DNA of 60,815 bases, counting the filler, from Globobulimina sp. (taxonomy: Eukaryota), in NCBI GenBank assembly GCA_003354225.1. It is 4 parts of 4 records of this genome, joined end to end, with 100 filler letters (N's around TTAATTAATTAA, not from the genome) between each part and the next. Parts side by side here need not be neighbours in the genome. Positions count along the whole stretch, not along the records: positions 46,256 to 60,815 come from PIVH01000007.1; 3 more parts are not named here. One strand, given 5' to 3'. The notes below the pieces were generated by a model that was not told the origin of the DNA, made no database searches, and saw only the letters and a program-made list of their open reading frames with translations. Numbering within the stretch: position 1 is the first letter of the stretch; the number at the start of each line of letters is the position of its first letter. Shown here in pieces: positions 1 to 60,815 of the stretch. Both the position numbers and the translations under genes were made by a program.

Positions 1-2
1 TG

Positions 3-395
3 GTGTTTGATTTTGAGCGTTCAGAAATACTACAGGAAACAGAAATGAATTTTGAAGTAGGTTCATTTTCTGAACTAGGTGATAAATTAATTGCATTAGC
101 AATTACATCTGGTAAGAATAAAGATAAAGCAGTACGAGCAAAAGTAGTATATGATAAAAGTGGTTTTACCACATTACCTAACTACACAACATACCCTTGG
201 ATTGAACCAATAAGTTTGGTTAAAGAAGAATCTAAAATTAGAATCTTAGGGATAGACCAAATGGAAAGAGTGAAAGCTGATGAAGCACCAAATTCACCTG
301 AGAATCCTTTTTTAGAAGCTAAAGTACCCGAGACAGGGGCAGTAGCTGATTCCAATGATCCATTTGCAGAAACACCAATTGCTCAAGCAGCATAA
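3..395 (+). CDS. Putative phage single-stranded DNA-binding protein, C-terminal part (5' truncated)
   Basis: VRAKVVYDKSGFTTLPNY..IEP core followed by an acidic/Pro tail (DSNDPF); lies directly upstream of the primase as in crAss-like replication modules. Confidence 0.55.
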   Translation: MFDFERSEILQETEMNFEVGSFSELGDKLIALAITSGKNKDKAVRAKVVYDKSGFTTLPNYTTYPWIEPISLVKEESKIRILGIDQMERVKADEAPNSPENPFLEAKVPETGAVADSNDPFAETPIAQAA

Positions 396-486
396 TTAAG
401 TATATAATGTGAAGACCACAATATAGGATTTTGGCCCTAGATTATTAAGCTTACATACCTATATGCCAATATAGGAATATACTATT

Positions 487-651
487 AAGGAGTAGAGTAC
501 AAGTACATATATGTACTCAAGGCTCTGCTCTTTATTTAATAAAAATAAGAAGGAGTGATACAAATCACAACGGACTGTGTACATAATACGAGATACTAAC
601 TACATATTATGAATTAGAACACGCCAGCCCTTTAGTATTCTTCTTATTTTT
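487..651 (+). ncRNA. Two adjacent structured intergenic elements (candidate structured RNA)
   Basis: 12-bp stem 487-498/522-533 encloses AGTACAT-AT-ATGTACT. 14-bp stem 541-554/638-651 encloses GTGAT/ATCAC, GTGT/ACAC and CATAATA/TATTATG helices. Confidence 0.45.
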
Positions 652-666
652 TAATAAATAAACAAT

Positions 667-1656
667 ATGATATACAGTACAGAAAGAATTAAACCTATTA
701 CTGAAGAAAACATTTTAAAAAGAACTACAGAGTATGATATATTTGTTAAATATATAGGTCATACTTTCACAGTAAATTCAAAATTTAGCAGTCCATTACG
801 TAAGGATAAAGATCCATCATTTGGTGTATTCATATCAAGAAAAACAAATAATTTATTATTTAAAGATCAAGCAACAGGTCAATCAGGTAACTGTTTTAAA
901 TTAGTTCAATTAATGGAACGTTTGAGTAGTTACAATGAAGCCTTAAATATAGTCAACTCAGATTTAAACTTAGGATTTTTAGATAGATCAACAAAAGGCA
1001 TACAAGTTAAATCTTATAAAGCAACAAGAACTGATATGCAAATAAAGAAAAGATACTTTGTTAAAAATGATACAAAATACTGGGATCAATTTAATATTGA
1101 TAAAGATACTTTGAAATACTTTAAAGTACATCCCATATCACATGTTTGGGTTAATGACAGAATGGTGTGGCATATTAAAGACACCGAATCTCCAATGTAT
1201 GCATATCAAATATTTAATAAGTTTAAAATATATCGACCATTAGAAAAAGAACCAAATAAATGGTTATCTAATTGTACTGTATATGATATACAAGGGTATC
1301 AACAACTACCACCAAAAGGAGATTTACTAATTATTACCAAATCATTAAAAGATGTAATGGTACTTCATACATTAGGTTATACAGCAATTGCAGCTAATAG
1401 TGAAAATACACTAATACCAGAAAAAGTCATTAAAGAATTATCAAACCGCTTTGAAAAAATTATAGTACTATATGACACAGACTTACCTGGTATACGAGGA
1501 GCTAAATCAATGAGAGATACATATACTCTAGACTGTATACTAATACCTAGAAAATATAATATTAAAGACATTAGTGATTTTATGAGAGATCATAAGATTA
1601 ATAAAACTAAGAAAATGTTAAAAGAATTATTATGGAGAAAAGGAATAAAAAGGTAA
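667..1656 (+). CDS. DNA primase (crAss-like, DnaG/TOPRIM type)
   Basis: N-terminal SPLRKDKDPSF..FKDQATGQSGNCF; TOPRIM motifs LIITKSLKDVM and VLYDTDLPG. Confidence 0.85.
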   Translation: MIYSTERIKPITEENILKRTTEYDIFVKYIGHTFTVNSKFSSPLRKDKDPSFGVFISRKTNNLLFKDQATGQSGNCFKLVQLMERLSSYNEALNIVNSDLNLGFLDRSTKGIQVKSYKATRTDMQIKKRYFVKNDTKYWDQFNIDKDTLKYFKVHPISHVWVNDRMVWHIKDTESPMYAYQIFNKFKIYRPLEKEPNKWLSNCTVYDIQGYQQLPPKGDLLIITKSLKDVMVLHTLGYTAIAANSENTLIPEKVIKELSNRFEKIIVLYDTDLPGIRGAKSMRDTYTLDCILIPRKYNIKDISDFMRDHKINKTKKMLKELLWRKGIKR

Positions 1657-2021
1657 GGAATGCTACTCCTATGATTTATGACGATGTAAAGTTTAAAAGT
1701 AAACTTGAAGTATATTGTTATAAACAATTAAAAGAAGCAGGATTAGAAGCAGATTATGAAAGTAAGAAATATACTTTATTACCTGACTTCGAATATAATG
1801 ATGAAAAAATAAGACCTATTACATTTAAACCTGATTTTCCAGCAAATAACGGTTCATTCATTATAGAATGTAAAGGATTTCCTAACGATGCATTTCCATT
1901 AAAGTGGAAAATGTTTAAATCGTTATTACGTAAGATATTTGGAAATTACGGACCAAGAGTATTTGTAGTAAGAAATCAAAAACAAGTACGAGATGTAATA
2001 AACATATTAAAAAACTTATAA
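1632..2021 (+). CDS. PD-(D/E)XK endonuclease (DUF1064-like)
   Basis: FKSKLE...FKPDF...IIECKG motif pattern. Confidence 0.75.
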   Translation: MEKRNKKVRNATPMIYDDVKFKSKLEVYCYKQLKEAGLEADYESKKYTLLPDFEYNDEKIRPITFKPDFPANNGSFIIECKGFPNDAFPLKWKMFKSLLRKIFGNYGPRVFVVRNQKQVRDVINILKNL

Positions 2022-2022
2022 T

Positions 2023-2415
2023 ATGATAATATCAATAGATTTTGATAATACAATAGTCAAAACAGTAGTACATGATACTAATGTTAGAATAAAAAGATTA
2101 AAGTTTTTATCAAAAAAAATAATAAACAGTTTATATAATGATGGTCATACAATTATAATAAATACATTAAGAAGCGACAGTCCAAAAGTAACTAATAAAA
2201 AGGGACTGACCAAAGCAAAGAATTATTTAAAAGAAAAAGGTATTAACTATCACTTTATAAATGAAAATGATCCTCATGTAATAGAAAAATGGGGAGATAG
2301 TAGAAAGATAGCATGTGATATGTATATAGATGATTTAAACATCATACCATTAACTTCATGGCCTATTATATATTTAATTATAAAAATTAAGACATGGCTA
2401 AAGAAAAATTTATAA
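2023..2415 (+). CDS. Small HAD-superfamily hydrolase
   Basis: IISIDFDNTIV (DxD motif I), IIINTLR, RKIACDMYIDD (motifs III/IV). Confidence 0.8.
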   Translation: MIISIDFDNTIVKTVVHDTNVRIKRLKFLSKKIINSLYNDGHTIIINTLRSDSPKVTNKKGLTKAKNYLKEKGINYHFINENDPHVIEKWGDSRKIACDMYIDDLNIIPLTSWPIIYLIIKIKTWLKKNL

Positions 2416-2756
2416 CAAAAGACTCAGGTAAAAAGAAAATCTATAAATCAGGAATGAATAGAGATTCCGATGAAGGTAAACCTAATTTATATTTATGGTT
2501 ACATAAAGGAATACCTTATAAAGAGCAATTATTAACCAGAATAGGAGCACTAGCTACAAGAGGTGCTGAAAAATATGGTGATAGAAATTGTGAACAAGCT
2601 AATAGTAAAGAAGAATTAGAAAGATATAAAAGTTCTGCAATGAGACATATGTTACAATGGTTAACAGATGAAAATGATGAAGATCATGCAGCAGCAATAT
2701 ATTTTAATATAACTATGACTGAATACGTTAAATATAAAATGAAAAACACAGCATAA
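2394..2756 (+). CDS. dATP/dGTP diphosphohydrolase-like (DUF5664) protein
   Basis: SGMNRD..GK, GAEKYGDRN, SAMRH, EDHAAAIYFN match the DUF5664 pattern. Confidence 0.75.
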   Translation: MAKEKFITKDSGKKKIYKSGMNRDSDEGKPNLYLWLHKGIPYKEQLLTRIGALATRGAEKYGDRNCEQANSKEELERYKSSAMRHMLQWLTDENDEDHAAAIYFNITMTEYVKYKMKNTA

Positions 2757-2757
2757 T

Positions 2758-3792
2758 ATGATAAGCGAAAAACAATATTACGCAGAGAAGAGAGTATCCA
2801 GCTCATCACTTAAGTGGTTTTTAGAATCACCTAAAATGTTTAAAGCACAATTAAACAAAGAAATAGCACAGATACAAAAAAGTTGGCTTAATACTGGTAG
2901 ACAAATACATATGAGTATATTAGAACCTGATTTATTTGATAAATCATATGTGTACTTAGATTATGAAATACCTAAAAGTCAGAATCAAAAAGATTTCTGT
3001 GAGAAATATATATCATTCGTTTCACATTCAAAAACAGATAGTGCTGAAGATGCACAATTAGCTAAAATAGGTGCATATAAAGAAGCATATAATACAAAAA
3101 GTAAATCCGAAGATAAAATCAAAGAAGAAGCTGAAAAATTATATAGATCTTTAGGAAAATACATAGATTATCTAGAGAAATCTAAAGATTATAAAGAAGT
3201 AATGAGTAAATCTAAGTGGGATTTAATATCTACACTTAAAGATGAGACTCACAAGCATAAAAAAGCATCTCAATTACTGTTCGATACTACAGAACAACAA
3301 CTAGATGCAGATTATGAATCATACAATGAAAAGGTAATCTTTTGGGAATACCCTAAGAGTAAACTTGAATGTAAATCTATGATAGATAGATTCGTAATTG
3401 ATAAAAAGAACAAAGTTATTAAATTAATAGACGTCAAGACAACTAGTGATTTAGGTAACTTTAATGATTCAGTTGATAAATATAATTATCACAGACAATT
3501 AATGTTCTATTGGATGGCTATTACATATGAATTTAAAGAATTAATACCAGATATAGAAGGATATAAACAGGAAACATATATTGTAGCATTAAGTACTAAT
3601 TCTGAATTACCAGAATGTAAAGCATTTATTATAGATGAAAATACCATGTATCAAGAAGTAAAAGTAATTGACAAGATAATGAAGAAGTTAGCTTGGCATT
3701 ATGAAGAAGATAAATGGGATTATTCAAAAGAATACTATACAGGTAATGGAGAAGAACCACTTATTGAAATAGAAGTAATAGAAATACAATAA
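2758..3792 (+). CDS. PD-(D/E)XK exonuclease (RecE/ExoVIII-like, DUF3799-like)
   Basis: YY...VSSSSLK, G..IH..ILEP, NEK, CKSMIDRF, IDVKTT, YHRQLMFY. Confidence 0.78.
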   Translation: MISEKQYYAEKRVSSSSLKWFLESPKMFKAQLNKEIAQIQKSWLNTGRQIHMSILEPDLFDKSYVYLDYEIPKSQNQKDFCEKYISFVSHSKTDSAEDAQLAKIGAYKEAYNTKSKSEDKIKEEAEKLYRSLGKYIDYLEKSKDYKEVMSKSKWDLISTLKDETHKHKKASQLLFDTTEQQLDADYESYNEKVIFWEYPKSKLECKSMIDRFVIDKKNKVIKLIDVKTTSDLGNFNDSVDKYNYHRQLMFYWMAITYEFKELIPDIEGYKQETYIVALSTNSELPECKAFIIDENTMYQEVKVIDKIMKKLAWHYEEDKWDYSKEYYTGNGEEPLIEIEVIEIQ

Positions 3793-3793
3793 T

Positions 3794-4306
3794 ATGAAAT
3801 TAAAAAACATAGAAAAGAATCATACATTTAGATTCTTATTTCCATTATTACATGATGGTAAATATAAGGATAATGATTTTTTAACAGAAGGATTTGATGG
3901 AATATATATAGGTGAAAAAGAATATGAAGATAGACTAATACTTATATACAAACCAAACAATACTCAATCGTCTATAGACTTAGATGATAGATTAACATCT
4001 TTATCTACGTTTAACACAGATATAGACCTTAAAGATGGTAGAATAGCATATGTATTTGATACAAATGATACTACCAATATAAGTTTATTTAAACAAGGAA
4101 GATATTCAGAATTCACTAAGGAATTTAAAGATAACTTAATGCACTTCTGGAACTTAGAAATAAACGACCCATTTCATGGTATATTATATAAAACAGAAAT
4201 AGGAGAACAGTACTACAAAGACTTATCAAAGAACTACAGAAACAATACCGCAGAAGGAGAATACTATCCTAAACCAGATATGGAAAAGGAATATAAAGAT
4301 ATATAA
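3794..4306 (+). CDS. Phage hypothetical protein
   Basis: 170-aa ORF starting 2 nt after the upstream stop; FKQGRYSEF motif. Confidence 0.7.
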   Translation: MKLKNIEKNHTFRFLFPLLHDGKYKDNDFLTEGFDGIYIGEKEYEDRLILIYKPNNTQSSIDLDDRLTSLSTFNTDIDLKDGRIAYVFDTNDTTNISLFKQGRYSEFTKEFKDNLMHFWNLEINDPFHGILYKTEIGEQYYKDLSKNYRNNTAEGEYYPKPDMEKEYKDI

Positions 4307-4452
4307 GTTTAATTATAACGGAACGAGGGGTGGATCCTATGAGCCGTGCAGGGTGTCATACTACGGGATGACTAGCTAGACCTATAACTATTTCAATATA
4401 GTGTAGTTAGGGCGAAACGATGTCTTACAGAGACCTGTATAATTAAACTTAT
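4303..4452 (+). ncRNA. Candidate multi-stem structured RNA closed by a perfect 15-bp stem
   Basis: ATAAGTTTAATTATA (4303-4317) / TATAATTAAACTTAT (4438-4452). GC-rich interior with ACGG/CCGT, GCAGG/CCTGT, GTCAT/ATGAC and TAACTA/TAGTTA helices. Confidence 0.55.
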
Positions 4453-4482
4453 GAAATTGTAGTTTGATTAGTTAGTTAAGTT

Positions 4483-4554
4483 AAATAAAGCACTGTCCGG
4501 TTATACGGATGAGAAAGTAATCAATCGATGTCATGGTCGATCAGTGTTTTATTT
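4483..4554 (+). ncRNA. Candidate four-way-junction RNA
   Basis: 13-bp stem 4483-4495/4542-4554 encloses three abutting hairpins: TCCG/CGGA, TGA/TCA and ATCGA/TCGAT. Confidence 0.5.
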
Positions 4555-4623
4555 TTTATAATCAACAAAGATTTTAAATATTAAATACAAGTAATGGTAC
4601 TACAGATATGTATTTATAAATAA

Positions 4624-4875
4624 ATGAAGAATATGAAACTAAAATTAGCAAATGATCAATCTCAATTAGAGTTTGATGAAAACATGGATATTAAGGAATT
4701 AGATTCTATCCATAATGAATATTTCTTACCTTTATTAAAAATGGTAGATGAACTTAAATCTAATCTATCTGATACACTTGATATAATGTCTACATTAGAA
4801 TGTGACACAAGCGTATATAGTAAAATAGAAGAAGAAGCCATTAAATTATTGGAAGAAATATGCAAAAAGGATTAA
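4624..4875 (+). CDS. Phage hypothetical protein
   Basis: 83-aa acidic helical ORF, same strand and composition as neighbours. Confidence 0.6.
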   Translation: MKNMKLKLANDQSQLEFDENMDIKELDSIHNEYFLPLLKMVDELKSNLSDTLDIMSTLECDTSVYSKIEEEAIKLLEEICKKD

Positions 4876-4892
4876 ACACATAATAAAATATT

Positions 4893-6095
4893 ATGAAATT
4901 ATTCAAAAAAAGAGATTTAACAAGAAAGCAACGTAGATTTATATCCAATATGAAAATAAAAGTAAATTCATTATATGGAAAAATGTCTGGACACATGGCT
5001 ACTTGGTTAACAGATGGAACTATTATTTCTAACACTATAGTTGGAAATATAGCAACAACAGTTACACAAACCGTTCCTAATATAAAATTAAGGAATGGAA
5101 ATAGATCTTATGCATGGAAATTACCACCAACTGAAACTTATTATGATAATACATTTACAAATGGTTATGTTGGTATTAACAATACAACTCCATCAGCTAA
5201 ACTACACGTTAATACAACATATCGTGAACCAATAAATGATAATTTCGATTGGGATACATTAGGTACTCCATATTATACAGAACAGATGGCAACTCCACGT
5301 AATAGAGCAAACAATAATACTTTTAATAATAACACCTTAAAAACAATAGATATGACTAATACAGTATGTAATCAAGAACATCAAAACGTAGAAAGTGCAG
5401 TAAAATATTTAACAGAAAAACGCACAGAAGCTTCTCCAGTTTTAGAAATCAATATTGAAAAATATAACAAACTTAAAGACGAAAACGCTGAACTAAAAGC
5501 TCAAGCAAAAGTAACTAAAGAACTTGCTGAAGCAAAACAAGATGTTATTCGTTATGAAGAATCATTTGACGGAGAAGATGCCGTTATATCATATACAGGT
5601 AAAGATAAAGCAGTACAATCATTAGTTGATACTAATACTAAAAGAGATCAAGAAATTAGAGATCTAAAACAACAACTTACAATATTAAATGAAAACGCTA
5701 GTACACAAGCAACAGATTATTTAAGAAGTCAAGGTAGATTCGAACAAAAAATAAAAGAATCTTATGAAGATAAATTTGAAAAAGATAATAAAAATTTAAT
5801 TTCAAAACATAAAAATACAGTAAAAGATTTAGAATATACAATTGATGACCTTAATGATAAAATACGTGAAGCAAATGATCGTAACATGATTTTGTCTGAT
5901 TCAAATAAAACTTATAGAAGTACACTTAATGCCATATTAGAGCGTTTAACTGGAAAAGCTCAAAAATGGTTCAAACGTAAATTTGATTTAAATGCTATAT
6001 TGGCTGCAACAAATCAATATAGAGTAACATCAAATAAAAAAGGTTATAACGATATGTATATAGCTCCACTTACAGGTCATCTGTATTTTGGATAA
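4893..6095 (+). CDS. Phage hypothetical protein with C-terminal coiled coil
   Basis: 400-aa ORF. T/N-rich N-half contains KIKVNSLYGK and GYVGINNTTPSAKLHV; heptad-rich C-half; possible internal start at MTNTVCN. Confidence 0.7.
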   Translation: MKLFKKRDLTRKQRRFISNMKIKVNSLYGKMSGHMATWLTDGTIISNTIVGNIATTVTQTVPNIKLRNGNRSYAWKLPPTETYYDNTFTNGYVGINNTTPSAKLHVNTTYREPINDNFDWDTLGTPYYTEQMATPRNRANNNTFNNNTLKTIDMTNTVCNQEHQNVESAVKYLTEKRTEASPVLEINIEKYNKLKDENAELKAQAKVTKELAEAKQDVIRYEESFDGEDAVISYTGKDKAVQSLVDTNTKRDQEIRDLKQQLTILNENASTQATDYLRSQGRFEQKIKESYEDKFEKDNKNLISKHKNTVKDLEYTIDDLNDKIREANDRNMILSDSNKTYRSTLNAILERLTGKAQKWFKRKFDLNAILAATNQYRVTSNKKGYNDMYIAPLTGHLYFG

Positions 6096-6141
6096 AATAT
6101 AATTTAAGTATGATTAACTTAAATTAATTGTTGATAATAAT

Positions 6142-6167
6142 AAAGGGGCATCACAGCCCCTTTTTTT
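6142..6167 (+). terminator. Intrinsic terminator
   Basis: AAAGGGGC-ATCACA-GCCCCTTT hairpin followed by a T7 run. Confidence 0.8.
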
Positions 6168-6184
6168 ACTTAAAATATACAGAT

Positions 6185-6679
6185 ATGAAAACCTATAAAA
6201 TACCAAAAAATAAAAGATTCAAATCAAAATTCACAATTAAAATTGACTTTGAATGTAAAACAGATAAAAAAGCACGAAAAGAGTTAATTAAAGAAATAAC
6301 TAAGTTGCTAAATAAAAAGAGAGTAACCGTTAAAAAACAAGACGACTACTCAATGACTATAGTAACTCGTGTAAAAAGATTTTATTTCCCAGCTACTACA
6401 AATAGTATTAAAGGAGATTTAATGTATCATGCTAATACTAATCAGTATAACTTTTTTGTAGAAGCAGGTATTAATAGAGCAATTTATACCTGGAAACCAA
6501 AACATTATAAAATATATTATACTGAACGAAGAATTGAAGAACATGTAGTATATATTACTGCTAATTCTGAAGATGAAGCAAGAGATATGTTTTGGGAAGG
6601 AGAATATGAATACGGAGATCATGTAGATACATATGATATTGATCCAGAAGAAATAGTTAGCATAGAAGAAGATCGTTAA
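6185..6679 (+). CDS. Phage hypothetical protein
   Basis: Start moved from TTG 6128 to ATG 6185 because 6142-6167 is a terminator. C-terminal ITANSEDEARD motif is typical of small phage domains. Confidence 0.65.
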   Translation: MKTYKIPKNKRFKSKFTIKIDFECKTDKKARKELIKEITKLLNKKRVTVKKQDDYSMTIVTRVKRFYFPATTNSIKGDLMYHANTNQYNFFVEAGINRAIYTWKPKHYKIYYTERRIEEHVVYITANSEDEARDMFWEGEYEYGDHVDTYDIDPEEIVSIEEDR

Positions 6680-6687
6680 TATATAAC

Positions 6688-6726
6688 AAAAAAGGCGTCT
6701 CATTTGAGATGCCTTTATTTTTTTTT
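6688..6726. terminator. Bidirectional intrinsic terminator between convergent modules
   Basis: A-run, GGCGTCTC/GAGATGCC hairpin, T-run; sits between the + strand replication genes and the - strand virion genes. Confidence 0.85.
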
Positions 6727-6752
6727 AATTTACTTCGTTATCTACATTGCCT

Positions 6753-9700
6753 CTAATTGTCAAACCAATTAAGCTGTGATTCAATATTTATCCAACGTGA
6801 AGCCTGTTTTATCGGCGCCATAAATCCCAACGAATTAGTTAAGTATTTTGAAGCTTTCAATCTACCTTCCCAATCACCACCTTGGAATCTTGCACCTGCA
6901 GACTCATCATCAAATGGATTTACAACTAATGTAACAAGTTTGATTAAGTTTTCAATAACTGACATTGATGCTGCCGGAGATCTTAATATTCTAAATGTCT
7001 CTACTGGATTAACAAAAAATAGTAATTCAGATTTTAACCTTAATGCCTGATAAGCAAGCATTGAATAATACCATTTTGTTCTTTCATCATCAGCTTCACC
7101 TTTCTTTTGTAAGAATATACTACCTAGTATTATAGTTGTCATTAAGAAACCAACTTCACCTGCTGTCTTAATAAGATTAGCTCTTTCGAGTTGAGTTAAT
7201 TGATTATACTTACTTCCTTCAGAAAAACCTTGTTGCATGGTATTCCTCATTTTAAATAAGTCTTTAATTAAACTACCCATAAATCTAGCTGTAGTACGAT
7301 ATGTACCTTCATAATTGTATTCACCAAATTCATTATATTTGTATTGTCGTGTACCATCTTCTAATTTCCTAGAACTAGCATATCTACGTTTAATACCAGT
7401 TGGTATAAACTTTCTAAACATACCGCCCATTCTACCTAACGCCCATCGTTGAATAGCCATTCTACCCTCATCAGTATAGTCACCATGCATGTCAGCTAAT
7501 TTACGCTGTATTTTGAATGATATTATGTCTAATTCATGATCAGTAATTGCTACTCTATCGTCAATCTTTAATACACCATCTTCTGCATAGAATGCATCCA
7601 TTAGAGTCATATCCTTACCGTTATTCTTCTTAATAGTGTTACCTTCCTTATCCTTAGCTAAGATGTTGTCTAACATCGCCATAGCAGCTTTATGCTGCAT
7701 CATATGCTCACCAACATGGTTAGTAAAGAACAATGTATCAGTACGCATCATACGTTGAAAGAAGCCCTTTTTACGGAACTTTGGGGCACGTTTATAGTCG
7801 TCTAATATGTTTAGTCTCTCACCTATGAGATCTACCAAATTTGTGTACCTACGACGGCTTAAATCAGCTATTATTTCAGGTAAATGTACTTCATATTTAC
7901 GAGATGCTTTAAAGTAATTCTTTGGGGTATAAAATTCACCACCGTGTGCTTCAATGCGTTGCATTATTTCACCTAAACCGTAGTTAGCTATACCCTGAAC
8001 AGCGTTGAGACCTAATAGTACATATGCTGTATTAGCATTTAACATGTCTATTGCTTTCTCACTATTCACTTTCATACCAAATACATTAACATCAACACCT
8101 TCTGCTGTACGTTGACCGTAATATTCAGCTTTAAGCCAATCAGCGTAACGTAATGCTATTAATGATACTGCACCTTCTTTAGTTAATTCTCTTTTACGTA
8201 ATAATTTATTTGCATTTTTAAGTGGATTACCTTTAGTATCAGTAAATACTACTTTTCTAGTCTCTACTAAGTATTTAGATAATTCAACTTCTGATAATAT
8301 CTCATACTTGTACTTATAGTTAAGTGCAGATTGATACCTTTTATTAACAGCAGTTGCTATATCAAATGATTGATTTTTAATATCAAATACACCACTATAA
8401 TACATAGGTAAGAACATCTTAACTTTATCTAATTCATCTACTATTACTTCTTTCTCCCCAGTTTCTCCAACCTGTCCTCTATCTACATCATACTGATGTT
8501 TAGTAATATCCATACCTACAGCTTTCTCCATTATAGTAACAGGTTTCTGACCTTCTACTATTCTTTCGGTTATATCTTTTTCAATAGTTGGTATTTGATA
8601 ACTTAAACCATACCAGTTTAATCTATATTTCTGTGATAACCATGAGTCACTCTCTTCAATTGCAGCTAATGTGAAATTATAAAATTCTTTTCTAGGATCT
8701 TTTTCATCTATCTTATCAAATTTCTTCCATTCAGGATTTCTCCATTTTTCAATTGGTTCTCTATAATCCCAAGCATTTCTATAAACCCATTGATTGATTG
8801 CTTCAGCTGCTTCAACATTATCTTTAAGTACAAACACAATATTTTTAGGTCTTTTCTTAGCATCATTTGCAAATACACGTTCCATTTCAGCAGCAGTTAT
8901 CTTATCATTAGCATATAACTCATCCTTAATAAATGATTTACGAGCAGCTTTAAATTTCTTCTTATTTAATGGTACATTCTTATCTTTCCATGCTCTAATC
9001 TTACTTTCTTTTTGTAGATCAGATAATTTAATATCCTCATTAATTGATGTCTTATAATCAATGTACGTCTTAATCATTGTACTTTTAAAAGGATGTATTA
9101 TGGAACCAGTAGGTTTCTTAGTCTTTTCATCATGTTCCATCATAAAACTATATCTCTTTTCAGGAGATGAAAATAGTCTTTCAGGTACTACTTTCTCTAA
9201 AGCTTGTACTTTCTTATACATTTTATTGACAAATTCAATACCTTCTTTCCTAGCTTTCATGTTTTGTAAGCTAATAGCCTTGATCATTACTGATACAATA
9301 GGATCATTGATATCAGGTGCATTACCAACCCATCTCTCTAAGTATGTAATATCAAACTGAGCTTCTTTTAATTCAGCAATTAAATGTAATCTTGAATCAT
9401 TCTTAATCTTATTAGCATGTTCACCTAAAAACTTCTTCTTATAATCTTCTAAAGTACCACGAGTATCTTTATTCTCGTTTAACCATTCTTTTTCAGCTCT
9501 TATTTCAGCGTCTTTTGCAATTCTAGTATATATAGGATTCTCATCATTTAGTAAGAAATCAGCTAAGTACTCATAACCATAAGTCCTATATGCTCTCTTG
9601 ATCTCATTCTTCATGTCGATAATATCATTGATCGTCTCAAATGACATCTTATGTTCTTTCTTCAGTTTATCAAATCCTACTGTCTTTTTAATCTCTTCTT

Positions 9701-11738
9701 TAACTTCATCTATTAAATCAAATGCTGATATGTATTCAAACCATGTTTGTAACATCTTAGTACTAAATGCATTCTTATTACCATCATCATATTTCTCTTT
9801 AGCTGTTATGTATCTCTTGTATAGTTGACCTACTTGTCTCTCTGCTACCTTAACAAATCTAATTAACCCTTCAGCTATTCCAGGTTCTCCTTGTAATTCC
9901 TCTAATTCAGATTCTAACATAGTAACATAAGTAGATTCATTCTTCTGCTTATAAATACCTATCTTCTTCTGTAGTGTATCCTTAGCTCTAATTATGAGAT
10001 CACGCTTATCTGTATTAAGGTGTTTAATGTCATCAACTATATTATACCCTGACAATGCTTTCCTATTATATTCAGAAGCTACTTCACCTTTAAGTGTAGA
10101 TTGATCTTGAGTCATCATTTGATTAGCTAATTTTCTAACTGCTGATTTCTCAATACCAAGTAATATTTTTAATCTTCTAAAGAACCTAACTAACCATCGC
10201 TCCCAACGAGCCATGTCTTGTTCTTCCTTAAATATTTTATATGTTTCTTTACCTAATGCTTCAGATAGTATCTCTTTATCTAATCTACTATCTTCAATTT
10301 GCACTAACTCTGGATATGCATTTGTAACTCTAGTTTCTAATTCAGTACCTTGTAATTCTTTTAAACCAGCTCTAACTAATGGATTATCTAAACCACCAGC
10401 TAAATCTATCATTAAGTGCCCAAATTCGTGTCCTATGGTACTTTTGGTTAGTAGTACTGGATTAACTATCAATCTAGTACCACCTGCTTCTAAACGTCCT
10501 GTAATAGACATTGTAGGATCTTCTATAATTTCCTTAACATGTGGAAAATTCTCATGTAATTGATCTCTTAATTCTCGATATTCTAAATATGGAATAGGAT
10601 CATTACTGATTCCTCTTCTTTGATCAAAACTTAATTCATCAAATAAACTACCTTCATCTTTTAAAGGTTTTACTATTGGAGAAAAGATCTGTCTAATATC
10701 ATTTTCTTCCATAAATTCTATAGTCTCACCTTCAAATGTAGATATATAAGTTATATTACCTGAAGCTTCATCACCTTCTTTGACTTCTTTATTCTCTATA
10801 AATCCTTTTATTTTTCTTTCTATTTCTTCTTTAGGTAAAGAAATATTCCTACGTTCATAAGAAATAAAATCAGATATTTTACCTTTAAAATTTAATTCTG
10901 GAATATTTAAATTAACATCTCCTGCTTCTTTAAGTAAACTTCTAGCAGCATTTTCTAAATTAACTCTATGTGTTCTATTCGCTAATAAAGGTCTTCCTGT
11001 AGGAGTTTTATAATTTCTTAAATATCCATCAGGATCATATTCTACTAAAAATTCATTATTATTATAAGTAAATCGTATACCTGAATATTGTATTTTACCA
11101 GTATTTTTTATATTTTCTAGGTACTCAAAGAATGCATGAGTTCCACCAGCAGTCTGTATCTCTATTTCTTCTTCTACACTTGCTATATAAGAATCAATAT
11201 TTTCAGCTGTAATTAATGAATCATTAGTATTATTGTAATATAATTTACCATTTAAATTACTCAACCCATAACTTGAATCTTCATATGTAATTAATTTACT
11301 TACTTTATCAATAGGATCTTCTATAATAGGTTCAGTTATTTCAAAAGGAACTATTACTTTAATTCTAGTATTAGCTTTACTATCAGTTTGAAATTTGAAT
11401 GAACTAATATTAGCTTCAGGGTATCTATCACGTAATTCAGTAACTAATTTTTTAGCTTTATTTGGAGTAAATCCTTGTAATATTTTAGTTCTTTTACCAT
11501 TTTCATCAGTACGCCATCTTTCAATTAAATCTTCACTATTTTCAATAAACCATACATCAGGATTATTATTATCTGATAACTCATCACCTTTTTCTTTTTT
11601 ATAAATTTGAGCAATATCATACCTAGATGGTATTTCTTCACCATGTGAATCATATATATACAATGCATCTTCAGGACCGAATAGGTCTACCATTAACTTA
11701 TAATCAGGGTGATTTACGTTTGGACATTTTTTAGCCAT
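6753..11738 (-). CDS. Giant virion cargo/ejection protein with zincin-like HExxH motif
   Basis: 1661 aa, directly downstream of the vRNAP gene. TIGHEFGHL at 10416-10430 with downstream EILSEALG; hydrophobic C-terminal helices. Confidence 0.7.
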   Translation of the reverse strand: MAKKCPNVNHPDYKLMVDLFGPEDALYIYDSHGEEIPSRYDIAQIYKKEKGDELSDNNNPDVWFIENSEDLIERWRTDENGKRTKILQGFTPNKAKKLVTELRDRYPEANISSFKFQTDSKANTRIKVIVPFEITEPIIEDPIDKVSKLITYEDSSYGLSNLNGKLYYNNTNDSLITAENIDSYIASVEEEIEIQTAGGTHAFFEYLENIKNTGKIQYSGIRFTYNNNEFLVEYDPDGYLRNYKTPTGRPLLANRTHRVNLENAARSLLKEAGDVNLNIPELNFKGKISDFISYERRNISLPKEEIERKIKGFIENKEVKEGDEASGNITYISTFEGETIEFMEENDIRQIFSPIVKPLKDEGSLFDELSFDQRRGISNDPIPYLEYRELRDQLHENFPHVKEIIEDPTMSITGRLEAGGTRLIVNPVLLTKSTIGHEFGHLMIDLAGGLDNPLVRAGLKELQGTELETRVTNAYPELVQIEDSRLDKEILSEALGKETYKIFKEEQDMARWERWLVRFFRRLKILLGIEKSAVRKLANQMMTQDQSTLKGEVASEYNRKALSGYNIVDDIKHLNTDKRDLIIRAKDTLQKKIGIYKQKNESTYVTMLESELEELQGEPGIAEGLIRFVKVAERQVGQLYKRYITAKEKYDDGNKNAFSTKMLQTWFEYISAFDLIDEVKEEIKKTVGFDKLKKEHKMSFETINDIIDMKNEIKRAYRTYGYEYLADFLLNDENPIYTRIAKDAEIRAEKEWLNENKDTRGTLEDYKKKFLGEHANKIKNDSRLHLIAELKEAQFDITYLERWVGNAPDINDPIVSVMIKAISLQNMKARKEGIEFVNKMYKKVQALEKVVPERLFSSPEKRYSFMMEHDEKTKKPTGSIIHPFKSTMIKTYIDYKTSINEDIKLSDLQKESKIRAWKDKNVPLNKKKFKAARKSFIKDELYANDKITAAEMERVFANDAKKRPKNIVFVLKDNVEAAEAINQWVYRNAWDYREPIEKWRNPEWKKFDKIDEKDPRKEFYNFTLAAIEESDSWLSQKYRLNWYGLSYQIPTIEKDITERIVEGQKPVTIMEKAVGMDITKHQYDVDRGQVGETGEKEVIVDELDKVKMFLPMYYSGVFDIKNQSFDIATAVNKRYQSALNYKYKYEILSEVELSKYLVETRKVVFTDTKGNPLKNANKLLRKRELTKEGAVSLIALRYADWLKAEYYGQRTAEGVDVNVFGMKVNSEKAIDMLNANTAYVLLGLNAVQGIANYGLGEIMQRIEAHGGEFYTPKNYFKASRKYEVHLPEIIADLSRRRYTNLVDLIGERLNILDDYKRAPKFRKKGFFQRMMRTDTLFFTNHVGEHMMQHKAAMAMLDNILAKDKEGNTIKKNNGKDMTLMDAFYAEDGVLKIDDRVAITDHELDIISFKIQRKLADMHGDYTDEGRMAIQRWALGRMGGMFRKFIPTGIKRRYASSRKLEDGTRQYKYNEFGEYNYEGTYRTTARFMGSLIKDLFKMRNTMQQGFSEGSKYNQLTQLERANLIKTAGEVGFLMTTIILGSIFLQKKGEADDERTKWYYSMLAYQALRLKSELLFFVNPVETFRILRSPAASMSVIENLIKLVTLVVNPFDDESAGARFQGGDWEGRLKASKYLTNSLGFMAPIKQASRWINIESQLNWFDN

Positions 11739-11739
11739 A

Positions 11740-14700
11740 CTATTTTCTATTTAATCCTATACAATGTTTATATTTCTTACTTAATTCTTCTCTATTCTGT
11801 TCAGTATTCTGAGTAACATCAACAACCATGCCACTATACTTAGGTATATCAAACATACTTGTTTGTGTAGCATCTGGTTTTATTTCTTGTAATATAGATT
11901 TCTCAGTAAATTCTTGCTCTAATTGTTCAAATTCAATATCTTTAACTTGAGATATATCTTGACCAATACTACTATTTATAAATGCATCAATTGCAATAAA
12001 CCCTAAATATTTATTACTACTGCCTATATTATGTAAGTTTTCAGGTAATAAATTAAGTCTAGTTTCTTCAGGTATATTAACTTTATTCTCTTCAAATACA
12101 GAATCTGAATAACCATATTCTTTAAATGTAGATCCTTTATGATAAAATCCTAATTTATTAGTTATAGTATATACAGGTTGTACATCTGTACCTTTAAGTA
12201 CATATCCTTGATATTTATATAATTGCATTTTACCAGCAGATTCCATTTTAACATATGGTCTAAACATTGGTTCACCACCAACTTCATTAGTCCAACCTGT
12301 TAGTAATTCAATTATCTTATTATCTTTGGATATCTTACCTTGAGCTTTATCCATCTTGAATATTGCTATTGCATTAGCATCATCTTGTGTTCTATCATCA
12401 CTTAATTTGATTCTATCTACTGTATTACCCCATAACACTTTAGGTACTATATTATCATTCTCCCAATTATGCTTATAAAAGTCATCTAAATAATTTAGTA
12501 ATGCATCAGTTCCTACTTCAGTATTATTCATAATCTTTAACTGTTCTATTATAAATTCATTATACCCTATATCTTTCATATAGGTTACAGGAACGTATTG
12601 AAAATATGAATAAATATTTCTTTTAAATCCTGATGATATAAATGAATTTATCATTAACTCTCTACCAAACTCTCTAACTTTAGGATTCTCATGAGTAAAT
12701 AAGTCACCCCATGAACTAGTATGATCATCTTTATCCCATTTCTCCTTAACCTGAGTATTATAAGATAATATCATGTCAGGCATATTCTCACTACTCTTTT
12801 CAAAATTAGGTTTTAATGACTTAATTAATCTGTAGTCTTTAATATCTGGAAATAAATTACCAAGTTTAATCTCATTCAATTTATTAGCAGTACTATTCTC
12901 ACCAAATATGAATTGCTCATATCCTTCTTGTGATAAGCCTAATCCCATAGTTTGATTAACAAAGAATCTAGATACTATGATTGAAAATAACTCATCTGCT
13001 ATATTATTAATAAGTACAGCATCAGCAGTATACTTCTTACCTAACTGTTCTAATATAACATCATGTACTCTTAAAAATGCTGTAGTTCCTGTTATAGTTT
13101 TATTTCTAAATACCTCATTAGCTAATCCTATACTATTATTAAATATTGTACCCAAAAATGTATTTTCAAATAACTTATTGAAATTATTAATCATACCATC
13201 AAACTTAACTTTATTAATTTTGTTAAGTATCGTTTTAATTTCTACTAAGTTTTTATATTTTGGAGTATCAAGTCTAGATACAGATACTGCTTCATTTAGA
13301 TAATATGCAGAACCGTTAATATTATTGAACTCATCTAATATTTGTAATTGTCTTTTATAAAATTCAGTATTGTGATCAGTCTTGTGATTAATATCTTTTC
13401 TAAGTCTTTCCTTATCCCATATCTTATCTTGTGATCTATCTTTAACCTTAGCTGTAGAATCATTATCAGTCATTCTATTCTGCCATCTCTTTTTAATTAT
13501 ATTCATTGGCTTACCTGATACATTCTTAACTTCACCTGCCTGTAATCTAGCTTCTTTAGTATAATCTTTAATTATAGGTTGTGATAAGAAATAGAATGTT
13601 TTCTCACCAACACCAGCTCTAATAAGTAAATTAACAATACTATGTGTATCTTTATTTACATTTAATTCATATATATATGAATCTTTAGCAATATCTAAGT
13701 GAGCATTAACTAAACCGTTTAACCAGTCAGTTATATATACAAATTCTTTACCTGTTTTTTCTTTATCAGTTTGTTTAGATAAATCAGTATACGCATTGAT
13801 AGGATCATTATGACCTATACCTAAATCTACATTAATACCAAGACCAACTAATTGACCCATGATATGATGTACATTACTAACTGCATATGAACTAATACCA
13901 TCACTACCACCTAAGTATTCAGATTTAACACTTGATTGGTATCTAGGAGATAATTCATATCCTGCCCATGTGTGCTGCTTATCTCTAGCTTCTAACTTTC
14001 TAACATCATCAACGATTGTATTTCTAAGTAAGTCAGTAGCTGTATCTAAAGGAGTAAGTATTGATATAAAGTGTTTTTCGTCTTCGAGTATAGCAAAATA
14101 AGAATCTAATAATCTATTCTCTAATGCTTTCTTCTCTGTCTTATTATCTTCTGTGTACTCAATTTTTGTAGATGTTTCCTGATTAGTTTCGTAATTATAT
14201 CTTGCTAAATATAATTTATCAATATCAAAGTCAAAACCTGCTAATGTAACAGCTTCTGCTGGTAATATAATAGTATCTGCTGCCTGCTCAGGTAGTACAT
14301 CTTTAACTTCTATAGTAAATACTGAACTTTGTCCTGACGTAGGAATACGATAACCTATTATTTTAGGTCTCATTTCTTGTATAAACTTTCTCTTCTCACC
14401 CCATGTAAGATTTGCATAATCAGGTATTATATTTTTAAATAAATTGATTGATACAATCGTTTCCATAGGTAATGTCTTAGTACCATCTTTACTAGGTCTC
14501 AAGAACTTAAGTTTATTATCTATACCAAAGTTTGTCATTTGAATAAACGCATTACCTGGTAAATTCAAGTCAATAGTCTCTTTAGTAATTAATGATATTA
14601 ATCTATTTTCAATTTCTTTTCTGTTAGGTAACGCATCTGAGTGCATGTAAGGCTTATCTGTAGTCTCATCAATGCTTAATGCATTTAATGCATTATCAGT

Positions 14701-15923
14701 AATACCTGATTTAGAACCATCCCTAGTTAACATATTAGCTATTTTAACTGGATCTCCTATTCTACCACTCTCTGGATCAGTACCTATTTGTTGTACAAAT
14801 TTCTCTTTACCTATATTAGATAACTTATTCATGGTATCATTAATGGTATTAATCAGTTCTAACCCCTTAATGGGTTCACCGTTTAAATCATATGTACCAG
14901 TTTTATCAACATTACTCATTACAATCTTCTTCAACTGAGTACCTAATGGTATATTGCTAACATCATGTGGTTCAGTTACTTGTTGTTTCTTAAGTGCTGA
15001 AAAATCTTGTTGTAATGTAGGTAAATCTTCTTTAGTAAAATCTTTTAATTGTGTATAATCATCATTTGCATAATAATTATGTTTTTCACGTTTTCCTATC
15101 TTAATGGCACTTTCAAATTTGACATAATCAATACGATCCATGTCTTTATATTTACCTGTAGCTTCCATTCTATCTAACAGATTATCTAAATCAGTACCTT
15201 CTGTTACTCTCCTAAATAATGGAGCAATAGCCATCTTATCGTATTCTGGAATATCTAAACTATTCTCAACAGAGTTCCCAAAATACATTAATTTCAATAT
15301 TGATAACGAAACTTTCATTGCTGTTTCTTCTTGAGAAGGTTCTAAGAACTTATTCGACATTAATAAATCAAATGCTCTTTGTTTTGTATCATCCCAAGTA
15401 CCATATCTAATATTAAGTTCTCTCCACATGTCACCGGTAACGAATACCTGAGCATCACTAGGGTCTATACCACCTTTATATGCTGCTAATTTAGTTTCTG
15501 CAATATATTTAGCATCAGCTGCACCATATCCATTCTTCTCTAACATTTCAATATACTTCTTCTTGATCTCTTCGTAATGTATAGCAGTAAATTTTTCAGT
15601 AGCTAATGTAGTTGATGTGAATGTATCACGACCATGGAACTCATTACCAGCAGGAAAATCACTACGTGCTTCATCACCTGTAGACATAAGTGCAGTAGAA
15701 CGTTTAACTTGATCTTTTCTAGTACTCTTAATAGTCTTATCCATAACAAAGAATGCTGGATCACCTAAGAATAACTTATCAGTCTCAATCTTACTCATCA
15801 TTGTATTAACAGAAAAGTTAGCTAATATCTTATATATTGCTCTAGTTTTGTTACCATTAAATTCATTTTTAGCAACACTGTCTCCTAATGGTTGATCTAT
15901 TAAATTATTATCTGTTATTATTC
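11740..15923 (-). CDS. Virion-packaged two-barrel RNA polymerase (phi14:2 gp66-like), 5' truncated
   Basis: Catalytic GFDFDIDKL (DFDID at 14218-14232), GYRIPTSGQSS, DAQVFV. The reading frame stays open to the contig end at 15923. Confidence 0.88.
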
Positions 15924-16023
15924 NNNNNNNNNNNNNNNNNNNNNNNNNNNNNNNNNNNNNNNNNNNNTTAATTAATTAANNNNNNNNNNNNNNNNNNNNN
16001 NNNNNNNNNNNNNNNNNNNNNNN
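15924..16023. other. Artificial contig spacer
   Basis: N-run, TTAATTAATTAA (stops in all frames), N-run. Confidence 0.99.
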
Positions 16024-16048
16024 TGATCATACAATCAATATAAAATGT

Positions 16049-16960
16049 TCATAACAGAGTTATAAAAAGTTCATAAACTAATTGCGAATAATATGACGTT
16101 GTGGCAAATTTATCCAATTTATCCAATTTCGTATCCCATTGACGCCGATGATATACATTTAATAATACACCTAAAATAATTGGAGTTGAATATGGAAATA
16201 CAACGCCTTCCCCTTTAATGATATCAATTGCTTCATTTGCTACGCTGTGCGAATATATTCTCATATCTTCTTTTATGGCTTTCTGTTTCCATTCAATTCC
16301 ATTTCGCCATTTCCTCCATTTATTGAATAATTTAAGTGCATCATAAATGTCTTTCTCATATTTATTTTGTTTATCTCCAAACGCATCATAATTATTTATA
16401 AAATTATCCAACATTGTTTCGTGTTGTCGACGTGTTGCATTTTTAATATTTGCTAAAGGTCTGTTTATCCATTCTTTATCTGTTGGTATTAAATCTAAAT
16501 ATTCTTTACTCTCAAAAAAATCTTTGTTTTTTGAAACAATTTCTTGCATTTTCGTTAATTGAAAAGTAGTCGGTGTTGGATATTGATAACTTGCAATTGA
16601 ATTATTATTATTATTCGAATCGTATTGTTCTTTAACTTCTTTTTCTTCCTCTTCCTCTTCATTATAATTATATTCTTCTTCCTCAATATCATAACTTCTG
16701 CTGCTTCTGCTGTTGATTTGTGTAATTTGAGTGGGTAATTCATCAAATTGATGTGATGGTGTTTCTGGTTGCGATTTGTCAATAAAATTTAGAAATATCC
16801 ATGAAGATATAAGATAAAAAAGTAAATAGAGGATAATGAAACGAGCGCAATTGAGTTTTCCCATAGAGATTAAACCAAGAGACATTGCTCCACGTAATGC
16901 TCCAATAAAAGAAAAATGACCAATCAATGTCTTGGGGGATTGTGGTAGTAACAACCTCAT
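16049..16960 (-). CDS. Eukaryotic hypothetical protein with N-terminal membrane anchor
   Basis: Hydrophobic FIILYLLFYLISSWIFL segment, acidic low-complexity stalk, globular C-terminus. Confidence 0.55.
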   Translation of the reverse strand: MRLLLPQSPKTLIGHFSFIGALRGAMSLGLISMGKLNCARFIILYLLFYLISSWIFLNFIDKSQPETPSHQFDELPTQITQINSRSSRSYDIEEEEYNYNEEEEEEKEVKEQYDSNNNNNSIASYQYPTPTTFQLTKMQEIVSKNKDFFESKEYLDLIPTDKEWINRPLANIKNATRRQHETMLDNFINNYDAFGDKQNKYEKDIYDALKLFNKWRKWRNGIEWKQKAIKEDMRIYSHSVANEAIDIIKGEGVVFPYSTPIILGVLLNVYHRRQWDTKLDKLDKFATTSYYSQLVYELFITLL

Positions 16961-17195
16961 TTTTGCGATTACAAATGCTTAGTTGTTATTTTATTTTTTT
17001 AGTCTGACGCCATGTCTTCAAATGGGTAGTCGGACTTTTCATAGAAACGAAGGCAAATCCAGCACAAAGTTATATCAAATGGATAAATGTATCTCAATAA
17101 AAATAAATATACAATGAATGGCATGCACTTGAAATGGGGATCGTGTCTCATTTTTTATTAACAAGTTTGGTCCAAAACTTATATTTATCCATTTA

Positions 17196-18212
17196 TCACA
17201 AATACGTTGCTTCAATATTTCTACTTAAAATAGATTTTTCTGTTATTTGACGATATACATTTTTCTTTGCATATTTAATACAAACATAATAAACACATTG
17301 ATGACACTTCGGACAAATGATATTGTATATGTTTTCCATAAATTTGAATTGCAATAAAACACAGAATATATTTATTGTTGTGTCGACCGTATATACGATT
17401 ATAAATACATAATATACATTATTTGATTGAAATGATTGATAATCATATTCATTGAGTGTGTAATAAATATCATATATGAGCCATTGTAATGTAGCGATGT
17501 GTGCGGATATAATAGCAATAAATGATAATATGAATGATTTAACTATCGTATTTACAGTATTTTTTTGTGAAAACGTTAAATTAAATTCATAATCATAAGT
17601 CACATAGCTATAATCATGTGGTGTTACATTTTCATAGTCGGCAATCATTATTTGCGTGGTTGAGTGCAGCAATTTGTCTATAAATATCCATATGAATGAT
17701 ACTAACAAGATGTCAAATAATATTCCAATACTTGATTGTATGAGGTAACTTACACCGAAATATTTGTCTGAAATTTCAATCGTTTGTATATTTAATGAAT
17801 GCATAAATTGTGTGAATGTTGCAACAATATAAATAATCCAATTCATAAACACCAATATATACGATATTGTATACAAATATGGTTTAAGTTGATAGATTGT
17901 GTAATTAAATGTTATTTTAACTCTAAATATAAATAATAAATAAATAAACAAATTGCCAGTTCCATAAAATGCATTTGATATAGAATTTGTATAATGTAGA
18001 AATAGTCCCGTTAATTGGAGTAAAACTGACATGTTATATGTTAACATTGAACCCCATGCAAGCATAACCAATGCATTATTGCTCAATTGTTTCCCATGCT
18101 TTTGTTGGAAGTACAACGCAATCACACATAAGACAGTGTTAATTACAAATACAATGCAATAAACCGCGATTACCACGAATGAAAGCCATTTTGTATCTGG
18201 TAATTCAGCCAT
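17196..18212 (-). CDS. Seven-transmembrane (GPCR-like) protein
   Basis: About 7 hydrophobic helices, LFIFRVKITF after TM3, Cys-rich tail after TM7. Confidence 0.65.
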   Translation of the reverse strand: MAELPDTKWLSFVVIAVYCIVFVINTVLCVIALYFQQKHGKQLSNNALVMLAWGSMLTYNMSVLLQLTGLFLHYTNSISNAFYGTGNLFIYLLFIFRVKITFNYTIYQLKPYLYTISYILVFMNWIIYIVATFTQFMHSLNIQTIEISDKYFGVSYLIQSSIGILFDILLVSFIWIFIDKLLHSTTQIMIADYENVTPHDYSYVTYDYEFNLTFSQKNTVNTIVKSFILSFIAIISAHIATLQWLIYDIYYTLNEYDYQSFQSNNVYYVFIIVYTVDTTINIFCVLLQFKFMENIYNIICPKCHQCVYYVCIKYAKKNVYRQITEKSILSRNIEATYL

Positions 18213-18267
18213 TTTAACTGTACTAGCTTTTTATATATATATATTTAACCGTGAGATAACTGAGATT

Positions 18268-20142
18268 ATGGACATGGCTAGCAACGCAAATACATTCACT
18301 GATGGTAATGCAATGCAAACCCCTGGTTCGACAACAAGTACAAGCACATACACAACAGAAACAATTCCCAATATCGGTCAGATAATGAACAATGACAGTA
18401 ACGATAATAATGACAATAACAACAATGACTATGCAGAAATCACAACAGTTTTTGCTCGCACGGTGTGCTACATTGCACATTCTATATACATAAAATAAAA
18501 TAAAATATATTTACAGATGCAAGAAACAGCATTACAACAAATTCAACACGAACTTGAAGAACAATTGAGCAGATTAAAAAATTTACATAATAAAGAATTT
18601 TTAGCCGAAATGCAAGTAATTAAAAAAAATTTAAATTTAAGCGATACACAGATGTTAGAGATACTTTTAATGACTATGCGCGAAGTGCCTATCCGCCATA
18701 GAAATTTTCCCTGTATTTTTTGCTGTAATTGCTATATTCATATAAAACAGAAACATAATAATTGCGGTTTATTTACATCAACCATTGCAACACCGCCAAT
18801 AAGCAATACTGACACTGCCACTACCAGCAATTATGGCTCTATATCTAAATCGAATGGATGCGCTCAAACACCACCAACACCTGATGCTATCACGTATGCC
18901 TCAGCCAAAACTGTCAAACATCTCTCCTTCCGATCCTTATTTGATACCGATTTGGATGCAGCAGTGCCTCCACAGGCCGCCGATATTAAATTTATATTAG
19001 AATCTGAAGAAATGGATTATAAATTGGAGGACACGCATTCGACATCAATTGCGAATTACAATCGATATCAAACGCCAAATGCAGACAACACCAAAATGTA
19101 TATTGATACCTGTGGAATCACTGAAAATGGGCAAAAAACAGACAGTTTTTGTTTAAATGTTCTTTATAAAATACGCCAACTTTTTTTGTTTGTTGTACCA
19201 TTTCTTTACACATTTATATCGTCAATAATTGCCTTCATTATTCTTTTAGAGATTGTTACCGATTCGTATGATGAAAATGATATTTATTGCAATGTTTGCC
19301 ATCAAGTTCATGACATGTTTTATGGGCCAAAAGTGCATGACATTTTATTGAATGAAAGCCGATTTGAATTAATGTCCTTGTATTTCATTTTAGCATTGCG
19401 GATAACTACAATCCTATGTTGGTATATCTTATTGTTACATACTTTATTGTTTAACAATGGAATATCATGTTGTTGTGGATCAGGTTGCAGTGAAAACGAC
19501 GATGATATTTTAAATTATACGCATTATAATTTAATGAAGGATGCAAATAAGAACCAACAACGTAAGCGGACAAGGCACGAACCACAGCAACATACCACAA
19601 TTTTAATGAATTGCTCATTATCCATTCGCGAACATTTACGATGTAAATCAAGAACTATTACGCCTGTAAATATTATTAAATTCTATTTACGAATGGTTAT
19701 TGTTCCCAACATTGTCGCTGTGATTGTCCATATTTTAGTATTTGATGAATACAATGAATTCGTCGCATTTAATGACACGAGTACGTATCATATTAATTTT
19801 TATTTAAACATTTGTGTTTTATTCGGCTTTTATTGGACTTTAAGTGAATGGTTTTATTTTGAGAGAGAAAACGTTTTGGTTTCATGGAATGATGTTTTTA
19901 TCGTATTTATTATTGATTTAATATCAAATTGGATAAAATTATTATATGAAACATTTAATTTTTTATTGTTTTTAATTTTATCGATATTAATCTTCGTTCC
20001 ATTAACAATATTTGTTTTATTGAGAATTATATGTTGTCCATGTTTCTTTGGTTATAATAATGGTTCCGCATGTTTGATATGTAATTTATTTGAAACTTTT
20101 ATTGAATTTCTTCTCAAAGTAATTAAAACGTGTTACATATAA
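18268..20142 (+). CDS. Multi-pass membrane hypothetical protein (2 exons)
   Basis: Phase-0 intron 18463-18516 (GTGTGC..TTTACAG) joins the two ORFs; several TM segments in the C-half. Confidence 0.6.
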
Positions 20143-20305
20143 TATAGTAATAACTTTTTATATATCTGTATGTTAAGTGTTTTGAAATACTTTATTTTTT
20201 TGTGCGTGTATATTAATTACGTTCATATTCCACCTTGTTTTGAAGATATGAATACTAAGTACTTCGAGTTGTGTAGCTGTATCTTTAATATATCATTTTG
20301 TGACC

Positions 20306-22116
20306 ATGAACTCCTGGTTTTTGCTGATTGGATTGATATTATTCGTTTCACAGACAGCATCCTCAGATATTGAAGAGGTGGATGGAGAATATGTGGTGAC
20401 ATTGACAGAGCAGAATTTTGTTGATTTTGTAGGTAAACAAGAACGCACTTTAGTAGAATTTTATGCGCCGTGGTGTGGACACTGTAAAACATTGGCACCG
20501 AAATATGAAGAGGCAGCACGGATATTATCCGAGGAGACAGAGAGTGAAACAGTTTTAGCCAAAATAGATGGCACAAAAGCACCAACATTAGCATCCAAAT
20601 TTAAGATTGAAGGATATCCACACTTAGTATTGATCGAAGGTAAAGACACCATGCCATATGACGGTGGACGTGAAGCGCAAGAGATTGTTGATTGGGTTTT
20701 AAAACACGACCTTCCGGCATATGCACTTATAACTTACCAACAATTCGAAGAAATAAAAAATGAACAAATTGATTTCGAAACCCAACCAAACAGAGAATAT
20801 GAGATATTTGCATTCATCAAAAAAGGATCAAAAAGAGGTATGTTATATATTTGACACATCATTGATATATTTTTATGCATATTTTGCAAAGAGCGGTTAT
20901 ACAATGCTTTTACCAATGAATTGCGAGGCGAGACAGTAATGGCATTTTACAAGATTTATTTAGAAAATGATGATAAATACAAAGTGATAATGCGACGAAA
21001 CAATAAAAAGGATTTCTCCGATGAATTATTGGACGGTGAAGTTGAAGTCAGTTATAACGGCAAATTAGCCCCATCTAAAAAATCAACAAAATCGCTGTTC
21101 ACTTTCACATCCTACGACATTGGAAGTTGGATGCATGAGCATCGACTGCCATTTTTTGTAAATTTAGATGAAAAGGAAAATACTGCTCATCCGTATTCAA
21201 TATTATATAATGCGCCAAAAACGCCAAGAGGAGGAATTATTATTATTAGAATACCCGAAGACGACGCGGATGCCGTGCAAAAAGTATGTCTTTTTGTCTA
21301 TGCGCAAGGATAATAAATGATGTGTTATGCCTTGAAATACAGTTAAAAACAGAATTGATTGATGTTGTACGGGAATTGAGAGCCAATGAAGGTTATATAA
21401 CTTTATTAACATCGCAAGATAATGCATTCGAACGTATTGGTTTTACGAGTGATATTCAAATATTATTAATAAAAAAATCAGTGGAGAAAATACCAAAATT
21501 ACCAACTGGTCATCAAGCAATGGAGGCCGATCCCAATCGGAATAATCCCGGTTCTTACTTTACGCAACAACATGAAAAACGCACTGGATTCAAAACAAAG
21601 GAAACATTGCGAGAATATAGATATCAATACAGCGCGGATAGTGATGTGAATAGTGCTGTTTTGAGGCAATTTGTTCGGGAAACACTTGTGGATAAAACAA
21701 CAAAGAGATGGATACGTTCATCAATGAATACGGAGAGTGATGATGATATTTATTATGATATTGTTACTGCGAACACATTTGATGAATATGCATTGGATAA
21801 AGGTAGTGATTCATTGATATTATATTGTACATCGTGGAGCAGATATTGCCAACCCTTAATGGAGGAATATAGTAATTTGGCTAAACATATACAAACATAT
21901 TATAAAGAGAAAGGTATTAAAATTGGTTATTTGGATTGTGATGAAAACGATGTGGATGATATTCGGGTGAATGCATTTCCGACGTTGATATTGTACGTGG
22001 CGGGAACTGATAAAATTACTAAAGGGAAATTATTATCACAGCAACAGAGAACTATGGACGAGATTGTTGATTTTATTGACGAGCATGCAACAAGTTTAAA
22101 TAAACAGGAATTGTAA
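20306..22116 (+). CDS. Protein disulfide isomerase family protein (3 exons)
   Basis: Signal peptide; FYAPWCGHCK; second thioredoxin domain with WSRYC; C-terminal KQEL ER-retention-like signal; two GTATGT..AG introns. Confidence 0.9.
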
Positions 22117-22819
22117 ATTATTTTTTCACACTGATTTTGACAGCTAATACTTTTTTTGTATACTTTTATATTTTGCAGATAGCAGATTATAGTTTATTAC
22201 TTTGTTCGTACCAACATGCTTTGTCATATCTTTTTTCTTCGAACAGATATGCCGTAAAACAACGCTTAATAAACTTTATTTAACTTGTTTGGCTTCGTTT
22301 CGTTTCAAGATGGTGATAGATAGGATCCCCAACAAAGGAGAGCCGTGATAATGGTATACATTTTTGATTACTCCTACAAACCAACATATTTGCATATAAT
22401 TCTCTCAGTTTTTATGCAAACCCAATATTGGATGAAATGCATACAAAGGAGATATGATTTCATGGAAATAAGTGTTTTTAAAAACAGATAGCCGTTTGGG
22501 TTTTATTAAATAGCACAGATCAATCTTTTATTAATGAAAAAATGGTAATATGTTACACTGGCCACAGAAAAACGAACACATATAAGGCGTTTTGAAATAA
22601 GTAACCTATAAAAATAAAAAGCAAAAATTAAAAATTCATTTTCTTTTTTATTTATTTTTTTTTATTTATTTATTGTTAGATTATATTATATTGGTCTTTT
22701 TTAATAAACATAACAGAACATACATACAACCGTTAATTACACAAAAAACATAAATTAAAAAAAAAAAACTGAATGAATGAATGAAATGGAGTGAAGGAAA
22801 GGTAATCATTGTAATTGGC

Positions 22820-25324
22820 TTATTGTGTGCGTTGATGTTGATTGGTATATTTCATTTTTTTCAGTGGTGGGATTATTGAATATTCTTTTTTAATGCTTGT
22901 AATGGTCGGATTATTACAACATCCATTTAGTAAACATACTATTTTATTATGTTTAACATTTGTATTGCTATTAATATTATGGTTGACAGTGCGTGAACGT
23001 GTATGTGAGAGAGAGGGGAAATTATTTTTTTTCGTGATTGCCATTTCTTTTGGTACTATATGTATTGGTTGGTTTTTATATAAATTATATTGCTGTATTT
23101 GTTGATTTATGCGATATTGTCGATGATAATCATCAGTAATAGACACCATTGGATAGGATGAATGATAATTATTTGTCAATAGATTCAATATATTTGGATC
23201 AAATGTAGGCAGTGTAGACGTACTCAGTGTATTCCGCGTATGTTGATGTCGATGAATATATTTCAAATCTATACAAAAAGGATGTTGTATGGCATCCTCT
23301 GAGGAATATCTCGTCGAAGGATTTAAATCCAATAAACAGGCGATCAAATCTATAAAATCTAAATATTCCAGACTCAAATTATTATTATTCGACAACCTTT
23401 TCACTAATTGTTTCTTTCGAAACTCTTTCAAATTCTGATAATGCGCATTCACTGAATGTGTTATATTTATATTTATGTTTAGATTCAGATTCAAATCCGT
23501 ATAATAAAATGAATTATATTTATTATACACATAATATGGATAAGGTGACAATATGTCATTGATCTTATGCGATAATCCAACTCTATTACAACAAGCAAAC
23601 AATGCATGATGATGTCGTCTCTTTTTATCCGGATCATTGCCTTGACCAAAGTACAGAGAAGAATTGAATTCATTTATGTTTATTAATTCAAATAAGATAC
23701 AACCAATACTCCACAAATCGATGCTCGAAGTCATCTCATTACCAAATAAGACCTCCGGTGCTCTATAATACAACGATTGTACTTCAAATGTATTTATATT
23801 CCGATTATACGATAAGGCATTGCCCAAATCGACAATTTTAATGTGCGGATATCGGTTATTCATTAAATTGCCATTGATTGAATGCTGCAACGTAATCAGC
23901 ACATTTTCAGGCTTTAAGTCCGCGTGAATATATCCACCGACCCCATGTAAAAAGGACAAGGACGCAAATAATTGGATGGCGATGCAGCGCACAGTCACCA
24001 AAGGCACCACAACCTTATTCTTTTCATATAATTGCGTATATTGCAGCAGAGAGATGCCCATTAACTCCAAAACCACACAGGGACCGATATTATTAGGATA
24101 GGAGTGCTGATGAATACTATTTCTATTCGAATTCATACATTTGAGGATCTCTTTACATTCAATAATGCCGCTACTCGTGTTACCACAGGCATTGCTCTGT
24201 TTGTTTAAGCGCAATATTCGATTCCCTTCGGCTATCATCGCATTGGTATACTTTATATACTTATCATTATCCACACATTTGCTTTCTTTATTGATGCATT
24301 TCGATTTCTTCAGCACTTTAATGGCCCAATGTTTCCTTTTTGGGTCGTACTGGTCATACACTTCCCAGATATCTGCAAAAGTACCGGCACCGATCCGTTT
24401 TAGACCAATATATTTATCTTTCTCTTTATCACCGGTGGGAAAGGAGACCCTTTTTGGTTTACTATGGTTATGATTATGCGAATGCGAATGCGAAGGATTG
24501 CTGTGATGGCTATGATTGCTCTTTTTGTTAATGAAGAATAGCATGTCGGATGCAGTCAGTTTGCTGATCAACGTATTTTGACTGTCTTTCATTAATTCAG
24601 TCAACATATTAATATTGCCATCGATGGAAGTTTGGGAGGTGATGGATGAGGATCGGGGGACATGCGGTGTGGCGGAGGCTAAATAGGGGGTTAATTTGTG
24701 ATGATTACTAGTGTTGATATCCGGCACAGATAAGGGTGGTATGGGCGGTATGGGTGGTATGGGCAACATAGGTAAGGGAGGTATGGGTGGTATGGAGGGT
24801 AAGGACTGAAAGTGATAATGGACGTGATTCACTGGGTGTGGTGGTTGCTGTTGAAGTGGTTGGCGTTGATGTCGTTGTTGCTGTTGCTGTTTTTGATCAT
24901 GTATTAGGTTGTTATGGTGGTGGTGAATCTGATTATTATGGATGTTGATTGATGACTTCTTATATGAAACATTCATATTTATTGGTATCTGCCGGTTACC
25001 GATGTAATAATCTGTGCAGTATTTCGTAGTTGGGGGAGGCCGAGGGATTGATACTGCAGAATATGACAAGTTGTATGGAGTATATGCGGATGTTGTTGGT
25101 GTGCCATACTGTTGTTGTGTTGTTGACGGTTGTTGCGGTACCGGTGGTTGTGGTGGTGGTGGAGGCAGAATATACGATTGTTGACGACGTTGGGGGTAAA
25201 ACGGAATATGGTTATTGTTGTTAAATAGATGTGCATAGTTTAATTGATTTGGGTTTGGACCACATTGTATTGGTTGCAATTGATGAGTGGTAAAATTGGG
25301 ATTGTTTGTTATGTTATTATACAT
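22820..25324 (-). CDS. CMGC-group Ser/Thr kinase (DYRK/HIPK/SRPK-like) with low-complexity N-terminus
   Basis: IGAGTFA, AIK, HADLKPEN, DLG, VQSLYYRAPE, DLWSIGCI. Confidence 0.88.
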   Translation of the reverse strand: MYNNITNNPNFTTHQLQPIQCGPNPNQLNYAHLFNNNNHIPFYPQRRQQSYILPPPPPQPPVPQQPSTTQQQYGTPTTSAYTPYNLSYSAVSIPRPPPTTKYCTDYYIGNRQIPINMNVSYKKSSINIHNNQIHHHHNNLIHDQKQQQQQRHQRQPLQQQPPHPVNHVHYHFQSLPSIPPIPPLPMLPIPPIPPIPPLSVPDINTSNHHKLTPYLASATPHVPRSSSITSQTSIDGNINMLTELMKDSQNTLISKLTASDMLFFINKKSNHSHHSNPSHSHSHNHNHSKPKRVSFPTGDKEKDKYIGLKRIGAGTFADIWEVYDQYDPKRKHWAIKVLKKSKCINKESKCVDNDKYIKYTNAMIAEGNRILRLNKQSNACGNTSSGIIECKEILKCMNSNRNSIHQHSYPNNIGPCVVLELMGISLLQYTQLYEKNKVVVPLVTVRCIAIQLFASLSFLHGVGGYIHADLKPENVLITLQHSINGNLMNNRYPHIKIVDLGNALSYNRNINTFEVQSLYYRAPEVLFGNEMTSSIDLWSIGCILFELININEFNSSLYFGQGNDPDKKRRHHHALFACCNRVGLSHKINDILSPYPYYVYNKYNSFYYTDLNLNLNININITHSVNAHYQNLKEFRKKQLVKRLSNNNNLSLEYLDFIDLIACLLDLNPSTRYSSEDAIQHPFCIDLKYIHRHQHTRNTLSTSTLPTFDPNILNLLTNNYHSSYPMVSITDDYHRQYRINQQIQQYNLYKNQPIHIVPKEMAITKKNNFPSLSHTRSRTVNHNINSNTNVKHNKIVCLLNGCCNNPTITSIKKEYSIIPPLKKMKYTNQHQRTQ

Positions 25325-25497
25325 TTGATTCTATTGTATGTGATGATTTCAGATAAAGTCGAATTGTTAATGGATACAATTCGTCCGCTATACGTCTCAC
25401 AAAAGGCACTAAAAAATGGAGCTCTGATCGTAAGGGAACGGAAATAACATCCACTCCAAACTAAAAGAGGTTTTTAAATTAATTTTTGTTGTAAATA

Positions 25498-27464
25498 ATG
25501 GTCTTTGGCTTTGATACCTTAAATCATATATCAATAATCGCAGCAATTGATGGCGAAGATTGTAGTAAAGAATCAACACTCGGTTTTTATGGACTAATAA
25601 TATGGGTGTCTCTGGCCCTTTATTTAATGATAGGTCAATTTGTGATTTGTGAGGAATACTTTGTGCCAGTTCTGTCTGCCTTAGGTGATAAATGGCATAT
25701 GCCTGAAGATATGGTGGGCGCCACATTATTAGCTGTTGGCTCGTCATCGCCAGAACTGTTTACTGCTATTTTAGGTGTTATATTTTACCCGCATGACAAT
25801 CCAGGACCAGGCACCAATGTAGGTTCTGCTGTTTTTAATATGTGTATTATTGTTGGTTTATCTGCTATATGTGCCCCACGATCAGGTACGTACAAATTAT
25901 CTACTTTGTCAACCTTCCTATCCTTGCACCTGTACATACTACACAGCCAAATTACAAATTGTACCCTTTTTGCGTGATAGCATTGCTTATATTATCGGAT
26001 TGATTGAATTATACATCTTTTATAGTGTTATAACGCCCGGATATATGGACATATGGGAATCAATATTATTAACCTTATGGTGGATATTTTATGTGTTAAT
26101 GGTTTCTAAAACAGATTTTTTAGCGTCACGCTGTTGTTGTTGTGTGCCTCCACATAATGTTCAAAGAACCATCAAAGACATTCACCCAAATCAGTATCAC
26201 GGCGATATGTATGTGGAATTGGGCGGCAACTACGAAGATACTGCGGATGTCACACCGAGTGCGAGTAGCGCAGCAAATAAACGTCCGTCATTTCACAAGA
26301 AACGCTCTGCAATAAAAACCGGCAAAGGTGGACAGATCGGAGTACAATACGATAAGCGAGGACATCCAATCACAGATTCAACACAAATACATGTTGCTGA
26401 TAACATTCATATTCCCCCAGGTGTCCTTGATGAAAATGCATTGGACGAGGACTTACAGCGCTTATTGGACGAATTGAATAGAAAACAGCGACAAAATGTA
26501 AATAAAGGCTGGGTCATTGTAGTTATGCCCGAGCACCAGGCCCATACTTTAGATATACCGCAGCTCGCAGCAAATAGATTGCATGGCACTGAGCATCAAT
26601 TAAATAATGATATATCCCCAATGGAAACGAGTATTAATAAAGTATCGAATGTGTCAGCTCATCCCGCCCATGTGTACACGCGCAGGAGGACCTTAATCGA
26701 AACACTGGCGCATGAACGAGCAATGGCGGCGGCGAATGATGTTCCCGATCACGACGATGATGATATGTCGGATGTGGATGATGCGCAGTCACGGGGTCGG
26801 GGCGCAATATTATTGCATAAATTTCTATTTCCGTGGACAAAGGTATTTGGATGGACCTTACCTAAACCTGAAGGCAGTTTTGCTTTGAAGCATATTTATA
26901 TAACAATTATGTGTATCATTACCTGGTTGGGAGTACTGACTTTTTTGGTGGTAGATTGTGCGGAGAAAATCGGAAATTGTTTCAATATTCCAGGCGGACT
27001 GTTGGGTATCACTTTGCTCGCAGTAGGTTTGTCATTTTTTGTTTTGTTTTTGTGTAAGAAAGACGTTACAAAAATGTTAAGGTTCGAGTCTGCCCGATTG
27101 CATATCCTCAGTTATTGTTGCGAGACAAATGAAACTTGATATGGCGGTGGCGAATGCCTTTGGGAGTAATATATTTGATGTGAATTTATGTGTGGGATTC
27201 TCATTTATCTTAGGTTCGATTGTGAATGCATTTACAGGGAAATCTACATCATTGTTCTTAGGGAATGAACAAGCATTAGCGACATTTAGTGAGTTAATTA
27301 TTGCTGCAGCGGTGTTTATGCTATTCTTGTGGCTGATGATGTGGTGTACACTGTTTAGATTGGAGAAATGGATCGGTTATGTTTTATCGGTGACTTATGT
27401 TGGTTATATTTGCGTTTTTACAGTTTTATTTGTTCATGATCAAGACGTGATAGATAACTTTTGA
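25498..27464 (+). CDS. K+-dependent Na+/Ca2+ exchanger (NCKX, CaCA family), 3 exons
   Basis: Alpha-1 GATLLAVGSSSPEL..GSAVFN; alpha-2 GITLLAVG/SSLPD..ANAFGSNIFD; introns near 25886-25946 and 27027-27081. Confidence 0.88.
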
Positions 27465-27696
27465 TGTTACATTTGATAATTTCCACTTGACTTTTTATTT
27501 CTTACTAGCACTGGCTTGTCTCTTTAACGGATTTTCTTTTGCGTTGTTTAATTCGTTTTTATCGCATACATATTGCATACTTCTCAAATTCGATCACAAT
27601 TTTTCGATTTAAACGTTAAATCACATGTAGTGTATGTTTTTTTTTTACAATAAATCATAAATTCAAAATCTCAAAACAAAAAATCATGCATAATTA

Positions 27697-28692
27697 TCAA
27701 TGATAACCAATAGAAACCTTTTTTTTCTTTTTTTTGGTATCTTCCCAATGGACTTTTCTCTTCTTTCCCAACACACTCTTGTTCGACTTGGAACGCCCTT
27801 TATTATAATTCGTATTTGCATTTTCATATTCAATCATTTCATCATTTTCATATTCATACTCGTATTCATATTCCTTTTCCTTTTCTATATTTTCAATGTC
27901 ATCGTCACTCTCAATGAGTCCAATAAATTCATTCTTTTTATCCTGTTCATGTTGATGTTGATGTTGATGTTCATCTTCTTGCTCTTCCTCTGATTGTTGA
28001 CCTTTTTCCTCCATAACATCGTCAAATGTCCGTCGTGGGAAATTATAAATTCCTTCGTAAACCCCTTCGTGTAATCTCTCCAATAATTCAGCTTTTACCA
28101 CATTGCTTATCTTTGCAGCAATCTCTGCTTTTCTTTCTCGCGTTTTTTGTTGTCTCTCATATGGCTTCCAAATGCGAACTAATTTTGGTCTGTCGATCAC
28201 AATGGTTTTGATTAGTAATTATAATTAAAATATGATCAAATTAAAAACAACAAAAACATTTGAAACATGAAACATGAAACAAAACTGTATGGATGTGGCT
28301 AATTTGCGAGATCGAATAATAAATTGATGTATTTTAGTTAAACGTAATTTGCATTTATGAATATACCATTTGGGCCACCATAATAAATGTTCATCAATTT
28401 GTTTTAACGCAGTCATATAATCTTTTGATAATTGTATTTTTTCCCAATGTTTGGACGGCTGATGGGCTCTTTCAATGGTTTTGATGTACAAATAACATCT
28501 ACTTTTGCTTTCGCGGACGGTGGCGTAACGACTATTTGCCAATGGACATGCCAATTCATTGCAAAGTCCTAACACATTGAAAGTGTTCTTACAAAAGCGT
28601 ATGTACGGCGCATTTGAGAGTTTACGACGAAATGAACAGAAACCACCGCCTCTGGGGTTTATCACTTTCCAAATGATTGTATCGTGCTGCAT
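27697..28692 (-). CDS. MAK16: Ribosome biogenesis protein MAK16 (2 exons)
   Basis: MQHD.IIW..IN..FCSF, FCKN.FNV.GLCN..ACPLANSRYATV, KTIERAH, ELLERL..G.Y; acidic EYEYE tail. Confidence 0.93.
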
Positions 28693-29177
28693 GATACTGA
28701 AGACCAACTCACTAACTCACTAGTTAAATATATGAGAAAAGAGCATGACACCCTAAACATAATTTTGTGGGAAAAGTAAATCCACACCGACAAAATCAAT
28801 ATTTTACATAATAGGTACTGGCAGATATGGGAAGACTACACCCAAAAAACAAAGCAGGCATACAATTAAGTTCAAATTCCATAAACAATCCTTATTATAA
28901 GTATACAGCAACCAAGACCAAGTGCCTTAATGGTGCTAATAATTTTCATATCGTCCTACGGAGTCTGATTGACAGAGTGTTAGAGGCAAAAAAAATAGAA
29001 CCTGTATACAGTATATGATTATGAACAATCTATTTTCTGATTGATAGATATTTAATGCAAATGTATAATCCTAATTATATTTTCCAAATCTATTATTAGT
29101 TTCTATTGATATTTATAATCTATTTCACCAGTCGTTTTTCACGCAAGAAAAAACTTACTTTACTGTTACAAGGAAAC

Positions 29178-30230
29178 ATGCTACCAGAACAATTAGGGAG
29201 AGTAAATTTATTACCTACCTCTCGTTCATCAACAGTCGGCAGTAAAAAAAAGACATTAAACCTCTCCTCAAATGCGACTAAAGTGGCTGCCGGTGGATAT
29301 ATGATATGTTCATCGTTAATGTTGATAACAAATAAATTGGCTGTACACAATTTACCTGCACCACAATTTGTACTATTTGCTCAATTATTTACATCTGGTA
29401 TTTATTTATTTATTTTCTAACACATAAAAACACATCATTCCATATTAAATTAACATAATTAATAATTAGCATTATTTTGTTTCATATTTGGTTCATTAAA
29501 TATGGTAAAAGTGGACAGGTTGGAATGGAAAAAGGTGCAGCCATACATTCCTGCAGTCTTTGCCTTTTTAGGCACCATATTTTGCAATTTAAAGACTTTA
29601 CAATTTTGCAATGTGGAGACATTTATCGTGTTTCGTGCATCAACCCCTATCGCAGTGGCAGTTGGTGATTATTTATTTTTAGGACGTGAATGGCCATCAT
29701 ATCGATCATTGTTATGTTTATTAGGCTTAGTATTCGGTGTCACATTATATACGTACACCGATGCAGGCTTTCATTTGACTGGTTATTTTTGGTTAGGCGC
29801 ATGGTTTTGTGTCTTTTTAATTGACCAATTATATATAAAATATGTGTGTAAAAAAGTGGAAATGAGATCAAATTGGGGCAGAGTTTATTATTTAAATTTA
29901 TTATCATGCTCGCCATTATTTTTTACATTTATTTTAAATCAGGAATTAGCAAATGATGGGGTTCAATGGAATGGAGCATCCATTACTTTCTTACTCATAT
30001 CTTGTGCATTGGGTGTAGCAATGTCGTATTTTGCATTTTTAGCACGCCACGCGGTCTCTGCCACCTCTTTCACGGTATTAGGCAATGTGTGCAAAGTCAA
30101 TACTGTCATCATTAATTTATTGATCTGGGACAAGCACGCAAATACGTTTGGCATTTTTGCATTATCAATATGTTTGGCTTGTGCTTATTTTTATAAACAA
30201 GCACCATTGAGGTCAAAGACTACCAATTAA
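29178..30230 (+). CDS. Golgi GDP-sugar (GDP-fucose/mannose) transporter, GONST-like (2 exons)
   Basis: SSLMLITNK, NVETFIVFRASTP, VYYLNLLS, SATSFTVLGNVCK; intron ~29398-29469. Confidence 0.87.
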
Positions 30231-30300
30231 ACATTTTCAGCCATCCTTGCACAATTTTACACATTATAATTTATAACAGTTTTTGTTTTGGTAATTTAGT

Positions 30301-30612
30301 TCAATCAATTTCTGTCTCTGTTGCTGTCAATGCATGTTTATCTGATAATGTCCTAAAACCAGAGTATTTTTTTGTTTTGTCAATACCTCCCATACGAATT
30401 AAACGAAATTGAAGTGCCCCACCAATTATTGATGCACATAAACAGACTCCAAATAATAATGTCAAAACTTCCAATATAACAAATGATAATAATGGTATGG
30501 TTATTAAATGTTTTTCGTCCAATGCAACATTTGCCAGTTCATTGTTATTTGCTCCATTTTGATTATACTCTGATGAATACGTTATGCCTTGGTCATTCAT
30601 ATATGTTTGCAT
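30301..30612 (-). CDS. Small single-pass membrane protein
   Basis: 103-aa ORF with one long hydrophobic helix followed by a basic tail. Confidence 0.45.
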   Translation of the reverse strand: MQTYMNDQGITYSSEYNQNGANNNELANVALDEKHLITIPLLSFVILEVLTLLFGVCLCASIIGGALQFRLIRMGGIDKTKKYSGFRTLSDKHALTATETEID

Positions 30613-30747
30613 TGTTTAAATTTATTTAGATTTGAGAATAAATATTATTATCGTAACTTGTGACCACAGTATGTAACCACAGTATACGTTTGACATTCAT
30701 TCTATTGCAATGTTTTCAGCTAAATGATTTCCCTCATAATGTCACAC

Positions 30748-31070
30748 TTGTGAAGTTTTGGAAATGTTCGACACTTCAAATTTATCGAGATGCCATACTA
30801 TCGATCGTCAACCAATGCCATAACCCAGTCCTCACATCATATACTAACTCATTCCTACGACTTTAGCGAGATTATCATATAAGATAATATATTAATATAT
30901 ATATTCTCAAATATATATATATATCACCGTTGTGAAGTTTTGGAAATGTTCAGAACTTCGTTTTTTTTTTATTGTTGCGAAATGTCAAACATAGATCTCA
31001 AACCAATGCAATAAACCAGTCCTCGTATCACATATGAACGCATCCCACTGATTTTCCCGAGATTTCACAA
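30748..31070. repeat. Pair of diverged ~130-nt direct repeats
   Basis: Identical blocks TTGTGAAGTTTTGGAAATGTTC (30748, 30930), AACCAATGC and CCAGTCCTC occur in the same order in both copies. Confidence 0.7.
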
Positions 31071-31075
31071 CAATG

Positions 31076-31175
31076 NNNNNNNNNNNNNNNNNNNNNNNNN
31101 NNNNNNNNNNNNNNNNNNNTTAATTAATTAANNNNNNNNNNNNNNNNNNNNNNNNNNNNNNNNNNNNNNNNNNNN
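31076..31175. other. Artificial contig spacer
   Basis: N-run, TTAATTAATTAA, N-run. Confidence 0.99.
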
Positions 31176-31236
31176 ATTAAAAAAAAAAAAACAAGTTAGT
31201 CACTTATTTACATCTATTATAAATTGTTGATATAAA

Positions 31237-32517
31237 TTATTTATTGTTTATCCATTGCGGCAATGGCTGAATTAATGCTTTACCAGTTTTTATAAACTCA
31301 ATTATATCCACTACAGTTTCACCGTTACAATTTACAATTTTCGGTTGTTGTTTACAACTATTTTTCAAAATACTTGCAAAATCCGTGCGATGTATCTGTT
31401 TGCCACCATATTTATCATATTCGTGCATATAATCCAATCGAAACCCCCAATACCACATATCATACTTACATAACTGCAATACATTCCCAATCACTTTGGT
31501 CAATATACTCCCGCAACTTCTATCATCCCTCGCCACTGTCATAAATGTATAATCACACAACACACTTCCTATTATATAGCCAAATGAGGCAGCCGCAATG
31601 CAATTTGTCTGTCTCTCCCATAATTCAAATGTAACAAATTTTAACACATCATTTGCATTTTCATTCTGTCGAAACTCATCTAAAAGCTCAATAAAATTAT
31701 CAGTGATCCAGGTCCCATCTTCTTTGTCGCCGCCATTTTCCGCTTCTTTGTTCTCATTTTCTTTTTTTTCTTTTTCTCTCTTTAATAATTCTTTTTCAAT
31801 ATGATAATCTTTGCATAATTTCAAATGTTGTTTGAATTTATAATTCACACTCAAATAGAAATCGTTTTTAAAACGTTTTAACTTTTTATTCCGAGCCCAA
31901 TTTACTGGCTCTTTCCCATCTTTGGCAGCTCTGAAATCAATAACTTGTCTTTGCAACGGATTCGGACATAACATAATCTGCTGCGAATATCTTTGAATCA
32001 ACATTTTAATTTTCGCATTTTCAAAGGCTTCATCACCAAAATGACGAATTAATTTTTGTGCGACAGAACCATGCGGCAATGTAAATAATGAATTCAATAA
32101 CAATATTCTTACAAACAATGCTTTATTTTTCTCATTTGGGTTTATGGCATACCACATCCAGTCACATTCATTGTATTTTGTATCAGTTATCCAATTTAAA
32201 CGCATCGGACTTGACATTAATTTGTAATCGTTTTCATCGCAATTTAAATCAAAAACACTTGGACTTATATAGAATGAGGATGATAATTCAAATGTTTTTT
32301 CAATAATATCAAAGCTGTCTGGACTTAAATCATAAGCAATATCATTATCGATACAAATATATTCATTTTCAATTATGATTTGTTGCTTGTTATAAAATAC
32401 AATTTTATATTTATGGCCAGATTGCAAGAAATGGAATGATATGTGATTTGTTTGAGGAGCGACAGTTTTGGAATCAAGTAATTCGAATTTACCGGTCATA
32501 CCTAAAAATACCATCAT
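31237..32517 (-). CDS. Leucyl/phenylalanyl-tRNA--protein transferase (Aat/ATEL1)-like protein
   Basis: RQVIDF, FYLSVNYKF..HLKLC, GTWITDNFIELL, FELWE...IAAASFGYIIGSV..DYT resemble, in order, Aat motifs RAVL, F.VT.N.AF..VI..C, TWIT, VEVW...LVGGLYG..IG. Confidence 0.6.
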   Translation of the reverse strand: MMVFLGMTGKFELLDSKTVAPQTNHISFHFLQSGHKYKIVFYNKQQIIIENEYICIDNDIAYDLSPDSFDIIEKTFELSSSFYISPSVFDLNCDENDYKLMSSPMRLNWITDTKYNECDWMWYAINPNEKNKALFVRILLLNSLFTLPHGSVAQKLIRHFGDEAFENAKIKMLIQRYSQQIMLCPNPLQRQVIDFRAAKDGKEPVNWARNKKLKRFKNDFYLSVNYKFKQHLKLCKDYHIEKELLKREKEKKENENKEAENGGDKEDGTWITDNFIELLDEFRQNENANDVLKFVTFELWERQTNCIAAASFGYIIGSVLCDYTFMTVARDDRSCGSILTKVIGNVLQLCKYDMWYWGFRLDYMHEYDKYGGKQIHRTDFASILKNSCKQQPKIVNCNGETVVDIIEFIKTGKALIQPLPQWINNK

Positions 32518-32835
32518 TTGATTTGCTTGTTTGAAATGGTAGCATTTTATATCTGTAATGTTTGCTGCGTTCTGTGATGCATTGGTGATCAGAATAAAAG
32601 TTCAATTTGGTTGAGAGTTGAGAGGCGTTTTATAAATAATAACATAACTTTAAATTGTAGTGATATTGAATTAATAGTCACCTTTGAGCGCTCAATGATA
32701 GTCTTTCGATTAATTTTCAATTCTTTTGCATCGACTTTATTTGGCAACATGTTTTCAGTAAGTTAGTCTCCGTTTTTTGTCAACATTATCTGGCCAACGA
32801 TACCACTTTCAACAGCTCAGTATCACTCATCAGCC

Positions 32836-33534
32836 ATGTATAGGAAGATAATTTCACAACATACGCGTCGTATCATTCCAAAACAAACATTTTGTTTTGC
32901 ATTACGATCACTTTCGACGCCAAAGAGTAGCGATCCATTTATGCAATTATCTGATGAGCATATTAGAATTAAATCAACCTTGCAATCATTTGAAAAACTG
33001 TTAAATTCCATGAAAACAAACGCTGTATCTACTGAAGAAAGCAATGACATACAGAATTATATCAAATTTATAACCAATTACCAGTTCCACCATCATGAAA
33101 AAGAGGAATATCTTTATGCCGCATTCTATGCATCGGTGGAGCCCAATAGTTGGTCAAAAGCAATGTTAGACGCTGTGGAAGATGAACACGACGTTGACCA
33201 TGTCCATGATCATGAGGTGGAGGTTGATGTGGATGCACCTGCGAGAATGATCGAAGGTGGATCAAAAACAATGAATAAAATCTCGAGTCTACTTGATTCA
33301 AAAACGAATATTAATGTTATCAGTGATATTGTAGAGCCATCATTGTCATTCATTAGCGATACCATCGACCATATGGACGAAGAGGATAAAGACATTTATC
33401 CGATGATTGAGGCGAAATTGTCACAACCAGAAATTGAAGTGATTAGACAACATTTTTCTAAATATGATGCGGAGAAAGCTGAGAGCATTGATGAAATCGA
33501 ATCGATTTCGGATCAATTACAACGAAAATATTAA
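32836..33534 (+). CDS. Hemerythrin-like (HHE) protein with probable mitochondrial presequence
   Basis: EH, HHEKEE.LY, EH and HMDEED..IYP metal-ligand motifs; Arg-rich, acid-free N-terminus. Confidence 0.8.
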   Translation: MYRKIISQHTRRIIPKQTFCFALRSLSTPKSSDPFMQLSDEHIRIKSTLQSFEKLLNSMKTNAVSTEESNDIQNYIKFITNYQFHHHEKEEYLYAAFYASVEPNSWSKAMLDAVEDEHDVDHVHDHEVEVDVDAPARMIEGGSKTMNKISSLLDSKTNINVISDIVEPSLSFISDTIDHMDEEDKDIYPMIEAKLSQPEIEVIRQHFSKYDAEKAESIDEIESISDQLQRKY

Positions 33535-33740
33535 AACATATTTGTTTTATACGATAGAAAAACAACTCAATACTCTGTTTGTGTTAATTTTTTTGTAATT
33601 AAATTCATAAAACATTTGTCTTACTGGCTCGAAAATACTGCCTAGGAAATGTCAGACATCTGACAGCAAATAGATAATGACCGGTTTGTCAACATGGAAA
33701 CGAATAATCAATTTTGGATTTACTTTGACATCTACTTTAT

Positions 33741-34562
33741 TTAGTTATTGCACTTCCTATGAACAATGGCTGGCCCACTTTCGTCATATTCAATTTTAGT
33801 AATCCACATCTCCTGAAATGTGCTCAACGACGCCAACAAAGCACCACCAATCCACGCAGAATATTTCCTTTCCGCAGGTCCCAAATAAGGCATTTCCTTT
33901 CTCAGTCTCTCCTCAATTCCTTGCATCAAACTACCGCCTCCCGACAAAACTATATTCATATAAAGATCCCTTCGTATATCAACATCACATTTCATTATTG
34001 ACGCCCACAATAATTGGTGTAATCCATCCTGTTCTGTCGCGATCGATTTTGGTTTGAATAATATTTCACCACAACTTGCCCTTTCTAGACCAAGTTTTAT
34101 TCTCTTACCGTCCGGCAATGCGTAGGATTTAGTATGTCCAATAAACGGATTATCCCCAAAATACTCAAAACAAACATTCTGCACTTCCAATGGTATGCGC
34201 ATTTGTGTGCAATAACTACGATTTATATCCCCGACATATCCAGAAACAATACATGTTGGTCACAAAATTTCTTTTGTGATTCCGCAGCATAATCTAACGC
34301 ATCCATTGTTGTGTTTTTCGTCTATGATCTGAAGATGAAAAGTTACATACCATATCGTCGAAATTGGTGACCATTCCAAACTCAATTGGAGACCTCACAG
34401 TGAATATATTGTTTTTGGAAACCGCTTCCTCACCAATGTAAATTCTATTTTGCTTATTTCAGCGCTGGGGGTGCCATCAGTAGCAAATCCGGCTTGTATT
34501 GTGTAGGATCCATTATCTATTATGATAATGCCTGCTTCTTCTTGGTTACAACTGTTAGACAT
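33741..34562 (-). pseudogene. Degenerate, internally deleted actin gene
   Basis: IIDNGSYTIQAGFA, then a frameshift to YIGEEAVSK..SPIEFGMVTNFDDM. A large part of the core is missing. C-terminus [48 protein letters not shown]. Confidence 0.75.
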
Positions 34563-34750
34563 TGAATTATTCGATAATAAGTTTCAGGTTTTGCGAGGCT
34601 AGCTAGCTCAAAAAGTATCCTTAGTTGACTTGTATTCGCGATTCAAAGGCTAAAATTAGAGAGCATTGTTAGATTTGAAAAAAATCAAAAAAAAAAGCTC
34701 TATGGGTTCTAGGAGCATATTCCGCAAAAATAAAAAAAAATATTGTTTTG

Positions 34751-36610
34751 TTATATTTGAAAATAAATCATACTTAAAATTTGCTGTATTTCTTGTTTAT
34801 TATTGACGTTTAGTATTTTGTTTACATCTTTGTTTGTTTTTATACATTTCTTTAAAGCATTAATAGTCAGTATACCGTTGTTAGTCAAATTTGCTTTAAA
34901 TTGTTGTAATGTTTTATTTCTGCTTAACAATGCATCAAACTCTTGTCGCATCCGTTTAAATTCCTCAATGCGTGTCAGTAATAATTGTATGTGTATTCGT
35001 GTGGTTATTCCTAATTCATTTCTAATTATATCTTCATCGATATATTCAACCATTGTAATGTCATTATATTCATTCTTTACAAATGTTGACAAATATTGCT
35101 TTAATCTGACAATCTCACACAACCAATATTTGAAGCGTTCTTCACAGAAACTATGCGTATTCTCATTATTTAATTTTAAACCGTCACAATTTCCAATCTG
35201 CTCCACACATTCTAATAATCGTTGCTTTAAATAAATCACTTCTTGCGTTTGCCTTTCATATTTTGCGTGTAAATGTGCATATTGTTTTTTGCAACTTTTA
35301 TTTTCTTGCTCTAATTTGAAACACAGAAACTTATATTTCTCAACTTCTTGATTTGGTGTTTGCGAATATTCAGATAGTTCTGGTTTTTGTTTTTGTATTT
35401 CAGCTTTTTCAAATGTATCAATTTTGCCAAAACAAAATCTTAATATGTCATCGGCATTGCTATCATTAAATATCTTCATAAATATTTCATAAGCCACCAA
35501 CGCATCGTTTGCAGCATAGTCAATCTGCCGTTTACTTAATCTCTTTTTTTCCCACTTCCAATGGTTTATATTCTTTTTGTATTTCATATCTTGATTTAAC
35601 ACCAATTTACACATTTTTTCTAATCCTTTTATGTCCGCATTTATGTCATTTAGATCCACACAGCCAAGCATTTCAACGCCATACTCATTCATTAACCTTT
35701 CTTTATCATTATTTATGGCAACACCGCATTTAATAATTTTACAATTCTGCAAAAACGATATTAATTCATTGGGTATGCTTTTTAATAAATGTAAACGAAT
35801 TAAAATAATCAGCTGATCTGGAAATGCAATTTGCATTAACGATATTCTCTTCGCTTGGCGTCTCCATTCCAAATCAAATCCAACTACACAGGGATTATAA
35901 TTCATTAATCTATTTATTGCGTGTATACAGCCTATTTTATGTCTGACAATTAGTGTTTCAATCCCTTCGTGAAGCTTATTTAGATTATAATTATAACTGC
36001 ACCTTTTCTGGTCGACATCAGTTGCTTTAAACTCTGATTCAAACACTTTCGATTTCGATAAAGTGTCATTAGTATTCATTTCATGATGATTGGAATGTAT
36101 ACCATACGACATCTTAACTATTTTATCAAAATCAAGAATTTCTTTTGTTGTGGCAACGTCTTCTGCAGTCAGCCAGCAATGTAATTTTTGGCAACGATAG
36201 TCGGAGCATTTCTGATTTGGTAAAAGAAATAATTGACAATAATTAGCTGATTGCAAGTAGGCTTTTAATTTTCTACCATTATCAAATTTAAAATTATTGT
36301 TATTAATGTATTTAATTGCATTCGTTGCGGATTGTTTTGTTTCAAAAGTTATTTTCACACGTTTTGATTGAAATGCTTGATCTCGTTTTGTGTTTCCACC
36401 GTCGAAAAATACATCAAGAATATTACCAAATGTCCCAAACCATATATCGGATCTTAATGTATTTTCATTGTTAATTTGTAATGGTAATCCCAACACAATA
36501 CAAACATTTCGTTTATAAAATTTTATCTTCAACAATTCTGAAACTGTACATGGCGGGCCATGCGGATGATTATTTATCATTGTATTTTTGTTGAATGTTT
36601 GTTTTGGCAT
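34751..36610 (-). CDS. NOT4-type RRM + CCCH zinc finger + DEDDy (WRN/EXD2-like) 3'-5' exonuclease + coiled coil + SAM-like domain protein
   Basis: VLGLP..FGTFGNI..VKITF..GRKLKA; YCQLFL..KC..RCQKLH; VVGFDLEW, LMQIA, NDK, GCVDL, W..RLS..QIDYAANDA; WLCEIVRLKQYL..F...ELGI. Confidence 0.78.
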   Translation of the reverse strand: MPKQTFNKNTMINNHPHGPPCTVSELLKIKFYKRNVCIVLGLPLQINNENTLRSDIWFGTFGNILDVFFDGGNTKRDQAFQSKRVKITFETKQSATNAIKYINNNNFKFDNGRKLKAYLQSANYCQLFLLPNQKCSDYRCQKLHCWLTAEDVATTKEILDFDKIVKMSYGIHSNHHEMNTNDTLSKSKVFESEFKATDVDQKRCSYNYNLNKLHEGIETLIVRHKIGCIHAINRLMNYNPCVVGFDLEWRRQAKRISLMQIAFPDQLIILIRLHLLKSIPNELISFLQNCKIIKCGVAINNDKERLMNEYGVEMLGCVDLNDINADIKGLEKMCKLVLNQDMKYKKNINHWKWEKKRLSKRQIDYAANDALVAYEIFMKIFNDSNADDILRFCFGKIDTFEKAEIQKQKPELSEYSQTPNQEVEKYKFLCFKLEQENKSCKKQYAHLHAKYERQTQEVIYLKQRLLECVEQIGNCDGLKLNNENTHSFCEERFKYWLCEIVRLKQYLSTFVKNEYNDITMVEYIDEDIIRNELGITTRIHIQLLLTRIEEFKRMRQEFDALLSRNKTLQQFKANLTNNGILTINALKKCIKTNKDVNKILNVNNKQEIQQILSMIYFQI

Positions 36611-36683
36611 AGTCAGTTAATATAATTTACGTTTTGTTGAAAAACTTGCCAGGCAGTCCAGTCTCACTGAAAAATAAGTTTAA

Positions 36684-38001
36684 ATGCTAACTAAGTTATT
36701 GCACGCGTTAATTGTTTGCGTTGCAGGTTTATTATTTGGTATAGGGTATATTCATAATTATAATACCCATATATTAACTCCTTTACAATCGATTGCAACA
36801 AACAAAGATGTGACTGCCAAATGCATGTCTCCTCAATTTCAAACATTTCAAAATAATGATATAGGCCAATCACAAGTTATCATCAATAACATATCATTAG
36901 TTATTGGCGTTATTCATATCAATACATTCAACAAATACATTGCATTCCTATACATACTTTGTGTAATAATCTCATTATTGTGCAATATTCAACTTTTATT
37001 ACAATTCAAATCTCAAACAATATGTGTAAATGAGATGTGGTTAATATTCCAATCATTATTACAATGGTTTGGTATCATATCAGTCATAGGAATGGGTTAC
37101 AATATGTATTACAAACAATATATTCATTATCGACTATGGACATATTGCAGTTTTGTAGTCTCAATATCAATGACAATTTATTTTGTTTCATGTCGTATGA
37201 TGTCTCAATTCATTCCAACATACAATGGCCTTCCAATGGATTACATTGCTATTTCTGCCATTTATCCGTCATTGCTTTTCTTAAATCTATTATGTTTTTA
37301 CCTATCTTGTTATTGATATTACAGTAGCACATAATCGCAATTTAATGAGATATACACAACAATTAACAGCATATAATCCAATCTTATTTAAATTTGTTAT
37401 TCCATGGTCAAATGTAACTGCGTTGCAATGGATATTGTTATTTGTTTGGGGAGATATAAGAATTGAATATCTGGGAATTGTTTTGATTAATATTTGGTGT
37501 ATTTCTGGTATATTATCAAGCTTTGTTATATTAGCAATTCGTAATGGAGCATTCCGTAAATTTGACAATAAATATCCATCCATTATGCCATTGTTATTGG
37601 CACTTTGTTTGTTGATATGTTTGCAAATATTTTGGAGAGCATATAATCATTCATATTTGTTTCAAATTGTGGCAAATCCATCATATTTATACAGTGAGTG
37701 CACATATTGGTATTGGGTTTGCAAAGCAATCATTTTATTGATTGAAACTGTCGCATGCTTTTATTATTATTATTTTATTGCTACATATAACAGTGACCGG
37801 TTAATGGAATGGACATTGCGATTAAATCAAAGTTGTGCTACATTTGCATATATAATGCTGGTTTATTTCAGTGTTACTTATTTGGGAATCACGAATGAAA
37901 ATAATATAGAGCATGGCTGGCAAATTATATTCATGATTGAGGCTGTCATCAAGTTTGTGTTGCCTTTGTTGTGGAATATTTATGACAGTGCTTATAATTA
38001 A
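36684..38001 (+). CDS. Multi-pass membrane hypothetical protein (two consecutive ORFs, probably one spliced gene)
   Basis: Consecutive hydrophobic ORFs 36684-37316 and 37345-38001; TTACAG acceptor at 37324; donor uncertain. Confidence 0.5.
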
Positions 38002-38029
38002 CAGACTCACTTTTTCACATTTACTTCCT

Positions 38030-41000
38030 ATGCCTACTAATTTCCAAGTTATATATTATTCTCTGCCTGTTATAAATGTGTGGTGTCACTAATCATATAT
38101 ATATATATATATACTTTGTACAGCAAGTCACAGCTTTTGTGAAACAAGCAGCGAAAGAAGTATTTGAAAGTGACAAAATTGCCGCTATTATATACAATAC
38201 AATTATAGATGAAGAATATGAACATAAAAATGATATTTTGAACGATTTATCTGAAATGCATGAAAGTAACATTATATTGACGGTATCTCATAAAATAAAA
38301 CGAAATAAAAATATTACTATAAAATGGAACTATAATTCGAAATATAATCTGCGCAAATTGCTACAAACGATATATAGCAGCAATACAATCGACATTGACA
38401 TCGCCACATTCAACTTTAAAGAATTGCAATTTATTCAAACATTTACAGCCCAAATCCGAATCATCGCAAAGGAATTGAATGAAAGCACAATGAAAGAAAA
38501 CCCTATCAATGTTGAGAAAGTTGAACAATTATTTGATGACAATATACATTTAAATGCATCCACAATTTGCAACACAACACCTCAGCAATTTTGTGCTAAA
38601 GCAAAGTTATTCGGCATTAAACAATTTAAATCTAAAAAACTGCTCAAAAAAATACAAGCTAAATATAGAGAAAATACATTGAGTGCAACAGCTAACGATC
38701 CGGTATGAATTAATATTTTGTGAATGATATACAGTTATAATTAATATCAAATTAAATATCCAGAGAGAAGCATGGAAAGTCGGCTCAAAATGCAAAATTA
38801 AATCCAGCTCAATTGCAAAGCATAAATGGTGCGATGGGGTTATTATGGATATATTTGACGATGATCTGGGTGAATGGTTGAAAGTTGGTTACACTGCAAA
38901 TCATATCGCAAAACATAAACAGATCCAGCGATATAATAAAGATATTAAGCCCGTACTCCCTGTTCCAGTGATTGACGAAAAAGCAGAATTCGAAGAGGAT
39001 GATTTATTGCCAGCTTTACCACAAATTAGATTTCAAAATAAACCAAAATCTACACATAGAAAAACAGCTAGTTTCAGTAATATAAATAATATTAATAATC
39101 AACGTTCAAAACCAACTTATTACAAACAAAAAACCGCACCGCTGCCGGCTATTGATGAGCTAGTATGCATTTATGTGTTTATTGTAAAAGTAAATTGCAA
39201 ACGTTTTTGTTAATTGTCAGGCCGGACCTAAACAGTTATGGACCCCGCGAAGATCCAAAAGCAAGCGTCTGAACAGTTTGTCACAAACAAACCTTCCATT
39301 TTTGAGATCGACTTCATTTGAATCCAATATGTCTCCGCTTATAGAAGTTGAATGGAAAGAAGGCGCTATTTGTCAGACATACATTCGCTCCAAAAGTGAC
39401 TGGGTCGATGCTAGAGTTACGCGCATATTTCATGATAACAATGAGCGATGGTTGCAGTTGAGATGCGATGACAGCAATAATACCGTGTTAGAAATAGCAG
39501 CCGCAGACCTGCAGAATATACGCAATCCATTTCACGAAATTGGAGGACATAATAGATGCATATCAACACAGTCTATGCTACCAAACAAATTTGATGAAAG
39601 CAGCATGGATTCGTTATTGCAAACATTGGCTCAAGTCATTGATGCTATTAATCACGAAATAGATTCGTCGCACAATTTTTTATATCAAGTGTACCATCTC
39701 GACACGAAGGACAATTACAAAACTAACAAATTTATCTCGTATGAACACCACGAAGCGATGAAATGTTATACGCAAATTGTCGAACAAAGATATAGTACAT
39801 CGATGTTATGCAATGGCTGTGTTTTAAAGGAATACGGTCTGAGTGATTTGTATAATATTTCAACAGCGCACGCACAGAGTGATTACAATACGATTTATTT
39901 ATCATTGCATAGCGAGAAATTGGACAAAGAGGAGATTGTAAATGCATGGCGTGAAGAGACAGCGAAATATAATCAAAAGTGGTTGTTGTCAGTGAAGAGA
40001 GAGGATTTTGTGGCGGATTTTATAGAGAAATTCAATAATGACATTGTACAGAATGCAATCAAGTTATATGATAAATTAATAGCGACATTGAAATTTGGTG
40101 GCAGTGAATTAAGGAAAGAAGAGAAGGATTATTGCAATGATATGATGTTTCTGTGGACTAAAAAAGATATACAACTCAAGGCTGATCAAACCCAAATCGA
40201 GTCATTGGATCATATTCATTTTTTGTATGTGGTGTCTCTGATATTAGACACATTAAAATCAGAATTTCGAGATGTTGCAATTAAGGATATATTATTATGT
40301 TTGCATAGGATTGAAATGAACGGATTTTTGTTTTCAAAGATTGGCAGGAATGCATTTACTGGCAGTGTCATTATACATTCTCATTCGTTTAAGGAGGTCA
40401 AATTGGAGGCATTGCAAGGTTTGGTGGAGTGTACAGGTAAATTATTCGACGAAATGCAGAATTTTGATTTAGAATCGATACAACCATCATCAATTTGTAG
40501 CGTATCTTTATCAAATTCAGAAACACAGTGCCATGCACCTGACGATGAGGAAAAAGATGACGAGAAAAAACCTAAAGTTTAGTAAACACACAAAAAAAAA
40601 AATACAATACTTATAATTTTTTTATTATGTTATAGATGCAAGAATTGGACACTTTTACTCAATGGATGATCACTTTTGATGCCCAATATAACCGAGGGAC
40701 ACCATTCAATTTGAAAATGTTTAAACCATTGACTGCAATGTATACAAATACAAAAGATGTGGCTGGCGATGGTGTGAAGATTATAATTAATATGAAATAC
40801 GACAATTACTCGACAGATTTAAATGAGAAAACCTATGATCATGTCTTAAAAAGCTTTATTGCATGGTCCATAACATTAAAATGCCGTAATTTACGATGCG
40901 AAGAAACTTTGAAATTGTGCTGTTTTTGTGACATTAACACCTTTCAATTGTATACATATAATGTTATAATGGGAATTATTAAGTTAAAAGCAAACAATGA

Positions 41001-44000
41001 CTACGAATTATTGGCCAAATTAGCAAATACAGAATTGAGTGTTGATGCAGTATCGGCAGCATTTTGTGCGGTATTATGTGCTGAGGAGAGACAAAGAAAA
41101 TATTTTAAAGCCTATCAGTTGTTTGTTAATGAATGGATAAATTTCGAATTCTATAATTTCCGATGTGAATATTGCCAGCATATCAATAAAACTGTTATGA
41201 TTGATCGCGTCTATCAATATGCAAAGACAATGGACTGTTGCCGCCTATGTAACAAAAGACAGATGTCGCGTCTCAGAAACAACCAGCCTCAGTTTGATAT
41301 GAAAGTAGCATTAAAACATAAAAACCGTGACATTGCTTACAAACCATATGAAGCAGACACTGAGTTCAGTTTATATTCATTGAACGAATATTTATGCAAA
41401 TGCAGTGTGGACGAGTACCATTTGAGTGCATTTAAGAAGTATCTGAAAGATGAAGAATATGACTCTGACGCTGTTATGCAAGATTTAGCGGATAAACGCA
41501 AGAAACAATCGAATATTTATAAGGTGCTTTCATCACTGTCAAAGAAAACAAATTATTACGCTTCGTTTCGGAAATATTTAAATTATGATCGCTATCCGAC
41601 ATACAAAGGCGGCGCACTTATTCGGTATTTGGTGTTACGACCAAAGTATTTCTCTTTGTTGAAAGAGATCTGTTTGAACGATATCATTCCATTAAAGATT
41701 GAAGATTGGCAACTTATAATACTCGATGAGGTGAGCCAGCAATATAAAAAGGAGAGCATTTTCAGCAATGTCACAGATAAAAGATTCGGAATTGAAGCAG
41801 GAGAACCAATTGGCGTCCACCATTTAGTTGCGATATGTTTATTTACTGATGATCGATTCAAACAATATCGACATGATTTTACCAAATCGTATTGGTTATG
41901 GTCCAAAAATATCCATTGCAATAACTTTTATTTTATGGGAAGATATATCTATGAAAGTGTGCAATTTTACGGTACAAAATTTACAAAGAATATTAATAAA
42001 AAAGAACATTTTTATTTGGGTCTTAAGAAAGTGGTATCATTTGATTACATTGCTCCTGTTTTTAATTCGCCGACATTGACCACTGAAAATCTACAAATTG
42101 CGCGCGGTTTTGCGGAAAGAAATGGCTGTACTTTAGTTTAGTGACAGATTTATAGATATATTTTGTATTTGTTATTTATTTTTAATTGAGTTTGCTTGGT
42201 ATGTAAACACAGTCTATTCGACCAAAATATGTTGGAGATATCGACAATTCCAAAATTTTATATGCGTTTTTATTCAATAAAAATATCAGATTGGTAAAGG
42301 GCACAAAATTGCAATTACGATCCATTCAAACTATTGATCCATCGCAGGATTTATCAGCCATAGTTTTAGCGATGCAATACATCGAGAAAATATTGCTTCA
42401 AACAGAATTTGATGCACATTTTTATAATACGGATGATTTATATTCGCCAATAAATATGAAAAAGGCGTATTTATTGATCATGGATAAGATTGGGAGAAAC
42501 ATTGGGAAAGACATTGGCAAAACATTAACGCAGTACGCACGCCATTTGTTTGATAATTGGTGTTTTAAACGAGAGTTTGTTACATTTGAGACGTTTCGAT
42601 TGGAAATGAATTATATGGATTACAAATTGAAAGAATTCTTATTTGATAAAAATCGAAAGAAAATAAATATAATAAATGTCGTCAAGTTTCTACCAAATCT
42701 GCAGCATTATCATGATATAAATGGTGTATTGAGAGATGTTAACAGACAAATTAAGAGAGAGACAACTCCAAATTCACAAAATGATAATAGAAGCAATGTA
42801 AATGCTGTGTTTGGTTTATTGTATAACTGCCAATCACACGATATCCCCTATCATATTGTCAATGCATTGGCCGATATCCATTTCGAATTTGATAAATGCA
42901 AAGGCGTTTTGCGTGAAGCCTTTAGAATGAAATTATCCAAATTAGATATTAATATTCAATCATTTTATGCAAAGAGTACATATTTTAATGAGCAATTAAT
43001 GTCAATTGGAATATCAGCAGTCGTGGCAGCATATTGCATCAACAGTGTCAAAAAAGAGCCGTCAGTCAATACAGCCACCAAATCCGCAACATTTATTGAA
43101 TTAATTTTAAATCAATTGGACACTCAATATGGTAATCACGTACATTGCGATTTATTTAGCTTAAAAAAAGCATTTCAAAAGTTGTATTCCAAAGATTTGA
43201 CAAAGTTTCAGAAAGCTGTGGAAAAACGAGAAAATGTCACCATTCAGGATTTGTATAAAGTGGCTGGAACAATAAAGATATTCAATGAAGAACAGGCCAA
43301 GAAATTATCAAAATATTTATATATAAAAATGATGGATGATAAAGAAAAAATTGTGCCGTGGGAATGTCAGACATGCCAGTTTTTGAACTGTGCCTTAATG
43401 GTAAACAGTTTGTGGAGATATTATAATGAAGGCAATAAATGCGGTTTGTGCGGCGATCCACGATATGTTATCACAAACAATATAAAAGGGAGCGAAAAGG
43501 AAGAAGCGCCCAGATTGAGCAGACGAGCTACTATGGCTTTTTTGAAATTTAGTGGCTATAAATCAGAAATGATGAATACGCAAACTATCAGCAATAATAA
43601 CGACGGGCCAAGTATTAACAAGACAGAATTTGGTGAAATTGATGATATCTCAAAATGTACATTATTCAAATCAGTCAAACATTTAACTGCAGCACAATTG
43701 GCGTTTTTATTAGAGAATCATTTTATTGTTAAAATTATTGAGAGTGAAGGCGTAAAAGCAAAGGTTAAGGAGCTTTTGATACAGTATAAAGAAAATATTA
43801 TCGCATATTTCTATGAGAATAAAATTGATGGAACAACATTTAGTGGGATGAAGAAAATGAAATTTATTAAAGATCTAAAAAAATGGTGCAATAATAATAA
43901 ATTGCATAGTACCTTAATTCAGTTATATAATGCAATGAAAACATGCGATTTAACGGCAATTCGTAATATTCCAATTGTTGATAATGACACTGATATAAAA

Positions 44001-45825
44001 GAAGTTGATTACGCGGAGTTTATTGCAGACTGCCCAGCAATGCAAAAAGTTAAAATTATACTGCAGTGTTTTGAAGATATGACTGTCGATGTTAAGTATA
44101 TACATTATGAATGATATGCATATATATATATATCACATTTTTTATTGTTGTTTTTAGCTATATTTAACTGATGATTTATATCCATGCAAAATGAATTTAT
44201 TTTTATCGTTATATCCTCGTTATTCGCCTGTTGAATTCCTAAATGACACTGACCATATTATCAAACACAAACTGAAACATCAACAATTATGTGGCGAAGG
44301 TGAGGAATGCGTTCATATGCAACGAGCGTTTAGAGACCGACACACCAAACAATGCAAAACATTGCCTTTAAAGAAACAGTTTTTTAATACCAACAATCAG
44401 ATTGATTTTGTATATATTTCAATGTTAGATCGCGCGCATTGTTTATTGAAGCATTCAGATGATGTGATAACTAAAATGAATTCGAAAAAGAAAGTTGACG
44501 TTGAAAAGTTATTGAAAGACGATGCGACAAAAATAAAGTATCTGCCATACAATACCGGTGTTTATATGCAATATCATACTTTGAATCCATTGTATCAGAA
44601 TTTGTTTGACGAAATCATACGGAATCGACAACTGGAAATCAGCGAAGATCAATTTAATTCGGATTTGGAAGCATCAAAATTATATTTAAAAACTGAAAGT
44701 GCGACGCGGAGAGCATGCAAAACGAAGAAAGAATATGGCATTAAAATCAATGAAGCAATGCATATTGAACACGTTTTATGTATTAAGTTTTATTGCAATT
44801 ATTCAAAACTATGTGAACGATTTCGAAGATCATACAGAAAAAACCACATTGAAGACACCAATGATGACATAATACGGAGTCATTGCAACAATCATTATTG
44901 GTTTGGTAGATTTTTGACGACAGCCATTGAATTCTTTGGTGACATCCCCAAAACATCCGACTATTTTTATCACGGACTGTCGGACAAATTTGTATTTCAT
45001 CACTTTTCCACAGTTTATGAGATACCAACCTCCACCACCTGGGATATCACGGTGGCGCACAATTTTTGTGATGCAAATGGTACGTTCTTCTTTTCTATTT
45101 AATACTGTTATGTTATGTTAAGTGGATAATTATAATTATGTAAGGCATCGTAATCAAGCTTTCGCCGAAATATACGACAGCTGCAAATAATTCACGATGC
45201 TTAGATGTATCGGCAATGAGTGAGTTCAAGTCGGAGAAAGAGAAATTAGTTTGGTATATACTTACAATTCATTGTGACCGATTACATAATAAATTAAATA
45301 TGTTTACAGTTTGCCGGAATGACAGTATTAAGCATAACAAATATGTATAATCCATCGGATAATGGTTGGCATGGTTATGGTAAATATGTAGCATCGTTGT
45401 TATATTTTGAACGAATTATTGAACAAACTATTCATCAAAAACATCTTTATAATTATGGCAAACTTAGAAAAACAGAACAAAGGAAAGATTTGGTGCCGTT
45501 GATACAACATCAAATGAAACGGAATGGATACGATGCAAATGAGAAGAAAGCGGATGATACTAAATTGCCAAAATATATTTGTGTATTGTTTGAATTCTTT
45601 TGTGATAATAAAAAGCATCACATTGATCTAAGCTGCATAAACGAGGAGATATCATCAATGGATATTTCATTGCAACAGATATTATTTCATGATATTGATT
45701 GGGATAAAAACAAAAATTTAAAAAAGTATAAGATTAATAATACAAATTTAAAATACATATTCCCGAATTTGGTCGAATATAAGAATCATATGGGATATTG
45801 GATATATGTTCAAAGTGCACTGTAA
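38030..45825 (+). CDS. Giant multi-exon protein with Tudor/SH3-like repeats, CxxC zinc ribbons and two ADP-ribosyltransferase-like domains
   Basis: Same-strand ORFs linked by short GT-AG introns. Second ART-like domain reads FYHG..PTSTT..F..G/IVIKL..LDVS..SEFKSEKEKL/F. Start codon is tentative. Confidence 0.65.
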
Positions 45826-46155
45826 ACTAAAATATATTTATATTTATTTTATTAATATAGGGATCACCACACTAACTCTTTCGTCATTTTGCTTGCTTTT
45901 TGTGTTGTTATATTGTGTGTGTATTGTATGAATCAGATAGATCCTAAAAGGAAAGACTTCAATTCTTCGAATTGACAAAGTTACAAATTGGGAAATTTTC
46001 ACTTTTTGGGAAAGTCGATCACAAGTTTATTTTTTGTTTCTTATATGTTAATTAAAGAATACAAAGCACGAATTTTATAGAGATAAAACTCTACTACCTA
46101 GATTCAAAACTCTATGAATTTCAAGAAGAGTTTCCAAAACTCTTTGATTTTTTTA

Positions 46156-46255
46156 NNNNNNNNNNNNNNNNNNNNNNNNNNNNNNNNNNNNNNNNNNNNT
46201 TAATTAATTAANNNNNNNNNNNNNNNNNNNNNNNNNNNNNNNNNNNNNNNNNNNN
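46156..46255. other. Artificial contig spacer
   Basis: N-run, TTAATTAATTAA, N-run. Confidence 0.99.
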
Positions 46256-46335
46256 CAACCAAATCCTGTGTTGTGACTGGATCTCCAGCGCGGGCATTTT
46301 CCCATAGGACCTTGACCACTCTTCGGGCTTCATCT
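46256..46335 (-). repeat. Copy of internal gag sequence (matches 58718-58797)
   Basis: 79/80 identical to 58718-58797; the single difference is 46307 G vs 58769 C. Confidence 0.95.
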
Positions 46336-46714
46336 ATTATCAAAAGCTAACAAATTCTCAATATTAACGTCATTTGGACTCGTAGATTCCGGATTTTTCG
46401 GTGTAGCTCCGGCTACCGTATTATTTTCGACCGATCTCGACGTTTTAGGCGTTTCTGACACCAAATCGCGACGATTCGAAATTTTATCTTGACGTTTGCT
46501 CTTCGTTTTCTCTGGCAAACCCGAGGCTAAACTACTCGACGATTTCGACACGTTTGCGCGTGTATTTGGACGTGGTAAACTACTATTAGGCGTATCCGTC
46601 ATAATTGTATCAGTTGGGGGTCGTTTTTGCAGTGTATTTTTCAGCAATTTCCGAGCACCTATCACGGTGTGGTACACGATGTATATATATGTAACACAAA
46701 ACAACGCAAGTCAA

Positions 46715-46723
46715 CTGCCACCA
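46715..46723 (-). promoter_or_regulatory. Primer-binding site, tRNA-Leu type
   Basis: TGGTGGCAG one nt after the LTR end ...GTTACA; complementary to the ...CUGCCACCA 3' end of eukaryotic tRNA-Leu(AAG/TAG). Confidence 0.75.
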
Positions 46724-46724
46724 C

Positions 46725-47784
46725 TGTAACAGTATTCTATGTATTGCTGTGATGTGGTCAAGTTGAGTACTATGAAGCCCAGCTCCGGAACTCAGATAAA
46801 TGACAACAACAACACACAGAAATCTGCTATGAATGATGGACGATGAATTACGATGTCGAGAGCAATATTAATAAATCGGCTCACTCAGAAAATACTAGAT
46901 CTATTCTGCATAGTAAAAGGTGTACCTGAGTTTTAACAAAACTTCTTTATGAGCACGGAATAAGTAGCAAAATAGAAATAAATAACTTGATGAATAATCA
47001 CCACAAAACCAATGACTCGTAACTGACAAATATAAAATGTATCAGAAAACAATTGAGAATTTTACAGTTCGTCAAGGCACTGCTCAATAATGATATGCAA
47101 ATATTATTTCGCACGGTAAAGATGGCAAGATGTCACGACAGAGACTTGGCGTCGCATAAATTAGCTTCTATTCTGGTCGGCATTTAAACTGCTACCGTAG
47201 ACGGTGGTGAAGTAATCATTTTGTTTTGGCATATGTCCTGCACATCAGCTGGCGGGAGTAACGATATTCTTCTCACATCTACGACGGCAGTGTTGATATG
47301 ACGCAGCACAGTTCTCATTTGCACTTGGTAATATTAATGCACTTTGATATTACATGCCTTCCTGCTAATCCTTTTAGCTTTCGGTCCTTGCCACCCCTCT
47401 GGAAGACTGAACAGTGTTTTGATGAACTAAAAATAGATTACATTTGAACAAATTCTTGACATTTAAGAAAAAGTAAACTTAACCTCCATGTATGTTACCA
47501 TGATGTTACCTTTAGAGATAAATTTAATTTAAATAAGCAAGAATTGCATAAGTTGGTAGCTTGATTTGATACTGTTTTTACCGAGTTGTCTTCTTCGTCA
47601 GGAGTTGATTCGAATGCTCTTGGTTGTTTTGTGTTGGTAACTTACCCCTAAGCTACTACTTATTAAGCTTGAACATGCAAAGATTTTTTAAAGAAAACAT
47701 GCAAAAAACACATGCAAAAACAATAACAAAACACTTATTTTTATGGACGTTATGTATTTTACAAAACTGGAATTTAATATTACA
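46725..47784 (-). repeat. Long terminal repeat (~1060 bp)
   Basis: Minus strand begins TGTAATA just after the PPT and ends TGTTACA just before the PBS (terminal inverted repeat 6/7). The partner LTR lies outside the window. Confidence 0.8.
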
Positions 47785-47786
47785 GA

Positions 47787-47799
47787 TCCCTCCCCTCCT
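47787..47799 (-). promoter_or_regulatory. Polypurine tract
   Basis: AGGAGGGGAGGGA on the minus strand, 2 nt before the TGTAA LTR start. Confidence 0.85.
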
Positions 47800-47922
47800 A
47801 TAAAAATCGGGGTACGGGACCCAACACATTGTTACGGGCCTTAAAAAGACGTTACAAAACAGAAAAATTTCTAACTACCAAATAGATTTCTTACAAAATT
47901 CCTAAATTGATTATGGGCACAA

Positions 47923-50900
47923 TCACTGAGTTTTCTTTTTCTTGGCCCAACTAATGGCACGAAAGCGGTACCATTCGACCAAATAACTTTGGTAAACACC
48001 ACGGTTACCTGTTTTTTGTTCAGTATAACTTTTTACCACTGCATCTTGTTCAATCAACATGGCATTTAGTTGTCTTTTTGTCATTGGAACCAGTGATGTA
48101 AACCAGTATTTGTCACATCTTTTGCGATCAGGTTCTCCTGATTCACTTTTAAGGTAAGATTCCATGTACTTGGGTATTTTCAACTTCAAAATTTGTTCCA
48201 ATGTGAATCCATGCCAATTGAATTCTAAGGCATGTTTACCTGATGCCATAGCTTCCTCGAATGATTTCGGTGTTGATACATTTGGTACAACCAAGTCATA
48301 TGTTTCTAACCATTGGGTAGGGTCATACTCCAAATTGGGTTCTTCAACTGGTTCATCTTCGTCAATTTCCATATCAACACTCTTTGTTGCCTCATTTGGC
48401 TCAGTTCTGACTTGTTCTGTTGTTTCCATCTGGATTTCATCCATCACCTTGCTAAGTCCACTCGGTCCAGCTTTTCCTTTCTTTTCAGTGATCTTTTCCA
48501 ATGTAGCTTCAATCACTTCTTTTCCTACCAGGCTGGTAATGATGTTCATTGCTTCAGCTGCTGTTGCTTTTACAGCCAAATCCACTTCAGCTACTGGAAT
48601 GAATGGACCTTGTTTTGCTCTTGCTTCTTCAGATGTTACAGTTTCAGCCATGTACCCAACATCATCTGGCAAAACTCCTGCGACTTCTTCTCCTTCTCTA
48701 TCTATTGGATTCACGTCATGAGCTGCCGACAAATTTTCGCGATAGAAGTGTGCTGATGCTTCAGGATCAGTGTTACATGATCCCCGTATTTCTACGCTGT
48801 TGTAACTGAAGCGATCTGGAAAGACAACATCTAAACCAAAAACATTACCTGTCTTATTTTCTTGCGTGATCAATTTGATATCCCGTGGTTGAGGCAATTG
48901 AACTTCCTCTTTCATTGCTTCTGGAAATTTTGAATCTTCAAACATCCATTTTTCCAGTGCATCAATTTTGCACATAGGTAATGGTCGATGTTCCCCATTT
49001 TTGGTTTCTGATTCCGTTCGAATAACACACAATGGTTTCATTTGATGTTTCTCATTGTACCAAAAGTTTCGATTATGTTCCGAGATCCTGATCCACGCTG
49101 CAACACCATCTTCAAACAATGCATGATTAGCCAGTGCCCAACGACTCAGTTGGTATAAAGGCAAACTGAGATCACCTGTCAAGGGATCACCAAGTATGAT
49201 TAAGGCTTGTTGATGACGGCTGGTTGCTACGTTGATCCGGTTTGGGCTTTGTAAAAATCCAGTGAACCAAACTTTGGTATATGTTGGTATGGTTGGATGG
49301 TCATAATTAGGATAATGACGTTCAAATTCTGGATCTGTTGAATTTCGTTCTGTCCGTTTGTACATTGACCAGAACTTAGCCAGATGGTCCATGCTTGCAC
49401 ATCGAACTGTAAGAAAGATCACGCATGGGTATTCTTGACCTTGTGCAGAGTCAACTGTTTTACAGTGTGGTCGTTTCTCAACATTATTCCAACGTTGTGC
49501 TAGCATTTCTTCTACAATTGCAACTGTTCCCGCATACGGTGTCAGAATCATGATTTCATCCGACGGGAATGCTTTCATTACCTCTCCGATGTACCAGACA
49601 AGCACTACAACTTGGCGAATTTGATTCGTATTGATCCTGCTTTCTCCATCAATACTTTCCTCTGTTCCTCTCACTGCCAAATATGCCAATGAAAACCCTT
49701 CAGTACCCCAAGGTAATCGCCAACCTGCCCAATCTTTTTCTTTCTGTTGTTGAACATTCAAACCCGTTTTCACCTTTCCTTCATAGAATGCTTCTGAGGT
49801 AAAATTTCCCATAACGGCGGATTGACGAAAGGTTTTGGTCAGCATTAGTGTGATAATTGTTGGTCTCACATTTGCAATTGGTACCACCAGCTTGTCAATG
49901 GCAGATTCTACCGTGTAAGGGGTTAATACTTTCTTCATAACCGGTCCTGGATCTTTTAATCTGGCTTGTGTGCTGACTGCGTACAATCGACCAGCTGCAG
50001 CATGAGCTTGAACCACTGGATCCAGTTGCATTGGATCTCCGCATAGCACAATTTGTCGGGCCACTTTGTCAGTTAACAATCTGCATGCAATGAAACTGTC
50101 CGTATCTGTAGCATATGAAGCTTCATCTGCTAACAATGTTGTGATGTTCAGATCTACATTGAACTTACCCAAGTACGCTTCACCTTGTTTAAAAGTCATG
50201 ATGATCAGATTGAATTTGCAGGATTTCATTACATCTCTGAACAGTGATGTTAGTTCTTCTTTTGCTCTTGCAACCAACTTCTTCTGTTTTTTCTGAAGTT
50301 TAAACCTGGAACCTGCATTGTTCTCGGTTGCCAAAAGGTCTGTAATTTCTTCCACTTCTTCCCAGACTCTGTAATAGGCTGCTCTGGTTATCATTACCGC
50401 AGGTACTGCTCCTTCATCTTTGAACATGTAATAATTGATTGAAATGCGTTCCACTTGTACATACGGTATTGGTAGTCCAAGAGCATCAATTGGTGTCAGC
50501 AATACAACACGGTACCGAGGTAAATCTTGAATTGTGATTCCTGATCTTCTAAGTTGGTTTGCCATACGAGCAATTCCATAATCCATCATTAAGACTGCTT
50601 TGGTACATAAGGCATAGGATGCTTCACGAGTTGGTGTAATTATGCCCACTACTTCTTGATGTCTGACTACTTTGTTATTGATGATTTTGGTGAAGCAAAC
50701 TCTTCCGTCATCATTGGCTAATTGGTCAAGAACTGCTTTTGCTAATGCCACTAATGTCAGTGATTTCCCAGTACCTGGTGGTCCAATTAGACTCAAAAGT
50801 ACTCGCAGTGCTGAAGTGTTGTCACTACAAGTTTCCAATGCGGCCTCTATAAAAATGTTTTGTTCATCAGTTAAAGAAATTGGCTCACCGTTTTTTCCTG

Positions 50901-53900
50901 CAAAACTGTACTGATCTGGATGCGTCGGTAATGGTGCCAAGTTATTGCTAAACTCCACTCCCAAAAAGGATGCAATACATTTATTCTTATTACTTGATTC
51001 CACTGCTACTGCTCCGGGCACTTGATCTCTTTTATCTCTCCTTCTGACTTTCTTTGGTAATTCTTTTTCTCTTTCTAATGAATTAAAAATATTGTTTTCC
51101 ATTACTTGATCGACCATGCGTTTCTGAGCTGTGTGACTCATAACAGGAGTTAATTGAACTGCAATCATGTCCGTTTTCTGGATCTTTTGAATGAATGGAA
51201 TGGCGGATACTGGATTCAATGCAAGTGTGATACGGCGTCCCGCAACTAACATTTCAACACCAGCCGGTGGAGGAAAGTCCGCTAGCAATCTTGGATCGGG
51301 CGTATCCAATTCGTTGGATGCCCATAATGGTCCTTCTTGGTCACGGATTAACTCTTCTGTAGCATACACCTGCTTTATTTGTGTTACAAAGGCATTGCCT
51401 CCAGGGATCTCGTCATTAATGATGAATTTTTGCACACCTTCTTCTGGCTCCATCACTGAATGTAACAATTTGATTGTCAATGGTTTATTAAGATGTACCG
51501 TAAACTGACCAATTGTTTTCTTCAGTGATTGTTGAGGAACGTAACGTGCTTTTGGTATGACAATTTCAAGAACCAGATTCGGATATCGATGTTTAACGAT
51601 TGCAGTAACGTTCAGTTTCAGATTCGCTGATCTCTTTCTGATAATACTTAATTCATTCAAAACCATTAGAGCATGTGCTCGGGAGTACATCATGACAATG
51701 AAATCAAAGTCTTTGAATTGAGGCCTAAGGTAGCGCCACATCTTAGGGATAAATTGCACACTGATTGGTGATGGAGTAGCCCAAGCGTACAATCGTTTCC
51801 AAGCTTCTTCTCCAATGATGCATTTTACTACTCGAGCTGTTGACAAATGAGTTTCATGTTTTGGATGTATTTCACCATCTTCCTCCGACGTATTACTATC
51901 AGTATTAGAAACTTCTCCTTCCCGGACTATTCGTCGTTCTCGGGGAATCATTGTAGTTGTTATTTGTGATGGTACATAATACATATAACAGAATGAACCA
52001 ACAGATGCTGTGTCTGCATTATATGTATCTTTCTGTGGAAATATACAACAGGGTCTCACTGACAAATACGTTTCTACTCCTTCTTCTGAGGGTACAACCA
52101 CATTCCACATTATGATATCCTTTGGGGTATCCGTTCCAGCGTATCGAATATCTGGTGCACGGTGTTCGTTACTTCTGACAAAATTTCTGATTACTCCAAT
52201 TGATTCTTCAATTCTTACCCGTCTGGTAAATTGTCCTGCTTCTGCATACATACGGCAATGAGTATCTCTTGGTAGTAAGAGTGGTCGTCCTGGCAATCCT
52301 TCGCCGTCCCAAACGTCGTACCGTTGGTCTTGTATTCTGACGCGTAGGATCACCATGTCATTTCGCACAAATTGAGTTGCATATGGTTGTTGGAAGTCCA
52401 CTGTTGTTCTATCCTCTTCACCTGAGCATGTAACATCTTCATTTACTGCTTTAAACCAGCATTTAAGGTATCCCTTTTTCTCCAATTGTTGTCCTTTGTA
52501 GTCTCTGATGTATGACAACCATCCAATATTAGAAAGGTGCATTGAATTCAACCCTGCAGTTTTTCGTAATGCAGAGATTCGACGCCACGATCCATCTGTG
52601 ATACGAAAGAATACCAATGTACTGGCATGTATAATTGTTGCTGTTACATCAAATGTGTTGATGTCGTCTGGCGGCTCGATGGCTGTACCAAACAAGAGTT
52701 GTCCTCCTATGGCGTCATTTGCTCTTTCCGGACCAGGTCCAAAAGATACAATTGAATCCCAATAGTTACCTGCTCTTGTGATTTCTGATTCCTGTAGCCA
52801 ATCTTCCACTCCGTTCGTTCTCATTGTTAATTCTTCGGGAGTTCCGTAGTATTCCAACAGAGTTGTATATGGTGATCGTCTCAATTGCGCAAGTTCCTCG
52901 TCCAATAGCAATCGGATAACCAATGCATTCCTAGCATTCTTGTTATGAATACTTCCAATTAGATCGTGTATCAATGGGATTTGATATTTGAAGTACAATG
53001 CTTTAATCCTCTGGAATGCTTGTTGAATATTTTCCGGTTCCGGTTGTAATGGCTGTTCTTCTAGTTTCTTTACTTCGATTGGTTTAATTGCCAATTTCTG
53101 TGGATTAATTTCCGGTATCCTCTCAATACATTTTTCCAGCAAATCTGCTTCCAGACCATTCAGAATGGCATACAATTGATCTTCTGGTACTTTCATTTGA
53201 ATTAATTTCTGAACGTGTTTGATTCGTTCTTCATCAGAAGCAGTTGAATTCGCAGCATATAACGTGTCGTCATACGATTCCCAGGTACGTGTCTGGATCT
53301 TCTTATTTCTGGATGGGATGACTAGACGTTTCCGTCCACATGGTTTTTCTGCAGGTTGATCTCTCACAACATGTTTTTCTGGATTCCCTTCCGTTGCAAA
53401 TATTGATTGACGGGCATTTGGTGCTTTATACGTGTTAGGCGCTCGTCCAATAGTGTCAATCCTGTCCCGATGACTGTCAAAAAGATTGGCATACCCGCTG
53501 GGATTAGGAAACTCGACTCCAGCATAACTGATAGTACCTTCTTCAGGTTGTATGCGGATACGAGGACGCTTAGCTTGTGCTTCGTCAGACTGTATTGGAG
53601 GCTCCATGACACGTTGAGCATCTTTTGGAATCCTTTTTGCTGGTGCAGTAATTGGTTCACTGGGATGACGACTAGGTTTTGCTGTGAAATCTGACTTGCC
53701 GGGTCGGTGTAGTGGGCTTTGGTACCGTATATTTTGTTGTCCATGACCAGGAACACGGAATGTTGATGATGACGTTGCTACTGGAACAGGTACTGTTGAT
53801 GCTGAGACGCTTTCAGTATCGGTATCCATTTGTTCTTCATATGTAATTTGTCTCTGTTGTTTCCTTTTTTCCCGTTTCTTTGCATTTTTACTCACCTGTT

Positions 53901-54393
53901 GATCTCCTTTTTTCTCAACAATTTTCTGCATTTGTGAGAAATTCTGGATTGGCATATACTTTTCAGTCAAATCAGGTTTCTTTTTAGTTGGTACTGGTGG
54001 TGGTACGGGTGCTTTTCCCTTTCTTGGTGGTTTTCCAAATGGATTTGCTGGTTGATTCATTGGTGGTGCACGAGGGATTTTCATTCTTTCCGCAAATAGG
54101 AAATTGGGATGTTTGTTGACCCAGTTGATTTGATCTTTACTTAATTCACATGTAAACACTTTATTTGGCACAATACCTTGTAACAACTCTGCACGATTAC
54201 TCAATAAATAATAACGTTGTGCCATAGTGGCCATACATACAACATCCAAATGACCCTGAATACCACATTTAGTACATGTACCCGTATTTTCACCGGTACC
54301 ATGCAAGACTCTACCACATGTGAGCGAAGCTGAATTTGGGATTCCCAACTCAAATTGGGTGAAAGTATCTTTGGGGGCATATACACCATACAT
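47923..54393 (-). CDS. CCHC zinc-knuckle + Upf1/DNA2-NAM7-like superfamily 1B helicase
   Basis: CTKCGIQGHLDVVC; Q-motif LTDEQ; Walker A GPPGTGKS (50761-50784); ITPTREA; DEAS (50116-50127); GDPMQLDP; LTKTFRQ..FYEG; ILTPY; TVDSAQGQE; RINVATSR. Confidence 0.92.
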   Translation of the reverse strand: MYGVYAPKDTFTQFELGIPNSASLTCGRVLHGTGENTGTCTKCGIQGHLDVVCMATMAQRYYLLSNRAELLQGIVPNKVFTCELSKDQINWVNKHPNFLFAERMKIPRAPPMNQPANPFGKPPRKGKAPVPPPVPTKKKPDLTEKYMPIQNFSQMQKIVEKKGDQQVSKNAKKREKRKQQRQITYEEQMDTDTESVSASTVPVPVATSSSTFRVPGHGQQNIRYQSPLHRPGKSDFTAKPSRHPSEPITAPAKRIPKDAQRVMEPPIQSDEAQAKRPRIRIQPEEGTISYAGVEFPNPSGYANLFDSHRDRIDTIGRAPNTYKAPNARQSIFATEGNPEKHVVRDQPAEKPCGRKRLVIPSRNKKIQTRTWESYDDTLYAANSTASDEERIKHVQKLIQMKVPEDQLYAILNGLEADLLEKCIERIPEINPQKLAIKPIEVKKLEEQPLQPEPENIQQAFQRIKALYFKYQIPLIHDLIGSIHNKNARNALVIRLLLDEELAQLRRSPYTTLLEYYGTPEELTMRTNGVEDWLQESEITRAGNYWDSIVSFGPGPERANDAIGGQLLFGTAIEPPDDINTFDVTATIIHASTLVFFRITDGSWRRISALRKTAGLNSMHLSNIGWLSYIRDYKGQQLEKKGYLKCWFKAVNEDVTCSGEEDRTTVDFQQPYATQFVRNDMVILRVRIQDQRYDVWDGEGLPGRPLLLPRDTHCRMYAEAGQFTRRVRIEESIGVIRNFVRSNEHRAPDIRYAGTDTPKDIIMWNVVVPSEEGVETYLSVRPCCIFPQKDTYNADTASVGSFCYMYYVPSQITTTMIPRERRIVREGEVSNTDSNTSEEDGEIHPKHETHLSTARVVKCIIGEEAWKRLYAWATPSPISVQFIPKMWRYLRPQFKDFDFIVMMYSRAHALMVLNELSIIRKRSANLKLNVTAIVKHRYPNLVLEIVIPKARYVPQQSLKKTIGQFTVHLNKPLTIKLLHSVMEPEEGVQKFIINDEIPGGNAFVTQIKQVYATEELIRDQEGPLWASNELDTPDPRLLADFPPPAGVEMLVAGRRITLALNPVSAIPFIQKIQKTDMIAVQLTPVMSHTAQKRMVDQVMENNIFNSLEREKELPKKVRRRDKRDQVPGAVAVESSNKNKCIASFLGVEFSNNLAPLPTHPDQYSFAGKNGEPISLTDEQNIFIEAALETCSDNTSALRVLLSLIGPPGTGKSLTLVALAKAVLDQLANDDGRVCFTKIINNKVVRHQEVVGIITPTREASYALCTKAVLMMDYGIARMANQLRRSGITIQDLPRYRVVLLTPIDALGLPIPYVQVERISINYYMFKDEGAVPAVMITRAAYYRVWEEVEEITDLLATENNAGSRFKLQKKQKKLVARAKEELTSLFRDVMKSCKFNLIIMTFKQGEAYLGKFNVDLNITTLLADEASYATDTDSFIACRLLTDKVARQIVLCGDPMQLDPVVQAHAAAGRLYAVSTQARLKDPGPVMKKVLTPYTVESAIDKLVVPIANVRPTIITLMLTKTFRQSAVMGNFTSEAFYEGKVKTGLNVQQQKEKDWAGWRLPWGTEGFSLAYLAVRGTEESIDGESRINTNQIRQVVVLVWYIGEVMKAFPSDEIMILTPYAGTVAIVEEMLAQRWNNVEKRPHCKTVDSAQGQEYPCVIFLTVRCASMDHLAKFWSMYKRTERNSTDPEFERHYPNYDHPTIPTYTKVWFTGFLQSPNRINVATSRHQQALIILGDPLTGDLSLPLYQLSRWALANHALFEDGVAAWIRISEHNRNFWYNEKHQMKPLCVIRTESETKNGEHRPLPMCKIDALEKWMFEDSKFPEAMKEEVQLPQPRDIKLITQENKTGNVFGLDVVFPDRFSYNSVEIRGSCNTDPEASAHFYRENLSAAHDVNPIDREGEEVAGVLPDDVGYMAETVTSEEARAKQGPFIPVAEVDLAVKATAAEAMNIITSLVGKEVIEATLEKITEKKGKAGPSGLSKVMDEIQMETTEQVRTEPNEATKSVDMEIDEDEPVEEPNLEYDPTQWLETYDLVVPNVSTPKSFEEAMASGKHALEFNWHGFTLEQILKLKIPKYMESYLKSESGEPDRKRCDKYWFTSLVPMTKRQLNAMLIEQDAVVKSYTEQKTGNRGVYQSYLVEWYRFRAISWAKKKKTQ

Positions 54394-55067
54394 TATTGTT
54401 TCAATTGGTTGTTGGTTGTCTTAGTGAAAGACATCAAAGTTACTCAGGACAACTATCCTGGAGTTGAAGACGGAGTATCTCAAAGAGTATCCCCTTAGAA
54501 AATTAACTAACCTTTGATGTTCACTGTTTGTTTCTTATATGTCTGAAATTAACAACCATTGTTAACTTGTTGGAATTTTTTAATTTGTACAACTCAATTA
54601 CTAGCTTTACACCAGTGGCGCCAAGGACATGAAAATTGTGTCGACCCAATCCTCATGCCATTTGCTCCTCTGGTTTTAGCTATGCGTGATGTTTCCTTAC
54701 TCATTACACTGTATGCTACAGACCCATGGAATTGGTGTTGGTCAGCGACCCATTATTGTATGCGAGATAACAGCACTGACTGATTGTGTGACTTGACTTC
54801 AGCATTACTCTAATCAATCGGATTCAATCACGTTCATTCAAATACAACTGATTGTTAAAAATAAATTTATTTAAAATCAATGTAATGTAAATCAAAGTAA
54901 AGTATGACAACAAACAAAAAATAGTCAACTTGACTAGTAAACTCAAATACTTCTACAAAAACACACACAACAACAAACAAAAAAAAGAAATTACAAAACT
55001 TTGTGATTTGTTAAAATTTACACAAATTGATAAAAATTTGTTAGTAACCTAATTTTTGTGCTACTTC

Positions 55068-58000
55068 CTATTGTTTTGCTTGGCGACCAGTGGAACCTTT
55101 TGGATTACCACTGTCTCCACCACGTTCCCGTTGAACTTGACGTTCTTTTTCGAATCGTTTCCATTGAACGTATTGTTGACTACTTGGACTAACCACACAT
55201 GGTTCACCGCATTTGCATTGGTCACAACATGCTTGTGAGAAATCCGTGCATTTTGCTCGACGTTGAAACTCTGCAATCGATGTTATTTCCCGTGGGTTTG
55301 TCACCATTGTTCCTTGTGGTGGATCGACAATTGAAACAGTCCCATCATCTCGTATGTTCCCATATATTTGATAGTATCGTCCCAACTCTTTCCCATTGTA
55401 CCGTCGGAAGTATTCTTGAACTAATGTCATTGGGACTTTTGGCCAAGCTTCTGCATCAGTTATTGGTGTTCCCTTGTTCTCGCCCTGTCGTTTCTTGTTT
55501 GCACCACGATTAAGTTCACGTGTGACATATCGTGTTATATTTTGTGTCCCTCTTGGTCCTTGTACTTCCCATCGATTTGGTTCTGGATCGGATGATCCTG
55601 CTGCTTGTGTCAAGGATGGAGACATTGGTGGCTCATTTCCGTACCTTGTGCTGTATGGACATGGTTTGAATTCAGAGCATGCTTGACACATCCATTCGAC
55701 ATTCGGGTCTTTGCAGAATTCCACATCGGGCCATGAAGCTGCAATCGTCGGTTCGGCATCATCAATCCCTTCCGCTTGTGCCCCATTTTGTAATTGTTGA
55801 TCTTGGTCATTCGTTATGAGTGCTCTTGCTTGATAATTTCGCACTACTGACATGGGGACATGAGGCCATGCTTGTTCATCCGTAATTTGTTGGCCACGAC
55901 TCTCGAAATATTCTCTTCGACGCAGTCCTCGATGAATTTCTCGTAATTCTTCGGTTGTTGGTGTCAAAGATTCTTGTAATTCTGGAGTTTCGTCGCTGTC
56001 TTGCTCTGGACATTCATGTCGCCAATGACCCTGAATATGACAAGTATGGCACACATAATCTGGTCCTGGCATAGTTGCTCTTCTTCTTCCATGCTGTTGT
56101 TGATGATTCATTGCTGCCATTTGAGCTTCTTGGTCTGCTTGACGTTGTACATATCTTCGCATTTGATTTTCTCTTCTTTGTCTTGTTCGTTCTATTTCTC
56201 CGAATAATCCAGGTAGTTGTAGAACACGTTGTCTTTCCCTTTCAGTGGCCCTGGCCATGTAAGCATTGAATTCATCCATTGTACCACTAACCGATTCTCC
56301 ATCTTCATTTGTCCATGCTGCCACTCCTCCTGGTGGAAATGCTTGTTCTAATTGTGGTTCTTCATGGATAAAGCCATTTAACACTTGTGATCTACGGACT
56401 TGTTCTTCTTCCATTGCAACTTCTGCAGCAAGATTCTCGATCGTACTGCCAACTGTTTGTCCCACTGCATTTGTCCAAGCCACTGTTCCCAATGGTCTAT
56501 CGCCAGTTTCAACATCATATCCAATTTGATCCAATAACCGTCTTCTAATTCTTCCATCTCGGGTCCTCAAACGTACTGGCCGTACTTGTTCTCTTTCCAC
56601 TGGTGGTTCTTCAGTTGCATCGACCATTACTCTTGCTGCTGGTGCAATGCGTCTTCTGGGTGGTCGTTGATCTTCTCTTGCCGCTGGTAATCTTTCTTCC
56701 GGTGCTCGTCTTCTATTTATTCTCAACAATGCTTCAATATCAACAACACGGTTACCCGGTATTGGTACTTCTGGTTCGGAAACTGCTTCCAACATAGTAC
56801 CCAATGTCTGATGGTAATGATCTTTGGATTCTTGTGTAAATTGTTTCCACTTCCCGGGTATTACCAAAGAGAGTGCAGCTGCTGATGCTAATGTTTCTCT
56901 CAATTGTTGATGATGGCCTTCATTTTGTCTTAGATTCTCATCAGTTTGTGTGCTTTCTTCCTTCCTCCCTTGTCTCTGACGACGGTTGTGTCTGTTCTTA
57001 GCACCATTTCTGATTTGGTTAATGTGCTGTAAATCTTGTGGAGACAAATGGTCAGATTCTTCTTCACTAGATTGCTCATCTTGTTGGAATCCTGGCATCT
57101 CTGCCCATGCAGCTGCAAGTCCTGAAGATGTACATCTGGCTCTTGGTCGTCCTAATTTGTATTCTTCTCCATACAATGCCATTGTTGACTTGACAAAATC
57201 AAGTTGAACGTTATGTTGCATTAACCAATCCAGTCCAAAAATAATCAATGGTAATCGTCGATCGTCTCGTACCACATGTACAGTTTGTTTGAAATGCAAT
57301 TCTCCAATGGCGAAAGACATTACGACTTTACCCAAAATTTTTATATTACCTCCAAAACCTGACATTACTGTATGATGACATGGTCGTATTGCAGACATGG
57401 GAATACCAAGAAGTTTACAAACAGACAATTGCGCAATACTAAGTCCCGATCCAGTATCAGCCAATGCTGCTAATTTACATATTTTAATACATCGCTGAAT
57501 TATACAAATTGCCATTTCCATGGGTTGTAACACAATTACAGAGTCAGGGTCTACTTCCTCCTCTGGCAAAACGGTCAATACAGTCGTATTCATCGTATCT
57601 TTGTCTAACCGATTCGGTCGGACTACTCTTGGTTCTGGTACTGGGGAAACAAGTTCGTTATTTACCTCAACCCAATTAGGGGTTACAGATCGATCCTTCA
57701 ACACAGTATCGGGTTGGGACACAGATGGTTTGGGTACCCAAACAGGTTTGTTATTAATAATCTTACACCGTTTATTTTTACTTGTACTACTGTTTGTATG
57801 TACACCACCTACTGCACCCAACGGTTCGCCAGTCATTTTGGCAAAACAAACCCCAAAATTGTCAATTGGTTCGATTGTTTCATTTACAGTACTCGACGCG
57901 ACACATTTTGCTCGGTAGGAGTCAGTATATTTCTTTTCTAACTCTTCTGACTCTCTTTTACGATGTTCCCTTTCTGATTTTTCAATTAAGGGTGTTAACC

Positions 58001-60815
58001 AATGGTCTTCGGTTAGCATCCCCCGTTTAGTAAAATAAACCCAGTTATCATAACATTCTTTAAAATGGGGAAATTCAATACCTGGCACTAAAAACAATGG
58101 TAAATCATCCCAGTTAGTTATTGGATAGCCACGCCCCGTTTCTACCGCAAATTGATGCAAATAATCTAAATACGCTATTGGTCCTTGACATACCTCGTCC
58201 TCTTCGTTCTTTAATTCGTATATAATTTTGTCAATTTCTTCTTTTGTTTCCGCGAATTTCCTTTCTGACTGTGGTTGGGTCGCAACAAACGAGTTGGCCC
58301 ATGCTGTTGCATGCAATTGTCGAGTCGGATTTTTCCCTGTTTGTTCACTGCTCTGATTCATTTTGTCTTTATTTGGACAATCTTGGCGCCAATGGCCCTT
58401 TTCTCCACATGTATGACATGTATATCCTGGACCTGGCGGTCCCCTTGGTCGTCTACTTGGCCCATATGATCGTCTCTGGTTTCCATATGGTGGTCGCCGT
58501 TGATTAATTTGAGCTGCTTGTTGAATCGAGTTTGGATTTCGAATGTTGATTCTGAGTACTCGTTCTTTTTCAACTGCACAGATATCCTTATCATACACAT
58601 TTGGAAAATATGCCATGGCTTGCATGCCGATGTATCTGGCAGCATTGCCTAAGCTACCATCCAGACAATAGGAAATTACTGTGTAGATGTTACCTTTGGA
58701 AAGTAATTTCAACTTTTCAACCAAATCCTGTGTTGTGACTGGATCTCCAGCGCGGGCATTTTCCCATACGACCTTGACCACTCTTCGGGCTTCATCTGAT
58801 GCAATTGCTTTCAAATCTTTTTCATTTGCCACTACAAATGGTGCCTGAGCGTCTTGCGTTACGGAAAATTTGTCCTTCCGTGGGGCTGTTGTAGCAACAT
58901 TGACTGGAAACAATGAGTATTCTGGTCTTTCCTCTGCAATGGTACGGAGCCCTACTGGTCGTCTCACTACTGGTTGTTCAATATTTGGAGCCAATTGCAT
59001 TGTATTGCGAATGCGTTTGGCCATTTTTGCCCAATTTGGTTCATCCATTCCTGCCAAATACTGTTGGACTGTTGGAAGATCTTCTGAATTTACTTTGCGT
59101 TGAAATTCTCTACACATTCGTCCATTTCTGTTGAACATAAATTCTTTAGGTGGATGAGCACTATCAAAAAAAACTCTAAAAACATTTAAAAACTCGAACA
59201 ATGGCATAGTGCCTTGCATTAATTTATCGTAAGCATCAGCTTGTGCGCCTCTGTCGCACGATGCATTACCGTACCGGTCTCTCAATTTAGTAATGACCAT
59301 GTGGGGTCGAAATTTTTCTCCCATTTGTGAGTGTATTTGTTTGTATATTTTCTTTGGTGCCCCTGACAAAAAATAAAATAGGTATTCTTCAAAATAATTA
59401 CGGTCACCCTGTAATGTACATACAATACGTGCATCGTCAATCCATGATTCCAAATTCTCACCTTGCAATCCCGAAAAAATTAATTCTGGAGTCACAACTT
59501 TATGATCGAATTTAATACGATGTTGTTTGATGCGAATGGTTCGGTCGCCTTGTGCTACCCCTGGGTGTGGTGTTCGTTCCCGCGGAGCTCTTGCATTAAA
59601 TTCTGTAGGGTCATGTTGACTGTTGCCCCTAGTGCCATCTCGATCACTCTGTATCGATATGATGGACTTTCGCGATTGTGAACTTTGATCTAATTTACTT
59701 TGTCTATAAGAATAATCGGGATTGTCATTCGATTTCTCTGGGATTGTATTATCTCTAGGTATTTTCCCTTGACTTTCAGGCGCCCAGTAATACTTTCCTG
59801 AATCAACTGTATTATCGGTTCTGGCCTTTCTCAAACCGTCATGAGTACTGTTCGAACGACTTTTGGCTTGGGGCACATGTACATTTTGGTCTAACGAATT
59901 CGACCGATTTGCACCTGTACCGTCAGCCAATTGTCTCGATGCTGCAATCAATGACTTTTGAAAATGGCCCAAATCGATAGGCTTTTGTTGACTGCTAGTA
60001 CTTTTAACAGTTCTCATAGACGTATACTTTTTATTCAACGGGGGTATAGATGGATCGATCTGTCCCGGTTGAGATAAATGTTTCCCCAAATTACCTGAAC
60101 CATTAGCAGTTGGTCGTTTTGAAATCGGCGATTGTACTGGATTAATCGATCTCGATGAATGTTGAGTCTCTTTAGATACATTTTGACCAATTGGTACTGG
60201 ACCGTTTTGACATTGAGGCTTGACCCGATATTTTTTTGTCAAATCCTTACTTGAATGGTCTTTTTGATTGTCGATTGTCGATTGTGATTGAGGTTGATTT
60301 CTGAAAGAAGTTTGTATTACTTGAGCGGCAGGGTCCGAAATTAAAGACTGCACTAATTTATTTGTTGACTGTAAACGACCTTTGAGTTCTGTATTCTCTG
60401 CTGTTAGTACTGTTTGCTTTTTAAATAATTGGTCCTGATTTTGCGTCAAAAGACCGTTCGCGGAATCAACAACGTTTTTAGCACGGCATAATTTAGCATT
60501 ATCGTCATTTTTCTTTTGAATTATGTCTTGGTACATATTGTCAAGATCTTGTTTATTTCGTCTTTCATTTGACAAATCTGTACAATTTTGCGCATGCGTC
60601 AATTTTAGTCGATCATTTTCTTTTTTCAAACGTTCAATTTCTTTTCGACTGTCTAATTCGGCCGGCGTCAGAACTGACGGTTCTGGATTCGATTGATTTC
60701 GCGACATTGTGCCCGATCGATTGAACAAATTCGAAACTCTGCCCGTAAGATTTTCGACAAACCCGATTCTGGTCGATTGAGAAATCGGTTTACTCGTTAT
60801 TATCGATGGTGAATT
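55068..60815 (-). CDS. Gag-protease polyprotein (coiled coil, capsid-like region, 2 CCHC knuckles, retropepsin), 5' truncated
   Basis: FSGLQGENLESWI..LSGAPK..LRDRY..LMQG capsid-like region; CHTCGEKGHWRQDC (58377-58418); LADTGSGLS (DTG 57450-57458) with IIFGLDWL; second knuckle 56010-56051. The frame is open to 60815. Confidence 0.88.
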   Translation of the reverse strand, partial: NSPSIITSKPISQSTRIGFVENLTGRVSNLFNRSGTMSRNQSNPEPSVLTPAELDSRKEIERLKKENDRLKLTHAQNCTDLSNERRNKQDLDNMYQDIIQKKNDDNAKLCRAKNVVDSANGLLTQNQDQLFKKQTVLTAENTELKGRLQSTNKLVQSLISDPAAQVIQTSFRNQPQSQSTIDNQKDHSSKDLTKKYRVKPQCQNGPVPIGQNVSKETQHSSRSINPVQSPISKRPTANGSGNLGKHLSQPGQIDPSIPPLNKKYTSMRTVKSTSSQQKPIDLGHFQKSLIAASRQLADGTGANRSNSLDQNVHVPQAKSRSNSTHDGLRKARTDNTVDSGKYYWAPESQGKIPRDNTIPEKSNDNPDYSYRQSKLDQSSQSRKSIISIQSDRDGTRGNSQHDPTEFNARAPRERTPHPGVAQGDRTIRIKQHRIKFDHKVVTPELIFSGLQGENLESWIDDARIVCTLQGDRNYFEEYLFYFLSGAPKKIYKQIHSQMGEKFRPHMVITKLRDRYGNASCDRGAQADAYDKLMQGTMPLFEFLNVFRVFFDSAHPPKEFMFNRNGRMCREFQRKVNSEDLPTVQQYLAGMDEPNWAKMAKRIRNTMQLAPNIEQPVVRRPVGLRTIAEERPEYSLFPVNVATTAPRKDKFSVTQDAQAPFVVANEKDLKAIASDEARRVVKVVWENARAGDPVTTQDLVEKLKLLSKGNIYTVISYCLDGSLGNAARYIGMQAMAYFPNVYDKDICAVEKERVLRINIRNPNSIQQAAQINQRRPPYGNQRRSYGPSRRPRGPPGPGYTCHTCGEKGHWRQDCPNKDKMNQSSEQTGKNPTRQLHATAWANSFVATQPQSERKFAETKEEIDKIIYELKNEEDEVCQGPIAYLDYLHQFAVETGRGYPITNWDDLPLFLVPGIEFPHFKECYDNWVYFTKRGMLTEDHWLTPLIEKSEREHRKRESEELEKKYTDSYRAKCVASSTVNETIEPIDNFGVCFAKMTGEPLGAVGGVHTNSSTSKNKRCKIINNKPVWVPKPSVSQPDTVLKDRSVTPNWVEVNNELVSPVPEPRVVRPNRLDKDTMNTTVLTVLPEEEVDPDSVIVLQPMEMAICIIQRCIKICKLAALADTGSGLSIAQLSVCKLLGIPMSAIRPCHHTVMSGFGGNIKILGKVVMSFAIGELHFKQTVHVVRDDRRLPLIIFGLDWLMQHNVQLDFVKSTMALYGEEYKLGRPRARCTSSGLAAAWAEMPGFQQDEQSSEEESDHLSPQDLQHINQIRNGAKNRHNRRQRQGRKEESTQTDENLRQNEGHHQQLRETLASAAALSLVIPGKWKQFTQESKDHYHQTLGTMLEAVSEPEVPIPGNRVVDIEALLRINRRRAPEERLPAAREDQRPPRRRIAPAARVMVDATEEPPVEREQVRPVRLRTRDGRIRRRLLDQIGYDVETGDRPLGTVAWTNAVGQTVGSTIENLAAEVAMEEEQVRRSQVLNGFIHEEPQLEQAFPPGGVAAWTNEDGESVSGTMDEFNAYMARATERERQRVLQLPGLFGEIERTRQRRENQMRRYVQRQADQEAQMAAMNHQQQHGRRRATMPGPDYVCHTCHIQGHWRHECPEQDSDETPELQESLTPTTEELREIHRGLRRREYFESRGQQITDEQAWPHVPMSVVRNYQARALITNDQDQQLQNGAQAEGIDDAEPTIAASWPDVEFCKDPNVEWMCQACSEFKPCPYSTRYGNEPPMSPSLTQAAGSSDPEPNRWEVQGPRGTQNITRYVTRELNRGANKKRQGENKGTPITDAEAWPKVPMTLVQEYFRRYNGKELGRYYQIYGNIRDDGTVSIVDPPQGTMVTNPREITSIAEFQRRAKCTDFSQACCDQCKCGEPCVVSPSSQQYVQWKRFEKERQVQRERGGDSGNPKGSTGRQAKQ

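What the first reader, a model, noticed from the sequence alone, without database searches (positions are those of the whole stretch)
46725..60815. LTR retroelement with no RT/RNase H/integrase but an intact 2156-aa Upf1-like helicase: candidate new non-autonomous capsid-plus-helicase element
Seen: between the protease and the PPT/LTR there is no YxDD RT, RNase H or HHCC/DDE integrase in either long ORF. Yet both ORFs (>1900 and 2156 codons) are uninterrupted and the cis signals (PBS, PPT, LTR termini) are intact. The second ORF sits in the env-like position and has all SF1B motifs of the Upf1/MOV10/Armitage/SDE3/ZNFX1 group plus its own CCHC knuckle. Established: this helicase group includes host anti-retroelement and RNA-silencing factors, and helicases reported in some retrotransposons are of the viral SF1 type. 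Inference: an element that builds its own particle, borrows Pol in trans, and carries a captured cellular-type helicase as a silencing/NMD antagonist or RNP remodeller.
Basis: partly seen in the sequence, partly recalled or inferred. Interest (0 to 1): 0.88.

Follow-up and report, generated by a model that had tools for sequence, protein, structure and literature searches.

The report
Pol-less LTR element carrying giant helicase
A 14.6-kb stand-alone contig carries a retrovirus-like mobile element that has a capsid-like gene, a protease and one long terminal repeat but no reverse transcriptase or integrase, and instead a very large, conserved Upf1-type helicase gene; only part of the element is visible, so whether it truly lacks its own copying enzymes is still open.

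Summary
The sequence features are real. On the minus strand there are two uninterrupted ORFs. ORF1 is 1915 codons and open at the contig end. It has two CCHC knuckles and a DTGS retropepsin. ORF2 is 2165 codons stop to stop, 2156 from the first Met. It has one CCHC knuckle and a complete Upf1-like SF1B helicase core.

ORF2 is followed by a polypurine tract and a 1060-bp TG..CA repeat. A TGG-initiated PBS-like block comes directly after that repeat. No RT, RNase H or integrase is detectable in either long ORF or in the 10 largest other-frame ORFs.

Three limits apply:
- The window is four contigs joined by artificial linkers, and the element is a stand-alone 14,560-nt contig with no genomic flank.
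- Only one LTR is present, and the visible PBS lies after it, leading into the 5' part of another variant.
- The 5' end is missing.

A family exists. 205 related contig pieces were laid in one run. 30 of the 40 listed differences are synonymous, and dN/dS is about 0.08 against a 71%-identical relative.

The helicase has no close cellular donor. My best reading is an LTR-retroelement family, probably non-autonomous, carrying a long-maintained accessory helicase. It is a new variant of a known kind, and its autonomy is unresolved.

The parts
46256..60815 (-). Whole stand-alone contig (14,560 nt) that holds the finding. It is separated from the rest of the window by an artificial linker at 46156-46255.
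   Evidence: N runs and linker; GC 0.41 in the ORFs against 0.315 in the left pieces; no blastn similarity to the other three pieces.
55068..60815 (-). ORF1, 1915 codons, open at the contig end. First Met at 60707. Stop TAG at 55070-55068.
58548..59513 (-). Gag-like, predicted all-helical region (ORF1 aa 435-756). It includes a strongly conserved block at aa 608-756.
   Evidence: P0159 is 29% identical over aa 435-636 and 67% identical over aa 608-756; low-confidence all-alpha model. The capsid fold is not shown.
58377..58418 (-). CCHC zinc knuckle 1 (ORF1 aa 800-813).
   Evidence: zf-CCHC_2 3.2e-11, zf-CCHC 4.3e-5.
57153..57500 (-). Retropepsin-like aspartyl protease (ORF1 aa 1106-1221). DTGS at 57458-57447.
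   Evidence: Asp_protease 1.5e-3, below cut-off; retroviral-like aspartic protease 1, 1.3e-3; 9-11 related contigs cover the active-site codons.
56010..56051 (-). CCHC zinc knuckle 2 (ORF1 aa 1589-1602).
55401..55943 (-). ORF1 C-terminal region with a duplicated 40-aa motif (55943-55824 and 55520-55401), each followed by a Cys-rich patch. Function unknown.
   Evidence: 45% identity, E 3e-10 pairwise; CxxC at aa 1710 and 1864.
54421..55067 (-). AT-rich non-coding spacer between ORF1 and ORF2 (GC 0.33). The part from 54667 down to ORF2 is shared with 5 other contigs, whose sequence upstream of that point differs.
   Evidence: table 7 (loose end at 54667, 5 contigs).
47923..54420 (-). ORF2, 2165 codons stop to stop, 2156 aa from the Met at 54393. 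Stop TGA at 47925-47923.
54235..54276 (-). CCHC-pattern knuckle at ORF2 aa 49-62. This is a pattern match only; there is no Pfam hit.
49021..50838 (-). Upf1-like SF1B helicase core (ORF2 aa about 1195-1800). Walker A at 50784-50761, DEAS at 50127-50116, and an insertion of about 45 aa between motifs V and VI.
   Evidence: (alignment to NAM7/Upf1 covering motifs I, II/III, IV-V and VI); the insertion is conserved in P0007.
47787..47799 (-). Polypurine tract, 2 nt upstream of the LTR.
   Evidence: Read.
46725..47784 (-). The single LTR copy, 1060 nt, with TGTAA...TTACA termini.
   Evidence: Read. No second copy was found.
46694..46735 (-). LTR end plus a PBS-like block (TGG start at 46723). It is conserved in at least 8 other contigs whose sequences differ on either side.
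   Evidence: table 7 (loose ends at 46692, 46694 and 46735 in X1, and at 46694 in X2).
46256..46693 (-). 5' part of another variant: a leader, an ATG at 46602, a 90-codon ORF, then, out of frame, an 80-nt copy of the conserved gag block (46335-46256 matches 58797-58718, 99%). The contig ends here.

Best explanation
This contig is the 3' 13-14 kb of a member of an LTR-retroelement family, plus the start of a neighbouring or collapsed variant.

The internal region encodes two proteins. The first is a Gag-like/zinc-knuckle/retropepsin polyprotein. The second, in the env position, is a 2156-aa protein whose core is a catalytically complete Upf1-like SF1B helicase. There is no reverse transcriptase, RNase H or integrase in the visible part.

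Shown:
- the ORFs and their domains;
- the PPT and the LTR with TG..CA ends;
- the PBS-like block after the LTR;
- the existence of diverged relatives;
- strong purifying selection on the helicase.

Inferred:
- The element is transcribed from an upstream LTR.
- ORF1 makes and processes a particle protein.
- ORF2 is expressed from a spliced or internally initiated RNA.
- cDNA synthesis and integration depend on RT/IN supplied in trans by a related autonomous element that recognises the same PBS, PPT and LTR ends.
- The helicase acts on the element's own RNA or RNP. It could remodel RNA for packaging or export. It could also protect a genomic RNA whose ORF1 stop is followed by more than 7 kb, a classic trigger of nonsense-mediated decay (NMD).
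For: - Two uninterrupted ORFs of 1915 and 2165 codons.
- Domains: zf-CCHC_2 3.2e-11, DTGS with weak Asp_protease and ASPRV1 matches, AAA_12 6.9e-25, AAA_11 1.4e-8.
- The helicase aligns to Upf1/NAM7 across motifs I to VI with the catalytic residues present (E 1.7e-10). Its nearest NCBIfam model is the IGHMBP2 family. Atlas neighbours all carry AAA_11/AAA_12.
- No RT, RNase H or IN family at E<=1 in either long ORF or in the 10 largest of the 33 other-frame ORFs of at least 70 aa, and no YxDD.
- PPT, then a TG..CA 1060-nt repeat, then a TGG block, then a leader, an ATG and a gag block.
- Family: in run X1, 205 contig pieces were laid on the contig. By identity class they number 20 at >=99%, 11 at 95-99%, 64 at 90-95% and 110 below 90%. 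All 30 of 30 bins are covered.
- Of the 40 best-supported differences listed (170 more were not shown), 30 are synonymous and 28 fall on third codon positions.
- A 2144-nt contig from another assembly (L001) carries a decayed homologue of the helicase: 77% aa identity by tblastn, 71% DNA identity, dN/dS about 0.08 over 259 codons.
- Further family fragments are P0006 (79%), P0007 (43%) and P0159 (gag-like).
Against: - Only one LTR is visible, there is no target-site duplication, and the 5' end is missing. ORF1 is open to the contig end, so more coding sequence could lie upstream.
- No autonomous partner was found or could be sought, because no genome is held.
- The contig comes from a short-read-type assembly. 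Unitigs of X1 break at 54194-54223 and 54820-54840, inside or near the spacer (table 8). The ORF1-ORF2 link therefore rests on the assembler's path, although the depths on both sides are alike (7.6-8.1).
- If X1 is a mixed sample, the 'diverged copies' could be orthologues in related organisms rather than paralogous copies.
- The Gag assignment rests on position, the knuckle and predicted helices. There is no Pfam Gag family hit and no fold match.
- The protease matches are below the curated cut-offs.
Confidence: 0.5

Rival explanations
1. The element is autonomous, or is part of a much larger giant LTR element. Its RT/RNase H/IN ORF lies outside this 14.6-kb contig, upstream of the visible part of ORF1 or in a variant region. 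The 'pol-less' look would then be an artefact of a truncated view.
For: - ORF1 is open to the contig end, with 36 open codons before the first Met.
- The 108 nt before that Met contain no PBS-like block, whereas in the post-LTR variant the ATG comes about 120 nt after the PBS.
- Giant planarian Burro elements carry polyproteins of more than 4800 aa with many accessory domains as well as PR-RT-RH-IN (PMC6431247, passages read).
Against: - In all described LTR elements pol follows gag and PR. Here the protease is followed by 700 aa without RT, a stop, a spacer, the helicase ORF, and then the PPT and LTR. A pol gene would therefore have to lie 5' of gag, an order that to my recollection has not been described.
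- 36 open codons have roughly a 10% chance of arising in sequence of this composition, so they are weak evidence (my estimate).
Confidence: 0.2
2. The contig is an assembly mosaic. A gag-protease element and a separate helicase-bearing unit, either another element or a gene, were joined through low-complexity or repeated sequence in the spacer, just as the contig clearly runs through the LTR into a different variant.
For: - The contig demonstrably continues from the LTR into a non-identical variant and ends in an 80-nt repeat of its own gag block.
- X1 unitigs break in the spacer, and 5 contigs diverge upstream of 54667.
- The protease site is covered by 9-11 related contigs, while helicase sites are covered by 1-5, so the two modules differ in abundance (table 3).
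Against: - Identical unitigs of similar depth (7.25-8.96) tile the contig from 46696 to 60605, apart from 49189-50653 and 55764-56871, for which no identical piece is among the listed rows (225 more pieces not shown) (table 8).
- The loose-end consensus of the 5 contigs at 54667 agrees at 0.67. That looks like a diverged homologous spacer rather than random flanks.
- Both ORFs share the same GC (0.41 and 0.415) and the same strand.
Confidence: 0.12
3. ORF2, with or without ORF1, is a host gene or a domesticated retroelement-derived gene family rather than part of a mobile element. The related contigs would then be orthologues or paralogues under ordinary purifying selection.
For: - dN/dS is about 0.08 with saturated dS, and differences are mostly synonymous. 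This fits any constrained gene.
- The exact variant has depth of about 8, like a single-copy sequence.
Against: - ORF2 is directly followed by a PPT and a TG..CA repeat, which is itself followed by a PBS-like block, a leader and a gag start.
- The PBS block occurs in at least 8 contigs with differing flanks.
- The L001 homologue is decayed, with an in-frame stop and truncation.
- There are no introns in 6.5 kb, whereas the other contigs of the window show multi-exon-like ORF series.
Confidence: 0.08
4. It is an integrated or episomal genome of a non-retroviral virus that happens to encode a protease, zinc knuckles and an SF1 helicase.
For: - SF1 helicases and proteases are common in RNA viruses.
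- There is no RT.
- The contig stands alone without host flanks.
Against: - The helicase is of the AAA_11/AAA_12 type and has no Viral_helicase1 hit.
- The protease is a D-T-G retropepsin.
- PPT, LTR and PBS syntax is present.
- No polymerase of any kind was found.
- Two scans of viral contigs found no relatives.
Confidence: 0.04

Closest known systems
Non-autonomous LTR retrotransposons that keep part of their coding capacity, for example TelKA2n of the bdelloid rotifer Adineta vaga (PMC5408684, passage read). ETn/MusD, BARE-2 and LARDs are recalled examples.
   Same: An LTR element that lacks most or all of pol but retains other ORFs, and is presumed to be mobilised by a related autonomous element.
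   Different: Here both remaining ORFs are very long and intact. The retained extra ORF is a 2156-aa helicase rather than an env-like gene. No partner is known.
Retrotransposons with acquired viral SF1 helicase domains in insects (Lazareva 2015 and Morozov 2017, as summarised in PMC6338049; passages read).
   Same: A helicase with a full motif set carried by a retroelement, for which an accessory role and a link to RNA silencing were proposed.
   Different: Those helicases are alphavirus-like viral SF1 domains fused to RT-bearing elements. This one matches AAA_11/AAA_12 (Upf1-like), has no PF01443 hit, is a separate ORF, and sits in an element without a visible RT.
Giant Ty3/gypsy-like Burro elements of planarians, and LTR elements of bdelloid rotifers with extra ORF3s (PMC6431247; PMC5408684).
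   Same: Very long retroelement ORFs with zinc knuckles and many accessory domains, and modular sharing of extra ORFs between element lineages.
   Different: Burro and the rotifer families carry PR-RT-RH-IN. The accessory functions listed in the passages I read are env, GDSL esterase, DEDDy exonuclease, dUTPase, BIR, MATH, ankyrin, Smc and midasin-like. A helicase is not among them.
Cellular Upf1-like SF1B helicases (UPF1/NAM7, IGHMBP2, HELZ2, SEN1, Aquarius).
   Same: The same Pfam families and the same motifs I to VI. The best solved relatives are NAM7/UPF1.
   Different: Similarity is weak: at most 41.8 bits to any PDB chain, and about 30-35% identity over RecA2 to the best non-family proteins. 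There is no UPF1 CH-domain hit. The 1150-aa N-terminal and 370-aa C-terminal regions have no detectable relatives. The protein is encoded inside an LTR element.
Helitron RepHel proteins.
   Same: A large SF1B-helicase protein (over 1500 aa) encoded by a mobile element, sometimes with N-terminal zinc-finger-like motifs (PMC6431247).
   Different: There is no Helitron_like_N or PIF1 hit. Here the helicase is flanked by a gag/protease ORF and a PPT/LTR.

Membership tests
LTR retrotransposon / Metaviridae-like element | Two direct long terminal repeats flanking the internal region | tested here: inconclusive
   One 1060-nt LTR is present (46725-47784). No second copy is in the contig or the window. 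The 5' end is off the contig.
LTR retrotransposon / Metaviridae-like element | LTR termini TG...CA with a short inverted repeat | tested here: met
   TGTAA...TTACA, read.
LTR retrotransposon / Metaviridae-like element | Polypurine tract immediately upstream of the 3' LTR | tested here: met
   A 13-nt purine run at 47799-47787, 2 nt before the LTR.
LTR retrotransposon / Metaviridae-like element | tRNA primer-binding site just after the 5' LTR | tested here: inconclusive
   A TGG-initiated block lies 1 nt after the LTR and is conserved in at least 8 contigs. No host tRNA was available to test complementarity: there are 0 tRNAs in the window. The resemblance of its first 9 nt to a tRNA-Leu 3' end is recalled only.
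LTR retrotransposon / Metaviridae-like element | Gag with capsid fold and CCHC nucleocapsid knuckle | tested here: inconclusive
   The knuckle is met (zf-CCHC_2 3.2e-11). The capsid fold is not shown: there is no Pfam Gag family, the model has pLDDT 43.9, and no fold match has E<=0.001.
LTR retrotransposon / Metaviridae-like element | Retropepsin (D-T/S-G) protease | tested here: met
   DTGS at aa 1120. Asp_protease 1.5e-3 is below the cut-off. Retroviral-like aspartic protease 1 matches at 1.3e-3. Support is weak but consistent.
LTR retrotransposon / Metaviridae-like element | Reverse transcriptase with a YxDD motif | tested here: not met
   No RVT family at E<=1 in the two long ORFs or in the 10 largest of the 33 other-frame ORFs of at least 70 aa. 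No [YF]xDD motif. This covers only the visible 14.6 kb.
LTR retrotransposon / Metaviridae-like element | RNase H and DDE integrase | tested here: not met
   No RNase_H, RT_RNaseH, rve or Integrase zinc-domain hit. No HHCC pattern.
LTR retrotransposon / Metaviridae-like element | Target-site duplication | not testable with these tools
   The contig has no host flank.
Upf1-like SF1B helicases (Pfam AAA_11 + AAA_12) | Both Pfam domains above the gathering score | tested here: met
   AAA_12 88.2 bits and AAA_11 35.3 bits, against a cut-off of 27.
Upf1-like SF1B helicases (Pfam AAA_11 + AAA_12) | Helicase motifs I, II, III, IV, V and VI with catalytic residues | tested here: met
   The alignment to NAM7 shows GPPGTGKS, DEAS, GDPMQL, FRQ, TPY..VDSAQGQE and GFL..R.NVA.SR.
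UPF1 orthologue proper | N-terminal CH zinc-binding domain and close identity to UPF1 | tested here: not met
   No UPF1 zinc-domain family is in the Pfam list. At most 41.8 bits to NAM7, over about 150 aa.
Viral SF1 helicase domains of insect retrotransposons | Match to Viral_helicase1 (PF01443) | tested here: not met
   Absent from the Pfam list at E<=1.
Helitron RepHel | HUH Rep domain (Helitron_like_N) plus a Pif1-type helicase | tested here: not met
   Neither family was hit at E<=1.
Non-autonomous LTR element | Lacks pol but shares LTR ends, PBS and PPT with an autonomous partner in the same genome | not testable with these tools
   Lack of pol is met for the visible part. The partner search was impossible: no genome is held and the protein databases gave no RT-linked relative.

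The most novel reading that the evidence does not exclude
A lineage of LTR retroelements has lost reverse transcriptase, RNase H and integrase altogether. Over a long evolutionary time (saturated dS, dN/dS about 0.08) it has kept a particle gene plus a giant Upf1-like helicase. It would propagate as a 'capsid-plus-helicase' hyperparasite of autonomous retroelements. The helicase would serve the element's own RNA, for packaging or for evasion of NMD or RNA silencing, rather than being a recent capture from the host.
Probability: 0.3. Interest if true: 0.75.

Novelty: new variant of a known kind. Interest (0 to 1): 0.55.

Why it matters
If confirmed with full-length copies, this would be the first LTR retroelement family I could find in print whose main cargo is a Upf1-like helicase. 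Five full-text searches found only viral-SF1 helicase domains in insect retrotransposons and Helitron helicases.

Upf1-like helicases (UPF1, MOV10 and relatives) are host factors that both restrict and assist retroelements; this is established knowledge, recalled here. An element-encoded one would be a natural handle on how retroelement RNAs escape nonsense-mediated decay and silencing.

It would also show that a non-autonomous element can keep 12 kb of coding sequence under selection.

If instead the pol gene lies just off the contig, the element is a further example of giant LTR elements with accessory domains. That would be interesting but incremental.

Tried and rejected
- **Whole-genome search for other copies or a partner:** no genome is held.
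- **Earlier scan notes:** nothing by place, sequence or words.
- **Viral-contig scans with ORF1 and ORF2:** no relatives.
- **ORF1 aa 430-1915 against near-length proteins:** 0 hits among 6575 candidates.
- **ORF2 against near-length proteins:** only 3 remote AAA_11/12 helicases among 7873 candidates.
- **Exact look-up of the window's own ORF products:** not in the collection.
- **ESM Atlas on ORF2 aa 380-1150:** no usable hit.
- **AlphaFold2 on ORF2 aa 560-1160, single sequence:** mean pLDDT 31.0, unusable.
- **AlphaFold2 on ORF1 aa 430-800 with one homologue:** pLDDT 43.9, all-alpha. The Foldseek PDB search of that model gave no match with E<=0.001. Neither the capsid fold nor a hidden enzyme fold could be tested.
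- **Rfam on the whole window:** 0 matches, so no hammerhead or other ribozyme that would point to a Penelope/Terminon-like element.
- **tRNA scan:** 0 tRNAs.
- **Bacterial promoter and terminator scan of the LTR:** uninformative.
- **Comparison of the post-LTR piece with ORF1:** only the 80-nt block is shared, so it is not simply this element's own 5' end.
- **RNA evidence:** no RNA holder is listed. Run X2 is labelled 'RNA?' as a guess only. It has a different organism code and study and holds short pieces of the helicase ORF, for example 582 nt with 3 differences. I do not count this as expression evidence.
- **X3 and X4 (same sample code as X1):** they held next to nothing. This is no evidence either way.
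- **Named-reference helicase phylogeny (Upf1, MOV10, ZNFX1, ERI-6/7, viral SF1):** not done.
- **Repbase and Dfam:** could not be searched.
- **Supplementary files of the papers:** not seen.

Full report
**What the window is**

The 60,815-nt window is not one genomic stretch. Three identical artificial linkers (44 N, a 12-nt all-frame stop spacer, 44 N) lie at 15924-16023, 31076-31175 and 46156-46255. They join four contigs of 15.9, 15.1, 15.0 and 14.6 kb.

The finding is the whole fourth contig, 46256-60815 (14,560 nt). It shares no blastn similarity with the other three pieces. Its ORFs have GC 0.41, against 0.315 for the pieces to its left. The AT-rich, intron-bearing genes left of 46156 are therefore not its flank, and the contig shows no host DNA at either end. 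No whole genome is held for the window.

**The observation**

On the minus strand there are two long uninterrupted frames.

ORF1 (55068-60815, 1915 codons) runs off the contig end. Its first Met is codon 37 (60707).

With about 0.06 stops expected per random codon at this composition (my estimate), neither frame can be open by chance.

Pfam results for the two ORFs:
- ORF1: zf-CCHC_2 (3.2e-11), zf-CCHC (4.3e-5), and sub-threshold aspartyl-protease families (Asp_protease 1.5e-3, 19.1 bits against a cut-off of 26).
- ORF2: AAA_12 (6.9e-25), AAA_11 (1.4e-8) and weaker P-loop families.

Pattern checks:
- CCHC at ORF1 aa 800 and 1589, and at ORF2 aa 49.
- DTGS at ORF1 aa 1120.
- GPPGTGKS at ORF2 aa 1213 and DEAS at aa 1432.
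- No [YF]xDD and no HHCC pattern in either ORF.

No RT, RNase H, integrase, tyrosine-recombinase or transposase family appears at E<=1 in either long ORF. None appears in the 10 largest of the 33 other-frame ORFs of at least 70 aa in the contig. The only non-coding stretches are a 650-nt spacer and the LTR region, so the visible part has no room for a decayed pol gene.

**Cis signals**

These were read, on the minus strand. ORF2 stops at 47925-47923. A 13-nt purine run (47799-47787) follows. Two nt later a 1060-nt segment (47784 to 46725) begins TGTAA and ends TTACA. One nt after its end comes a TGG-initiated block (46723 onward).

This is the syntax PPT, LTR, PBS. But the LTR is the only copy. 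The PBS-like block lies after it, so it is the PBS of whatever follows, not of the element that holds ORF1 and ORF2.

What follows is a leader of about 120 nt, an ATG at 46602 and a 90-codon ORF unrelated to the visible part of ORF1. After that, out of frame, comes an 80-nt copy (99%) of a block from inside ORF1 (46335-46256 matches 58797-58718). The contig ends there.

The simplest reading is that the assembler ran through a shared LTR into the 5' part of another variant and stopped in a repeat. A real tandem LTR-internal-LTR-internal array is also possible. Either way the piece is useful. It shows that in this family an LTR is followed by a PBS-like block, a short leader and a gag-type ORF. 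It also shows that the helicase ORF is followed by the PPT and the same LTR.

**A family, and selection**

One public run (X1) holds 99% of the sampled words of ORF2.

When its contigs were laid on the element contig at 85% or more likeness, 205 pieces were placed. Twenty were at least 99% alike, 11 were 95-99%, 64 were 90-95% and 110 were below 90%. All 30 bins were covered.

Identical unitigs of depth 7.25-8.96 cover most of 46696-60605. For 49189-50653 and 55764-56871 no identical piece is among the listed rows, and 225 more pieces were not shown. The other pieces are diverged relatives.

The LTR-end and PBS block (46694-46735) is shared by at least 8 contigs whose sequence differs on either side (loose ends at 46692, 46694 and 46735). 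The protease active-site codons are covered by 9-11 related contigs. Helicase sites are covered by 1-5.

Of the 40 best-supported differences printed (170 more were not shown), 37 lie in ORF2 and 3 in ORF1. Thirty are synonymous and 28 fall on third codon positions.

One caveat applies. If X1 is a mixed sample, some 'copies' may be orthologues in related organisms rather than paralogues in one genome.

**Relatives elsewhere**

An exhaustive HMMER pass with the helicase core (ORF2 aa 1130-1830) over 1.84 billion cluster representatives gave 1394 proteins at E<=0.001, but only 2 at E<=1e-30:
- P0006: 182 aa, 79% identical.
- P0007: 357 aa, 43% identical over aa 1580-1797. It includes the unusual insertion of about 45 aa between motifs V and VI.

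Both sit on small NCBI contigs. The next hits drop to E about 1e-16 to 1e-13 and are generic AAA_11/AAA_12 proteins.

The contig behind P0006 was fetched as L001. Its homologue carries an in-frame stop. Similarity ends after about 260 codons and is followed by AT-rich unrelated sequence, so it is a decayed or truncated copy.

Between L001 and the window, DNA identity is 71%. Nei-Gojobori dN is 0.18 and dS is 2.2 (saturated). dN/dS is about 0.08 over 259 codons.

ORF1 has one detectable relative, P0159 (730 aa, NCBI contig of 6 kb). It is 29% identical over ORF1 aa 435-636 and 67% identical over aa 608-756. Its zinc knuckle sits before that block instead of after it. The same 608-756 block is the one repeated at the contig end, so it is the most conserved part of the gag-like protein.

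No RT-containing relative of ORF1 was found:
- 0 hits among 6575 near-length candidates.
- 1 hit among 7504 shorter candidates, with no Pfam RT.

These word-seeded searches see only fairly close relatives.

**What the helicase is**

The best solved relatives are yeast and human Upf1/NAM7 (E 1.7e-10 to 7e-7), then a '5'-3' RNA helicase-like protein', SEN1 and Aquarius.

The printed alignment to NAM7 covers motif I, motifs II and III, motifs IV and V, and motif VI, with the catalytic residues in place.

The nearest NCBIfam model is the IGHMBP2 family (7.9e-12, far below its cut-off). The ten listed Atlas feature neighbours all carry AAA_11/AAA_12; the first is labelled HELZ2-like.

There is no hit to Viral_helicase1, PIF1 or Helitron_like_N.

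It is thus a predicted active Upf1-like SF1B helicase, but a very divergent one with no identifiable cellular donor. 'Captured' can only mean an ancient acquisition.

The 1150 aa before the core and the 370 aa after it have no detectable relatives or families.

**Parts I could not resolve**

Single-sequence structure prediction failed for ORF2 aa 560-1160 (pLDDT 31.0). It was poor for the gag-like region (pLDDT 43.9, all helices), and no fold match had E<=0.001. 'Gag' therefore rests on position, the knuckle, helical content and the downstream retropepsin.

ORF1's last 700 aa contain the second knuckle and a duplicated 40-aa motif (45% identity), each copy followed by a Cys-rich patch. Their function is unknown.

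**How it most likely works**

Shown: the anatomy, the family and the selective constraint.

Inferred:
- A genomic RNA runs from an upstream LTR.
- ORF1 yields a Gag-like protein processed by its own retropepsin.
- ORF2 is translated from a spliced or internally initiated RNA. The last 270 nt or so of the spacer are conserved among variants, and an acceptor-like TTTCAG lies near 54545.
- Reverse transcription and integration are done by enzymes of a related autonomous element that shares the PBS, PPT and LTR ends.
- The helicase works on the element's own RNP. A genomic RNA whose first stop codon is followed by more than 7 kb is a textbook NMD substrate. Retroviruses are known to need protection from Upf1, and to use it (recalled knowledge). 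My preferred role is therefore RNA remodelling and protection, rather than an anti-silencing role.

I give the whole reading about 0.5. The rivals are a pol gene off the contig (0.2), an assembly mosaic (0.12), a host or domesticated gene (0.08) and a non-retroviral virus (0.04).

**Comparison with what is in print**

Five full-text searches found no LTR element with an Upf1-like helicase ORF and none with a gag-protease-helicase layout.

The nearest described cases are:
- Viral SF1 helicase domains fused to RT-bearing insect retrotransposons (PMC6338049, passages).
- Rotifer LTR families with swapped ORF3s, and a non-autonomous family, TelKA2n, that kept its env-like ORF (PMC5408684, abstract and passages).
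- Giant planarian Burro elements with many accessory domains but a normal PR-RT-RH-IN (PMC6431247, passages).

Repbase, Dfam and the papers' supplements were not available, so prior description in a repeat library cannot be excluded.

**Verdict**

Its key claims remain untested: a complete element, trans-mobilisation, recent capture and an antagonist role.

I rate it a new variant of a known kind, namely a non-autonomous or accessory-gene-bearing LTR retroelement. Interest is 0.55.

Noticed in passing
window 15924-16023, 31076-31175, 46156-46255: The window is four size-ordered contigs (15.9, 15.1, 15.0 and 14.6 kb) joined by identical artificial linkers (44 N, a 12-nt all-frame stop spacer, 44 N). 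Neighbouring pieces are therefore not genomic neighbours.
   Followed up: yes
window 6753-15923 (-): Two adjacent very long minus-strand frames (1665 and 1411 codons). The second runs into the linker, that is, to the contig end. Neither has any Pfam family at E<=0.001. This is a large protein of unknown kind in a 28-30% GC contig.
   Followed up: partly
window 34751-36616 (-): A 621-codon frame with a DNA_pol_A_exo1 3'-5' exonuclease domain (1.6e-16) followed by a SAM domain (4.8e-6). It is a Mut-7/WRN-exonuclease-like architecture, on a different contig from the element.
   Followed up: no
window 22820-25330 (-): An 836-codon frame with a protein kinase domain (4.2e-28). Its match spans aa 310-685, which suggests a large insert in the kinase domain.
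   Followed up: no
window 36684-45825 (+): A series of nine consecutive plus-strand frames separated by gaps or frame changes of up to about 200 nt, mostly under 75 nt. It looks like one long multi-exon gene with very short introns. The two largest exons gave no Pfam hit.
   Followed up: no
window 58548-58992 (ORF1 aa 608-756) and 46256-46335: Conservation along the gag-like protein is mosaic. This block is 67% identical to P0159, while the adjacent region is 29% identical, and P0159 has its zinc knuckle on the other side of the block. The same block is what the contig end repeats.
   Followed up: partly
window 49180-49330 (ORF2 aa about 1675-1720): An insertion of about 45 aa between helicase motifs V and VI is absent from Upf1/NAM7. 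It is conserved in the 43%-identical relative P0007.
   Followed up: partly
window 55401-55943 (ORF1 C-terminus): A 40-aa motif is duplicated (45% identity). Each copy lies downstream of a basic stretch and upstream of a Cys-rich patch. No family match.
   Followed up: partly
window 49310-50371: A run with a different organism code and study (X2, 2021) holds short contigs of the helicase ORF at up to 99.5% identity (582 nt with 3 differences). The same or a very close element therefore occurs in a second data set.
   Followed up: partly
L001 581-583 and 794-2144: The 71%-identical helicase homologue on this 2144-nt contig has one in-frame stop. It loses similarity after about 260 codons and continues as AT-rich sequence without long ORFs. 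It is a decayed or truncated copy, or an intron-interrupted one.
   Followed up: partly
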